A stretch of DNA of 60,966 nucleotides, the filler included, from Sphacelaria rigidula (lineage: Eukaryota): the NCBI GenBank assembly GCA_964200075.2. It is 7 parts of 7 records of this genome, joined end to end, with 100 filler letters (N's around TTAATTAATTAA, not from the genome) between each part and the next. Parts side by side here need not be neighbours in the genome. Positions count along the whole stretch, not along the records: positions 43,621 to 52,243 come from CAXNAA020010572.1; 6 more parts are not named here. One strand, given 5' to 3'. A program made the position numbers and the translations under genes. Below, piece by piece: positions 1 through 60,966 of the stretch; within the stretch, counting starts at the first letter, position 1, and the number at the start of each line of letters is the position of its first letter. The notes under the pieces are model-generated. The model worked only from the letters and a program-made list of their open reading frames with translations, made no database searches and was not told the origin of the DNA.

Positions 1-8
1 ATAAGAAG

Positions 9-70
9 AGCGACGCCACGAAAACCGGTGAGAAGTAGTTCCCCCGAGTTCAACGGGGAGAGAAGAGAAA
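9..70 (+). repeat. Interspersed repeat end, inverted copy of 8565-8624
   Basis: AGCGACGCCACGAAAACCGGTGAGAAGTAGTTCCCCCGAGTTCAA is nearly the exact reverse complement of the last ~60 bp of this contig. Confidence 0.85.
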
Positions 71-1144
71 GAAAGAAAAAACAAACAAACAAAGAGTAAC
101 AGGCCGAAATAAACCCTTTTGCAGCGAATGTCCCAAAACCGTGTGCGAAGCCGGTGCACGCGCTCGCATGCTTCGTTTGAAGCAAGCAAAATTCGTAACA
201 AATGCTACAAAGCAGGGCATGTGGAGTCTCCCAGCAGGGCGTGGCTCGGGCATACATGCATTTCCCTGAATCAAAGTGGTCGGAATCTTCTCCTGACTGC
301 GCGTTTTCAACGTGTATTTCGTTTCCTTTCTCATATACTTCGTGGCCCCCACTTGAATACGCTGATGAGTAGTCCTTAAGCACGATCAATTCTCGTGAAA
401 AACCTCAGTGTAGTGTGTGCCAGACGAGCCAGGTATATTGGAAAATGACTGACCTTTCCACTTCTTCACTGCATGTATCGGTCGACCCCAACGTCGAAAT
501 ACTCGGAAATCAGCTGCTTACAGCAGTGTCTACACGGGTTGCATGTTTCGGGTACTCAAACGTCCGTGACTTTTCTGTATAACTTGAAGCTGTATCATAA
601 GGCGGCGCCTTGTACATGTTGAGAATCCAGACAGCACAGTCTTTATCTGGGTTTCAATTTCAGCTTTTCAGCAACATACGGTACAACTTGTGACGGTTCA
701 ACGAGATCATGGACCATGAAGCCGTTTCATCGCGTATTATTCGGATTGAATAGGATCTTCATCTTTGGGTATCGAGGAAGAAAACGTGCCATGGTTTGTT
801 ACTCTAGGATACTGTAGCCAAGAACCTAGGCCACGCAGCGAGCAGTGGGTCTAGTGCAAGAGTCAGCAGCACGTTGAATCCGATTATACAAAATAGTTTC
901 TGACAAGCGTGTCCCCATTGACCCAGTATATATATATATATATACTTCGTATACTGTCAAGAGTGGTCGCAACTTGGTTCCGGTGATCCCGATTCCCCAC
1001 GGATTTTACTCTCCCAACTCTCCTTCAGTTCTCTGCTGTGAGAAAATACTGTGCTTTATTCTGTTATGGCCCTCCGGTGAACACCATCTGACTGTTGCCT
1101 TCTGCTGCAAGAAGCCACGGTGCATCCTCTGCTAGTCTGTCGAA

Positions 1145-1290
1145 TGATTGATTTTCGATTGATTGATTGTCACCTTTTAACTAACCCCCCAGTCATGATC
1201 CAGCCGTGGTCACATGACAGATGTACCCCAAGACAGGACGCAACTGAAACACGCTCTGAAAAAAGAAAAGAAACAGAAAAAATAGAACAG
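1145..1290 (-). repeat. Retroposon-like 3' end with (AATC)n tail, same family as 53820-54052
   Basis: GATTGATTGATTGTCAC...GATCCAGCCGTGG...GAAACACGCTCTGAA aligns by eye with the reverse complement of 53930-54052. Confidence 0.75.
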
Positions 1291-2899
1291 AAAAACATAG
1301 CAGACTAAGATGTGAAAAAAAGAAAAATAGAGAAGGAAATATCCGGTCTCTGCTATGCTATTATTAAAATAGTGGGGCGACTGCACCGACTTTCGAAGGA
1401 TCTGTTCAAACTACGGGTCACGTGATTTAGTCACCGTCTAGGACTACAGAAGCAGAACCGCTTGGCCTCCTACAGGTGGGCATCGTCCACAGCTCCGCTG
1501 AGGTGGAGGAACACATGAAAGAGGAAATCAGTGTGTGGATAGTCTTACTACTTGAAAAAGAAGCGTGCCATCGGCGAGTCGTTTTCGCTCGAGGTGCGAC
1601 AGTTGAGATCTGAAATATTGAGGATAGGTACTAATCATCCATTTGAAGGCCATGCATAACTTGGAGCTTGTTTCCGCCTTGGTATCAGCATCGCGCATAT
1701 CAACGCATAGAACAATCGAACAAAAACTCAATCTCGTTAGTTTAGTTTCATCAGTTCGTCCCCTAACTGGCGCTACCGGGCCGTATGCGGTATCATGACG
1801 TGATTCTTTATGATGTAAGCACCCGGTCGACGGTCGATTCGACCGCGCGGGGCACTCCGGGGAGGTTGTGCAGCAGGAAGAAACGCACATTTTGTGCCAT
1901 TGCTCGCTGCTGCTCGGGCTGTGTGCCCAGGGGATATTTTTTTTGTCGCAAGTTGCGGGATTACCCTGCGGCTGCAGCAATCAAGCTGCAGACCACCGAG
2001 CATGAGTATACCGAGAAGTGGACAATACCAGCGAACAGTAGAGAGCGGCACGTCGGCTGCTTGTTGGCGATAGTCAGGAAGTCACCGATAAAAGTCGACG
2101 ATCCTCTTTTATAGTGCCTCTGGGTAACTTCTACTCGAGCACGTGTATGATGGAAAAGCACAATTGCATCTACGCCTTCAGATACGCCCAGCAACAAAGA
2201 CGGCGACCAGTGCAGATACACGTTTTTTCAAACGGCATCATGCATATTATTTCCGTCAAGGGGTTGAGAGCACGGAGTTCCACATATACTCAATTCTGCA
2301 GGCCCCCTGGCCATATCCTGTTGTATGTTTTCAGCGTCGCATGTGCAACTGTCACTTCTAAATTTCGATTTTTCATTTACATGTTCCATGTTACTGATTT
2401 TCCTTTTCCTGGCATTTGGTAAGGGATGAGGGTATGATGAATAAGATCTTGCCCGAACCACCAGATATTCATACACCACGCCTTCCCCTTGTTATAGAAA
2501 CCCGGATGAACTGTACGGCATATTATAAACCGGATGTCTGCACAACTGTGGCTCCCTCGCGAGGGCTAACTCACACGGCTCATCGAACGACGACGCCTCA
2601 CATCATGCGAATATTAATTTCACTTTATGATGAAACTGCTGCTCTACGGAGGTTGCGATGTAATATAATGGTGGTTATAGACACACACACACGCACACAC
2701 AAGAACGTGTGTGACCTGATACTGCCCTCCTTTCATCTTACGAAGGTTTCCAATTTCCAGATTTTGATAGGTTTCCAAAGGAGACCTGAAGTTACAAGTA
2801 AGAGAAGACTACAGGAATACCACATAATCTTCCCTCCACCCCGTCGTTCCTAGTCGGAAATTAAGCTATCCCGTCTCGGCCATGTCCAAGACTGGTTTA

Positions 2900-4270
2900 C
2901 TCGCAAGCGATCGTTGCTGTCGCTGTACCAACGGTGTAACCACCTCTGGCAGTTTTCCGCGCAGCAGCCTCATGCTTGTGGCGTAGTTTGGATCTACGGA
3001 GGTCTTCATTCCGCCACGCTTGCTCGAACTCCTTCACACTCTCCGGGACACCTTGGTGCCAATTGTCCACGTTTTTGCAACGATGACTCAACCGCACGAA
3101 AGTCCACCTAAATGTCGTAGCCACGGCTCTTCCCTTCAATACGTGGAATAGCCCGTAGAGCGGGCGGATTCTACTTCAGCCCGCCCACCCAGTCCTGTGG
3201 AAGTCGGCAAGTCTCCTCGGGTCATTCTGCGATTAGCTGCTCGAAGATGATGCGGTTTGAGAGGCGAGTGTCGTCCTGCGAAATAGAACACGTGGTTTTA
3301 CAAATTGGGGATGAAAACCCGGAGAACTAAAATCCTCGTATCCACACGAAATCTTCGAATTATGGTTCCATTTCTCTACTTGCTGGTAGCTATTAACAAC
3401 TACTGCACGCCATACGAATTTGGATTTCGATAAGCGAAATGTTGGGGTCCTAGGTGAAGAATCAATTTTGGGGTCCGATCAGAGCACCAAAATCCCCCAA
3501 AATGTTTTTTTCACCTAGGACTCCAACATCTCTACTATCGCAATCCAAGTATTTATGACGTGTAGTAGTTGTCGATGGCTACCAGCAAGTGAAGAAATGG
3601 AACCATGTTTCGAAGATTTGGTTTGTATACGAAGATTTCAATTCTCCGGGTTCTCATCCCCAACAAAATATTATCCCAATTTTGTAAAATCACGTGAATG
3701 TACGGGCCTTTGTGCACCCTGGTTGACACCTGCGAATGGTCGTCTCGACACTTTCAGATTTGGTTACTCAGAGCAGATTCTTAAATTGTGCACTTCGATC
3801 CTTCCTTCGGAATCGACTGCTCGCGGCAGGAGGTTGTGGTGGACAGTGGGTAAACTCTCGGAGTCCTCCGATCGCGAACTTCATATACGAACTATCCTTT
3901 ACCATACTCGTACCCTTGCGTCTCGTCAGGTGTTGTTGAGATTATGGTTAAGTGACGATACTGTGCTGTACTATGCTTTGACGGAATCCTTGCAGCGTGA
4001 GGTCTCCCCGGAGCGCTTGGCCTCTGGTGTTAAGGCAGTTCCGCGTACTTCGAGAGTCAGAGAATCGCTCATGCCCACATGGTGTGAACCCTAATCCCAC
4101 TGCCGTCGTACGGGGAGGTGGTAATGCTGCAAAAATGTTACGATCCAAGTTGTGCGGGTTGTCGTACATTGCGGCGTCCCCGCAGACCTTACTCCTCCTA
4201 CAGGCCAAACAAGTATAGGTCCAATACGGTGTTGCTCGCCCATTTCGTCGCAGTCGGCGTACGGTGAGAA
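2900..4270 (-). mobile_element. Highly degraded RTE-like LINE ORF2 C-terminal fragment, interrupted by a foldback element
   Basis: Minus-strand remnants LPTVHHNLLPR, SESVETTIRR and SQDDTRLSNRIIFEQL resemble the RTE post-RT C-terminus. There are many stops and frameshifts; boundaries are approximate. Confidence 0.55.
3289..3696. mobile_element. Foldback/MITE-like element (~408 bp, almost wholly palindromic)
   Basis: Ends CACGTGGTTTTACAAA...TTTGTAAAATCACGTG. The arms pair over ~180 bp (TGGTTCCATTTCT/AGAAATGGAACCA, ACTTGCTGGTAGC/GCTACCAGCAAGT, CCTAGGTGAA/TTCACCTAGG). AA flanks both sides. Confidence 0.85.
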
Positions 4271-4527
4271 TCACATCGGCACTGTTTATCTGGAAACTTC
4301 CTGCCTCCTTTTTTTTGTCGCTTTGAACCCCCCTTCCTTTCCTCGGGACGAGTCCGTGGTCTCAAGAGAACATCCCATCTCTCCCCGGTACACGCCTTGC
4401 ATTTTGATCTCGAGGATTGGGTCAGCACTCTCGTACCGCGTCAACTCACGTCAAACAAGCTCTGTCGACTACTTTGTTCACTCACGTTCCCACGCTTTGC
4501 CACGGTGGAAATAAGGTGTTTACGAAG

Positions 4528-4612
4528 AAAAAACCCGAGGCATCGGGAATCGAACCCTCGTTCTCTCCACCCTTATGGCGACAGTCGGACCATTTACACC
4601 ACCAGGTCGCGG
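4528..4612 (-). mobile_element. tRNA-derived SINE head or tRNA-like pseudogene
   Basis: On the minus strand: A-box TGGTGTAAATGG, B-box GGTTCGATTCC, then a T-run. No convincing acceptor or anticodon stem. Confidence 0.55.
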
Positions 4613-4789
4613 CGGCTTCCTCACTGTACAGTGACTGTCAATTTCGTTGGTTTCGATTTTGAGGTGCACGTTAGCAGCACGGACCGCGGAAGAACAGTCA
4701 CCAGTCACCGAACTCGGCTCTGCTACTCTCCTTATGTAGTGTTTGACTCGCGTCCGTCCACGTCTGTGGAGCCTCACCGGATATCCACG

Positions 4790-4990
4790 GGGGAGCTGTA
4801 ATCCTATGGAGGTAGCGCAGGATCTTCGAAGGCTGCCCGTCCGATCAAGGTTCGAAGAGTGCAGCAGGTAACCCATCGGACCTCATCGCTTTGTCGTTAG
4901 CCATAGATTCCAGTACCTCTTCCTGCTCAGCTGTTGGCACATGCTCGAGCAACGCAGTCTTTGGACGTGGTGTAGTCCTCTCGGTGACGG
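4790..4990 (-). mobile_element. LINE ORF2 fragment just upstream of the RT domain
   Basis: EEVLESMANDKAMRSDGLPAALF resembles the L..M.N.KA.GPDGLPAEL motif of non-LTR ORF2. The frame is broken afterwards. Confidence 0.6.
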
Positions 4991-6683
4991 TCCAATCAAG
5001 AGCGGCTAGTGCATTCGATGAAATGCAGATCTCCCGCTTCCATCTCTGACGGACCTGATCGCTCTGCCGTAAGCAGTTCCCCGCCCCGTCGTGACTGTGC
5101 TGTTGCTGCCCTCTTCTCTCGATGCTCCCCAACGGTGTCTATGGTGGCCACTCATGCTCCCGACTCCGATGTACTCTCCCAGCTCCGTCGCATTCACGTC
5201 TCTGCCCCTGTCGAAGGCAGCCTGGAACTATTCCCTGGGCTTCTTGCACGCTCCTCGCAAAGTGAGCCAAACGGGCCCGCCCGAGGCCCCACACGCTTCA
5301 CCGTCCTTGCTCATTCTCTCTGTTCCCAGGCCTTATCAGAGTCAACGCGGAATGCAGCTTTCTCAAACCATCCGTGGGATTTTCATGGTGAGCATGGTTT
5401 TACCTTTGCTGCGGACCTGAAGATCTATCGACAAAGTTGGCTGCCATTTAACAACGGTATATCCTGGCTGACTTACTGCGTACGCGTTCCTGACGATACT
5501 TCCCATTCAACACTCATCCGCCGGTGTCATACATGACTGCTTCCCCCCGTATGAGCCCGCGCAGCGTGGGGGCTCGCCGCTCTATGTTGCGTGCAAACCT
5601 GCCTAGGGCCCACGGTGTGACGCACACGATGTTATGGTCTAGATTCAGCGGGTTCAGGTAGTTTCAGGGTGAACGTGACATTTCGAACAAACGAACGGCG
5701 ACCTTACCGTGTACAGTGTTGTTGGTTGATGAATTTCTTGTCCGTGGGACGGCTCGCATTACTATCCAAGGTACGAGACGTGACGGCCTTGGTGGGAACG
5801 AAAAACGGTTCGGACTGGGAAAGCCTCTTGTCACCAGCAGCTCCCAGTAAATAGTCCCGTTGCTGTCTTTGTCCCGGGAGTCCCTCTCATACGTCGCTAC
5901 TACTCTAGAACCCGTGCCTGCCCCGCGTACCCAAGTCCTAGCGTTAGCGCCTATCGAAGCAAAGTCGTGGTCTTCGTTAGGTACTTGATTCGGAGACACT
6001 CCCCTTTATTTCCGTGAAGTTGACATGTCGGTCGAGGCATCTGTGATGATTGACGTCAGAGCGTTCGATATTGCCTGTTGCGCTGAACGTCATGGACGTG
6101 AGGAGCTCGTTGATGGACGCCCGTGCACGGGTGATCGGTTCCTTTATCGCCGAACCGACTCAATATTACCCAGCCATTTCCCTATCCAGATCTATGTCAG
6201 AAAAGAACCGGTGATATTCTGCAACAATAAACGATGTTCTCCCCAGTTGGCGTGTATCCTGCAGTCCGATGACACAAGGCGTCAGTTTGATCGACTGATA
6301 GATTGTCGCCTATGAAGTGGTTGATTGACTACCAACCCAGCCGTAGTCATGAAGACGACACTTGATGAAGGAAACTTGAGAAAAGGGGTATCGACGAATA
6401 ACAGCAGAAACGAAAACGTGCACCAACGATCGACTATCATTGATGCAAGGCTACGAATTAGAACCAGTCCCGAGGAAATCCCCGCAGACGCCTGTCAGAG
6501 CTTCAGGTACGGAAGTCATACAAAACAAAAGACGTTACAGCAGGTTGCATGTTAGCTAGCTGGACAGAGCTATTCTCGTCAGCTAGTGTTCTCGGAGGCG
6601 CTGGATATTGTCAGTTTTGAGAAAGTGCATTAAGCCAATGATAAAAGAAAACGGCCGACGTTGTCTACCTCAGTATCGAATGC

Positions 6684-6910
6684 CGGTCGCCCCGGTGGCT
6701 CAGTTGGTAACCTCGAAACCGTCTGATGGTTGGATCGTGGTTTCGAACGTCGGTGACGTCACACGATCTGGGATTTTTTTCTCACACCATGCCCAACAGT
6801 AGAGAGCGACTACGTCGTGGGTTAGGGTACACAAATATCGACTCCACGGTCGACGAGGAAACGGAACTGCTGGACCCCTCTCGCGATAACCATCAACGCA
6901 AGCACCGCAG
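6684..6910 (+). mobile_element. tRNA-derived SINE, family A copy 1
   Basis: A-box TGGCTCAGTTGG and B-box-like GGTTTCGAAC. The body (CAACAGT..AGAGCGAC..TCGAC..ACGGTCGACGAG) is shared with 43372-43520 and 55480-55660. Confidence 0.75.
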
Positions 6911-7339
6911 AACAAGGAGTACTAGAACAAAAAACAAAAGAGGAAAAACTCCTGTGTTGGCCTTCCTCCTGTGTGACCTCGGCTGATGCGCCCACCTATA
7001 CCGAAGGGTGTAGACTGGCGTCCAGAAAAAGTGGGATGGCAACAAACACACACAATATCACCATCAGCAAAGACGCAGTTCATTCCATCGAAATCACCCG
7101 CTGTATCGGCGCTGCGTGAGCCCGCCTCCGGAAGTACAGTTCCCAGCTCTACGGTCATCCCAGTGCTTAGCTATTGCTCAGGGTCCAGTTGCTCCAAGTG
7201 TAGGTGGTGAATGATATGCTGGTACGTGGACGCTGCGCCTCGAGGACTTCTTGAGCCTGCGCACTGCCGACCATGATTCCACTGCTTCATCAAGAGCTGT
7301 GCCCGAGATGAATAAACGCGGATATATGTATCAAGAGGA

Positions 7340-7690
7340 CTAGCCGCAAGCATCAATTTTGGTTCCCGGAGTCCTTGTCCGGCAGGACGAGGTGCGTTTT
7401 CCGAAGCGCATAACCTTCGGACGGTTGGCCACACACGGGCTCGAGAAGGCCGATTGGACTTCAATACATCGGGGGGAAGCACCTGCGTACCCTGGGGGCC
7501 ATCCCACGTGAGGAAGAACAAAAGGGGTGGTTCGCTCATGCTGTTCAGGCCAAACACTTGTAAGATTGGGTTACTGCCACTGAGAACGCGTGCAAGAGCA
7601 CCTGGGAAACGAGACCGGAGCGGAGGAGCTCTACAAGGCGTAGAGACGCGAAGACATCCGCTCATCCACACTACGCCGAACCCGCTGGCA
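7340..7690 (+). mobile_element. RTE-like LINE C-terminal fragment
   Basis: RKHQFWF, then a frameshift, then GVLVRQDEVRFPKRITFGRLA, which resembles the RTE R.LPKR..FG C-terminal motif. Confidence 0.6.
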
Positions 7691-7793
7691 TAACAAATGC
7701 AGCAACTCGGGAAGACTCTGAAAATGAAATGATCGAGCGAGTAGCCTGGTTAGTTCCTTGCTGAAGATGAGGGAGGGGGGGCGGACGGCGTAC

Positions 7794-8295
7794 TCATTTA
7801 TTGCTTGCGTTAGTCGTTTGACCATTGCCCCCGCACCACTTTCGAGACGGAGCACCGTTTCTACTCCTTATGGAGACACTTCCAACATTTGAGTGCTCAT
7901 TACGATTCTTCCATACATTCCACAAAATCCCCTTCCAAACCTTATCCCCGTCCTGTTTCGCCGTCTGTGGCCACCATCTATCTCCTAGTGTGGCCTTCGT
8001 TTTCTCCCTACTGTCGAATGCATCAAACGATTTCATGCCACTTTCGTTCACTGCCCGCATTTCCCCCACCAGCACGTCCCGTTCCTCCTTGTATAGTTCA
8101 CATTCTGCCACTATATGACTTCTGCTTTTTATTTCTTCGCCACAGGGGCAATTCTGTGCATCTACGCCCTCCTCCTTTGCACTACTGGTGTATCTCTTTC
8201 TTCTCTCTGGCAGATCCAGGTCCTCCACGCGAAATCGCAGTTTCATCTTTTTCGCGGAGTCCCTTGGACCATGCAGATATGTTTGAAGTCTGTAT
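7794..8295 (-). mobile_element. 5'-truncated LINE 3' end (ORF2 C-terminus with zinc knuckle)
   Basis: The ORF contains CPCGEEIKSRSHIVAEC (CxC..H...C knuckle of LINE ORF2) and LWNVWKNRN, followed by a stop. Confidence 0.75.
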
Positions 8296-8564
8296 GAGGG
8301 GGGGTGGGGGGAGCGAGTAACAAGGGGAACTAGTACTCCTCCTTCATCCCATCGATTGTTGCCTTCTTGCCATGGCCTGCTACTCTGGCCGGGCACCCTT
8401 GCTCTTTTTTTGTTTCATGTTCTGCTTTGCTTTTAGATCCCTTTTCCGGCTTCCTCTCGTGATCTATTCTGGCGTCTCCTTCATCTGGTTAACTCCCCCC
8501 CCCCTTTCCTCTTTTTTTTTCTTTCTATCCTTCCCTCTTATCTCGTCTTATCTTTCTTTTTCTT

Positions 8565-8624
8565 TCTTTTCTCTCCCCATTGAACTCGGGGGAGCTACTT
8601 CTCACCGGTTTTCGTGGCGTCGCT
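8565..8624 (-). repeat. Interspersed repeat end, inverted copy of 9-70
   Basis: TTGAACTCGGGGGAGCTACTTCTCACCGGTTTTCGTGGCGTCGCT is the reverse complement of the contig start. Confidence 0.85.
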
Positions 8625-8724
8625 NNNNNNNNNNNNNNNNNNNNNNNNNNNNNNNNNNNNNNNNNNNNTTAATTAATTAANNNNNNNNNNNNNNNNNNNN
8701 NNNNNNNNNNNNNNNNNNNNNNNN
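8625..8724. other. Artificial contig spacer (44 N + TTAATTAATTAA + 44 N)
   Basis: Exactly 100 bp. The central 12-mer gives TAA stops in all six frames. The same spacer occurs six times. Confidence 0.98.
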
Positions 8725-8800
8725 TTGGATGAGATAAAGGGCTCCTAACAATCCCAACCTCAGAAAATATTTGTGTACCCCTACCGTAGCATCACTTTCG
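8725..8800 (+). repeat. Interspersed repeat, family B (also 43621-43690 and inverted at 51750-51820)
   Basis: GAGATAAAGGGCTCCTAACAAT...TGTACCCCTACCGTAGCATCACT is shared among the three places. Confidence 0.85.
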
Positions 8801-11789
8801 CACAGTTTGGGACACGCGCAGCCCCAATACTGCACACAGCATGACTGCGCTCTGCATGCAGTACTGGTGGATACTACGATGTTGTTGTTCTCGGAGGTCA
8901 TGATGATATTGGGCATTTTTGCTCTCAGCATCACACCATGTGACGGGACGTTGGATGTAAACATGGACCGACAACGCTGAAGAATGAGACCACCGCCGTT
9001 TTTTCCGTTTTTTGGAGCGGAAAAATGAAACAGCGGGTGCAACTTTTCCAGAAACACGCCCATCGCCAACCCCTTGAATGCCACGGTGAGGTCATCCAAG
9101 GGATAAAAAGGGAGTAAATATCGGCCCGCACGCCCAGATGACCATGTACCAGGTATCACCTTTTTGTACTGTTGTACTGTATCTTTGTGTTTTTCGAATT
9201 GAATTCAACATATTTTTATTACCGCAACTGCTGTCTGTACAGAGGCACCGTACTCGCACCAGCATGGTGCCCCTCGCCTTGGGATTGCATTTGCCTTGTG
9301 AAGGATACAACTATATCCACAACATAACGGCCGGAAGAGGCAAGGGAAAATGTGTGTTTACAGTATAAAGGTAGAAAGTGAGAGGTTCAGAGGGCATGTC
9401 CAGTATAACCCACTCACGATGCTCTCCAGCGTCCGTTTCACCCTGCAGCTCCTCCCCCCGCGCGCAACAAGCAACACGAGGACGTAGCCCCTGACTTTGT
9501 GTAGTAACTAAACAGCAGCGCAGAACAGGGTACCATATACCGTCGGGCTCACGCGTTGGAGGGAGCGACAACGCGATAAATCAAGCAAGCTCCATGAGCA
9601 TCTCACTCGACATGTATCAACGTTGTTCCAACCGCGTTGCGTGCTGTGTGTGGTACTTCCAGAGCGCATACATGGCATACGTGCCGTACGACACGTCGTG
9701 GACGGAAGCAGGAAGACGGTAAAATGCAAGACAGCAGGCACACTTCGGATACCCCCTGAATTCATGCAGCGCACGAAAATGCCAGCTAGTAGACGGTAGT
9801 GCCACAACGGTACAGTGCATGAAATCAGGACGTGAGCCGCTCATGGTCTCTAAACTCTTCGGATACCTGTCGTATGTGAAATCGGCCAGTATCGCTCTCT
9901 CTTCACGAAAAACAGCGGAGTGAGGAGTGAACCGGGCCAATCCTGAGATACGGCGCGTCAAGTGCGGTCGATGGTTTTCGACGTTGTGTGTACGAAATCT
10001 GAGTTGCTGTCAGCAATTCTCGCACATGTTGAAGCCTTCTTTCCCGGCCTTGTGCATCGCTCAGCAGCCCTCTGTTCACCGTAATCTTCATCTCGCAATT
10101 TTCATCCCGTGTACCGTTTGGTGGAGTAATTGAAGTTGAAAAACACGCGTCGCTGCATCAACGATGCAACAGGGATTGCACATGAGCTACCAGAGGGTAG
10201 GTCTTTTCTTGTTCCTAGTACAGCAAAATCTGCAGGGAAACTACTATTGCACGATCCGCACTGTGTCTGCATAGGTTCTGCGTGCACATTATTACCAGCT
10301 ATCTATGGCAACCCCCTTCCCCACCCCAGCAATTGATGCAAAAGTGGTGGCGTCTCATACTGATGGCGGCGCCGGCTTTCTGGGGAGGTTGGGTATGTTG
10401 CAGTCATGCAGAACATGTTCATCTACGGAACTTTCAAAATTCAGATTTGGAGAGAAAAGAGCCACCGTGGTTACGAATTACATACGGAGCGCCAATCGGA
10501 CGCAGATGAAGAAGCACCGGACATCGAGGCAGGGCATGCCTACGCGCAGTTGTGCGCAGTGCCAGCAGCCTATCCTCTTCATGTATACGTGCAGCACGTA
10601 CACGGCAGCAAGAGAGAGGAGATCTGGTCTGCTGTTGGCTGTTCGTTTTTGTGTCTGCTGTGCGGCGAGTTGAAGTTCCGAAGGCAAGGAGCGAAACGTG
10701 ACGTGAAAACGTGAGGACCAAGATTGGACATACATCGTAAGGGCCACCCCTGAACGGCACTCATGTGCACGGTTAGATCTCCAGCCATTGCCTGCCAATA
10801 CACCGTGGATGCCGCACGTGGAGAAGGTGGTGTGCACCCTATATGTAGGCATAGGTGAGGGTACTGTCTCTGCACTCTGCACAAAACTGAACGTTTCCGG
10901 TTCATTTTGCTGAACCTGCGCCAGAACATCTCACACATATATAAAGCAGTTGCGTTTAGTCCATCTACCCGCCCCCACCTAGCATCCAATGTAACGTACC
11001 CCTCTAGAAGGAGAGGTGCGTGACTTATCATCGTCTTCAGCGGTGAGGCTCACCTTCTCGTTTGGATTTGGGTCGAAACGGATGTCGATTACGTCTCAGT
11101 AGGTCGCAGACAACGCAGATGACGGCAGCAGACAGGAGAGTGCTAAATAAACACGAAAGATCGCGGTCTGTAGGATTTGCGGAATGTTAATATGCCACGC
11201 GTATATATTTATCATGCTACTATGAACTGGCACTGACTTGATCCAGCTGCCAGGCAGTTGGTATATGAGCATCAAATGGGCACACCGACTACTAGACAAG
11301 CAGTACCACTGGCATGCCTCACGCTATCGGTGGCACCTCTTGTACAAGGCTTTATAATCGGCGTTTTACATGCAGCACAACAAATAAGCCAACTCAACGG
11401 GTATGGATTGCATCATGAGCGACATGCACTTGGCACATTGAGGACAACATCAGGACGAGGCATTTTGTCGGCTGGTGTTAGCACCATAGGCGGAGACTCT
11501 TCCGCCTTGGGCTCTCGCGCGGCATCCTCGGCGGTAGCGGCGGAGATAACTCCTCGCACGGTAAGTACATGATAAGATTCAAGTGATGTAGAAATGTGTA
11601 CCACTCTGTTTCGAAATCTAAGGGATGTTTGGAAACGCCGAAATATAGGGGATTTGGGATTTGGGCGAATCAAAGATGTACCGGGACATAATCTGCTTAA
11701 TTAAATTAGCGGGCGAAGGCCCCATCACGAGCCAAACCTCCCACACGAAGAGTAGGGTAACCCAAAGTGAATTGAGAGAAGCGCGACTA

Positions 11790-12080
11790 TTGCCGAGTGT
11801 TCAAACTCGGCACTGCCCCAAAATTGAAGACCTATTCACGATTAGACGGGGAACTAAAACATGGGACACATCCTGCTTCACTACTACTTTACTGTACCTT
11901 GGCAAAAACACTTTAGCCTCTCTCATGTGTTGGAGCTTCCACTGTTCTGTAGTGTGTTCACGCATTGCGAAGACGGTTTGGATCGCATGAGCTGCGATAT
12001 TATTGTCGTTGTGTTCGTCTCTCCAGAGAACAATGTCAGTCGGCACGCAGTGCTGGCTGCACACTGTTGAAAGCTTTATG
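11790..12080 (-). repeat. Fragment of the ~0.9-kb TIR element seen in contig 5
   Basis: CACTGTTCTGTAGTGTGTT...GCGAAGACGGTTTGG...CAGTCGGCACGCAGTG is the reverse complement of the 38960-39120 and 39860-40070 regions. Confidence 0.7.
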
Positions 12081-13502
12081 GGTGTGTTGACTGTTTAGTC
12101 TTCGGTAAGACGAACAACGCGCTGTCCGTTGCTGCGACACCCCTGCTGGTACCGTGCGTTGGACGCCTGTTCTGTACCGTACTGTTGTGTTCGGTGTACA
12201 ATGCTGTGTTATCTATGATACTTTATATATGTCTGAAGCGCGCTACAAGTTAGACCGCACAACACTAGGTTTTAGATTACTCCCCTGGTGCACGAACACA
12301 AACACTTGGTTTTAGAGTATCCCCCTGGCGATTCCCAAGCGAAATGGAGTGATCTGATTGGTAAGTTACCAAGCGATCTGTCCCGCTCCAAATTCAGTCT
12401 GCCGGGATTTGTACAATTCTGCCCCTAGATCAGGTGTGCGACGTAAATCTCCCTCAAAACGATGCAAAAGTGATTGGAGGATGGTCCATATACTTCCCCC
12501 GGGGATGGGGGATGATTACATTACATCCCCGGCGTTTTCCATTTTTTGCGGAAATGCCATTATTTTCGTGGAAATTGTGATCAAACGCTGATTTTTGAGG
12601 AATATTCAGCACGTTTAACCCTTTTGGGACCGACCCCCACTAACACAGGGTTGACCCTGTGTTAGTAAAATAATAAAAAACAAGTCTTCGAGCGACCTGC
12701 CCAATCACGGCGAGGCGAAATTTATCGACCAGACCCGAACGACCAGTGCTGGGGTTGTTGGCGAGTATGATGCCACTGCAAAGATGACCCTATCCCTGGC
12801 CCGGATAAGCCTTCGCAGGTTTCCAAGCGCAGGGTGGTCGGAGCTTGGGTATATGATATGACTTGCACTTAGTATACCGTTCCCGAGTTTTCCTATGTTT
12901 TTTTGGGGTCTCAATTCCCTACTAAAACGTAGTAATTTACACTAACACAGGGTCGACCGGAAAAGCCGGGAAGGAGTGTACATGCTACCATGTGGTCATT
13001 TTCACCACGCCCTAAAACCAGGTGGGCTGTGGAAAGACAAAAGGATCTACTGTCACGAGTTCTGCTTATCCCTCTGGTGATGACTTGCAGGTTGCAGTTA
13101 ATATGTATGTATTGGGTGGGGATGAAGAAGCGATATGTAGGCAGTTGATCTCGGCAGCTGAGAATTGCCGAGAACATTCAAGGGGGTATGCAGCGGCAGC
13201 TGCTGCTTCAGTCGAAGAGGCGTACTACATTGTACTGTACTGTACTATACTGTTGCATGCATGCGTGCCGCAACACTGATACCGTTCGAAGAGAATTTGC
13301 CGCATGCAACAAAGGGGGAAATAGCGACCCACCCCGACGACAAAGGGCTGTGTGGCACGGTGATCGGGACAAGAGTATTATCGAAAGCCACAAGTGGCGG
13401 GCGGCCCGCCGGTCGCCGCATCCTGTTGGAAGCTCTCTAACGCGACCCATACTGCTTGCTAGATCAGATATATACCATTGCACCTGTGTACCTGAAAATA
13501 GA

Positions 13503-13880
13503 CTAGATGAAACTTTCGGTCTTCGTTATAACCCTGCGCTTACATACGCGGATTATCAGCAACACGCCACTATTTCGTGCAGACGCCAGACACGTCATTC
13601 CTGACCAGCCTCGTTGGTCGTTCTGGAGCCCGGTCCCAAAAGGGTTATTGCGCGAACTTGGAGCGGCGATACCAGCGTCCTTTTGCTCCTTGTAATGCTT
13701 CCACACGGCCGAAACTTGCTTACTCGAGCAACCAAACTGTTGCGCGACTCGCTTGATGTCGCCATGAGCCAACTTGCCGCTGTTGCTGCTCTCGAGGAGC
13801 TCGTTGATCATAGCGCGTCTGTCACTTTCGTTCAGATTCTTTCTGCTTCCCGTCCCAGCAGCGCCTCCAGCAACGGACAT
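13503..13880 (-). pseudogene. Truncated mariner transposase N-terminal HTH region
   Basis: NLNESDRRAMINELLESSNSGKLAHGDIKRVAQQFGCSSKQVSAVWK resembles the N-terminus of plant/oomycete DD39D mariner transposases. No catalytic domain follows. Confidence 0.7.
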
Positions 13881-14459
13881 CGTGAACAGACATGGGAAGA
13901 CAGGTCACCGGAGATTTTTCTTTTTGAGCTCTGAGCGTCTCTGCTTCGGATGCTGCTGTGGACACATGTTGGGTGTCATGTCGAGAAAAAAACGGTTCTG
14001 CCAGTCCCGCTCGAGTACCCTGGAAACAACGCAAAAATAACGGTAAAAAAAAAAAAGTGGGAGTTATTGAGCCGCATTTCCTAATATCCCTTATATTTCG
14101 GAACATAGTGGTGTAAGATGTGGCGGGGAAAAAGCATGTGCAAGCATGCAAGAGACGTTGTTGAAAGTATTGAAAGGACGTGTTACGTTTTGTCTGTTCT
14201 TTACTGTCTGCAAGGCAATATAATACAGATAGCAGTTTCTCTCCTTCCCTGTGTAATGTGTCATATTATCTTTATCCCACACGAGAGTAGTGAATATTTC
14301 GTTTTGATAGGCTGTGGTCGTTGTGTCCACCCGGGCGCAGTGAGCAGGTGAATAAGCATCGGCTTCACGGGCTGTACCGTGCTCCCGTTCGTTCTTTCTT
14401 TTGCACAGTAGCTTGTGCCCCAGAGCTCACCCGCTCCCGCTCCGCGTACCAGGAAGTGG

Positions 14460-14662
14460 TATTCCCGTCCAACAACATATAGGCGGTATTTGGGTGGGGA
14501 GCACTCGCTTTCGCCCTAAAGGTCATGCTCCACGGTATGAATTGTACTCTTCCGCTGCGCTTACCGGGCAGTGTTATTCCCGTTCAGCAATATTGAGGCG
14601 GTATTTGGATTAGGAGCACTCGCTTTCGCGCAAATGACCATGCTCCGCGTCATGAATTGTAG
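14460..14662 (+). repeat. Imperfect tandem duplication (~115-bp period)
   Basis: ATTCCCGT..GGCGGTATTTGG..GGAGCACTCGCTTTCGC..CATGCTCC..ATGAATTGTA occurs twice. Confidence 0.8.
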
Positions 14663-16677
14663 TGAGTGTGGAGGAGAACACATCCTCGAGGACCAGTTTC
14701 AACTGGCTGAAAGAAGCAGCGACGAGCGAAGCAAGCGTCGAAGAACAGCATGTTGATTGACTGCGTGATATCGCGGCGACCAATCAACGTGCTGGTTTCG
14801 GGCGCTTGCTTTTGCTCTTCGCTGTTTTTTTCAGCCTGATATGGCACAACCTCACTGCATCAGCACGGAATGCTGAGGCTACAGGTAAAGAACGTGGCTG
14901 AAGCATCCCAATGGCGAACGACCCCTGTCACGGCGTAGATCGGGAGCGTGGTTAATTAATATACGAAGCCCGAATTCACGAGGAAAGATCGACAGTGTGC
15001 ATGTATCCGGCCGGCCGTACTGCACCGACTGTACGACGCGAACCACGCCTCGGCAGCGCTGTAATACCCGCGATCCTTTCGTGATGATCGCGCTCTGATG
15101 CATCGCGATATCAAGTGATGCGGTAAATGACTGCGCAAAAGCTCCACCAGGTGAATTTCGCTCAATGCTAAAAAAACTCACGTAGCAGACGCTAGCGATC
15201 GAGTTGCAAGCTAATTGTGGTGAAAGGCGAAAACAAGCACCCTCATGATGGTCGGTCTGTAGTGATGTCGGCTAAGCAAGCTCTGGTACAGTCTCTAAGG
15301 TAAGGTTGCCCTCTTCCCGAAGAGTTTTACAGGTCCTCGGCAGAACACACGCTTCGCACCGACTCGGCTTCGCGGCAAAGTCCGGCGCGTGACGGCGGGT
15401 GCATGTTGAGCACAGCAACCTTAAATACATGAAGAAGCCTCAACCGCGCTTATCACCTGTGTTACTGCGAGGGTCAACCGATGTGCGCCGCAGAGCTACT
15501 CGACTATGCTGGCAAGATTTGCCGCTGCCTCCTCGCCGGTTTGATATTCCACCCTCTATTATTGTCATCAGGCAGTGAAAGCAGTTGCGATTGAAGCGTA
15601 CGAGGCTCATAATCATCCTTTCAACCCACAGCGTGAGAACGCCTTGGATCACCGTTACTGTTGCTTCAAATCCATGCGCGGCATCGAGCAACATATCCTG
15701 GAAGTTTCAGCACCATCACACACCAGGTGCGGTGTGCCTGGAGGCATAACTTTTCGGTACACCTCCTCCATATTATTGTCAGGGAATAACGCTGCAGGTG
15801 GCGTATTATTTCACCACAAAGCAAGGGCAGACAGAAGATTTAGGATTGAGGGATACGTGGATGTGTTCACGCCAAACTCAGGCACATGATGAACGGTAGC
15901 ATCAGCGGGTTAGATTTCCAGCCACTGGATTGACCAAAACTGCGGCATACCTGTTTCTGGCAGAAAACAAGATAGGTACACCTGATATTTTCGTCTTTTC
16001 TCCCAGGCCTTTACCTGAATTTCGCAAAGCACCTGCACCTGACGGAAATTGCACCTGAATGTAGCAGATTCCAACTGGTTGAAATGCCATGTTTCAGCCC
16101 TCACAACGGTGGCAAAGCAACGATGGCCGTGCACTTTCGAGCACTCGTCCAAACGTACGACATGTGTCCCGATTCCGACAGTTCGACTCTAGCGTGGGGA
16201 CTTTCAGCTACCACAGAGATTCGCGTGAATATCACGTACTCTATCTATCAACCGAGTATATTTTGCAAGGGCACTTACTCCCGCCACAACGCACACATTG
16301 TTGCGTGTCCACGAACATATCAAGATTCAAGGAGCGGCCGAATTCGAAACGTTCCTGGGAGGCTACAGGGTGAGACCGAAGCGGACGTCTGAGAGCTTTG
16401 CGGACGCAAATGGGCAATGCATCGTAGTGTTCGGCGACGACGACGGCGATGACGCCTGTGACGATCGACAAGAGGGGGAAAAAAAAGGTACAGAACACCA
16501 AAGCGAGGCCGTAACGGGCAGGAACGCGAGAGGTGCGGAGGAATGTTGGACCACCATCAACCCTTTCCTGTGACAGCTGTGCAAACATTTATACCCCATC
16601 GCCATAGTCAACTCATTTTTCATAATGAGCGAAGTACGTGATTGTAGCAGCACATCGAAATGAGAATTGTTTCACAG

Positions 16678-16808
16678 CAGGATATGCTTCTCAGTCCCTC
16701 TTCCCCCCTACCTTTCCCATGCCCTGCCCCACCCTGCCTCCACGCTCCCTTCCATCCTTCAACACTTACCCATACTCGCCTTGACGCACACCGGGTCGCA
16801 GGCAAAGC

Positions 16809-16845
<37 letters not shown>

Positions 16846-17348
16846 CAACAACAACCTTTCGGCATCGAGGATGCTGTTCTTGTGGTGGAAGATATTTCGC
16901 CAGGCGGCGGATACGCTGCCTTTTGCGGCGCAGCTAGCCCCCTTGTACTCCTACACGACCCCACCGCCAAGGCCATTCTAAACAACGACAACGACGGCAG
17001 CAGCGGCGACCGTCACCGTCATGTCCCCGACGCCTACGTCTGTGCGCGACGGGGCCGAGATGATATTGATTCGTCGGTGGCCGCTCTCCTGGTGCAAGCT
17101 CTGCATGGTTGGTTAGGCGGTCCCACCGCGGCAGCAACCGCCGGCAGCCGGGGGGCAGCGATCGCTAGCAAAGATGCTGCCTCGCGAAGTGAAGAACAAG
17201 AGTTTGAGGACGCACTTTTGATGCTCGGCGGCGCCGGCGGTGAAGCTGAAAGGGTTATCGCGGGCGCGGGGCGTGATGGGGATGGGGGGGGTCAAGAAGG
17301 GGAGGGGGAGGAAGTTGTTGAGATGGTGGACTGGGTTGATACGGAGGG
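16678..17348 (+). CDS. Probable coding exon of an unknown protein (polyQ, acidic low-complexity), truncated at the contig end
   Basis: About 220 codons stay open after a TTTCACAG acceptor. It has a (CAG)n(CAA)n polyQ tract and the structured-looking segment GIEDAVLVVEDISPGGGYAAFCGAASPLVLLHDP. No family recognised. Confidence 0.55.
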
Positions 17349-17448
17349 NNNNNNNNNNNNNNNNNNNNNNNNNNNNNNNNNNNNNNNNNNNNTTAATTAA
17401 TTAANNNNNNNNNNNNNNNNNNNNNNNNNNNNNNNNNNNNNNNNNNNN
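17349..17448. other. Artificial contig spacer
   Basis: Same 100-bp N/TTAATTAATTAA/N linker. Confidence 0.98.
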
Positions 17449-20400
17449 CGTGAAGATTTTGCCTCCCAAACCCATGCACGTTTTTTGGGGGGGCTATCGT
17501 AGAAAGTGTCGATCATTATCCAGATCATCACTACCAACGGTCATCATCCAGAACATCACTGCCAACTCAACGTAACGGGGTAATTTCGTCACAGCACCTA
17601 CAAAGCGCAATGTACGAAAGTCGATCAACAAGCTTGACACATAGAAAACGCCAAAACGATGGGAAAGTCACAACTGAATACCAAACTCACTCGTAATGCG
17701 AGCAGCAACGGGACGCGTCACGCGCAATTTACGCAATTCCCTCGTGAGAAATTCCGGAGCGGCCTCACAGAAATCCTTAAAAGGCTCCCACGTACGTTCC
17801 TGAACTTCGAAACCAACCCAGTCGACCAACACGATCAACTTACGATCGTCTGCGTCTGCCACTCGAACAATACCAGCCATCTGAAATTGCCCCTGATTAA
17901 AAGCATACTGGAACACATCCTTCTCGTCAGTCGGAACATTAAGCTGCGAGTCTGCATAAAAACGCAAACAAGCTACATGGGTGATCTGAACACGACCCGA
18001 AACAATATTCTGAATCTCAAACGCGTGCGGGTGGTGAGCGACAACCATTCTCCACGGACCAGTCGACGTCGCCATCAACTTGGGTGTAACGCCCGGACGA
18101 CGCACGCGTGCATACAGGACATAGTCGCCTACCTCAGAATTCGGTAGTTCCAGCCCCGACGAGGACCCCTCACGTCTACGTGCACGTTCAGCGGCAACAT
18201 GTCTCTGCACTTGAAACCGCTTTACGCTGCTCGAGAAGAATAGAGCGAAGAGCACGAACTACTTCCTTGACCGTGCGTTCGCACGTGCGGTTAGACCACG
18301 GAGAATACGGCACCGCAAACTGGTGATCAACGTGCAAAACCTCTCGCAATCGGGCCAAGATCGCATTCCTGACCTGCGTGGCGGTATCACGTACCCACAC
18401 ACGCGGCGCCCCCAAAGGTTTGCACCAATTCAGCAAAGATGTGGTAGTTGATTCAGCAGTACACAATGCTGCTGGCTCCAGAGATACAAAGTTGCTCAAA
18501 TTATCTATGATTACCGAAATGTATCGAAACCCAGCATCCTCCGACGAACCTTGGGAAGCTAGCGGGCCACTCTCGCCCACGTACAAGAAATCAAATTGAA
18601 CGACTTCATTCGGCATGATCCCATGGACCGTTTCGCCGAGCGGGCGGGGAACAACATCGCCCGCCTTCGAGTCAGCACAGTGAAGACACTGGTGGAAAAT
18701 TCGCGCACATGAGTTTCCATCCCCTGCCAGACACAAAACTCTTGCAAGCGTACGAGCGTCGCAGACACAGCACGATACCCGGCGTCGCGCATGTGCGCGC
18801 AAATCATCAGACGTACCTGCAACTGTTTGTCAGAACTCGGAATCCACAAAACTTTTCGGCCACGCACATGCACACGAAACAGACCTTCATTGTCCGAGAT
18901 AGTACCAACATTCGATGCGAAAGATTGCACGTCCGCATCTTCGCCCCCAAGGTCTTTTCGTTGCGCTTGGCGGACAACAGATTTGGACGGCATCGAGTCA
19001 TCAGGTTCACACGGGCCATACACAGCCACAACACGCGCAGGTAAAGCCGGAAGATTCACCCAACGCGAAAGCAAGTCACCCCACGCGTTACGATCACCCG
19101 AAATACGGCAAATCGAGAAACGATACTGGCCAAGAACAGCTTTCCAACCCTCCAAACGCTGTGCCAATACCTTCGACACAGACGTAACGCGCGCTTCCGG
19201 GTTGAAGATATACACGAGATTCCGGTGATCCGTGAAAATGTGCACGCCATCCCACAAAAGATGCTCGAAAACGACGAAAAGTACTCACGATAGTGATACC
19301 TTTCTTGCCAATTATGGCTCAACGCAACTGCGAACCCTTGAAATTACCACTGAGGAAAGCCAGCGGTTCATGCGCCATATCCTCAAGCGGCAAGCGCCTT
19401 TGTATTTCAACATTAGGCATCTGCATGACCAAACTACCCCGATGACACTCAAATGCATCGGGAAACAGTAACACGTGACAATCAGGACGAGGATGGAACA
19501 GCGTTACGGCGTGAGCCACCAGATCCTTCGCTGCCGCCCACGCCTGCAGCCTGCCCTCCGTCCACGATGCAGCCTTCTTCGGGAACGCCATATCTGGACT
19601 GGACCAGCCGCCCGTAATTCCGTAACACCAACCCGAGCTCCAGAAGAGCCGCCATGCACGACGCCAACCAATTCGACTTCACCGGATCGTACCGCCGCGG
19701 CTTCGTCTTCATCACGGACGCCCTAGGTGTGAGCTTAACACACATGTGCTCCACGCGCGCATGGGGATCACCCCACAGTGCACGACGAAACGCGTTGACG
19801 CGGCGATGCAGTATGCCGGGCAGGCGCTCCGCTTTTGAAACGCTGAGGCCTTTCGCCATAGCGTTCGTCACGCTCTCCTCAGGCGCGACCTTCCAAGCGG
19901 ACTCCTCTTCCGCCAGAACCTTTAACATATCCGGGCCGCGCTCTACCGAGCGTTCCACCGCCGCATCCCGCTTCTTGGTCACCTGCTCCCTAGCCTCCTG
20001 GAAAGCATCCACCGAAAAAGTCCCGTGACCACTGCCCGAAAAGGCGGGCGTCTCCAAGCGTGGGCCAGGTGCAGACACCCACGTCTTCATGGAGTCCCAC
20101 AACCGCCGAGCGTCGACTCCAAGATCCTGAAGCGTCGGCGACCCTAGAAGAATGACGCCATCCAACCCTGGCATGATCGCAAAAGAGATCGAAGGCAACG
20201 ACGCCGGCCCCCAGGAAGTCGTGAATGTCAGCTGCAGCGGAAGAGTACGCTCTGTGACGTAAACATATTGACCCAACGCGGTGACGGCCTGCCGCGCCCC
20301 GAGCGAAAATGGAATGCGCAGCGGCACACCCGGGAGGAGACGCTCCAACGTATCTACAATCTATACCGACAGACTCACATGACCCGTCAAGTGGGCGCCA

Positions 20401-21470
20401 GAATCTCACTTAGCCCGAACCGCAATGGCTCCACGCTTCCGTTGATTTGGAAGACATAGCTCGGCAGGAACGTATTTGTGCGCAGAATTCATTTACACTT
20501 TATTCGCCGACCGATACGCCGCTGATTCCACTTGACGCCACGGCTACCCAAGCTGCGCAGGCGAAGACGCCTCGGCAGGTTCAAACGGCACCGTCGGCGG
20601 GTATGACCCCCAGCCAGCAGACCAAGAATTTGGCGATCTTCCGACCAGCCACCGGCGCCACCACCGGCGCCGGCGCAGTGTTTGACACTGTAGAAGTCGG
20701 TCCCACCTGCACCAACCGTTGCGGAGCAGCAGCACCTGCAGCGGCGCCGGACCCATAACCAGACCCATGCTGGCGCCGCCGCCGCCGCCGCCGCTGCTGC
20801 TGCTGCTGCCGCTGCTGCCGCTGAGGACTTAACTGCGACCCTCAACCGTCGGAAGATCTGCCGTCGGCACCCCGATTACCTCGCCCTTTGCCCTTTTGCT
20901 GACGATGCTGATGGCGCGTGGCATAAGACTGCCCAGACTCTCCACCGGAAGACGTTGGGCAATCGCGGGCGCATTGGCCGACCTGGCCACAGCGGTGGCA
21001 AGTACCTGCCGCATGCCCAGCATGCTTTTGGATCGCCGCAACCAATTGCGGCGGGGTGATTGTGCTCTTTTTATGTTCCACACGTGCAAACATTCTTTGC
21101 ACATACGTCGGTACTTGTTCAGCCATCTACGCGACCTGATGTCGAACTTCACCCCCTGCGTTAGCGTGCTCCACACGCCCACTACCCTCCGAGTACTTCG
21201 CATGAAAAGTGCGAGATGCACTCTTTGAGTACCTATCCCCATATTGGGGGGGTCGCAACTCTTCCCGCATGACCACGGGCGTCACGCTGGACGTACCACT
21301 CGAGCCGGTCGCCATCAATTCCCAGCAGGTTTGCCAGGAGCTATTCCTAGCACTAAAACTAGCACTAATGTCGATATTGTGACACCAGCCAGAAGAAAGA
21401 CTGGCGGATCACTGCTGGTGAGGAACTCCCCAGTCTTGCTGGCCTCAGTTTGCATCACCAAGAGGAGCGT
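17449..21470 (-). mobile_element. Decayed Ty3/Gypsy chromodomain LTR retrotransposon A (gag remnant, protease region, RT largely deleted, RNase H, integrase, chromodomain)
   Basis: RNase H (HIFTDHRNLVYIF, ISGDRNAWGDLLSRW), integrase (CLHCADSK, PNEVVQFDFLYV, PYSPWSNRTCERTVKEV), GPW motif and chromodomain (LVDWVGFEVQERTWEP), and a gag knuckle remnant (CHRCGQVGQCARDC). Candidate LTR ends on the minus strand: TGTGAC from 17593 and GTCACA ending at 21378. Many frameshifts. Confidence 0.9.
17668..18255 (-). pseudogene. Gypsy integrase C-terminus (GPY/F-like region plus chromodomain)
   Basis: VGDYVLYARVRRPGVTPKLMATSTGPWRMV...VLVDWVGFEVQERTWEPFKDF. Confidence 0.88.
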
Positions 21471-21479
21471 AGTCCACTT

Positions 21480-24052
21480 GCATCATAAAACATGCACTTG
21501 CGCGCAGCAGCAAACAGACCAACGCCCTCCAATCGGCCCAAAATTGCATTCAGCGTGCGCAGCAAGTCATCCTCATATTTCCCCCACCACAAAATATCGT
21601 CAACCCATACCTTGCAGTCGAGCCCAGTCAACAGTCCCATCATTATCCGCTGAAAATATCCGGTGGCCTTGAGCACGCCTTGCAGCACCCTCATGGGGGT
21701 GAAAAGTCCGTCGGGAGTCGCAATGGTGGAAATTTCCTGGGCTTCAGCCGCTAGCGGCATCGGCCAGTACCCCTGTAGCAGCATGTCAAGCTTCCCAAAA
21801 CACGGTGCACCCAACAAATCGGCCATTTCCGTCTCAGGATTCGGCATAACACTGGGAACCTTCTCGATCTGCCTGTTGACTGCTTTGTAATCACTCACCA
21901 GACGAGAGCTGCCCTTCTTGGACGCAGCCATAGCTGCGCTTGCCCACACCGCCTGGATATTGCGGAATACCAACCCCAGCACCACCAGCGTAGCCATGCA
22001 CCCTGCCAACCAGCTCTTCTTCACTGGAGAGTATGTTCTCGGGCTCGCCTTGACTGCTTCAGCCCCCGGTTTGAATCGTACCTGCAAAGGCTCCATGCGA
22101 GCAGGGGGGTCACCTCGCAACTCTCGTCGAAAAGCATTGGTCCGACGGCCGATAATTTATCGTAGCTTGCTCACCCCGTTCTCCGACATGCCATCATCCG
22201 CCGCAGCTTGCACCGCCTCCTCCAGCGCCATTGTGCGCTCAACAAGCTCTTGCTCTGGTGGCATGAACATTTCCGGACCCCGTGACACAAATCGCTCGAC
22301 AGATGAATCCACCGATTCCTCTTGACCGGTCGTCTCCTGGAGCTCCTTCACCGCGAGACTCACACGCCTGCACTCGCGGAACTCAGGCGTCTCGATACCC
22401 CGCAAAGAAGGGTGTTCTGCTTGCGCGCATGCGCCCAGATCATTGTAGATGTTGATGCCGATTTTCGCCAGAGTTTTGCTCCCGATAATAACCACATCAC
22501 CAGCGCCGGGCATAACCGCATACCGGCAGGGCTCAAGCACCACCGGCCCTCAGCTCGTGTGGAGTGCCGTACGAACCAGACACGTTTTCGAGTGCATGGC
22601 TTTTGCGTTACCGTCAGCCAGTCTTACCGGGTGTCCACGTGCCATTGATGTGACAACTGACACTCCAGGAAACGCTTTATCCAACTGGGTCGCCAATCGT
22701 TCAGACATAATGGGTATTCCAGCTCCAGAGTCCAACACAGCCTTGATCGGGCAGACTGTCTGTACGGCCAAACCAGGGACAGACAGATCAGCTCGGCAGC
22801 ATTGCGGCCTATTTTCCACGTCCAAACCCTTGGCCTCCAGCTCTGCCACCTCGGAAGCAGTGTCTAAGCCCCGCCACGCGGCACTGCCGCCGATGTCCAC
22901 TGCTGAACTGTTTCTGTCGACCGCGGAGGCTGTACTGTAGAAGCCGGAACAGTCGGCTCAGGCTGCAACGTAGCATCAGCACCGTTGGTGCCCCCTTGAC
23001 GACCATTCCCTGGAAAACCAGCCCGGGTAGGGGTAGGACCCTGGCTCCCCCCCCCGCGGAGCTTGCACCCTTCGGGGTTGTTGTTGCCGCGGCTGTACGT
23101 GTCCGCCATCCCCACCTCCGGTAGCTACAGGCTTGTTTTTCTTCTTACAGTCTTTTCTAGAATAACCTTTGTCCCCACACTCGAAACATCCTGCGCAATC
23201 AGGGCCGGGTCTGAGAGATTTTATGGATTTCGATCCGCTGTTACCTGATACAACAGGCGCGGCTGCGGCGCTAGCTGCCGTCAACAGTTCCTTCTGCCCT
23301 TGCGGACCCACCTTTTTGTTCTTGAGCCGTGGAGCGGATCGGCGATGCTTATCAACCTCCTCGACATTTCGCCACAGTTAGGCCACCTCACGAGCGACAT
23401 CGTATACAAGTTTCGGTTGATCTTTCCACCCCCTCGTCATTTGAAGCTCGTTTTGGACTTTAGTTTTGAATTCCAGACGGGTCAGACCGGTGATCATGGC
23501 TCTAGTGATGATGTGTGCCGGGCCTGCTTTATATGTACGGTCCATTTCGCGGGAAACACGCTCTGCACCCTCATTTTCCTTGAAATATTCCTGCAGGGCG
23601 CTCGACTGTCCTTCCACTCGACGCATAGCAGTTGAATCGGATCGTGCAGCAAGTGCCTTTTTTACCCCGACTGCGACCTCAGTTGAATCCATTTCCATTC
23701 CTACCCAGCATTTCGCATGCCGTGCGATCCCTTTCCTAATCCGGGCGTTAGAGAGCTCAGTTCCATCAAAAATAGTGTCCGCCAAACAATCTTGTACATG
23801 CCGAGGCACTGGCTCCTCCATGGTCAATAGTGCGCTCTTTACAGTTCGAGTCTTGTTCCGTCGCAGAACAGCCTGTTCGTATTCCTGATATTTCTGCAGA
23901 AACCGTCACGATGCCTGCTCACTAAACAAGCGCCCATACGCAGGCGCCTTGAGCGATTCCCCCGCAATCAAATGCGTCACATTGAACTTCACCTCTTCGT
24001 CGTCCCCCCCCTTGTCAGGGTTAGACTCCTTGCTCACTTTCGTTCGCGTCAT
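21480..24052 (-). mobile_element. Decayed Ty3/Gypsy retrotransposon B (gag, aspartic protease, RT), truncated after RT
   Basis: Gag with the knuckle CFECGDKGYSRKDC, protease AVLDSGAG, and RT motifs RLVSDYKAVN, FGKLDMLLQGYW, TPMRVLQG and CKVWVDDILWWG. Confidence 0.9.
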
Positions 24053-24419
24053 CTTTCAAACGCTTCCTGCACTCCGTGCTCCGTCGTATCTACCCCCGTG
24101 TTATTTTAATGAGCATCCTCGCTCTTTTTAGGGTTCAACGACGCCGTTCAAAAACAAGTTTCTTGAGTAAACGTTTACTACAGACTTGCCTGGAATCAGA
24201 ACAAGGTCTAAGTGCTTGCTCCAAAGGCTTCCTCCCCAGCAGGGCATCAGAGATTCCAAGACAGAGCAATTATACAAACAGTTATATTCATTAAACCGGA
24301 AGTAAGCTTCATGGGCTTTCTCACGAACACGATATGTTACGCATCCAAAAGTCATCCTCTAACCAATCAATCCAGGACCCACCGCATATCTACATGTTGC
24401 ATATATGCTACAGGTGGAC

Positions 24420-25300
24420 TACTCTACAGCACGCGATGTTAGCTATATATGTGTCAGTTGGGAATAAAAACTGGACATCCATGCTCCCGTTCATCCAGAT
24501 GGCGTACAACACATCTTATGACAATACAGTACAAGAGACACCGTATTTTTTGTTGCTCGGAAAAAAGCCCAGGTTACCAATCGACATTATAGTCGGCATA
24601 CCTGAGGAAAGCCAAGCCGCGACACCCGAAGAATTCTCCAGAAAAACGCGGGAAAACCTACAGTTTGGATTTGAAATTGGGATAAGAGCTCTACGAGGAA
24701 GAGTGAACGACCCAGAAACCGAAAACAAATCAAAATCGTTCCCAGCGTTCAAACCTGGTCAAAAAGTACTTCTGTACCGACCATACCAGGATTCAGAAGG
24801 GCCTAACCCGAAATTCAATTACCATGGAGAGGACCTGTCACGATGACCGAGAGCCGACCGCCGGTTGTATACAGCATCAAAGTAGGCGACGACTCTAAAG
24901 AAGTGTCAGTATATCTCGCTCATTTGAAGAAATATCCCCCCGAGAGAAACAGCACCGGCACCAGACTTTGACAAGTTGAGCGAGTTGTTCATAGGCAGAC
25001 GGATACCTCTACCGGAGATAGACCAACCAGACGAAACGCTGCACATAATAGAACGTTACACTATCAAAACGGTGGTAGGCCACGCTCCAGGCCCAGGTCG
25101 GAGGAGTCTTTCTAACTAAAGGTATCGGTTGAGACTCGAAGGCTACCGCCCAGCAGCTGACCTCACCTGTCGGGCTGATGAAATACCACAATGTAATAAA
25201 CATCTCATCGATAAATACCGTCATGACAAGGGGTTAGCAGAGTGCTCATATCCGGACTCGAAATCCAAAAATACCGGGAAACGGAAACGCATGTAACTGT
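24420..25300 (+). mobile_element. Decayed Ty3/Gypsy retrotransposon C (integrase C-terminal half plus chromodomain-like tail)
   Basis: WTSMLPFIQMAYNTS...ETPYFLLLGKKPRLP, FKPGQKVLLY, a frameshifted PWRGP, VYLAHLKKY, then IKTVVGH...YRLRLEGY. Confidence 0.85.
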
Positions 25301-26072
25301 TCAACAGACTGTTCGAGCGTCCTAGCAAAACGCTCAAGGGTTGAGCAGTAGCCTGGGATCACAATTTGGAGGTCGATGAGAGTCACAAAAAAAACGACGT
25401 TAGAACAATGCAGACATGAACGAAATAATATCTGGCATGTCAGCGGTGACGGGGGTGCAACTTCCCGAGGAATATAGCCTCTCAGCAATGGGGGTAGTTG
25501 CCGACAAGAAGCGAAGGTCATTTTGACGATGTTTAGCCAAAAGAGCACAATGCTCACAGGCCGAAGACATCATTAATATCCACCGCTTTGTTACTAACGC
25601 GAGGACTTAGTCCTACCCCGGTGTTAGCGGAATCAAAGGCATCCCAGAACCCGGGCATAAATACCCAGGCGCCCGTGGACCGTCCAGCGTCCTAGTGCCC
25701 AGTCATGCATAACCAACAGACGCAAAGCAGCAATAAAGTGCAAAAAGGCATCTGATGGAAATATGTCACACATGACACAATTACGTGACAAAAAAAACAA
25801 AATCAAAGGGTTTGCAATGCATGACGCACTGTTACTGATCACAGGTAGCTAAAATTTACTGGGGGTGTTTACTCAACGCCACAGTATAGAAAAGGGCTAC
25901 CTTTGCGATTAGCGGTGGCATGACCCAACCAATGATTTTCACTCACAGACACTTCCACGATTATACCATCAGCGAAGCTGATGATCGCCTCGTCCCACCA
26001 GCCACAGCCCTGATGGGCTCGAGGCGCATGGAGGGGGGGGAGGGGGGGGGGGGGGTGTTATCCTTTGTTGTT

Positions 26073-26172
26073 NNNNNNNNNNNNNNNNNNNNNNNNNNNN
26101 NNNNNNNNNNNNNNNNTTAATTAATTAANNNNNNNNNNNNNNNNNNNNNNNNNNNNNNNNNNNNNNNNNNNN
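26073..26172. other. Artificial contig spacer
   Basis: Same 100-bp linker. Confidence 0.98.
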
Positions 26173-26204
26173 TTTATTACGTGATGTCGGGGCGATGGGT
26201 GTGT

Positions 26205-26239
<35 letters not shown>

Positions 26240-26634
26240 GTCAGCGCAAAAATGCTGGCAACAGTTATCATGCGTACCCGAAGGGCTTGACTTGTTACCC
26301 GACATCTCCATTGACAAACGATGACTCTGTGGTACGGGACGTCCGTATGGTGTCACTGTCCACGTGCACGAAAGATGCTAGCAGCCGTTTCAGTCACGGA
26401 CGAAAAATTATGAGAAGGGGCATTCGTCAACAGAAAAAAATGACGTTGGCAGGAACGGAAACAATATCATAGCGACACCTTCGCAATTCTCAAACGTCTC
26501 GCCCACCCGGAACTCAAGTCCAAACAAGAAACAAAACAAGCGCACATGGCTCATCTGACCAAATATCATCGTTCAGTAAGAACAGAAAACAACATATGCA
26601 CGACCGGTCTTGAGCGGAAACTGCAAAAACATAC

Positions 26635-29600
26635 CTGATCTACGTCTGGCGTGCTGAAGGAGGCGACAGGAAGAAAGCCCTCTTGCACCTCTTCCACGAA
26701 TTCGATCTTGTAATGCGAAAAGGAAAGGGACGAAGGAACGAGGGGACGCCAAATCTTGGGAAAAAAATAAAACGAATGGAACTAAAGAGAAGACCATTGA
26801 AGAGCCCACAAACACAAAACGGCTGGAGAACGGAGAGTCTACACATAACGACTATCGCAGTGTGGATGACGCTGGCGAAATCACGAATAAATTGTTATGA
26901 GAAAAGGCACAAGTGGAGTAATAGCGGTATCACATGAGGAGAAAGACGAAATCCCACGAGAATACATGCAGTAAACGACGGAAAATGGGAAAACCCATGA
27001 ATCCACGGGGAGCTCTATCTTCAAACGGTCCGAATGTTACGTATACGCTTGGGAATATTATGGAACCAACACGCGGACGACACAACTTTGACGTACAAAT
27101 GACAATTGGCATACATATTAACCCCATCCAAACAAACAGCTTCGACTGCAGAAACCTATACCTTGCGCTGTGTTGCGCTCAACATTTCGCAACACCAACA
27201 GCAAATTGTCGTATTGGTCAGTGTTTGACGGAATGGGTGCTCGCGACGATGCACTACCGTGCAATCAATATCCGCAGATCCCGGTCGACAACGCTACATG
27301 ACACATACTGTACCTGCGCATACGAGTACCATGCGACTCAATATATATATATCGACAATCGACTAAGTCGTTGGTGGTGTGTCACGCTGACGAACCTCGG
27401 AGATGGTGAGCGTCTGCCCCGTGCTGGTGAAAAGCGAGTCGATCTCGATAGTCCTAGTCAAGAAGTCAAACTCAAAGATCTCGAAGCCGTCGGTGGATCC
27501 GGAGCTGGATACCGTCAATTCGAACTGTTTCGGTGCGTCGACACACCACGTCCCCCCCCCCCGCCAAGGGAAACATCAACGGGGACGGAGGGTGAAAGCA
27601 ACGCATATTAGGGAACGGACAGGTGACACGTACAGAATTGCTGAATTGATGAAATGCCGATGTACTGACGAAACACGTCCACGTGCCATCTACACCGATA
27701 GCTGTACCCCAGAACTAGATGGTACCAACAGTGTAGCGCGTGGAACGAAGGAAGGCGAGACCGCGTGAAACGAAGGGAGACGGGGCCGGCTACCGGAGCG
27801 AGGATATCACAACGTATCTTCCCATTTCATGCGGTGTACTTCCTTGATAGAGAATAGAGCGTCCACAGCATGAACAAGACAACCCTTCAAGGGTGTGTTG
27901 GGTAGGGTTTGCACTTTTGGGTGCCCGGGATTAGTACTCGGGTATGTACTCTACCCATTCGATTGGGTACGATCTCGAACACTTCACCCAAATATTGGAG
28001 CATAGGTGAGTATGATACTAATAGTCCACCCAAATCTTGGGTAAGTACACTTAGAAATACACGGGTAAAGACTAGTACTTGGGAATGACCCCAATACTCG
28101 TCCCAAATCTTGGATATCGTTGGGTAGAATCTTGATGCTCTCCCAAAATGTAGGGAAGTCTAGGTATGATCTCAATCCTCTACTGAAACATTGGGTAAGT
28201 TCTCTCACGGACACCCGGATATAGAGTATCACTTGGGTATGGCGTCAATACTCAAATTTTGGGTAGGGTCAGGTATGATCCCTATGCTCTACTCAAGTGT
28301 TGCGAATAGAGGGGCGGTCCTGAGCGAACGGCGGCGAAAGCAGACATGAGAGCAAAACCAGGTACGGTTTCGGAGAGAACTGATTTCGAAGGGAAAATTG
28401 TGGGAAGCACAGATGAAAACTTGGAGTAGGACGCACAGTGTAGTGCTATCAAGAGCCGCCACGGCCGGGTGGTCTAGCTGGTTCGTTGTGGAAGCAGTGG
28501 GTGCGGAGTAGGGGATTCGATCCACGGAAATCTCTATTTTTCGACGAGGTTTCTCCCAAGGGGTATCTGTTTTCCGTCTCTAAAAACGAGAGGGCATGAC
28601 TAGCGAACCTCTGATAAAAGTCGAGGCTGCCCATGAGTGCTGATACAATCCGCGACACGAGAATTTCAGACTTAAACCGGGGGAGAGACGGGTTGCTGCC
28701 TTCGCACCCCGGATTTGTGCCGAAAAAAGGGGGTGAGGGTGGAGAATAGATTGCTAAGAAAACCATGCTTGTTTGCGACATAGCACGGCACAAAAATGAG
28801 ACAGCACGACAGTCCACTCACGTTGTCACCGGCCTCAAAGTTTGGAGTCCTTCCTGTAATCATCATATCCACCGCACCACCATCGCCGTCGGATGCAGCT
28901 GATACGTAACGGCGCAAGAACGAATATAAAAGCAAAATAAACGACAGAGTTTCATAGCTTGCACGAGGTTCTTCATCTACGGCAGCCCTACGTAGGGATC
29001 CCAAAATTCCCTGCCTGCAGAAACAACATCACACGGAAGGCACTGCCACGCACAACCCTTGTGAGGGCGAACTCCAGGTAATATATGGAGCCTAAGGTGA
29101 CCTTCTGGAGTTGTACGGAGAAGCAGCTATAGGAAGAACTGAGGTGGATCCAGCGCGCGCTAGAACAGCTCTCAGGAGGGAAGCACACGGATATGTGGAC
29201 ATATTCGACAGACGCACGATAACCTTGCACACCGCTGTACACCACGCATGGCACACCACTATTAAGCGCGGGACTAGGAAAAACAAGCACGCATGTGGCA
29301 AAGCTCACCGATCTTGATCTGCTTGATGCGTCGGTAGTAGTCCAATTTGAAGTTGAGATCGCACTGGGCCGTGAAAGTCCTTGAAAAATCTCCAGTGCAC
29401 GCCCACACCGTTGAAAAGTCTCCGTCCTGAAAGTCAGGAACAACATCAAAGCATGAAAGCGTAGCACGACATCCGTAAGTTCGCCAGCGTAATGGAAGCA
29501 TAGCTTTGCACGAGCTATTCGTTCAGAAGTTAACCGTAAGCCCCAAACGTGTGTTGATAGAGGGGTGCTGTGAACAAATCGTACCTGCGTAGAGGCTATA

Positions 29601-32600
29601 CTAGGCCACGACATCACTAATCACGATTTCGGCTCCTTCATGTGCAAGCTGAACTCGGAGGAGCACTGTCCCCTTCTAAAATGAACAGAAGAGTCACATC
29701 AAGCTTCGGCAGGAGGAAAGACATGCAAGCAGAAGCAATTGCGTAGTATTCTGTCAACGCATTGTGAAACAATTAGTGCCGAAACGTTCAAAGCCCGTCA
29801 GCGCCTCAACACCTTGTTGTACCTACTGCAATATCATCCCGCCATGAACAACTGAGAACGGAGGTTGCAGCGATAAAGCCGACACTAAAAATACGCCGAG
29901 CACACGCCGGCGACCGCAAGTCATACGCACACAAGCAGAATGGCGCGTACTTCTCATCAAAAACACAAACCACACCTCCACACGCAAGTATACTTTTCAG
30001 TAGACATAAAACTGGTTAGTATAGGACATTGACTCTTAGGCACAACGGCCCCTTTGCACACCTTAGCATAAGAGGCTTCCACGTCCGTACCGTCTCCGTA
30101 GGCCAACGAAGTAAGACCCACTGGTTGTAGCTCTCCTTCGGGAGGGGAGTCAATGTTGGTGGGCGCGGGGGTGAGGCTCGGGGCGGGCGTCGGTGGGGTG
30201 CTGCCGTCATCGGTCGACACGACCAGGATCTCCGCCTATGTGTTTTGATCGAATGGTATTCGACGACAAACAAGAAGCGTCAAACGTGGGCAAGAAAACA
30301 CTCGAGTTAGCTTCAGCGAACGGCTCCAGAATCCTGCGAGAAAGGATATCATCGGGCTAGCTTTGGTCATGAAAACACTCGACTGGCGTCGACGAACCAA
30401 GGTCCGGAGAAAGGTTGGCAAGATACGGTCGATCGGCTTCGACGAGGCACGACACCGTATGGGCAAACAGGCATACACTGGAATCAACGAAAGAATACTC
30501 TGGTGCTCGACGCAAGCTCGATCTGGGTGATGCAGAGTCACGACTCCGCCACTTGTCTGGGCCTCATTGGCCAAGAAGACTCGGAGCAACAGGGATTCGA
30601 CTGAACGAACTCAGGTAGGTCTCCCCCGCATACACCACCGGGCAAAACAGAGTCAACCGAGGAGAATAAAAACAAAGTATTCGTCGCTTCGCCTGTTTCT
30701 GGCAACGTGCTCTCAAAGTAACACGCTCGAGGAAACCCATGTGAGTATCGCTAGAACCCGTTTGGAGCCAAGCACAGCTACAGACAATAATGTACTCTAG
30801 ACCTTGTATACCCACAGCAAACCACGAACAAACTCGCACAAGAACCCTGACGAGCTACTTCTTCTCAAAGTCGAAAACAGACCAACGACGACCGCACCTC
30901 AATTATGCTGAGCCATTCCGAGTTCTCTAACACCCCTGTCACGGTAATCACTTGCCCCTCCGTCTCGGACAAGTCGATGTCCTCCAACTCCTCCGTGGAA
31001 CCCGAACTAGTCCAGGTGGTGACGAGCACATCGTCTACGAGTATATCCATCGTTCTCATTCTCGTGGTACCCTTGAACATCGCTGGAGCGCAGTAGGAAA
31101 ATAGAATTGCGCGGTAAGCGTGGGATGAAAGCTGAAAACCGATCAACTCAGGTGTGGTGTGCTTGCTCAAACGCGAAGACGCCGCGGGAGACGCCGAGAA
31201 TGCGACCGAAACATAGCGGTCTGTAGCACCAGAATATAATGGCAAATATGTTTCGGTGAGCCATAGAGGTACTTTCAACCCTTGTGCCCATGAGCTACTA
31301 CATGATCGCCCACCTGCATCTCGTATTCTCGCCTTCATTTTTCAACAAACCCTTGTATTCTCTTACCCAAACGAAGTTGCGACAGCTCGCGAACGGCGCC
31401 GAGGTCGTAGGATATGGTGCACGGACCGCCGAGATCGGGCTTGCATGACCAGCGAGATCCTTCTGTGAAGTCACGGTCCTGTTCAAGGTACAAAAGGAGA
31501 GATGAGGACGGGAGGGATAGATATCAAGTTGAGTAATGCCGACACGGCGTTCGGTAGCCTCGTACCTCGCGCGTTGTAGATACGCCGGACATATGACACG
31601 AGATAACTTTGCCAAGCAAATAAAATCGTACGCTACCGTGTGCGGCGGCTGTGGAATCCGCGCAACAAGACCATCTTGTGTGGTCCTATTCGACGCAAGC
31701 AGCGCACAACTACGTCGGTCGGTGTACAGTACACCGTTGCACTCCGAGGACGCGAATCGGGCTATGTACTGCTCTGCCCGCTCAACTTACTCTAGTGAGG
31801 TCAGCCGTGCATCCGGCAGGGTCGCATCCGTTAGCAGATGCGACGTTGGTGTCGTAAACTCTCGCCGTGGTGACGACGGTTCCAAGCGATCCAGCCTCTA
31901 CCAGGTTCGTGGTTGAATCGTCACCGTCGTCGGCCATTATCTCCACCTTGCAGTGGTACGACACAGCACGCGAAGATAAGGTCGCCGGCGGAAAGGTATT
32001 TGGACAAGGCCAAAAGATGCGTTTTGCGGTCTTACCGTAAACATGCAGTGTTTAGAGCAGCGTACTGCAGGGTATTTCAGATCAAACAAGGGGTGAGTGC
32101 TTGTAAACAAACAATAGATGTAGCTTGGTGCAATCTCATCAGTCTCGCTCAGTAATGTGGTAACATCGTACATGCGCTACAGGAAGTAGACGCGCTTTTG
32201 TCGCAGCGGCGTGCATCCAATACGCACTTCAGCCTGTTTGCCGTGCGAGTTTTCATCTGATGAAGCAGTAGTATTGGGCACACGAACAAAAATCAGCACT
32301 GCCCCGAGCACGACGCGATGAGTGTAGTACGGGGCAATGAGTGCAGGACTCAGCACCTTCAGCGCCGTATATTTTAAAGCCATTATCGAGGGGGCAAAAC
32401 TACATCGCAGCGAGAAAGGCATGTTCTACCATAGGTGAGGCCAGATGTGAGCCAAAGGCGCACATGAGGGGCTTTGGTATTCCAGGATTGACAGTGTATA
32501 ATTAATGGAGGACAATGCTCCCGATAGCATCGTCATGTAGCACATCGACGCATGCGCAGAAGGTGGAAAATAGATCCCAAAATGCCGCATCGTCAGCGCA

Positions 32601-33510
32601 AACTCCTTACTCTCATCGCAGAATGAGGGATCAATTGATTGTCGCACATCACTGTAGCTGATTCTCAAGGGATCCAGTCAAGGTCACGAGACGGACGTAC
32701 CCAAGGTGAATAAAACGGAAACACCCAGGACAGGAACCTCGAGAAAAAGAGAAGAGTACACAAGGCGGAATTGGGGGCTCGATGCTGCTTGGACAAATTT
32801 TCAATCCGAGCGAGCGAAGCAAATCGTGCGGGTGTAGCCGGTCGCTAGCGACTGCCGACATACCCATGTTAGGGCCTACCTCTAGTATGCTAAGCCACTC
32901 CGAGTTATCGAGGACACCGCGCAATTCCACTGTCTCCCCAACAACATCGAAGTCTACGGCTTCCAAATCCGTCGTGGTGCCCGAGCTCGCCCAAGTAGTT
33001 ATCAATGCGTCGTCGACGTATACCTCCATGGTCCTGACCCTTTCGTCTCCTTCATACATCGCTGGTGGTCATTAGGCGGCCAAGCGGAACAAAGAGAGAG
33101 GATTACGACCGTGTGTCAACCCGAGCAAGTCGGTAACGCCTTGCTGCGTGGTCCAAACAACAGAAAACACCTGGCTACGACTACCATAAAACCTACCAGG
33201 TAATTTCTCAGCCTTGACGACTGCATTTCGACCCCGCTCGAGTTCACTATTTCCACCGTTGATCGCTTCACGTCTTATTTTTTGGCAACCTCTTGCTCCT
33301 GAGCACCACTCCGAGTGATCTTTGGGTTGAGATATTCAGCTCGTCGTAGCCCAAAGATCAAGAGTACTGCGACATTAGACACGTCTCACCAACGGCAAGG
33401 CCGACGAGGGTGAGCGGGTCTTCGAAGGTGTACGTGATAGAGCATACCAAGCTTGCGCTCAGGTCGGGCTTGCACGACCAGCGGGAGGTTTCATCAGTAG
33501 CGTCGTTGTC
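26635..33510 (-). CDS. Multi-exon gene with tandem F5/8 type C (CBM32/galactose-binding-like) domains, partial. Exons 33510-33390, 33061-32880, 31946-31791, 31478-31367, 31082-30898, 30235-30062, 29426-29309, 28898-28822, 27524-27396, 26706-26635
   Basis: All ten exons have AG/GT boundaries with compatible phases and splice into one frame. Repeated motifs include SRWSCKP, C.I.Y.L, AM(Y/F)(E/K)G..R.RTM..VDD...TTW.SSG.T..LE and LENSEWLSI.EVEI. These resemble CBM32 modules of alginate-active enzymes. Start and stop were not located. Confidence 0.85.
27890..28300. repeat. Intronic repeat rich in TTGGGTA/ACCCAA motifs, probably a non-autonomous TE
   Basis: Many TTGGGTA and CCCAAA(T) motifs in both orientations. 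Confidence 0.5.
28460..28730 (+). mobile_element. tRNA-derived SINE-like element, family C (intronic)
   Basis: A-box TGGTCTAGCTGG and B-box-like GATTCGATCC at tRNA-like spacing, with a short A-run end. Confidence 0.45.
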
Positions 33511-34796
33511 CTGTTGATAAGGCATGCAGATGCGTGGTAGCAGGCGACAGGGTTCAGCATGGGTTGTGTGGGTCATGTCATGATGACCTTCAAAGCTTCC
33601 ACGAAACCATGGTGCAGTCCAGTCGACGAAGCCGGCCGTCAGCACACGGCTACACCGTATTTACCGATACGCGAAAATATTGGCTATCACATCGAAAGAA
33701 GCGCGCTTGCAGGTACACCTTGTGACTTTACATGATATATGTACTCTCTCGAAGAAGAGCGCCATGAAATCGTGGTTCTTTCGTGAGTGTATCAAGTCCC
33801 AGGTATCCTTTTGACGAATGACTTCTTGAAATCACAAACATCAGCCATCGCAGACGGCGCATCCACAGACGTGACACAGGCCAACAGTACAACCGCCCGT
33901 CGCCGAGACAGCCTACCTCCCCTACCTAAGCAAAGCATTACTCAAGCTGCAGGTGTTGACCGCCCCCCCGCGATGCTCTTCTTAGGTCTGGGAACGTTTA
34001 AATATGAGAATACATTCAATGATTTTAGTCTTGAACGCGCCGCAGAAACGCACGCTCAAAAGCTCGAAAACTGCATTTCCGACAACGTTTCATTTTCGCA
34101 CGCACTCTACCGCTCCCCCTCTAGTACTGAAGGCAATTTTGTCAAACAGCAAGGACTACCGGGTGTAGGTGAGCACGAGCTGGCGCCGTAGCGAATGCAC
34201 TCCACGTGAGTCTGTGCGGGATCGTTCGAGGGTCTGACGTAGGTCATATTCATTATTTTTGTCACTTTTTTCATGCCACTTTCCCACACCTGTTGGACGA
34301 ACAACCAGCGAAGACACGTTGCGATGGCTATTGGTGATCGTTTGGTACACCTGAACAAATTGTTCTCGATTGCATTGGACGCCGGTCGCTTAGGAAACTG
34401 CAGTCGCGCAGGATCTCGATTGCATATCGTTGTTTGTTTCGTCTCGAAAATACGTGGCCATGATCCTCGTTACGGTAGTGCCTCGTCTTGGACCCGAGTG
34501 TTCTCTTAACAGCCCCGTCATGTTGCCCGTTATCTAAACTCTACCCCTGCAGCCACAGTAGACCCGGGTGCAATGGTGCTCTGCGCGATAGGTGCTGATT
34601 GCAGTGATCTTGCTGCACAAAAAAGGTCAGCACTTTTGCACGCTTGAACAACACACGGATGACTAGCGAGACGATCGACAATAGCTCGAGTGATGGGCAA
34701 AAGTAGACACCTTGTAAAAAAAGCACGGTTAGGACAAATCATCACGACTCAAAATCACCAATTTCACGATTTCTTCCGCCCGATTGCCCGAAAGGG

Positions 34797-34896
34797 NNNN
34801 NNNNNNNNNNNNNNNNNNNNNNNNNNNNNNNNNNNNNNNNTTAATTAATTAANNNNNNNNNNNNNNNNNNNNNNNNNNNNNNNNNNNNNNNNNNNN
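34797..34896. other. Artificial contig spacer
   Basis: Same 100-bp linker. Confidence 0.98.
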
Positions 34897-36529
34897 CGAC
34901 TAACACTAAAACGAGTATGTTTTAATTTCAACCATTTTTTCCTACCAGTTGGTAACATCTGTTACTCCATATTACAAACCATTATGTTTACGTTAGCTAG
35001 TGTACGTGCGTTTTTGTATGTCCCCTCGCGGAGATGTCCATTTACCATTTACAATGTTAAACGGCATTAATTATTTGATTAATATAATTAGCATCATTTT
35101 TTTTTTAATGATGCCGATTCTACGAACGGACTCAGGGCGTGTCTCTGCACATTAGTTTTTGATCGAAAATGTGCGGTGGAAAAGCGGTGGAAAATGAAAG
35201 TCCAGATGTGATAGGTGGTAATTTCAACCGTTGTCGAAAACTTCGAAGATGGTTGAAATGGCGACTCAACGGATCGGGATTTCCACCGTACAATTTCGAT
35301 CGAAAACTAATGTACTACGAGTAAAACTTACCGGCGTCGGGCTACACATTTCGATGGTTGATATTACTTGATTTGAGTCTGTAGACAGAGAATCAGATAT
35401 GTTGTAGTAGAGCTGACTGTCCCGTGTGCTCCTCGCGTGCGCAGGACTCGTTTTCGTTGAAATCGGCGCCGATTTAGGGTCTACCAAGGCCGCACTTTGC
35501 CTAGGGAATGAATGCACCGCCCTTGCCCGAGTGTTCTCGCTGTGTTGGCTGGTAAAGCGCGCGTTGCCAGAGCTGAAATCGACGCCTTTTAGCCGATTTT
35601 GGACCAAAACACGTTCGGCACGAGCTGGGTCTACTGCTCACCACTGCTCACCTGCCCCAGACCATAAACGTTCTCAGAACTTTCTTCATTCTGAAATCAA
35701 GTAAAATCGAATACGAACCGTTATTTGCGTACATTTCGTGGGGTCTACTGTTCCAAAGTTTACTATACAATAGTAGTAGTAATTCACTGATTGATTGATT
35801 TTCGGAGCTACATATTATATGACCCCCGGGACCTGTCTACCCAACGGTTTAGTGTGATCATGAGAAAAGGTTTGCACTGACGATTGTAAGCAATCATGTA
35901 ACTACACACGGAGGCCCCTTAAGACCACTTAGCAGGGCTACTGCTATCCCGTGCAGGTCTGTCACGCTTGACCGTGACCACCACCTCAGCCAAGTGTTGA
36001 GATATCCCCACTTCCTGATTGGATAACCATCGAGAGTTCATGCTCACGTTGACGATCCTTTTCGAACTAGAGGTGGACGACTTGACGGACCTGTCGTCGA
36101 TGTTCAAGGGAACCGGACCGCAAATCGTGGTGAGTTTTCGCGCGGATATTTACAGACAATCGTGGAACATCCCTTGACATCCCCGATGTGGCAAACCCAG
36201 CAGTGTATTCCGTCTCAATGTGCGCGACGTCGTCGTGCATTGTCCGCCTTGTGAAGCTCACATTCACGTCAAATCAACGGACAAAAGGATGCGGGATTGT
36301 GGTGACGGTGGGCCGCCGACTCGTCCATTCTTAGCCTCGAGCACAGCCGTGACCACAAACAAACTGTCTGTCTGCTGATCTACGCGTCTCTCCCGCATAC
36401 GTTCCCGCCGACTCCCTTGTGTGCAGCCTCTCGAACCCAGCTGACAGGGCTCAAAGACACTCGCAAGGAGATACCACAAAACTGGACAACAATACAGAAA
36501 CGCCCGCGCCATCGTCGTAGAAAGTCGCC

Positions 36530-36745
36530 ATGTCGGTTGATGTGTCAGATCTGATCGGGGGCAGGGGCAGGGGCCCCCTTCCAAAACCGTCGTCCGACAC
36601 TGTGAACAGTATGCAGACTTCGAGGAACGGACCCGACGGGGCAGCTGGTCTGGGTACAGTGGAGATCGGCATGAGCATTACAGGTCCAGCTGATGCCTTT
36701 TCTGACCTCAGCGATTCTGGCGGGGAAGATGACATCCTGCGTGAG
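36530..36745 (+). CDS. Probable first coding exon of an unknown gene
   Basis: GTCGCCATGT start context, 72 codons (MSVDVSDLIGGRGRG...SDSGGEDDILRE) and a GAG|GTGAG donor. Downstream exons could not be chained reliably. Confidence 0.45.
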
Positions 36746-37383
36746 GTGAGCTTGCTGTTCACCTGTAGAAGAGCAGTTTTTTTAGGTCGGCAGACGAGAT
36801 GAACATTCGGCTGTAGCGTGTGTGACATCATAGTCACTGCAGTTACAACCACACTCCACCGTAGGGCGTCCGGCGGTCAACATCGGTGCCGCTAAACGAG
36901 AGCAGTCCCCGCCGAGGCCATTTGTTTATCAGCGATGCACATCACACCTCCACAATGTGAGAGTGGAGCGTCTCAGCCCTGAGTAAAGATTGAGTGGAAA
37001 AGCTCGTCGTAGTCCCTGGATTTATCTTGAACCAGCGGACGTAGGCGTGCATCAACACCCACGCAGAAACGAGACTGCACCAGAACGGAAAACCAAGAAC
37101 GATCCCTGACAGAAGATGGGGTTCCGTGCCGTACGTCACCTCAACTGGCTGTGAATGCCATGAGCAAGATGAAAGATATTCCGAATATTGCACACTCAGG
37201 AGGACATGAATCATGATTCGTCCGCATTCAATTTTTGCCCGAATCAGTCTGGCGATTCTCACGAGAAGTGTGGGCTGTACCGTACATGATGCCACAGGGA
37301 GGAGCCGTTCTATCGACATCCGGCGTGGCGTACGCTCGAGCTTTGTGTGTACAGTTATGTGTAGGAATGGAGGCCGATTTTGG

Positions 37384-37815
37384 GGCACAACGCCCATACA
37401 TGGGGATGAACTCTTGTGGTGGGATGTGAAAATCAACCAATCAGAGGCCCTCCAGTGAGGAATCGGCGGAATCTAGCGCCAATGAAATGCGACCCTCGTC
37501 GTGAAATACGTGGTGAAGAATGCCTTGTGATTGGCTCGCAGGCCCGGGCCACACCTGTAGTGTACGCCGAGATGGATAGAACAGCAGAAAAACCGAGCTG
37601 CAAGTAGACAACCAGGCAGCGAGTGGTACACTGCCCCCGTAGTGGGTCATTGCGACGCTATTGTATCAGTAAATATATCCACATCTTGATACTCGTATGA
37701 CTGGTTGTGTCTTCTCGTGGCCGCGAGCGCTGGCCCAGATGCCAACGGCAGCAGCTGTCATGCTGACGGGTGCAAGCAGTACCCTGGCGGTGCAGTATAT
37801 CCGCACTATTGTGCT
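37384..37815 (+). mobile_element. ~0.9-kb non-autonomous TIR element, copy 1 (3'-truncated)
   Basis: Begins GGCACAACGCCCATACATGGGGA and is collinear with copies 2 and 3 for ~430 bp. Confidence 0.85.
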
Positions 37816-38400
37816 GGCGGCTGCTTCATGTCATAACTCCCTTGCGGGAAAAGGAGTATGCGCAGCGATTTTTTTGAATTTGCCATCTTCGACCTCGAAA
37901 GACGCTACTTATCCTCAACCAAAAAGTGCCGATCGCGCAATGCTTACAACTCGGGAACAAAGCGGAGGATTGGACTGCGGTTTTTTGCGTGCGCTTCCCA
38001 CACACGCAAGCTATGTCGCCTAGTTTGGTTTCTGCGATTGCGCGTGATGCTGACTCGCAAATGACCTAAATATACCAAAATGTGTTTTTTGCCCTGGGAG
38101 GTGATTTCCGTGCCGCTGACGCGAGGCCAGCAAAATGTCAAACCAGATCCCCTAGATCTTGTGTGTGTGCAGTGGGCTGTCAAGTGGGGTGGGCCAGCTT
38201 GCTTCCTGTGTCGAGAACCGAGCGATCTCCAGTGCTACAGCTTTCCCATTCTACACCAACTTGATGAGTGATGAAGCATGTGTTGTGTTCGTGAGGGCCT
38301 CGGCACAGGTCCGACAACTTACTGACGTGTTAACTATTCCTCCGCTCTATTTCTTATTTCAAATCTTGTGTCGATTTTTGGTCGTCAGGGCCCCCAATCC

Positions 38401-39267
38401 GGCACAACGTCCATCCATGGGATGAAATATTGTAGTGGAACGTGAAATTCAACCAGAGTCCCTCCAGTGAGAAATCGGCGGAATCTAGCGCCAATAATAT
38501 GCGACCTTCGCAGTGAATCATGTAATGAAGAATGCTTGTGATTGGCTCGCAGGGTCGAGTCACATCTGTAGTGTACGCCGAGATGGATAAAACAGCAGAC
38601 AAGCAGACAGCAAGTGGGACATCGCCGCTGCAGTAGGTCATTGCGACGCTCGTGTATCAATAAATCACCATCTTGGTACTCGTAAGGCTGGTTGTTTCTT
38701 CTCGTGGCCGCGAGCGCTGGTGCCGATGCCAACGGCAGCAGCCGTCATGCTGACGGGTGCAAGCTGTACCCTGGCGGTGCAGTATATCCGCACTACTGTG
38801 CTGTGCGTTGCTCCTTTCATTGCAGCATGGGGTCTGGCCCAGCCGGTCGAGCGGTGTATGCTGGTGCTGGTTGTGTGCCTTTACCCAGCCATGTTCGGTA
38901 TCGCGCGAGTGATGGGTCCAGGTCACATGAAGTTTTCAAAAGTCAAGTGTGTAGACAGCACTGCGTTCCGACTGAAAATAAAGATTACAGAGAGACGAAC
39001 ACAACATCTCAGCGGACACCAAACCGTCTTCGCAAGTTCTAAACACACCACAGAACAGTGATAGCTGCAGCACATGAGAGCGAACGTGAGTGTGTTTATG
39101 CTGCAGCACAGTGAAACAGGACATGTTTCATGTTTTAATTCTTCGGTTGATTTTAAACGGGCCCTCAGTCTGTGCAGGGTGCCGATTTTGGACGCTCGGA
39201 CATGAACGCGCTTCGCGCAAATAATTTAATTTACTACACAATTATCCCCATGTATGGGTGCTGTGCC
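38401..39267 (+). mobile_element. ~0.9-kb non-autonomous TIR element, copy 2 (full length)
   Basis: Terminal inverted repeats GGCACAACGTCCATCCATGGGA ... TCCCCATGTATGGGTGCTGTGCC. Confidence 0.88.
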
Positions 39268-39273
39268 TGAGTG

Positions 39274-40193
39274 GGCACAACGCCCATACATGGGGAGAGA
39301 TTTTTATAGTGAAACGTGAAAATCAACCAATCAGAGGCCCTTCAGCGAAGAATCGGCGGAATCTAGGGCTAGTGAAATGCGACCTTCGTGGTGAATTATG
39401 TAGTAATACATGCCTGTGATTAGATCGCAGGCTCGAGTCACACCTGTAGTGTACGCCGGGACGGATGGAACAGCAGCAGCGAAACGAAGCTGCAAGCAGA
39501 CAAGCAGGCAGCGAGTGGTACATTACCTTACAGTGGGTCATTGCGATGCTCGTGTATCGGTGTAACCCAATTTTGGTACGGGGTATGGCTGGTTGTGTTT
39601 TCCGTGACGGTGAGCGCTGGCGCCGATGCCAGCGGCAGCAGCCGCCATGCTGACGGGTGCAAGCAGTACCCTGGCGGTGCAGTATATTCCCACTGCGCTG
39701 TGCGTTGCTCCTTTTATCGGAGCACGGGATCTGGCCGACGCCGGTTGAGCGGTGTATACCGGCGGTGATTGTCTTTACCGAGCCATGTTCGGCATCGCGC
39801 AAGAGATGGGTCCGGGTCAGATGAACTTTTCAACAGACAGTCGAGTGTGTATACCGCACTGCGTCCCGACTGATGCCATATTTTACAGAGAGATTAACAC
39901 AACCATACAGCACCTGAAGCATTCTCAGCGGAGACCAAACCGTGTTCGCAAGGTTCAAACACACCATAGAACAGTGAAAGCTACAGCACATTTGAGACCG
40001 GACGTGAGTGTGTTTGTTCTGCAGTGCAGTGGAACAAGAGATATTCCATGTTTTTGTTTGAGTTTTGCAGTTGATTTTGAGCGGAGTCCTCAGTGTTTGC
40101 CGGGTGCCGGTCTTGAACGCTCGACCATAATGACGCCTGGCGCTAATAATTGAATTCATTGAAAAAATCATCCCCATGTATGGGTGGTGTGCC
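39274..40193 (+). mobile_element. ~0.9-kb non-autonomous TIR element, copy 3 (full length)
   Basis: GGCACAACGCCCATACATGGGGA ... TCCCCATGTATGGGTGGTGTGCC. It starts 6 bp after copy 2. Confidence 0.88.
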
Positions 40194-42147
40194 AGGTGAG
40201 CAGAATTTCAATAAAATAAAAGTGTACACTTTTCAAGAGTTATTATCGGGACAGGCTCGATCGACCGAAAATACCGAAGAGGGAGAAACTGGGCTGAAAC
40301 GTCGCAGGACCCCGATGACCGGTCAGCCCGTAAGTCACTCAACATTGACTACGGATTACTAATTTTTTTGGAATGTTGAGTAGATACAAATATCTCCAGA
40401 TCCCCAATGTGATGAGCGGTGGCAAGCGAGATGTGCCCGAAAAAATCGCCAATACGAAAAAATGACAACATACCTCGAAATGACTAGGTGAAACGCCCAT
40501 TACTGTAGATGAAGAATATTTTTCAGTACTGGGTATATTAGTGGCACAGCCAGCCAGTATATTTGATATTCGTGGAGTCGGGTGCCAAAATATGATACGC
40601 TGCACACCCTGGACAAACGATTATTTTGTCAAAAAGTGTACCGCGTACAGTATGGAATCTTTTGTCTATTGCAATAGGCGCAAAAGTCGATACTGTACGC
40701 AGGACACTTTTTTACCGTGTATTCTGTTGTCCAGGGTATGATATTCTGCCAGTACTTCGATACGCGGCGCACGGCTGGTTGGGGGGAGGGGGGCAGCTGG
40801 AGGCGCTCGTATATGCAATTTGGCTAAACTGTAGCACAGAAAAAAATGTCGGTTTCAACCCACACTTTCCAACCCAACTTTCGGCTGGTGGCAATGGATT
40901 TCTATCCGGTGCCTCCGGAGAGGATGAAACAAGTGTTGAACGTGCGTGATCTCTTTACCGCTACTGAGGATGCATGGTATGGAAGCACTTACTCAACCCT
41001 TTCGAAACCCTCCCCTCCCGTCCCCGGGCCAGACTTGTCATCATTTCAAGTTCCTTACCACAACCAGGAAAATTATATAGAAACAGGAAAGACCGACGGT
41101 AAACATTTTTAGTGTGAAAAAGCAAAGCAGACTTGCGAAGCATACGTCATGGATGTACCGAAAATGAAACCCCGAAGTGGTCGGGTTGGGTTTGTCCAAT
41201 GACATCACGCGACGGGCGAGGTGTGTCCAATTGTATGCATCGACAAAACTCTCGCGTAACAGTACAAACACCCAAATATTTGAATTTGTCAGAGGGCATC
41301 TGTGAAATACCGTTTTGGTGGCCTGCATTATCAAGAGTTCGCAAGCGTAGGAAGCCACACTATGCGACGGCAAAGATATAGCGAGTAAGAGGAAATCCTA
41401 TCGCTACATATGCAAGTGCTGAAGAGCTACCCATACGCATTTCACGTTCAGCTGGAGGTGGCTGAGAAGTACGGCCAGGATGATGCCAGGCGTTTCCCTG
41501 AAATAGGGGCCAAGGGGTTGCCCCGGCGCACACCGCCCCCCCCTCTCGCTTAACGCTCCGTCTCGAAAGGGATGCGTGGTCAATGGTCAAATGACTAAGG
41601 CAAGCAACAGATGAGTACGCCCCCCTCTCGCTTACCTGAACGTGAGCACAGTAACCGCAGCAAGAGAAAATTCCACAAGGCACACGGGATTATGTGGCAG
41701 ACATCAGGCGGACATGACTGCCAGCGTCCAAACAGGCGACGTCCTGCAAACGGTCGAGAACGAATCGGGACAGCCTTTCACAACCAGCCTAACCCAACTG
41801 TACCTACAGTCTAGCACAACTGAAGAACGATATTGCGGCGATCCATGCAAGAAAACAGGAGATGTGCATTATCACGGCATGAAGCCCCAACGCCGCCCAC
41901 GACGACATACGGTCCGAACGCGATACTCCTAGCGGAAGCCGGAGTAACACGCCTTACGCAGCACAATGTGGGACTATGCAATGTCCAGGCATGATCAACC
42001 CGCATTACAGAGGCGGTGTCGTGGAAATGTACGGCAAAAAGCGCAGCATGAGATACGCGGTAAAACCACAGCCCACGAAGTCACAGCCTGTATCGGATGA
42101 TATGCCAAAGTAACGGCCCCCGCCTACACGCTGCACCAGTAGTATGT

Positions 42148-42201
42148 ATAACGGCGGGGTACATGACATCCTCGATAACGGCGGGGTACATGACATCCTC
42201 G
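42148..42201 (+). repeat. 27-bp tandem duplication
   Basis: ATAACGGCGGGGTACATGACATCCTCG occurs twice. Confidence 0.9.
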
Positions 42202-43371
42202 TCGCCGTTATGAAATGATCGAAGCGCAGTGTGGTGCCGTATAAATGCGGACGACGGAGTACAGTCCCGTGCATGATGTGAGTTCACACTTGAAATGAGC
42301 TGAAAATGTCAACTCACGAAAAAAAAACTGTGTCCCGAACGACAGCGTTCTAGCATATGCCCTATTCTTCCTCCGTACCAGATTTTTAAGTCTAAGACCC
42401 ACTTTTATGGCAGGCTCGGATCTCAATTTTTTCAAAATCGGGGAACGCACTTCATGGATACAGATTGAGACCAAATCGGGGGCGAAATAATCGGGGCAGA
42501 TCATTCCGAAATCGTAACTCCCGCCGATTTTTTTTAGGTAACGTACGTGAGTTGACGTGCAGTGATGGAGTACGAGGCGTTTGATATTTTTGCAACGGCA
42601 GCGGAGGACAGTCTCGTGACAGCACAGGGCTTGACCAGCGGATAATAAGTCCTGATGCCGTACCTTGCGGCGATGGTTGTACCTTATGCTGCGCTGCGCT
42701 GCCATATGTAGTACTGTCACGACCGCTACCGTACCCTCCTAGCTGTTGTCGCTGTACTTGAGGGTTGACGTACGGCACTGCACTAGTAAACTCTGCTCGC
42801 GCCCTGTTCGTTGTCTGTTCTCGCAATACCGGCTGTGCCATTATGTAATCTCACATGGCATTATCATGTGCTGTCCTGATGTAGTGTCCTGCACTGTATT
42901 ACCCTAGGGTATCAAGATACGATACTGCACTCGGAGGATTCTTTCCCGCCTGCCTGCTCTTCGGCTTCATGCACGAGTACGCAGTACCACACTCATGCAA
43001 AAACTGTGTACAAAACCGTTTCACAAATCTGTGATATTGTACTGTCTGTACCATAAAACGGCCACCCGGATTTTGAGTTCACGAGTTCGAGTCCCCGATA
43101 GGCTCGGAATACCCAGCAGTTTCTACAGGCGATACTATGGCGTACTCGGTACCTTCGAGGGATCGAAAGGTTCCGTACTTGAGGAACTACCGTGAAGGTG
43201 CAAGTCAGCGCGCAGCGTGCGTACATTTTTTCAACAATCGATATGCTTTTTTTCGCACCCCTGTGTGATATCTTACACGTGCGATATCTGGATGAAACCA
43301 CAGTGGTCGTACTGGTACACCCTGTGCACTGCTGCAGTAGCATCAGCTTGCCTTTCATATAGCGAAGCACA

Positions 43372-43520
43372 CGGTCGCCCCGGTGGCTCATTTGGTGACC
43401 TCGTAACCTTCTGATGGTTGAGTTGTGGGGTTCGATTTTTTCTTATACCATGCTCAACAGTGGAGAGCGACAATGTTGTGGGTACAAAAATTCGACTTGA
43501 CGGTCGACGAGGGAAAGGGA
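43372..43520 (+). mobile_element. tRNA-derived SINE, family A copy 2 (cut by the contig end)
   Basis: CGGTCGCCCCGGTGGCTCATTTGG...GGTTCGATT...CAACAGTGGAGAGCGAC...ACGGTCGACGAG. Confidence 0.75.
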
Positions 43521-43620
43521 NNNNNNNNNNNNNNNNNNNNNNNNNNNNNNNNNNNNNNNNNNNNTTAATTAATTAANNNNNNNNNNNNNNNNNNNNNNNN
43601 NNNNNNNNNNNNNNNNNNNN
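43521..43620. other. Artificial contig spacer
   Basis: Same 100-bp linker. Confidence 0.98.
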
Positions 43621-43690
43621 GAGATAAGGGGCTCCTAACAATTCTAACCTCAGAAATTATTTCTGTACCCCTACCGTAGCATCACTCCCC
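43621..43690 (+). repeat. Interspersed repeat, family B
   Basis: Near-identical to 8731-8800. Confidence 0.85.
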
Positions 43691-44413
43691 GCGTTTCCTT
43701 GCCGGATGCTTGCGATTGTATGCATGTCTCGAATGCGACAAGGGAGCGCACGGAAAAAATTAGTCGAAGGCGATGCGATTGCCGGAGTATTTCAATCGCA
43801 ACGGCCGTCGTGGAACCGTGTTGGACATCTACAATGCAGGGGCAAGCGCGGCTGCCCCGATACATGAACTACAGCCATGGTGTACTGCTTAAACCGCTGC
43901 TCAACACATTTGCCCACCTCGGCGATAGAACAAAGAAGAACACCAGTAAGCAAGCAAGTTTGGCCTCATGCTTCCAACAATCCTACGAATGGTTGACTAG
44001 ACATTGACATGTGTATGCACGGAGGGCATTTTCGCGGTAGCGGGATGTCGCGGGTTGTGTGGGAGAAGATGGACACGGGGACACTGGGGAACGTTGTAAC
44101 GAACGAATATGACCTGAAAACGAATAAACACCTCGCATGCACATTACTTGGGTTCAAGTTCGGCACGTCTAGCGGCATGCCAGTACTTTCGTAGAGCAAG
44201 GAAATTGTCGTTCACAGCAACAGCGCGATAAAGAAAAGCAGCAGCGACAACGCTCTTTTCGGATAGTTTGGGAGGAAAAAGCAACATTCGTCTTTGCAGC
44301 GGGCATCCCCTTGTGAACCTACACGACTTCAGCAAGATCTTACCCTAAGCATGAAATGGGTACGCAAAGCTTCGACGTGATGGTGATGAACGGTGAGGGG
44401 GGTAGGGCTTCAC

Positions 44414-47400
44414 CTTCGGTGTTGTAGCTTGTGGCTCTGCTCCAGGTGTAGCAATATGTGATTGAGGGTGATGATCATGTCATCTTCCGTCTAAACGTCA
44501 GGGCCAGACAGTGTTATCGACAAACAACGTGAGGGGCCGCACAACGAAAATCGGGCAAGGGGGCACATGAAAGATGTTACAGCAGGAATATATGGGCACA
44601 GTGCACAACAATGGTGCATACTTTTACTCAAGCAGGGAAAATCGAGTGACTAACGTATCAACCACAGTGGCGTCCCCGTGAGCAAAACATAGTGGAGAAA
44701 GAAGAATTCACTTCTGCATTCACAGCGCCTTTCTAGGGAGGGATACGAAGCAAGGAGTGACAATTTTAATCGTGTGGCCCGCTTCATCTATGACTCCAAC
44801 ACTGGCATGAACGCATGAAAAGATCGGATATCTGATCCCTTCACTTGGGGGTGTGAACGGAGTCGTGCACCAAACGTCAATCCCTCATCGCCTCACCTGT
44901 ATGAAAACATCGTAGTCCTCAACGCGAGACTTCATAAAGATGCGATGCTGCGGCCGACGGTATCATAACACAAAGGGATAGAGATACGTATCGGTGGGCG
45001 GGGTGACAAGGTCTAACTAAGGTGAGCGCTGAATCGAAATCCGGGTACATACAGGTGAAGATGTCACTTCAGTTGGTTTGAGCGCCCCGCGACGATGATC
45101 CTGTAACGTGTAAGGCTGTGGTGCGGCTGTCACTGTGTATACACCAAAGTACTCCCCGATCCTTGCAGTTTCGCCCAGACGTCTTGCACTAGCCACCTGT
45201 GGCGTTGTCACTTGCACGGGATTTCTAGCGTCCCTTCGCTTGGCGAGCACTCTTGACCAAACGGAACCGCAATGTTCTCACGTTGGCGTCATGTCCCCGG
45301 TTGTCAGAATCTAAAACTAGTGACCATGGGTGAACTTGATGCTTGATTCGTCGCATGAGACGGACAATGTTTCACTGAGTCGTCGTGTGACACGTTCAAC
45401 TTCATGTAAAGGAAACGGATCCAGAAAACTTACACTGGAACATATTTTATACTGCACATTCCACTCTGGATTCACAGAGACGTGTGATGAATTAGGAGGG
45501 TTCACCTTGTAATGCGTGAGAGGACCGCGTGCTTAGAGGACCGCATCGGAATTTGAGCATCCCCATGGTTAGGGTTAGGGTTAGGGTTAGTGTTGGGGTT
45601 ATGGTCAGGGGCGTGGTACCTGCAGGGACTGGCCCGACTGGTTTTCAAAAACATCAATCCTGAGGTGTTCTGAACTACGGTGCGGTCCTCTAAGCACGCG
45701 GTCCTCTCACGCATTACACACCTGCATGTGCCGACGAGGTAAGCTGCAAGGCTAATACATATGACAAAGCACCCAGTTACATGCCTCAAATGTCGTGTCG
45801 ACTGTAGTAACCTGCGGTAAACCACTGTGCCATTTACCTGGATTCATATTACGCAGCGAATTGCAAACCACAAAAGATATCCACGTTGGCATATCCTGCA
45901 AAATGGTTTACACGCGTACACAGTATATATTATCTATATCTATCTATATCTATCTATATCTATATATCGATTGTTCTCGTATGAACAGTTATGCCTCAGA
46001 TATTAACAAGAGCCATCATATGACTCCGCACCAACGTGTGCTGCTCCGCTTGACAATTTCGTCAAGTTCTCACGAGCGCGCACATGAACAACTTAGTCGA
46101 TCCGTCATTTTTCATGTGCACACGATAGTGACATTACGAATAAGACACAGATAGGCAGCGAACGCGGCGTACGAGAAGCTGTGGGCTCTTGAGGCTATGC
46201 TAGCCAGCTCGTCGCCGAACAGACCCTTTAGGATAAGCCAATTTAGTGCGTTGTAATGCGTGAGAGGACCGCGTGCTTAGAGGACCGCGCCGTAGTTCAA
46301 ACCACCTCAGGATCGACGTTTTTCGGAACCAATCGGGTCAGTCCTCGGAACCAATCGGGTCAGTCACCACGCCCCTGACCTCAAGTCCAACACTAACCCT
46401 AAGCCTAACCCTAACAATAGGAATGTTCGAATTCCGATGCGGTCCTCTAAGCACGCGGCCCTTTCAAGCATTACAGCGTACTCCTGCAACGTGCACAGGG
46501 TCGGGGGGGGGGGGGTGAGTCGTTTCCATGTGGTGAATACCATCCGCACTTGACGGGCGAAGGGGATGATCGACTAATGCTTGAACGAAGCGACGGAGGG
46601 TATCAAAACTGTGCGCGGCGGGTGGGTGTCAACATTCCGACCGTTGTAAACCGATTTTGATCGCAGTTGGTTATTGATTATCAACTAACTACACGATGAA
46701 TTGAACGATAATATATCTTGAGGCGAAATTCAACCAGCAAAGCCGAGTATAACGACACATGCCATCCGACACAGTAGACGGCGATACAGTATTCAAGGTC
46801 TGACGGCGAAGGGGGAAAATGCTTACCTTGATGCTCAGCAAGCTTGTGATTTCCGGAGAGTGCTCCTCATTCGAGTATGACACGTAGTTGCCTGTCCGTT
46901 CGCAGAAAAGACGATCTCGAATGAGATCGTCGACCTCGGTAGAATTCCATGCGGTGACCAAGTGCACATGCGGCAAAAACCCGACCTGCGTGTTCGTCGT
47001 ATCGAGTTTCATTGCCTCGCAAATGAGTTTGCGCTCAGAACACCTGAGGACAATCACGCTCCGATGTAGAGCACCAGAAACGCAGTGTGCACGCAATGCC
47101 ACGTGGCTCACTCCTGACGGAGTGGACGATTTCATGTTTATTATCCAACGATGCATCTACTAGCCGACCTACATGTTCCCATGAGTGATCTGACGTCGGA
47201 GGGCAGTGCTTGGAGTCACTTTTTGCACAGAGAAACCATTCCGGTGCGTTGCTGCAATCAACGTTTTTGAAAACACAAACGGTATCGGCAAAACATGCGC
47301 ATTCACATCGCTTGATAATGCTCACACCACTCACACACAAGCTCCCAACGGGTGTTCAACATCGTGTCTCATACCCTTGAGCTTTTTGTGATGCATACTG

Positions 47401-50400
47401 CGATGCGTGAGAGGACCGCGTGCTTAGATGACCGCATCAGACTTTGAACATCCCAATGGTTAGGGTTAGGGTTAGGGCTAGTGTTAGGGTTAGGGTCAGG
47501 GGCGTGGTACTTGCAGGGACTGGTCCGATTGGTTTTCAAAAACGTCGATCCTGAGGTGTTTTGAACTACGGCGCGGTCCTCTAAGCACGCGGTCCTCTCA
47601 CGCATTACACATACAATCGAGCATCCGTCCCTCCCAACGGTAGGATCGCTATTCTCATCGAACCAGCCAGACGACAGGCATAAACTGCTCACCAAGCTTC
47701 CTCGGCATATTTTCTTGGTCCACGCCGAGGACCAGACTACAAACACGTGCTTAGTACTTGGAAAGACTGCAGAGTCGGAGAAACTAGTTCGTTTCACGTT
47801 TGCTCTCCCTGAATCCCAGAGGCCAAGCATTTCATGTCTTGCATCATGAGTGGGCTCTTTCGAGCTCTTCTCCGCACACACCTCGCAAGCCTCTCTCATC
47901 TCATCCACCATCATGAGCATGCAGTCCAGCTTATCCACGGGGGTGGTACTGCCTAAAAGAGCAGTATTTCGGTCAAACGATGTGACCACGAAGAGTATCC
48001 GTCCCCTCGACCCACCCTCCGTACGTTCATGTTCGTCGTCGCCCTGATTTTTCGTCAAAAAGTGAATTGGTTATGTGTTGTTCACCGAATGGAGGTACGA
48101 ACGTAATCCAGGAAGTCGAAACGTACGCCAAAAATGCTCTTGTGAAAATCCGAGAGGAAAAGAACGCTGCAAAAACCTGGTATCGTGCACGCCCTCCTTG
48201 CTTGACATTCGCCGGCCGGCTCACAGGAACTGGTTGTCGAATCCGGCGCAGAAGTACAGGGCACCACAATACCCGCCCTCTTCCACCCTTCCACGTACAA
48301 CGATGGTTGATTGGGATAGAACTTCCTGCCCTACCCAGGTACAATTGCGTAATTCTACTCTTGTTCCTGCTCGTCCACACACGGAAAATACACTATTACC
48401 TGCGTGCCCCCGGGCGGAGACCACTTGTCGATCAACTCTCGCCGCCGTCCCGCCTCGATTGCAGGCACGTACGTCGCACCCCACAACATCACACCATCCT
48501 CCAATCGCTGGATTCTGTCTCTGTAGCTGGTATTACCCCCCTCCAGCGCTAACGGCCGCACAGGTGCTTCTTGATCTATCATTTTGCGCTTCCCACCGTT
48601 GCCGTTTTTGCCTTTTCCATGTTGATCTATCGCAGCGAACAAGACGCTGCTGCCCACAAACCGTCGACCCTCTAGAGAATCCTGGTCTTGCTCCGACGTT
48701 CCCTTGCCCTTCTTATGTTGGCTATTTTGGTTCGGTTTCACTCCTGTCGTCGTGGACTCATGAGGTCGACGAGGTTTGGACATGGCGGCGGCAGCAGCGA
48801 CGGCGGCAGCTGCAGCAGCCTCAGCGGCAACACCTTCATCACCATAATGTCGCCACAGTTCTTGCGCTTTCTTCACCAGCCATTTTTGCCTTTCGCGCTG
48901 TATCTGGCCGTAGTGTGGTGAGTGTGTGCCTGCCTCGATCATGATCTCACCCCTCTCTTCGTTTTGTCCTTGCTCCACGTGATGCAGCATGTACGGCAAA
49001 ATAGCGGGAAAAGAAACAAACACCGAAGGTCACACATGGCGCATGGTGGGCCGACGGCAGACACAAGCACGAACGAAGATCCGTACACCTCTTCGACAAG
49101 AATTTCAGGAGATTGCGCGCATGGACCAGCGAAGTGCCGTGGTTGTATGCATCTAACATACTGGGGCTTTCCCCGATTGTGAGTGACGGGCGAGGGACAA
49201 GTAGGCGCATATTTATATATATATGCATATATAAACTAATATGTGCGTGTATCGTGCAGCTGCCTCGCATTAAGGCCATCCATCATCCGTTACTACACTA
49301 CCGTCGTAGCAAACATGGGAGATGCATTTGCATCAGCGCCACAATCTGCAGTTCGCGAGAACAAAGTCGGGAACGAGCCATGCCACGGCAGGAGTTGCAC
49401 ATTTGGATCAGATATTTCTCATTGAGAGGTTCCTGACGCTAGGAGCTATACTAGGATAATATGGGTCAGGGTATGTTCGTTCCAAAATTCATCCGAGATA
49501 TCCCCAGTCCATCGAAACGGTAATAGTGGTGTGCTTTTGCACATTTCATAAGTCGTGTTTAGGATGAGAGAGAGACTCCAAGCAGTTCAACCCTGGGAAA
49601 TAGATGTGCACCACTACCATGGGATAACTCAATTTTGAAAACTCCCCACGCGAAGTCTTTCGATCGGCACTGTGAAAGTTTCGACGCAAGGGGCAGCACC
49701 AGAATATTCCTCCTAGTTTCCACCACTGTGGCCTCTTCCCAAGCTGAGGGGTACCTACCAGATGCCCTCATAGCATCTACGTTCGGCCGTGACTTGCAAT
49801 TTTTCCACGTTTGCATGCAAACTTGCGATCATAATGTACCGCGACTGGCGCTCAGCCCGTATATATATCGTGACTTCAAGCGCCCAAGATCCCCCGTCGC
49901 CAAACCCCCCCGTTACGGTCAATGGTCAAACGACTAAGGCAAGCAACAAGCAAGCCCCCCCCCCCCCCCCCAAGCGCACTCGCTTTGGTGACTTAATCTA
50001 TATGGTGGCGCAGTATGTGACTGTGACTTCCCGACTCACTCTCATTTGGCAGCTTCAGCTCCGGGTTGACGGTAATGTACTCGCTTCGAGCTTGACTCCT
50101 ACGCTCTTCTTCACGATTGTGTGGAACATCAGGGGTACCGACGTCATCACCAATGTCGCCATGGCCAGGCTCATGTTGCGCCGGGGTAGTGATATTTCCC
50201 TCCGCTTTGTTGCTTTCACCATCCCCCTTGCCACCCTCCTCAGCAATTCCTCCCTTCACCGCAGTATGTCCGCCCCTATGTTGTTTGGGAATCGTGGCAT
50301 CTGCACCGGAGTCCACGACGACACCACTCCAGATCACTGGAGGTGTAGGGTCGGCGGTTTCAACACCGGACTCGAACTTGGCACGGAGCGCGCTCGACAC

Positions 50401-50571
50401 CGGGCCTTCAATGCTGATGCACAAAGAAACAAGGTACAGCATCGAGATGACCAGCAAGGCTACCGCGGCTAATTTGGAAAATACCCTCCCGCCGTTGCTT
50501 CGGTTGCCGTGCCTGTCGTACTTTGACTCCTGCGCATTATCATCGATACTGCGCGAAGTCCTTGGCAGCAT
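44414..50571 (-). CDS. Type II membrane, glycosyltransferase-like protein, partial. Exons ~50571-50040, ~48970-48400, 48043-47882, 46985-46827, 44947-44897, 44490-44414
   Basis: N-terminal single TM segment (KLAAVALLVISMLYLVSLCISI) and a long low-complexity stem. Phase-compatible exons then give RILFVVTSFDR..DKLDCMLMMVDEMREACE|VGFLPHVHLVTAW..LSIK|HRIFMKSRVEDYDVFIQ|TEDDMIITLNHI. YDVFIQ.EDD is a GT-A-fold DxD-like motif. The exon 1-2 junction and the 3' exons are uncertain. Confidence 0.7.
45508..45718 (-). mobile_element. Telomere-repeat-bearing MITE copy 1 (211 bp, TSD CACCT)
   Basis: 37-bp TIR TGTAATGCGTGAGAGGACCGCGTGCTTAGAGGACCGC at both ends, internal TTAGGG tract, CACCT on both flanks. 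Confidence 0.95.
46252..46475 (+). mobile_element. Telomere-repeat-bearing MITE copy 2 (224 bp, TSD GCGT)
   Basis: Same TIRs, degenerate CCCTAA tract, internal duplication of TCGGAACCAATCGGGTCAGTC, GCGT flanks. Confidence 0.93.
47399..47609 (-). mobile_element. Telomere-repeat-bearing MITE copy 3 (211 bp, TSD CATAC)
   Basis: Same TIRs (left one slightly mutated), TTAGGG tract, CATAC flanks. Confidence 0.95.
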
Positions 50572-50744
50572 CGTGCCTTATACTTTTGTTGTTACCTCCC
50601 CTGCTCCGCTCCCGATCACCGACTTCTTGGAGCTGTTTCACGCAAAGTGGCGAGCAGGGTAAGGGTACGTTAAGGCGTACTCATACTTCCCATGACCTGC
50701 CCGTCAAAGTGGTGAGCAAGCGACCTAGGAAGAGCAGGGACCAT

Positions 50745-50971
50745 TGTAATGCGTGAGAGGACCGCGGGCTTAGAGGACCGCATCGGAATTTGAACTTCCC
50801 TAGGGTTAGGGTTAGGGTTAGGGTTAGTGTTAGTGTTAGGGTCAGGGGTGTGGTACCTGCAGGGACTGGCCCGATTGGTTTTGAAAAACGTCGATCCTGA
50901 GGTGTTTTGAACTACGGCGCGGTTCTCTAAGCACGCGGTCCTCTAAGTACGCGGTCCTCTCACGCATTACA
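50745..50971 (-). mobile_element. Telomere-repeat-bearing MITE copy 4 (227 bp, TSD CCAT)
   Basis: Same TIRs with one extra 16-bp unit at the right end, (GGGTTA)3GGG at 50803-50823, CCAT flanks. Confidence 0.95.
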
Positions 50972-51026
50972 CCATGTTCCCGGAGTGTACACTGTCGTCG
51001 GGGAAACAGGCGGTACGTCAGACAGC

Positions 51027-51235
51027 TGTAATGCGTGAGAGGACCGCGTGCTTAGAGGACCGCGCCGTACTTCAAAACACCTCAGGATCGACGTTTTTCA
51101 AAACCAATCGGGCCAGTCCCTCAGGTACCACACCCCTGACCCTAACACCAACACTTACCTGACCCTAACCGTAACCATGGGAATGTTCAAATTCCGATGC
51201 GGTCCTCTAAGCACGCGGTCGTCTCACGCATTACA
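51027..51235 (+). mobile_element. Telomere-repeat-bearing MITE copy 5 (209 bp, TSD CAGC)
   Basis: Same TIRs, degenerate CCCTAA tract, CAGC flanks. Confidence 0.95.
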
Positions 51236-51749
51236 CAGCTACCAAAACCATCCTCGAGTTTGCTGTTCGTTTTTTCGGTATTGCAAGCCCGCTACTCACG
51301 GCTCCGGGGACAAAATCATGAGTCCCTGTTCTCGCGAGGGTACAGGCCGCAACGTGGAATTCTCTCTCGAAATTCTGCCCGCGCGGGTCGTCACTGGTTA
51401 CAACACGGGACGTTGCACGTGCATATAACCCATTCCATCCTCCCAAGATGGTAGAAACCTCTAATAGCCCCCTCTCGCAACCGGCCTGCAATCCATAGTA
51501 CCTCATTCGTTGTAAGGCTGAGAATGGTACGTTGTACCAACATTGGAAACCTTTGACGTTACACGCAGGGTCATTATACACAAGATATTGTGGCTTGATA
51601 CTGGGTAAAAGTAGGTATTATGGGTTGTTTGGATGGACTATGAAGACCTCGGGATTACCGAATGTGAGGGTACTTGTATAGATACGGCCGGGCAGTGCAC
51701 AACTCGAATAACCAAGTTTAACGAGCTTTCGCATGAGACTTGTTGTGGA

Positions 51750-51820
51750 GAGATGCTACGGGAGGGGTGCACAAATATTTTCTGGGGTCAGAATTGTTAG
51801 GAGCACTTTATCAAATCCAA
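51750..51820 (-). repeat. Interspersed repeat, family B (inverted copy)
   Basis: GATGCTACGGGAGGGGTGCACAAATATTTTCTGGGGTCAGAATTGTTAGGAGCACTTTATC is approximately the reverse complement of 8731-8795. Confidence 0.8.
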
Positions 51821-51864
51821 AACACGACTTATATTAATATGCGAGAGTAAGCCAGGATTACTAT

Positions 51865-52081
51865 TGTAATGCGTGAGAGGATCGCGTGCTTAGAGGACCG
51901 CGCCGTAGTTCAAAACACCGCAGGACCAACGTTTTTCAAAACCAATCGGGTCAGTACCTGGAGGTGCCATGCCCCTGACCAAAACCCTAACCCTAACCCT
52001 AACCCTAACCCTAACCCCCACCACAGGGATATTCAAATTCCGATGCGGTCCTCTAAGCATGCGGTCCTCTCACGCATGACA
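51865..52081 (+). mobile_element. Telomere-repeat-bearing MITE copy 6 (217 bp, TSD ACTAT)
   Basis: Same TIRs, perfect (CCCTAA)5 at 51985-52014, ACTAT flanks. Confidence 0.95.
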
Positions 52082-52243
52082 ACTATTCCAATGTGCTGGG
52101 GATATCCAGAATAAATATGCAAACGGGGATGCCCTGACCCATGTTCTTGTGCGTCTAGAATGGTTAGGAGCCCCTGAACCAGACAAAATTTCGCGAAAAA
52201 AGTGCACCCCTACCGTAAAACTGCTCTGTAGTTGAACCACCCA

Positions 52244-52343
52244 NNNNNNNNNNNNNNNNNNNNNNNNNNNNNNNNNNNNNNNNNNNNTTAATTAATTAAN
52301 NNNNNNNNNNNNNNNNNNNNNNNNNNNNNNNNNNNNNNNNNNN
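52244..52343. other. Artificial contig spacer
   Basis: Same 100-bp linker. Confidence 0.98.
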
Positions 52344-53114
52344 CCAAGCGCGAAGCGCCGTGGTGTGTTTGGCGGGTCGCATGAAGGGTGAGCTGCATCC
52401 TGCTAGGATTGTTCGTCCCGAAACCTACTGATTATCTTGCGTTAGGATGACAGCCTAAAATGAGTTGCTCTATTTTCTGGTATTACCACCTTCAGGGAAA
52501 GCCACGGCTTATACACTGCCGCATGAATATCTCACCATGAGGGGGAGCAGGGGTTGCAGGCTGAAACCATTGAGTGCCACAGGGTGCATGATGTTGACAG
52601 AATGAGAGAATGTGTGAAATGTTCAGAATGGAATCGCATTCACGTATGAGCAAACACTCGAGCTTCGCATTTAAGCAGAGAACACGCACATGTAGCTGGG
52701 AGTCGAAAACAGCAGGAAGAAGAAAAGCCAGTTCAACAAACCAAAGAGAATAGAGTCATCACAAAAGCAATATAATCCAGATCTCCCCCATCTATGTGTT
52801 ACCACCTACCCAGCACGCGGCAGCTGACCTCGTGGACATGAAAGACAGAGGAAAGGAGGCCATATCAGTACCATGCACCGGTAATGTTGCTTGCCGTGTT
52901 TTCACAGGTGAAAAAAACAAAGCAGTCAGACAATATTAAGGCATCTGGTATGATACGGCAGGTTTTCAAGGAAAGCATGCATCTTACAGCATTTGAACAG
53001 CGCTAAACAAAACAAAAGTGAAGAAAAGGAGGGAAATGAAAAAGACGCTGACCATGACCAACAACTCGTCGAAGTAGAATCTAGAAGAACATGTACAAGA
53101 TTGCAAACACGTAC

Positions 53115-56100
53115 GTGCTCTAGGTCGTTGATGAGCACAGGGGTAGGATGCACCCCTTCTAGCTTTCTTCTAGCGTTGCTCATCTTGCGCCCAGATTCCG
53201 AAGGCGGTCGGGGCTGCGAACCTCCCACTGCTCCCAAATCTCCGCTCTCATCACCCCCGGACGCTGTTGGCGTAGACCCCACGATACACAGAAGCAGGGG
53301 ACGAAGCAGGAAAACGTGAGGGTAAGGGTATTTGGTGCTACCGTATGCATATCGCACGGGGCATTGCCATAGATGTGCGAGATAGCGAACGTCTCGAAGC
53401 CGGACACACAAGGCTATACCGGAGCACAATCTGTCTTTGTAATCGCTCAGATCTCTTCATATGCCTCGAGAGTACCTCTTGAACTTTTACTTTTGCTCTC
53501 AAAAGAGTGCAGGGCATCATGCTATAGTAGATACACGTTGATGTAGACGAGATGATCCAGCAGGCTGGTCATAAAACACAGGAAGATGGACGTTTCGTTT
53601 GCGTTACTGTACCTGTGTTTGCATTTACTGCATTGGGTGTGTTGCAAAGACACCCTTGACCTGAGTAGAAAAGCAGCCTGTCGACCACGAAGAGAATCAG
53701 AATACTTCTTCCTTTGCACTGGTTTTCAGGAGGGTAAGCAATAGTGCCGCCATAAATCCTCGAGCACGGGGTGTCAGCCCCATACTCGTAGAGGTGGTTC
53801 AAGTATGACATCGCACTGCTGTGGCCTGGCTCTGGTAATTTGACGTCGAGACGGCCGAGGAGCAAGAGTGTGAGAGGAGGGCCGGCTTTAAGGTCAACCC
53901 CCCCTATTTCTTTCTTTTTTTTTGTTCCTTCTTTTTTATTCAGAGCGTGTTTCATTTTCGTTTTTCTTGGGTACGTCTATCATGACACCACCACGGCTGG
54001 ATCCCTGGGGGGTCAGTTAAAGTGTGACAATCAATCAATCAATCAATCAATCCTGTCCGAAGACGAACAAAGGTGGGCAATTACTAGTTTGGTAGCAAGT
54101 ATCAGTCGCGGACGGACGTTCTTGAACCTACGCTAGGGCAGACGATTTTTCAACACATCTATGCTAATGTTTTGGACATGGATATCACGTTATACCCACA
54201 GTAGAGGACATGCCACTGAAAAAGATATTTGCTTTCGTTGATCACAGTCTACTCTGTGTTGCTATCCGCCTGTTGTCCTTCTCTTCTTTCAAGGCGATGA
54301 TTAGATCATTGAGCAATACATCCCTTTCAGATGCTCTCCACGAAAAAATGATGTCTCATCCTTCTCACCTCACGAAAAACAAGTGCACATCATTTGCCGC
54401 AACGATGATTTCCCGGGGGAAGATGGAGGAGGGGTGGCACAAATGCGTCCCAAACACGTATTTTGCCCTTTGCAATACGCGTGTGTGCCATGCGTACATC
54501 CCTTCGCCTCTGGCCCGTCGACAATCAATTCACTGAATGAAGCATAAATGGTGGATACGCTTTTGGGCTCTGTAGAGTAACATTCTCAACAACGATTTTT
54601 TGGTTTCGAGCTTCTGTCTTCAACATCCTTCCGCCACCCGTCTCTCTCCCACGCAAACCACTGCCAAATTTTATCTCGCGCTCACCCGCTTTTGTCGCTT
54701 GCCTATTACCCTTAGTCTCCAGCCAGTCGATGACAGGTTCGTTGAGGAACACGTCCATAGTGGACAGGAGAACTTCTCGACCGTCTCTCAGCGCCTGCAA
54801 TGTCGACATCATGTGCCTTACGTTTAAAAACAACAATCGCAATAGGCGAGTCGTACGGAAGGCGAGAAGGGGCGCAGATAGTGGAGCGGGCGTGCTAACC
54901 GCACCGACGTGCCGTGACAAGAGTGTTGGAACCGAAGTCTTCAAGAGGTGTGCTTCAATTTCTCCCAGACAAAACCTGGATATTGACGTCGATGCTGAAT
55001 GGAAGATAGGAAGGAATCGCTTGCAGGACGAGGCGATGATGTGTGCGCGTGTGTGTCTGTTCGGCGCAAGGTGTACTTGCTCCCCCTAAAACTGACTTTT
55101 TCAAGGAAGTATGTGATTTCCGTCGTTCGAAAGGAGAGAATGTGAGGAGCATCAGTAGCTACAGCATGATAACCACAGTCGACGCGGTGCGGGAGTGCTG
55201 TGTGATCATATCCGGAAAATCGACATGTACCGTGTGCACCCGGGGAAATATGTGCTTCATGTCTCGAGGCAACGGAGTCATCCCGAGGAAGGGGAGGAGT
55301 TGGAAGTGTGTGTTGTGTGACATCCCATCTATTCTGGACGCTAGACAGCCTCCACCATTCGGGCATATGCGGGCGCATCAGCCGGGGTTACACAGCCGCA
55401 CAGGAGTGTTATTTTCAATTTTGTTCAATCACTCCGCCTTCCTTTTGCGGCGCTTGCCTTATATTTTCGAAAAGGGCTAAGAGGTCCTTTTCTCTCGTCA
55501 ACCGTGAAGTCGAATTTCGTATACCCATGACGTGGTCGCTTTCCGCTGTTGTGCATTATGTCAGGAAAGATCACAGATCGTGCGACTAGCACCGAGATTC
55601 GAACCCACGTACCAACCATCACAAAATTTCAAGGTAACCAACCGAGGTACCGGGCGAGCGTGTCAAAAAAAAAAAACAGAATCGAAGGTATTTTCGAGCG
55701 GTATCCGGATGTATTTGTATTAGGGTCTGGGGGTAGGGTTAGGGTTTGTATCTGTATACCATACCCTCACTATTCCGTGAGAGGCATGGGGCACTTTTGT
55801 TTTTTTCACACGCGCCCTGCTTTTGTAGCCCTTTCATCGCGATTGGTTTGTAATTCTTCACTGCTGTAAGTGCATTCGTATTAATTAAGAAACACACAAG
55901 GTGTTATACACCAGTATACGTCGACTCAAACCGACTCCGTCGTGGTCACCGCGTTGGGAAAAAAAAACGCGATGAAAAACAAAAGAGTAGCCAACTTGGT
56001 TGTTCATAAATACGTACTAATGGATATATCAATCGCTTGGCTGTTTGTTACAGTTTCGTTATTTTACTTTCGTGCTCGCGGCGGAGACAGTAGGTAAAGC

Positions 56101-58083
56101 GCACAACACTAGTTCAGAAATGAATGTACCTCATTCTCCGAGTAATCGTTCCGCTGGCTGTTGATTGGTTTGTGGCATGCACGGCCCTGATCTCATTTTA
56201 ACGTATGGGGATGAAGTAAATATGGTACATAGAGCTTCAAACGCGGATATTCCCACTATCTGTCATCCCTCAACTGTACCCTAAGAGAGTAGTATCCTCA
56301 CTCTCTGACGACACACGAATCTTCTCCATCGGCTGCAGAAACGTTTGGAACCAACTTAAACAAATTCATTGCATACGGGTTTCATCAGAAAGAGATTATT
56401 AGGCCACGGGTGATGGGAGGATCGGAGGCGTCGATCCTTTTTAACTTTACGCGCCCATGCTCACAGTTGCGAGCATTTCGAGGCTGACAGTGCCGTCTGG
56501 GAATCGTCGATACTGGAGGATGAATAATGGAGTTGGCGTAGATGGACACCGGTTGGGCGTCGGCGCTCTACAGGAACGAACAACACTTAGCTCCAGCAAA
56601 AAGATCAATCGGGAGCTTTCAGACCGTCCGTTCCCCCCAAAAACACAATGCAAGTGACGTCCGACTAGCAACCGGGATACGAAGGGGCTCATCATTCAAG
56701 CAGTCCATCACCATCGACCGCGCCACTAAAGGGGCTCATCTTTTGAGCAGCCCAACACCATCGATGGCTGCGGTAGGTTGTGGAAGCGTCTTGATTACAG
56801 TTTTCATCAAATACTGACGTTGTGTTACGAATTGTACAACAACGAACTGTTCAGTGCGGATATTACATTTGGCGACGGACTACAGGCTGTAGAAACATTT
56901 GCCAAGGCCCTGTACGGGTGGCCAGTGGTGCCAACCTAGTCTTGCACGCTAAGCAGACGGAGCAACAGCGTCCAGGGGCTGCAATGGCGGGACTGAGTTG
57001 CAGAAACTCGGGTAAGACGTACCCCGCTTTCATCGAAGACGGATTTACGGGACTCTGTTGACTATAGATGAAAACCAACATGTATCGTTCGGCGAAGGAT
57101 TGTAGATATCAGCGAACGTTTCTGTGGTCTTCCGACTGGTCGATGGGCAGCTATCCTTACCCTTTGAGCAGACCAACACTGTCGAGTGGCTGCAGCAGAT
57201 TCTGGAACTGGTTGGTGAGTCTGAAAGGCAGGAGCTCGGGTACAGGAAGCTCGCTCGTCGCGTGCCCGAATGCAGCGCCAAAGTCGATGCCAATCACAGT
57301 CCTGCACGTCGCCCAAGGCACAGCAGAATATGAACAGGTGCAAAAATACGGGTTGTAGAGGAAGGCGGCGCCAAAAAAGCAAGGAACCATAACTTGAGGG
57401 TACCATAGTTCGATAGAATTCCTGTAGTGGGACCGGGTGATTCCTTGGACCAGGAAATTCAACACGAGAAACTCACACCAATAACAGCAGCTGACAGCAT
57501 TTGTCGCGGTAGCATGTTGAAGAAGCTTCATACGATTAATGGACTCTCAAGACTCGCCAAAGTCATCCCCGCGGTATATGCCCGGCATTTGCGCATCGCG
57601 GATTGGACCAGCACTGCCGTACCCCGTCTGATGTGTGATTTTGATTCGATTTGATTTGATTCGCATCGAAATCAAATGTTGTCAACTATTTTTGGCTACT
57701 CAAGCAGTGATGTTCAAGGATGGGAATCAGTTCTTGCTGAAAAGAGAACCCACATGTGTCGGGACTCAACCCGCAACCCTACACCCTTTCCCGTTATCGA
57801 TGTATGTACCCCTTAGATCACCGGCATACGGTGACTTATGAAAGCGGGTCCAAACCGACATGAGCGGGGATTCATACCCGGTGGTAGTGTCAAGCAAGAA
57901 GTTGTCCAGGTGTCTGTCCCCGATCCCCATGATGTAGCAGCACGCGCTAAGAGTGGCGAGCGATCTAGCGAAGCCTCCCCTGCAGGTCAAGAACGCCTCG
58001 GGGCTGGGTGCCATCGCCAACAGGTGTCGCCGTAGAACGTCCGACGGCATTGCCGCACGTCTCTCCTCAAAGTTTGCTTCCAC
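53115..58083 (-). CDS. PRKDC: DNA-dependent protein kinase catalytic subunit (PIKK family), kinase-domain exons 58083-57878, 57301-57161, 54816-54710, 53263-53115; partial
   Basis: The spliced frame reads [85 protein letters not shown]..|[33 protein letters not shown]. The SPEAF, AFG.AT..LPVPEL.PFRLT and MDVF..EP..DW motifs fit DNA-PKcs better than ATM/ATR/TOR. Splice phases are consistent. Confidence 0.9.
53820..54052 (+). repeat. Retroposon-like 3' end with (AATC)n tail (intronic)
   Basis: Ends GTTAAAGTGTGACAATCAATCAATCAATCAATC. An inverted homolog lies at 1145-1290. Confidence 0.75.
55480..55660 (-). mobile_element. tRNA-derived SINE, family A copy 3 (intronic)
   Basis: The minus strand has B-box GGTTCGAATCTC and the body CAACAGCGGAAAGCGAC..AATTCGACTTCACGGTTGACGAG shared with 6684-6910. 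Confidence 0.75.
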
Positions 58084-60966
58084 CTACACAGTTGAATTAG
58101 TTAGTTGCGTGGGGAAAGAACAAAAAATGGCTAGCCTCATACCCGACATGAAGGTCGGCTTCAAATTCAACCCTCAGATCGCGAGGATAATCCATCTGGA
58201 TAATGCATACAGTACTATTTTGGAGTGAAATTGGTGCCGATTCAACAGGGTTGAAGGCACGTGCGTTCTTCACTTCTATGCGATCGCATGTTATTGGAAA
58301 CGCCTGAAAAACGGCAAGCATGACTGTACCTGCAGGCAACAGAACACGCTAATGAACATATCTTTTTGTACACTTCGGGGCGTCACCGGCTCGTCCGTCC
58401 TTCTTATTGCGTCGAATTAGCCTCTTTCCTCTCCTCCCTTCACCGACTCTCAATGCAACCGAGGATAAAATTTAAAAAGACAAAAAAAGCATACAGAGTC
58501 CATCAAATATTCTACCTACGCACAGCTACGTGCACAACGAAGCTGCCTGGCAAAATTGGGAGGCAATACATGTGGGAACTTGAGGTAAGAAGCAGAAGCG
58601 TAGTTTCGTGCGAGGTACGACCACGTACCTAGCTTGCACTCCATTGATTGGCCAACCGGCCCCGTACGCTAACTGAGCACTCAACGACAGCGCAATGCAG
58701 CCGTAGTATTCTACAACAATCGGACGACGGGGAGCTACACCAGCTTGTGGCGGCGGCGCTGCGGCAGTTGAACTCCCTTTGCTTCGATGTTGCGCCCATC
58801 AGCTCTCAGTAGCATCGTGTGGCGTGGTATCCCACTCTGCAGCTTTCAGTACACATTCACAATCTCAAGTCTTCAGATTCGCCTCGAAAGAGGGGTCCCG
58901 TCCCGTAGATTACAACTAACAATCACCTACCTAAGGCCACAGGAGGTGCTTGCGTCTCCTAGCCTCCGAATTGATGGAATTATCGTCTATCAGCAATATT
59001 TCATGTTAGTCTATGCGTGTCTGGGGGCGACAGGGGCATTGATGGCAAAATATACTCCCTCAGGCACCGTCTTCTGAAATGGGGCTCCCAGGCAAAAAGT
59101 ATGGCACGCTTCATTTTGTCGGCCCGCCTTCCGTCATAAAACCGGTATTGGGGAGTTCACGCTCAGGATTGAAAAGGACGGCATGCAGAATAGATACGCT
59201 ACTCGTGTGGATAGAGAGATAACTCTACGGTGGGGAAGTAGGCGGTTTTCATTAACTCACGCTGATGCCCCTTCCCTTATTTTATGGCGCTTGATCTCTC
59301 GAAGTACAGTTGATGGCCCCGTGCAGCCCATACTGGCACCAAGACCGACAGTGAACCTTATGAAGGACTAAGCTGTACCAAAGCGCCGAAATGAGCGCTT
59401 CACTGGTGAGGCAAAGGCCATGCTCTTAATACATTACTACTATGTTGCAACTGAACGCATAGTTTCTCCTACTCGTGGGTGCTTTTGCTGTCCCGACAAG
59501 ATGTCCCTTAACTCGAACACCAAAAAGATCCTGCACAACGCGACGACCCCCTTTCTCGAGGGCGACAAGCAGCCTGTCCCGAAATGTGTTCGACCCCACC
59601 ATTTGCCAGGGCCAAAGGACGGTTTCACGTCGGTCTAAGCGTGTGGGGGAAATGCCGGGCGCTTTGATGGAGACCGTCTGGGAAGGAGAGCAAGGGCGTT
59701 TGCATGCTGCTCCTCGTCTACTCGGCATATTGTACACCTCTGCCGTACTATACTGTGAATGTGCTCGTATGTCACTTGTTTCTATTCTTGAAAACATCCC
59801 CACATCTGTTTCATCCTTCTGACCCGCGGAGCAAGGATGGCTCCGTACATGTGTAGGACAGGCGCCGTACTACAGCACTGTCTGTACAAGTACATCACAT
59901 GGGCCTCGCTCTATATTCAACACAGAAGGTGCACATACTATCAGCACGTTGGGAGCGAAGAAGAAAAATGTACCGAATACTAGGCTTCCACGTATTTCAG
60001 ACATATGGTATACGGGACTTCCTCGGCCGCAAATGCTCCAGGGAGGGATAATCATTTGCAGGTCCCTCAGGCCTCGAAATCTCAACGTTTGAAATATCGG
60101 TTGAAACCAGTCCGGTATATGTGTGCATATTACGCAACTGAACTTCGATGTTATCCAAAGACGTCTCACTTGGGCCTGGCCCCGAAGAACGGAAGCCAAT
60201 CCTTTGTACAGGTGAAAAGTCAAGAACTACCAAATCATTCATCCACGCATAGCTTGTACAAGTACGAACAATCGGTATGAGCGCAGGTTGCGTACAGTAT
60301 ATACGAAACAGCCAATATGAGCATAGGCTGTAAAGGTATCGACGGTTGATATGGCAAGCCTACAACGGCTACCATAAAACAGGTGGGACGTGCTGGGGGT
60401 CTCGTTTGCGGGTACTAACCAGGGTGACGGGCTACCAGCCAAGTCGCGCCTTGGGTAGAAGTTTTTTCCATCATGGTCAACGACGCAGTCTGACACGCAG
60501 CATACGCCAGAAGAGAGGTATACGTATAAGCAGTGCATACTGCTACGATGATTGGCTGACCATTCCGGGCGTATTGTCCAAAATGTAGAGAACCCCGTAA
60601 CATGTCTATACTCCCTGGCCCTCATGACCACTTCACGTCAACCCAAGCTGTCAATCTGTCGACAACATCGCCTCGACGAGCTTAGCAGACCCCTTGAAAA
60701 CTACTTTCGGTGCTATCATTGTGCTTGAACGTGGGTGAACGCAATAACCGTCAGGTATCGTCCTTGACCCCCTGTATGTACGTCGAGACAAGTAAGTGTG
60801 CGATATGTAGGCAGGGTTGCCACATTTCCTCGAAATTGTAACAAGAACGCCATTCTTTTGAACTTTGAAGGGGCGCGCGGGGGGGGGGGGGGGGGGGGGG
60901 GCTCTTTCCCATTCATAACCTAACTTACAGCCCCTTGCCCCCCCCCCCCCCCAAAGGCGGGGGGGG

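Follow-up and report, generated by a model that had tools for sequence, protein, structure and literature searches.

A high-copy MITE of Sphacelaria rigidula with an internal TTAGGG-type tract, probably carried as a passenger

The window analysed here, a 60,966-nt stretch of Sphacelaria rigidula DNA, consists of seven unrelated parts of 8623-8624 bp each, separated by N-linkers, and only one of these contigs (43621..52243) holds copies of a transposable element of 209-227 bp. A probable brown-algal host is also indicated by one named homolog belonging to a different contig of the window and by the 'algae metagenome' label of a sequencing run. All six copies listed in a preliminary description, three per strand, were found at their coordinates. 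Copies 1 (45508..45718, 211 bp; telomere-type tract at 45569-45610), 3 (47399..47609, 211 bp; tract 47460-47501) and 4 (50745..50971, 227 bp; tract 50806-50847) lie on the plus strand, and copies 2 (46252..46475, 224 bp; tract about 46373-46414), 5 (51027..51235, 209 bp; tract 51134-51174) and 6 (51865..52081, 217 bp) on the minus strand. Pairwise identity is 84-94%, copies 2 and 6 being the most divergent (84-89% to the remaining copies). Copy 2 contains an inner 22-bp tandem duplication (46323-46365), and the right terminal inverted repeat (TIR) of copy 4 has an additional 16-bp subterminal repeat (50918-50960). Copy 5, which has the most decayed tract, is inverted relative to copy 4 and 55 bp from it, and copy 6 is nested in an unrelated high-copy MITE, MITE-B (51749..52217), further pieces of which lie at 43621-43688, 49458-49618 and 8725-8796.

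In the consensus, the two TIRs match perfectly over 37 bp and begin TGTAA, giving the element TGT...ACA ends and bearing out the shared 37-bp TIRs of the preliminary description. TGTAA occurs at 10 of the 12 element ends and TGTCA and TGCGA at one each; the TIR hairpin has a z of -10.7. The left TIR of copy 1, taken as an example (45508..45544, plus strand, 37 bp, TGT end; right TIR at 45682..45718, minus strand), contains a AGAGGACCGC core twice, 16 bp apart, and such paired cores are putative transposase sites. Every copy has its own target-site duplication (TSD), exactly as previously claimed (CACCT, GCGT, CATAC, CCAT, CAGC and ACTAT in copies 1-6, hence lengths of 5, 4, 5, 4, 4 and 5 bp). 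Lengths up to 15 bp were tested and only 4-5 bp were found, and six matches of 4 bp or more would arise by chance with a probability of about 1e-14. The element has the features of a MITE: it is short, non-coding and TIR-bounded, has TSDs in all six cases and occurs in many copies of uniform size.

MITE-B was present in an empty form, lacking copy 6, in all four sequencing runs examined; the joint passes from 51859 to 52082 and skips 222 bases, the 217 of copy 6 plus the 5 of its TSD. For copies 1-5, no empty site was found among the 15 joints listed (612 more exist). Because of the distinct TSDs of all six copies and the empty site of copy 6, we conclude that the copies arose independently by transposition, in agreement with the earlier proposal. 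Although the presence of all six copies in one short contig might indicate segmental duplication or an assembly artefact, this explanation is refuted: the TSDs and flanks are distinct, the copies differ by 6-16%, and contigs from other samples cross unique flanks into copies 1, 2, 3 and 5 (run X3) and copy 4 (run X4).

Depth over the element was thousands of times the single-copy depth in all three genomic-looking runs, and we therefore conclude that this is a high-copy MITE, with, as a rough figure, on the order of 10^4 copies. At a single position in the core of copy 4, depth was 7,050, 8,264 and 5,544 times single-copy depth (runs X3, X4 and X5, respectively), and summed over four copies it was 14,016, 19,244 and 11,337 times, ratios that measure abundance and not copy number. 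The element termini appeared as loose ends with unrelated flanks, such as the 92-93 contigs behind position 47610 in runs X3 and X4.

The internal tract begins about 60 bp inside the element and comprises seven hexamers in phase, of which only three consecutive units are perfect in the consensus and two are imperfect (TTAGTG and TCAGGG). It is in phase in all six copies, even in copies 2 and 6, which diverge most, with 3, 2, 5, 4, 1 and 5 perfect TTAGGG units in copies 1-6 and longest perfect runs of 3, 1, 3, 3, 1 and 5 units; the (CCCTAA)5 noted earlier in copy 6 is indeed five perfect CCCTAA units (51985-52014). Allowing at most one mismatch, TTAGGGTTAGGG occurs 23 times in the window versus 0.20 expected, and 22 of the 23 occurrences are inside the six copies. 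TTAGGG is, as the preliminary description stated, the telomere motif of Ectocarpus (PMC11541908). The element spreads short interstitial telomeric sequence: that part of the original proposal stands, in that a high-copy family disperses short TTAGGG tracts, but the part that gave the tract a role is not supported. Depth was also higher at the tract than at the TIR (1.9-, 1.35- and 11-fold in runs X3, X4 and X5), an excess we do not count as evidence since depth mapping handles such repeats specially; other TTAGGG-rich contigs pile up there, a signal that is compatible with TTAGGG telomeres and is not assignable to the host.

Among the six copies, divergence is lower in the TIRs than in the core (12/444 versus 62/820, P=0.0004) but similar in the tract and the remainder of the core (21/251 versus 41/569, P=0.57), a comparison that has little power with six copies and is not genome-wide. 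The TIRs are thus constrained, and the idea of a function for the tract found no excess conservation to lean on; for these six copies, this is the outcome that the preliminary description had itself named as contrary to its proposal. Within 300 bp of flank, TTAGGG was absent for four of the six copies, and copies 4 and 5 have only each other's tracts; with no copy inserted into telomeric DNA and no telomeric flanks apart from a neighbouring copy, the suggestion that the tract influences target choice found no support either. Because the tract diverges like the core while the TIRs are constrained, and because no copy lies in telomeric DNA, a passenger tract is the best reading of these six copies. 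Its in-phase retention even in copies 2 and 6, and the perfect five-unit run of copy 6, count against this reading. Nothing in these data supports healing, protein recruitment or targeting by the tract.

Under uniform placement, the six copies would fall together in one of the seven contigs with a probability of about 6e-5, and a passive element with random targets does not account for this cluster. However, MITE-B, which is equally abundant and has no tract, is likewise concentrated in contig 43621..52243, and this suggests a generally MITE-rich region. Recent local hopping is disfavoured as the cause, given 57 private variants versus 8 shared columns. None of the four ORFs tested between copies had a Pfam match; one of them, searched further, gave two unnamed matches (one of them itself) and no Atlas match. 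No RNA dataset was listed as containing the contig, and Rfam had no match anywhere in the window.

The cluster bears on an alternative in which the tract serves the element, recruiting host telomere-repeat-binding (Myb/telobox) proteins that would aid transposition, steer insertion or act as a shield from silencing. The unexplained cluster, the high abundance of the family and the in-phase tract in six of six copies agree with it, as does the canonical T at 47478 in 954,120 of 987,597 depth units in run X3, where other TTAGGG contigs pile up too. A hint of recurrence comes from the sole clean short TIR element among 106 metagenome loci listed, which is unrelated to the present one, holds a tract inside it and showed no TSD in an automated check. 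Nonetheless, we regard this alternative as unlikely: excess conservation is seen in the TIRs and not in the tract, a single unit is the longest perfect run in two of six copies, the flanks are not telomeric, and the tract-less MITE-B is equally abundant and likewise concentrated in this contig. The fullest form of the alternative, an unrecognised Ginger-type lineage in brown algae that has amplified a MITE whose tract recruits telomere-binding proteins, biases insertion into clusters and lays about 10^4 docking or healing sites, is decidedly unlikely.

Once inserted, the tracts might instead serve the host, as telomere-healing seeds at breaks or telo-box-like regulatory sites, a reading compatible with a passenger origin. 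In yeast systems, new telomeres can be seeded from interstitial telomeric sequence (PMC6410037), and TTAGGG motifs within subtelomeric satellites have been hypothesised to act as seeds of healing (PMC11541908); in addition, contigs of 2,278 and 4,177 nt from run X8, whose status as RNA is a guess, contain full-length copies. We consider a host role very unlikely, as no copy was placed at the end of a chromosome, the six are all internal and intact with both TIRs, the tracts are short and decaying, and a strict four-G-run motif is present in only two of the six. Extremely unlikely is a further possibility, that the tract acts on its C-rich strand as a splice branch-point array by which the element is spliced out of transcripts. 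On this strand the element begins with a donor-like T-GTAATG and has 4-7 CTRAY motifs per copy, CTRAC being retained by both fixed variants, and at 33 of the 106 unrelated metagenome loci listed a run of telomere repeats is closed by a CAG|G acceptor. However, the first AG past the last branch motif varies (AAG in three copies, TAG in two, CAG in one), 29-30 additional bases would remain, the full-length copies in the X8 contigs show no splicing, and the 15 joints listed (612 more exist) include none that falls inside a copy at these positions.

The ends and TSD lengths of the element point to a Ginger-type transposase. Ginger elements have TGTNR termini and TSDs of 4 bp in Ginger1 and 4 or 5 bp in Ginger2/Tdd (PMC2836005, PMC10045372), like the TGTAA consensus and the 4- and 5-bp TSDs seen here. 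The 37-bp TIR is near the lower end of the 40-270 bp reported for Ginger (PMC2836005), and non-autonomous derivatives are known, namely the Ginger2_NA MITEs of Bombyx and Rhodnius (PMC3845634). Ginger1 targets CCGG/CCGT and Ginger2 prefers AT-rich RTATAY (PMC2836005), whereas none of the six TSDs is CCGG or CCGT and the RTATAY preference, a rule from Nematostella elements that may not hold here, is absent from the six sites; the mixture of 4- and 5-bp TSDs in a single family also speaks against Ginger. An internal telomere-type tract, unlike in our element, is not mentioned in the available text of either Ginger report (PMC2836005, PMC3845634). Because no autonomous partner or transposase was found, the superfamily is assigned only tentatively, from the ends.

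It is possible, but on balance doubtful, that the MITE is moved by something other than Ginger, either the integrase of an LTR retrotransposon, acting on TG...CA ends, or a DDE family that is still unclassified. Ectocarpus TSDs of 4 bp (Gypsy) and 5 bp (Copia) match both lengths in this element; however, LTR integrases do not excise elements, and this element bears TIRs and not LTRs. Ectocarpus Sola, hAT, P, KDZ, EnSpm, Harbinger, Mariner and piggyBac elements differ from it in ends or TSD lengths. The curated Ectocarpus library, as far as its available description goes, lists a single 'possible Ginger?' element and no autonomous Ginger (PMC12477816), but automated annotation of a kelp genome gave 875 Ginger hits (PMC12595068). 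IS481EU/Banshee elements likewise have TGT...ACA ends, TIRs <50 bp and TSD lengths mixed within a family, yet their TSD classes are about 4, 15 and 25 bp and the accessible account reports them from parabasalids only (PMC10045372); with TSDs of 4-5 bp only and an algal host, our element falls outside that group.

TRAS/SART-type elements insert into telomeric repeats, which none of the six copies does. The 'possible Ginger?' element, DNA5-N1_Ec32, is similarly brown-algal and non-autonomous with TGT...ACA ends and a 5-bp TSD, but it is 502 bp long, has TGTTG...CAACA termini and a 9-bp imperfect TIR, and carries no telomere motif in its available description (PMC12477816), on which the distinction is based. 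MITEs with hitchhiking microsatellites, such as the (GTCY)n MITEs of insects (Coates et al. 2011; PMC6947457), also spread an inner simple repeat as cargo of a short TIR element, the repeat here being the telomere hexamer. TBE of Oxytricha is a DNA transposon with a telomere motif located, as the preliminary description stated, at its termini, in the tips of its TIRs; it is an autonomous Tc1/mariner element with three ORFs and an ANT TSD (PMC4724952), unlike the present element with its inner tract, 4-5-bp TSDs and no ORF. The 98-bp satellite of Ectocarpus, also a brown-algal repeat with internal TTAGGG motifs, is tandem, almost only subtelomeric and not TIR-bounded (PMC11541908). In the open-access literature searched, no brown-algal MITE that carries a telomeric tract inside it was found.

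With the TIRs, a TSD at every copy, an empty site and very high abundance observed, we favour, at a probability of roughly 60%, a non-autonomous cut-and-paste MITE that is moved by Ginger and carries a passenger tract. A Ginger-type, Gypsy-integrase-like DDE transposase probably mobilises the MITE in trans; it would bind the paired subterminal repeats of each TIR, cleave at the CA-3' ends and join these to a target whose strands are cut 4 or 5 bases apart. The seven-unit tract probably entered the founder a single time, already had imperfect units when amplification began and has since been copied as a passenger. Speculatively, its origin may have been a telomerase patch, or an interstitial telomere captured, at the break by which the founder's internal coding part was lost. 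The genome-level by-product would be thousands of short interstitial telomeric tracts.

Even with a passenger tract, the element would be a concrete case of DNA transposition spreading short interstitial telomeric sequence, a route called only 'possible' in the available text of a review (PMC6410037). The family would place thousands of false telomere signals in host-genome assemblies and FISH, and it points towards brown algae having a Ginger-type transposase. About 10^4 copies would make selection on telomere-motif cargo directly testable, and if the tract did recruit telomere proteins, this would be a new use of the chromosome-end machinery by a selfish element.

Scans with the TIR pattern gave no match in viral or in metagenome contigs, and the one match in prokaryote genomes was rejected as a chance 19-mer with no further likeness. 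The tract-junction pattern had no match in viral contigs, where brown-algal DNA, sought via a LINE protein, was not found either. In metagenomes this pattern matched at least 106 loci, with none of the matches listed homologous to the element arms; an inverted repeat surrounds the tract at 8 of the 106 loci listed, mostly as inverted telomere runs or simple repeats.

The telomere-tract MITE, an approximately 210-bp element with terminal inverted repeats (TIRs) and an internal TTAGGG-type tract, was confirmed as six copies, three on each strand, at 45508-45718, 46252-46475, 47399-47609, 50745-50971, 51027-51235 and 51865-52081 (copies 1-6), as a preliminary description had placed them. The six copies are 209-227 bp long with pairwise identities of 84-94%, and their consensus TIR is a perfect 37-bp inverted repeat starting with TGTAA; each arm contains the core AGAGGACCGC twice, and a third such unit lies at one end of copy 4. 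The separate target-site duplications claimed for each copy were also found (5, 4, 5, 4, 4 and 5 bp for copies 1-6), with a chance probability of ∼1e-14 for six such matches. The tract starts ∼60 bp from one end and comprises seven in-phase hexamers, within the previously estimated ∼6-8, in the consensus order TTAGGG x3, TTAGTG, a split unit, TTAGGG and TCAGGG, the split unit being TTAGGG in some copies versus TTGGGG-like forms in others. The longest perfect run is 3 units in three copies, 1 in two and, as already reported, 5 in copy 6. Allowing ≤1 mismatch, TTAGGGTTAGGG matched 23 times across the window (0.20 expected), 22 of them inside the six copies. A short degenerate TTAGGG patch at 55720-55749 belongs to no copy. 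Copies 4 and 5 lie inverted and 55 bp apart; together they form a near-palindrome of 491 bp (50745-51235; 84.5%), bounded on both sides by TIRs, which could permit composite mobility or a long hairpin.

Contigs from four of ten listed sequencing runs of other samples (X3, X4, X5 and X8) were compared with the copy-bearing contig, and one run containing that contig is labelled algae metagenome. In all four runs a joint from 51859 to 52082 omits 222 bases, equal to the 217-bp copy 6 plus one 5-bp duplication; this joint is the empty form of MITE-B, a second, unrelated and tract-less family, into which copy 6 jumped. Unique flanks continue into copies 1-5 in contigs of X3 or X4, and these insertions are therefore common to samples. 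Dozens of contigs diverge into unrelated sequence exactly at the MITE ends. In X8, which is RNA by guess only, most of the unique DNA is missing, and full-length copies occur within contigs of 2,278 and 4,177 nt. Segmental duplication and assembly artefact were excluded by the per-copy duplications and the contigs of other samples. At 47458, the TTAGGG tract is preceded on its left by a different sequence in 39 X5 contigs (agreement 0.52), which may represent a subtelomeric repeat or a further family bearing such a tract.

Depth of unique DNA was ∼24-42 in X3, 8-21 in X4 and 0-5 in X5, and bins over the copies reached 46,000-294,000 in X3. Relative to single-copy depth, one core position of copy 4 gave ratios of 7,050 (X3), 8,264 (X4) and 5,544 (X5), and one core position each of copies 1, 4, 5 and 6 summed to 14,016, 19,244 and 11,337, respectively; summed contig depth is not copy number, and these ratios are usable as orders of magnitude only. 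On this rough reading from depth, abundance is of the order of 10^4. We conclude that the element is a real, high-copy, Ginger-like MITE with telomere-motif cargo.

The window comprises seven unrelated contigs of 8623-8624 bp, separated by artificial linkers, each a 12-bp AT palindrome between two blocks of 44 N, at 8625-8724, 17349-17448, 26073-26172, 34797-34896, 43521-43620 and 52244-52343; these are unplaced contigs sorted by size, and neighbours across linkers are not genomic neighbours. All six copies fall within 43621-52243, the other 52 kb being free of them (P ∼6e-5 for six in one of seven contigs; P≤3e-4 for six or more if 5,000-30,000 copies were spread uniformly through a genome assumed to be 300-600 Mb). 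The 57 private versus 8 shared variants among copies argue against recent local hopping as the cause. MITE-B (51749-52217, with further pieces at 43621-43688, 49458-49618 and 8725-8796) is likewise present as three pieces within the same contig, suggesting that the region is rich in MITEs generally. Two contigs start inside MITE-B, its depth reaches 784,000 per bin in X3, and its AGAG/GAG-type ends resemble, by ends only, the Harbinger2-type AGAG ends described in Ectocarpus (PMC12477816). Between the copies lie two minus-strand ORFs lacking Pfam matches, of 224 aa (48355-49029; one 81%-identical unnamed relative, no Atlas match) and 194 aa (49993-50577). Elsewhere the window contains decayed Gypsy-type LTR retrotransposon pieces (17668-24846; RVT_1, rve, Integrase_H2C2), 72-bp, 93% inverted repeats bounding the first contig (9-80 and 8553-8624), a 360-bp palindrome (3305-3663) and three copies of a degenerate ∼0.9-1 kb tandem repeat (37383-40205). 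For a LINE-like ORF in another contig, a Sphacelaria rigidula homolog was the only eukaryote-named match among the best 120 of 254, which together with the algae metagenome label points to a brown alga as the probable host; 65%-identical relatives occur in bacterial MAGs (Parasphingorhabdus, Hyphomicrobiales), most simply as host-DNA contamination of those bins.

With TIRs as the internal control and the six-copy consensus as reference, 12 of 444 TIR sites differed from consensus versus 62 of 820 core sites (P=0.0004), the pattern expected if mobilisation is limited to copies whose ends are good. Among the six copies, the tract was no more conserved than the rest of the core (21/251 versus 41/569 sites differing, P=0.57), a comparison that the preliminary description had proposed. 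Flanks carried no telomeric repeats except the tract of a neighbouring copy. Because the tract diverges like the rest of the core, perfect runs are short and flanks are non-telomeric, we regard it as cargo fixed in the founder (probability roughly 0.65). Against this, the tract stays in phase even in divergent copies 2 and 6, a six-copy test has little power, and the clustering in one contig lacks explanation. Recruitment of telomere-binding proteins to the element's benefit is a possible but clearly less probable role for the tract. Service to the host, through telomere healing or regulation, appears more doubtful again, although interstitial tracts seed telomeres in yeast (PMC6410037) and seeding has been hypothesised for algal subtelomeric satellites (PMC11541908). 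That the C-rich strand is an array of splice branch points is very improbable, since the copies share no acceptor. If the tract is cargo, it might, speculatively, have come from patching by telomerase, or from capture of an interstitial repeat, at a founder-forming break; for plant telo boxes, derivation from telomerase activity has been suggested (PMC3022908).

Ginger transposons are characterised by TGTNR termini and 4- or 5-bp duplications (PMC2836005, PMC10045372), and on termini and duplication lengths the element probably behaves like a candidate Ginger MITE. A firm assignment is withheld because no autonomous partner emerged from TIR-pattern scans of viral, metagenome and prokaryote sequences, the target preferences of Ginger1 and Ginger2 are both absent from the six sites, and duplications of 4 bp and of 5 bp occur within one family. 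Ginger2 MITEs are reported from insects (PMC3845634), and automated annotation of a kelp genome gave 875 Ginger matches (PMC12595068). The curated Ectocarpus library, in the parts available, has no autonomous Ginger but includes DNA5-N1_Ec32 (502 bp, TGTTG...CAACA, 5-bp duplication, 'possible Ginger?'), which resembles our element in its described ends and duplication length; the remaining TIR families of the library have other ends or duplication lengths (PMC12477816).

As the preliminary description held, TTAGGG is the Ectocarpus telomere motif (PMC11541908) and TBEs have telomere repeats at their tips (PMC4724952). MITEs with simple-repeat content are known (PMC6947457), and transposition has been named as one way in which interstitial telomeric sequence may arise (PMC6410037). 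Literature searches, with Repbase and Dfam outside the comparison, brought up no MITE of brown algae that carries a telomeric tract in its interior, and the accessible text of a giant-kelp genome paper has no telomere terms (PMC13495250); judged from the literature, the element is apparently undescribed. Among 106 listed metagenome loci with tract junctions, L014 (769-929) holds an unrelated 161-bp element, seen as a single copy, with ∼39-bp TIRs (87% complementary), a degenerate TTAGGG tract filling its entire interior and no target-site duplication found by script. As this element too is centred on a TTAGGG tract, the design may recur.

Other such loci (L004, L011, L024, L034, L060, L062, L100, L103 and others) have introns apparently made of telomere repeats, for which a literature search, including the accessible part of PMC11347835, found no description, though one may be in print. 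Their contigs are marine eukaryote and GC-rich (0.56-0.74), and a haptophyte-like GC is our guess at the host. In 33 of the 106 loci, CCAG|G directly terminates a (CCCTAA)n run (49 of 470 runs); at 23 of these 49 acceptors, 8-21 nt from the start of the next exon are also present upstream as a direct duplication, a count without a chance control. From sequence, this looks like intron gain by telomere patch and tandem duplication, with CTAAC as putative branch point.
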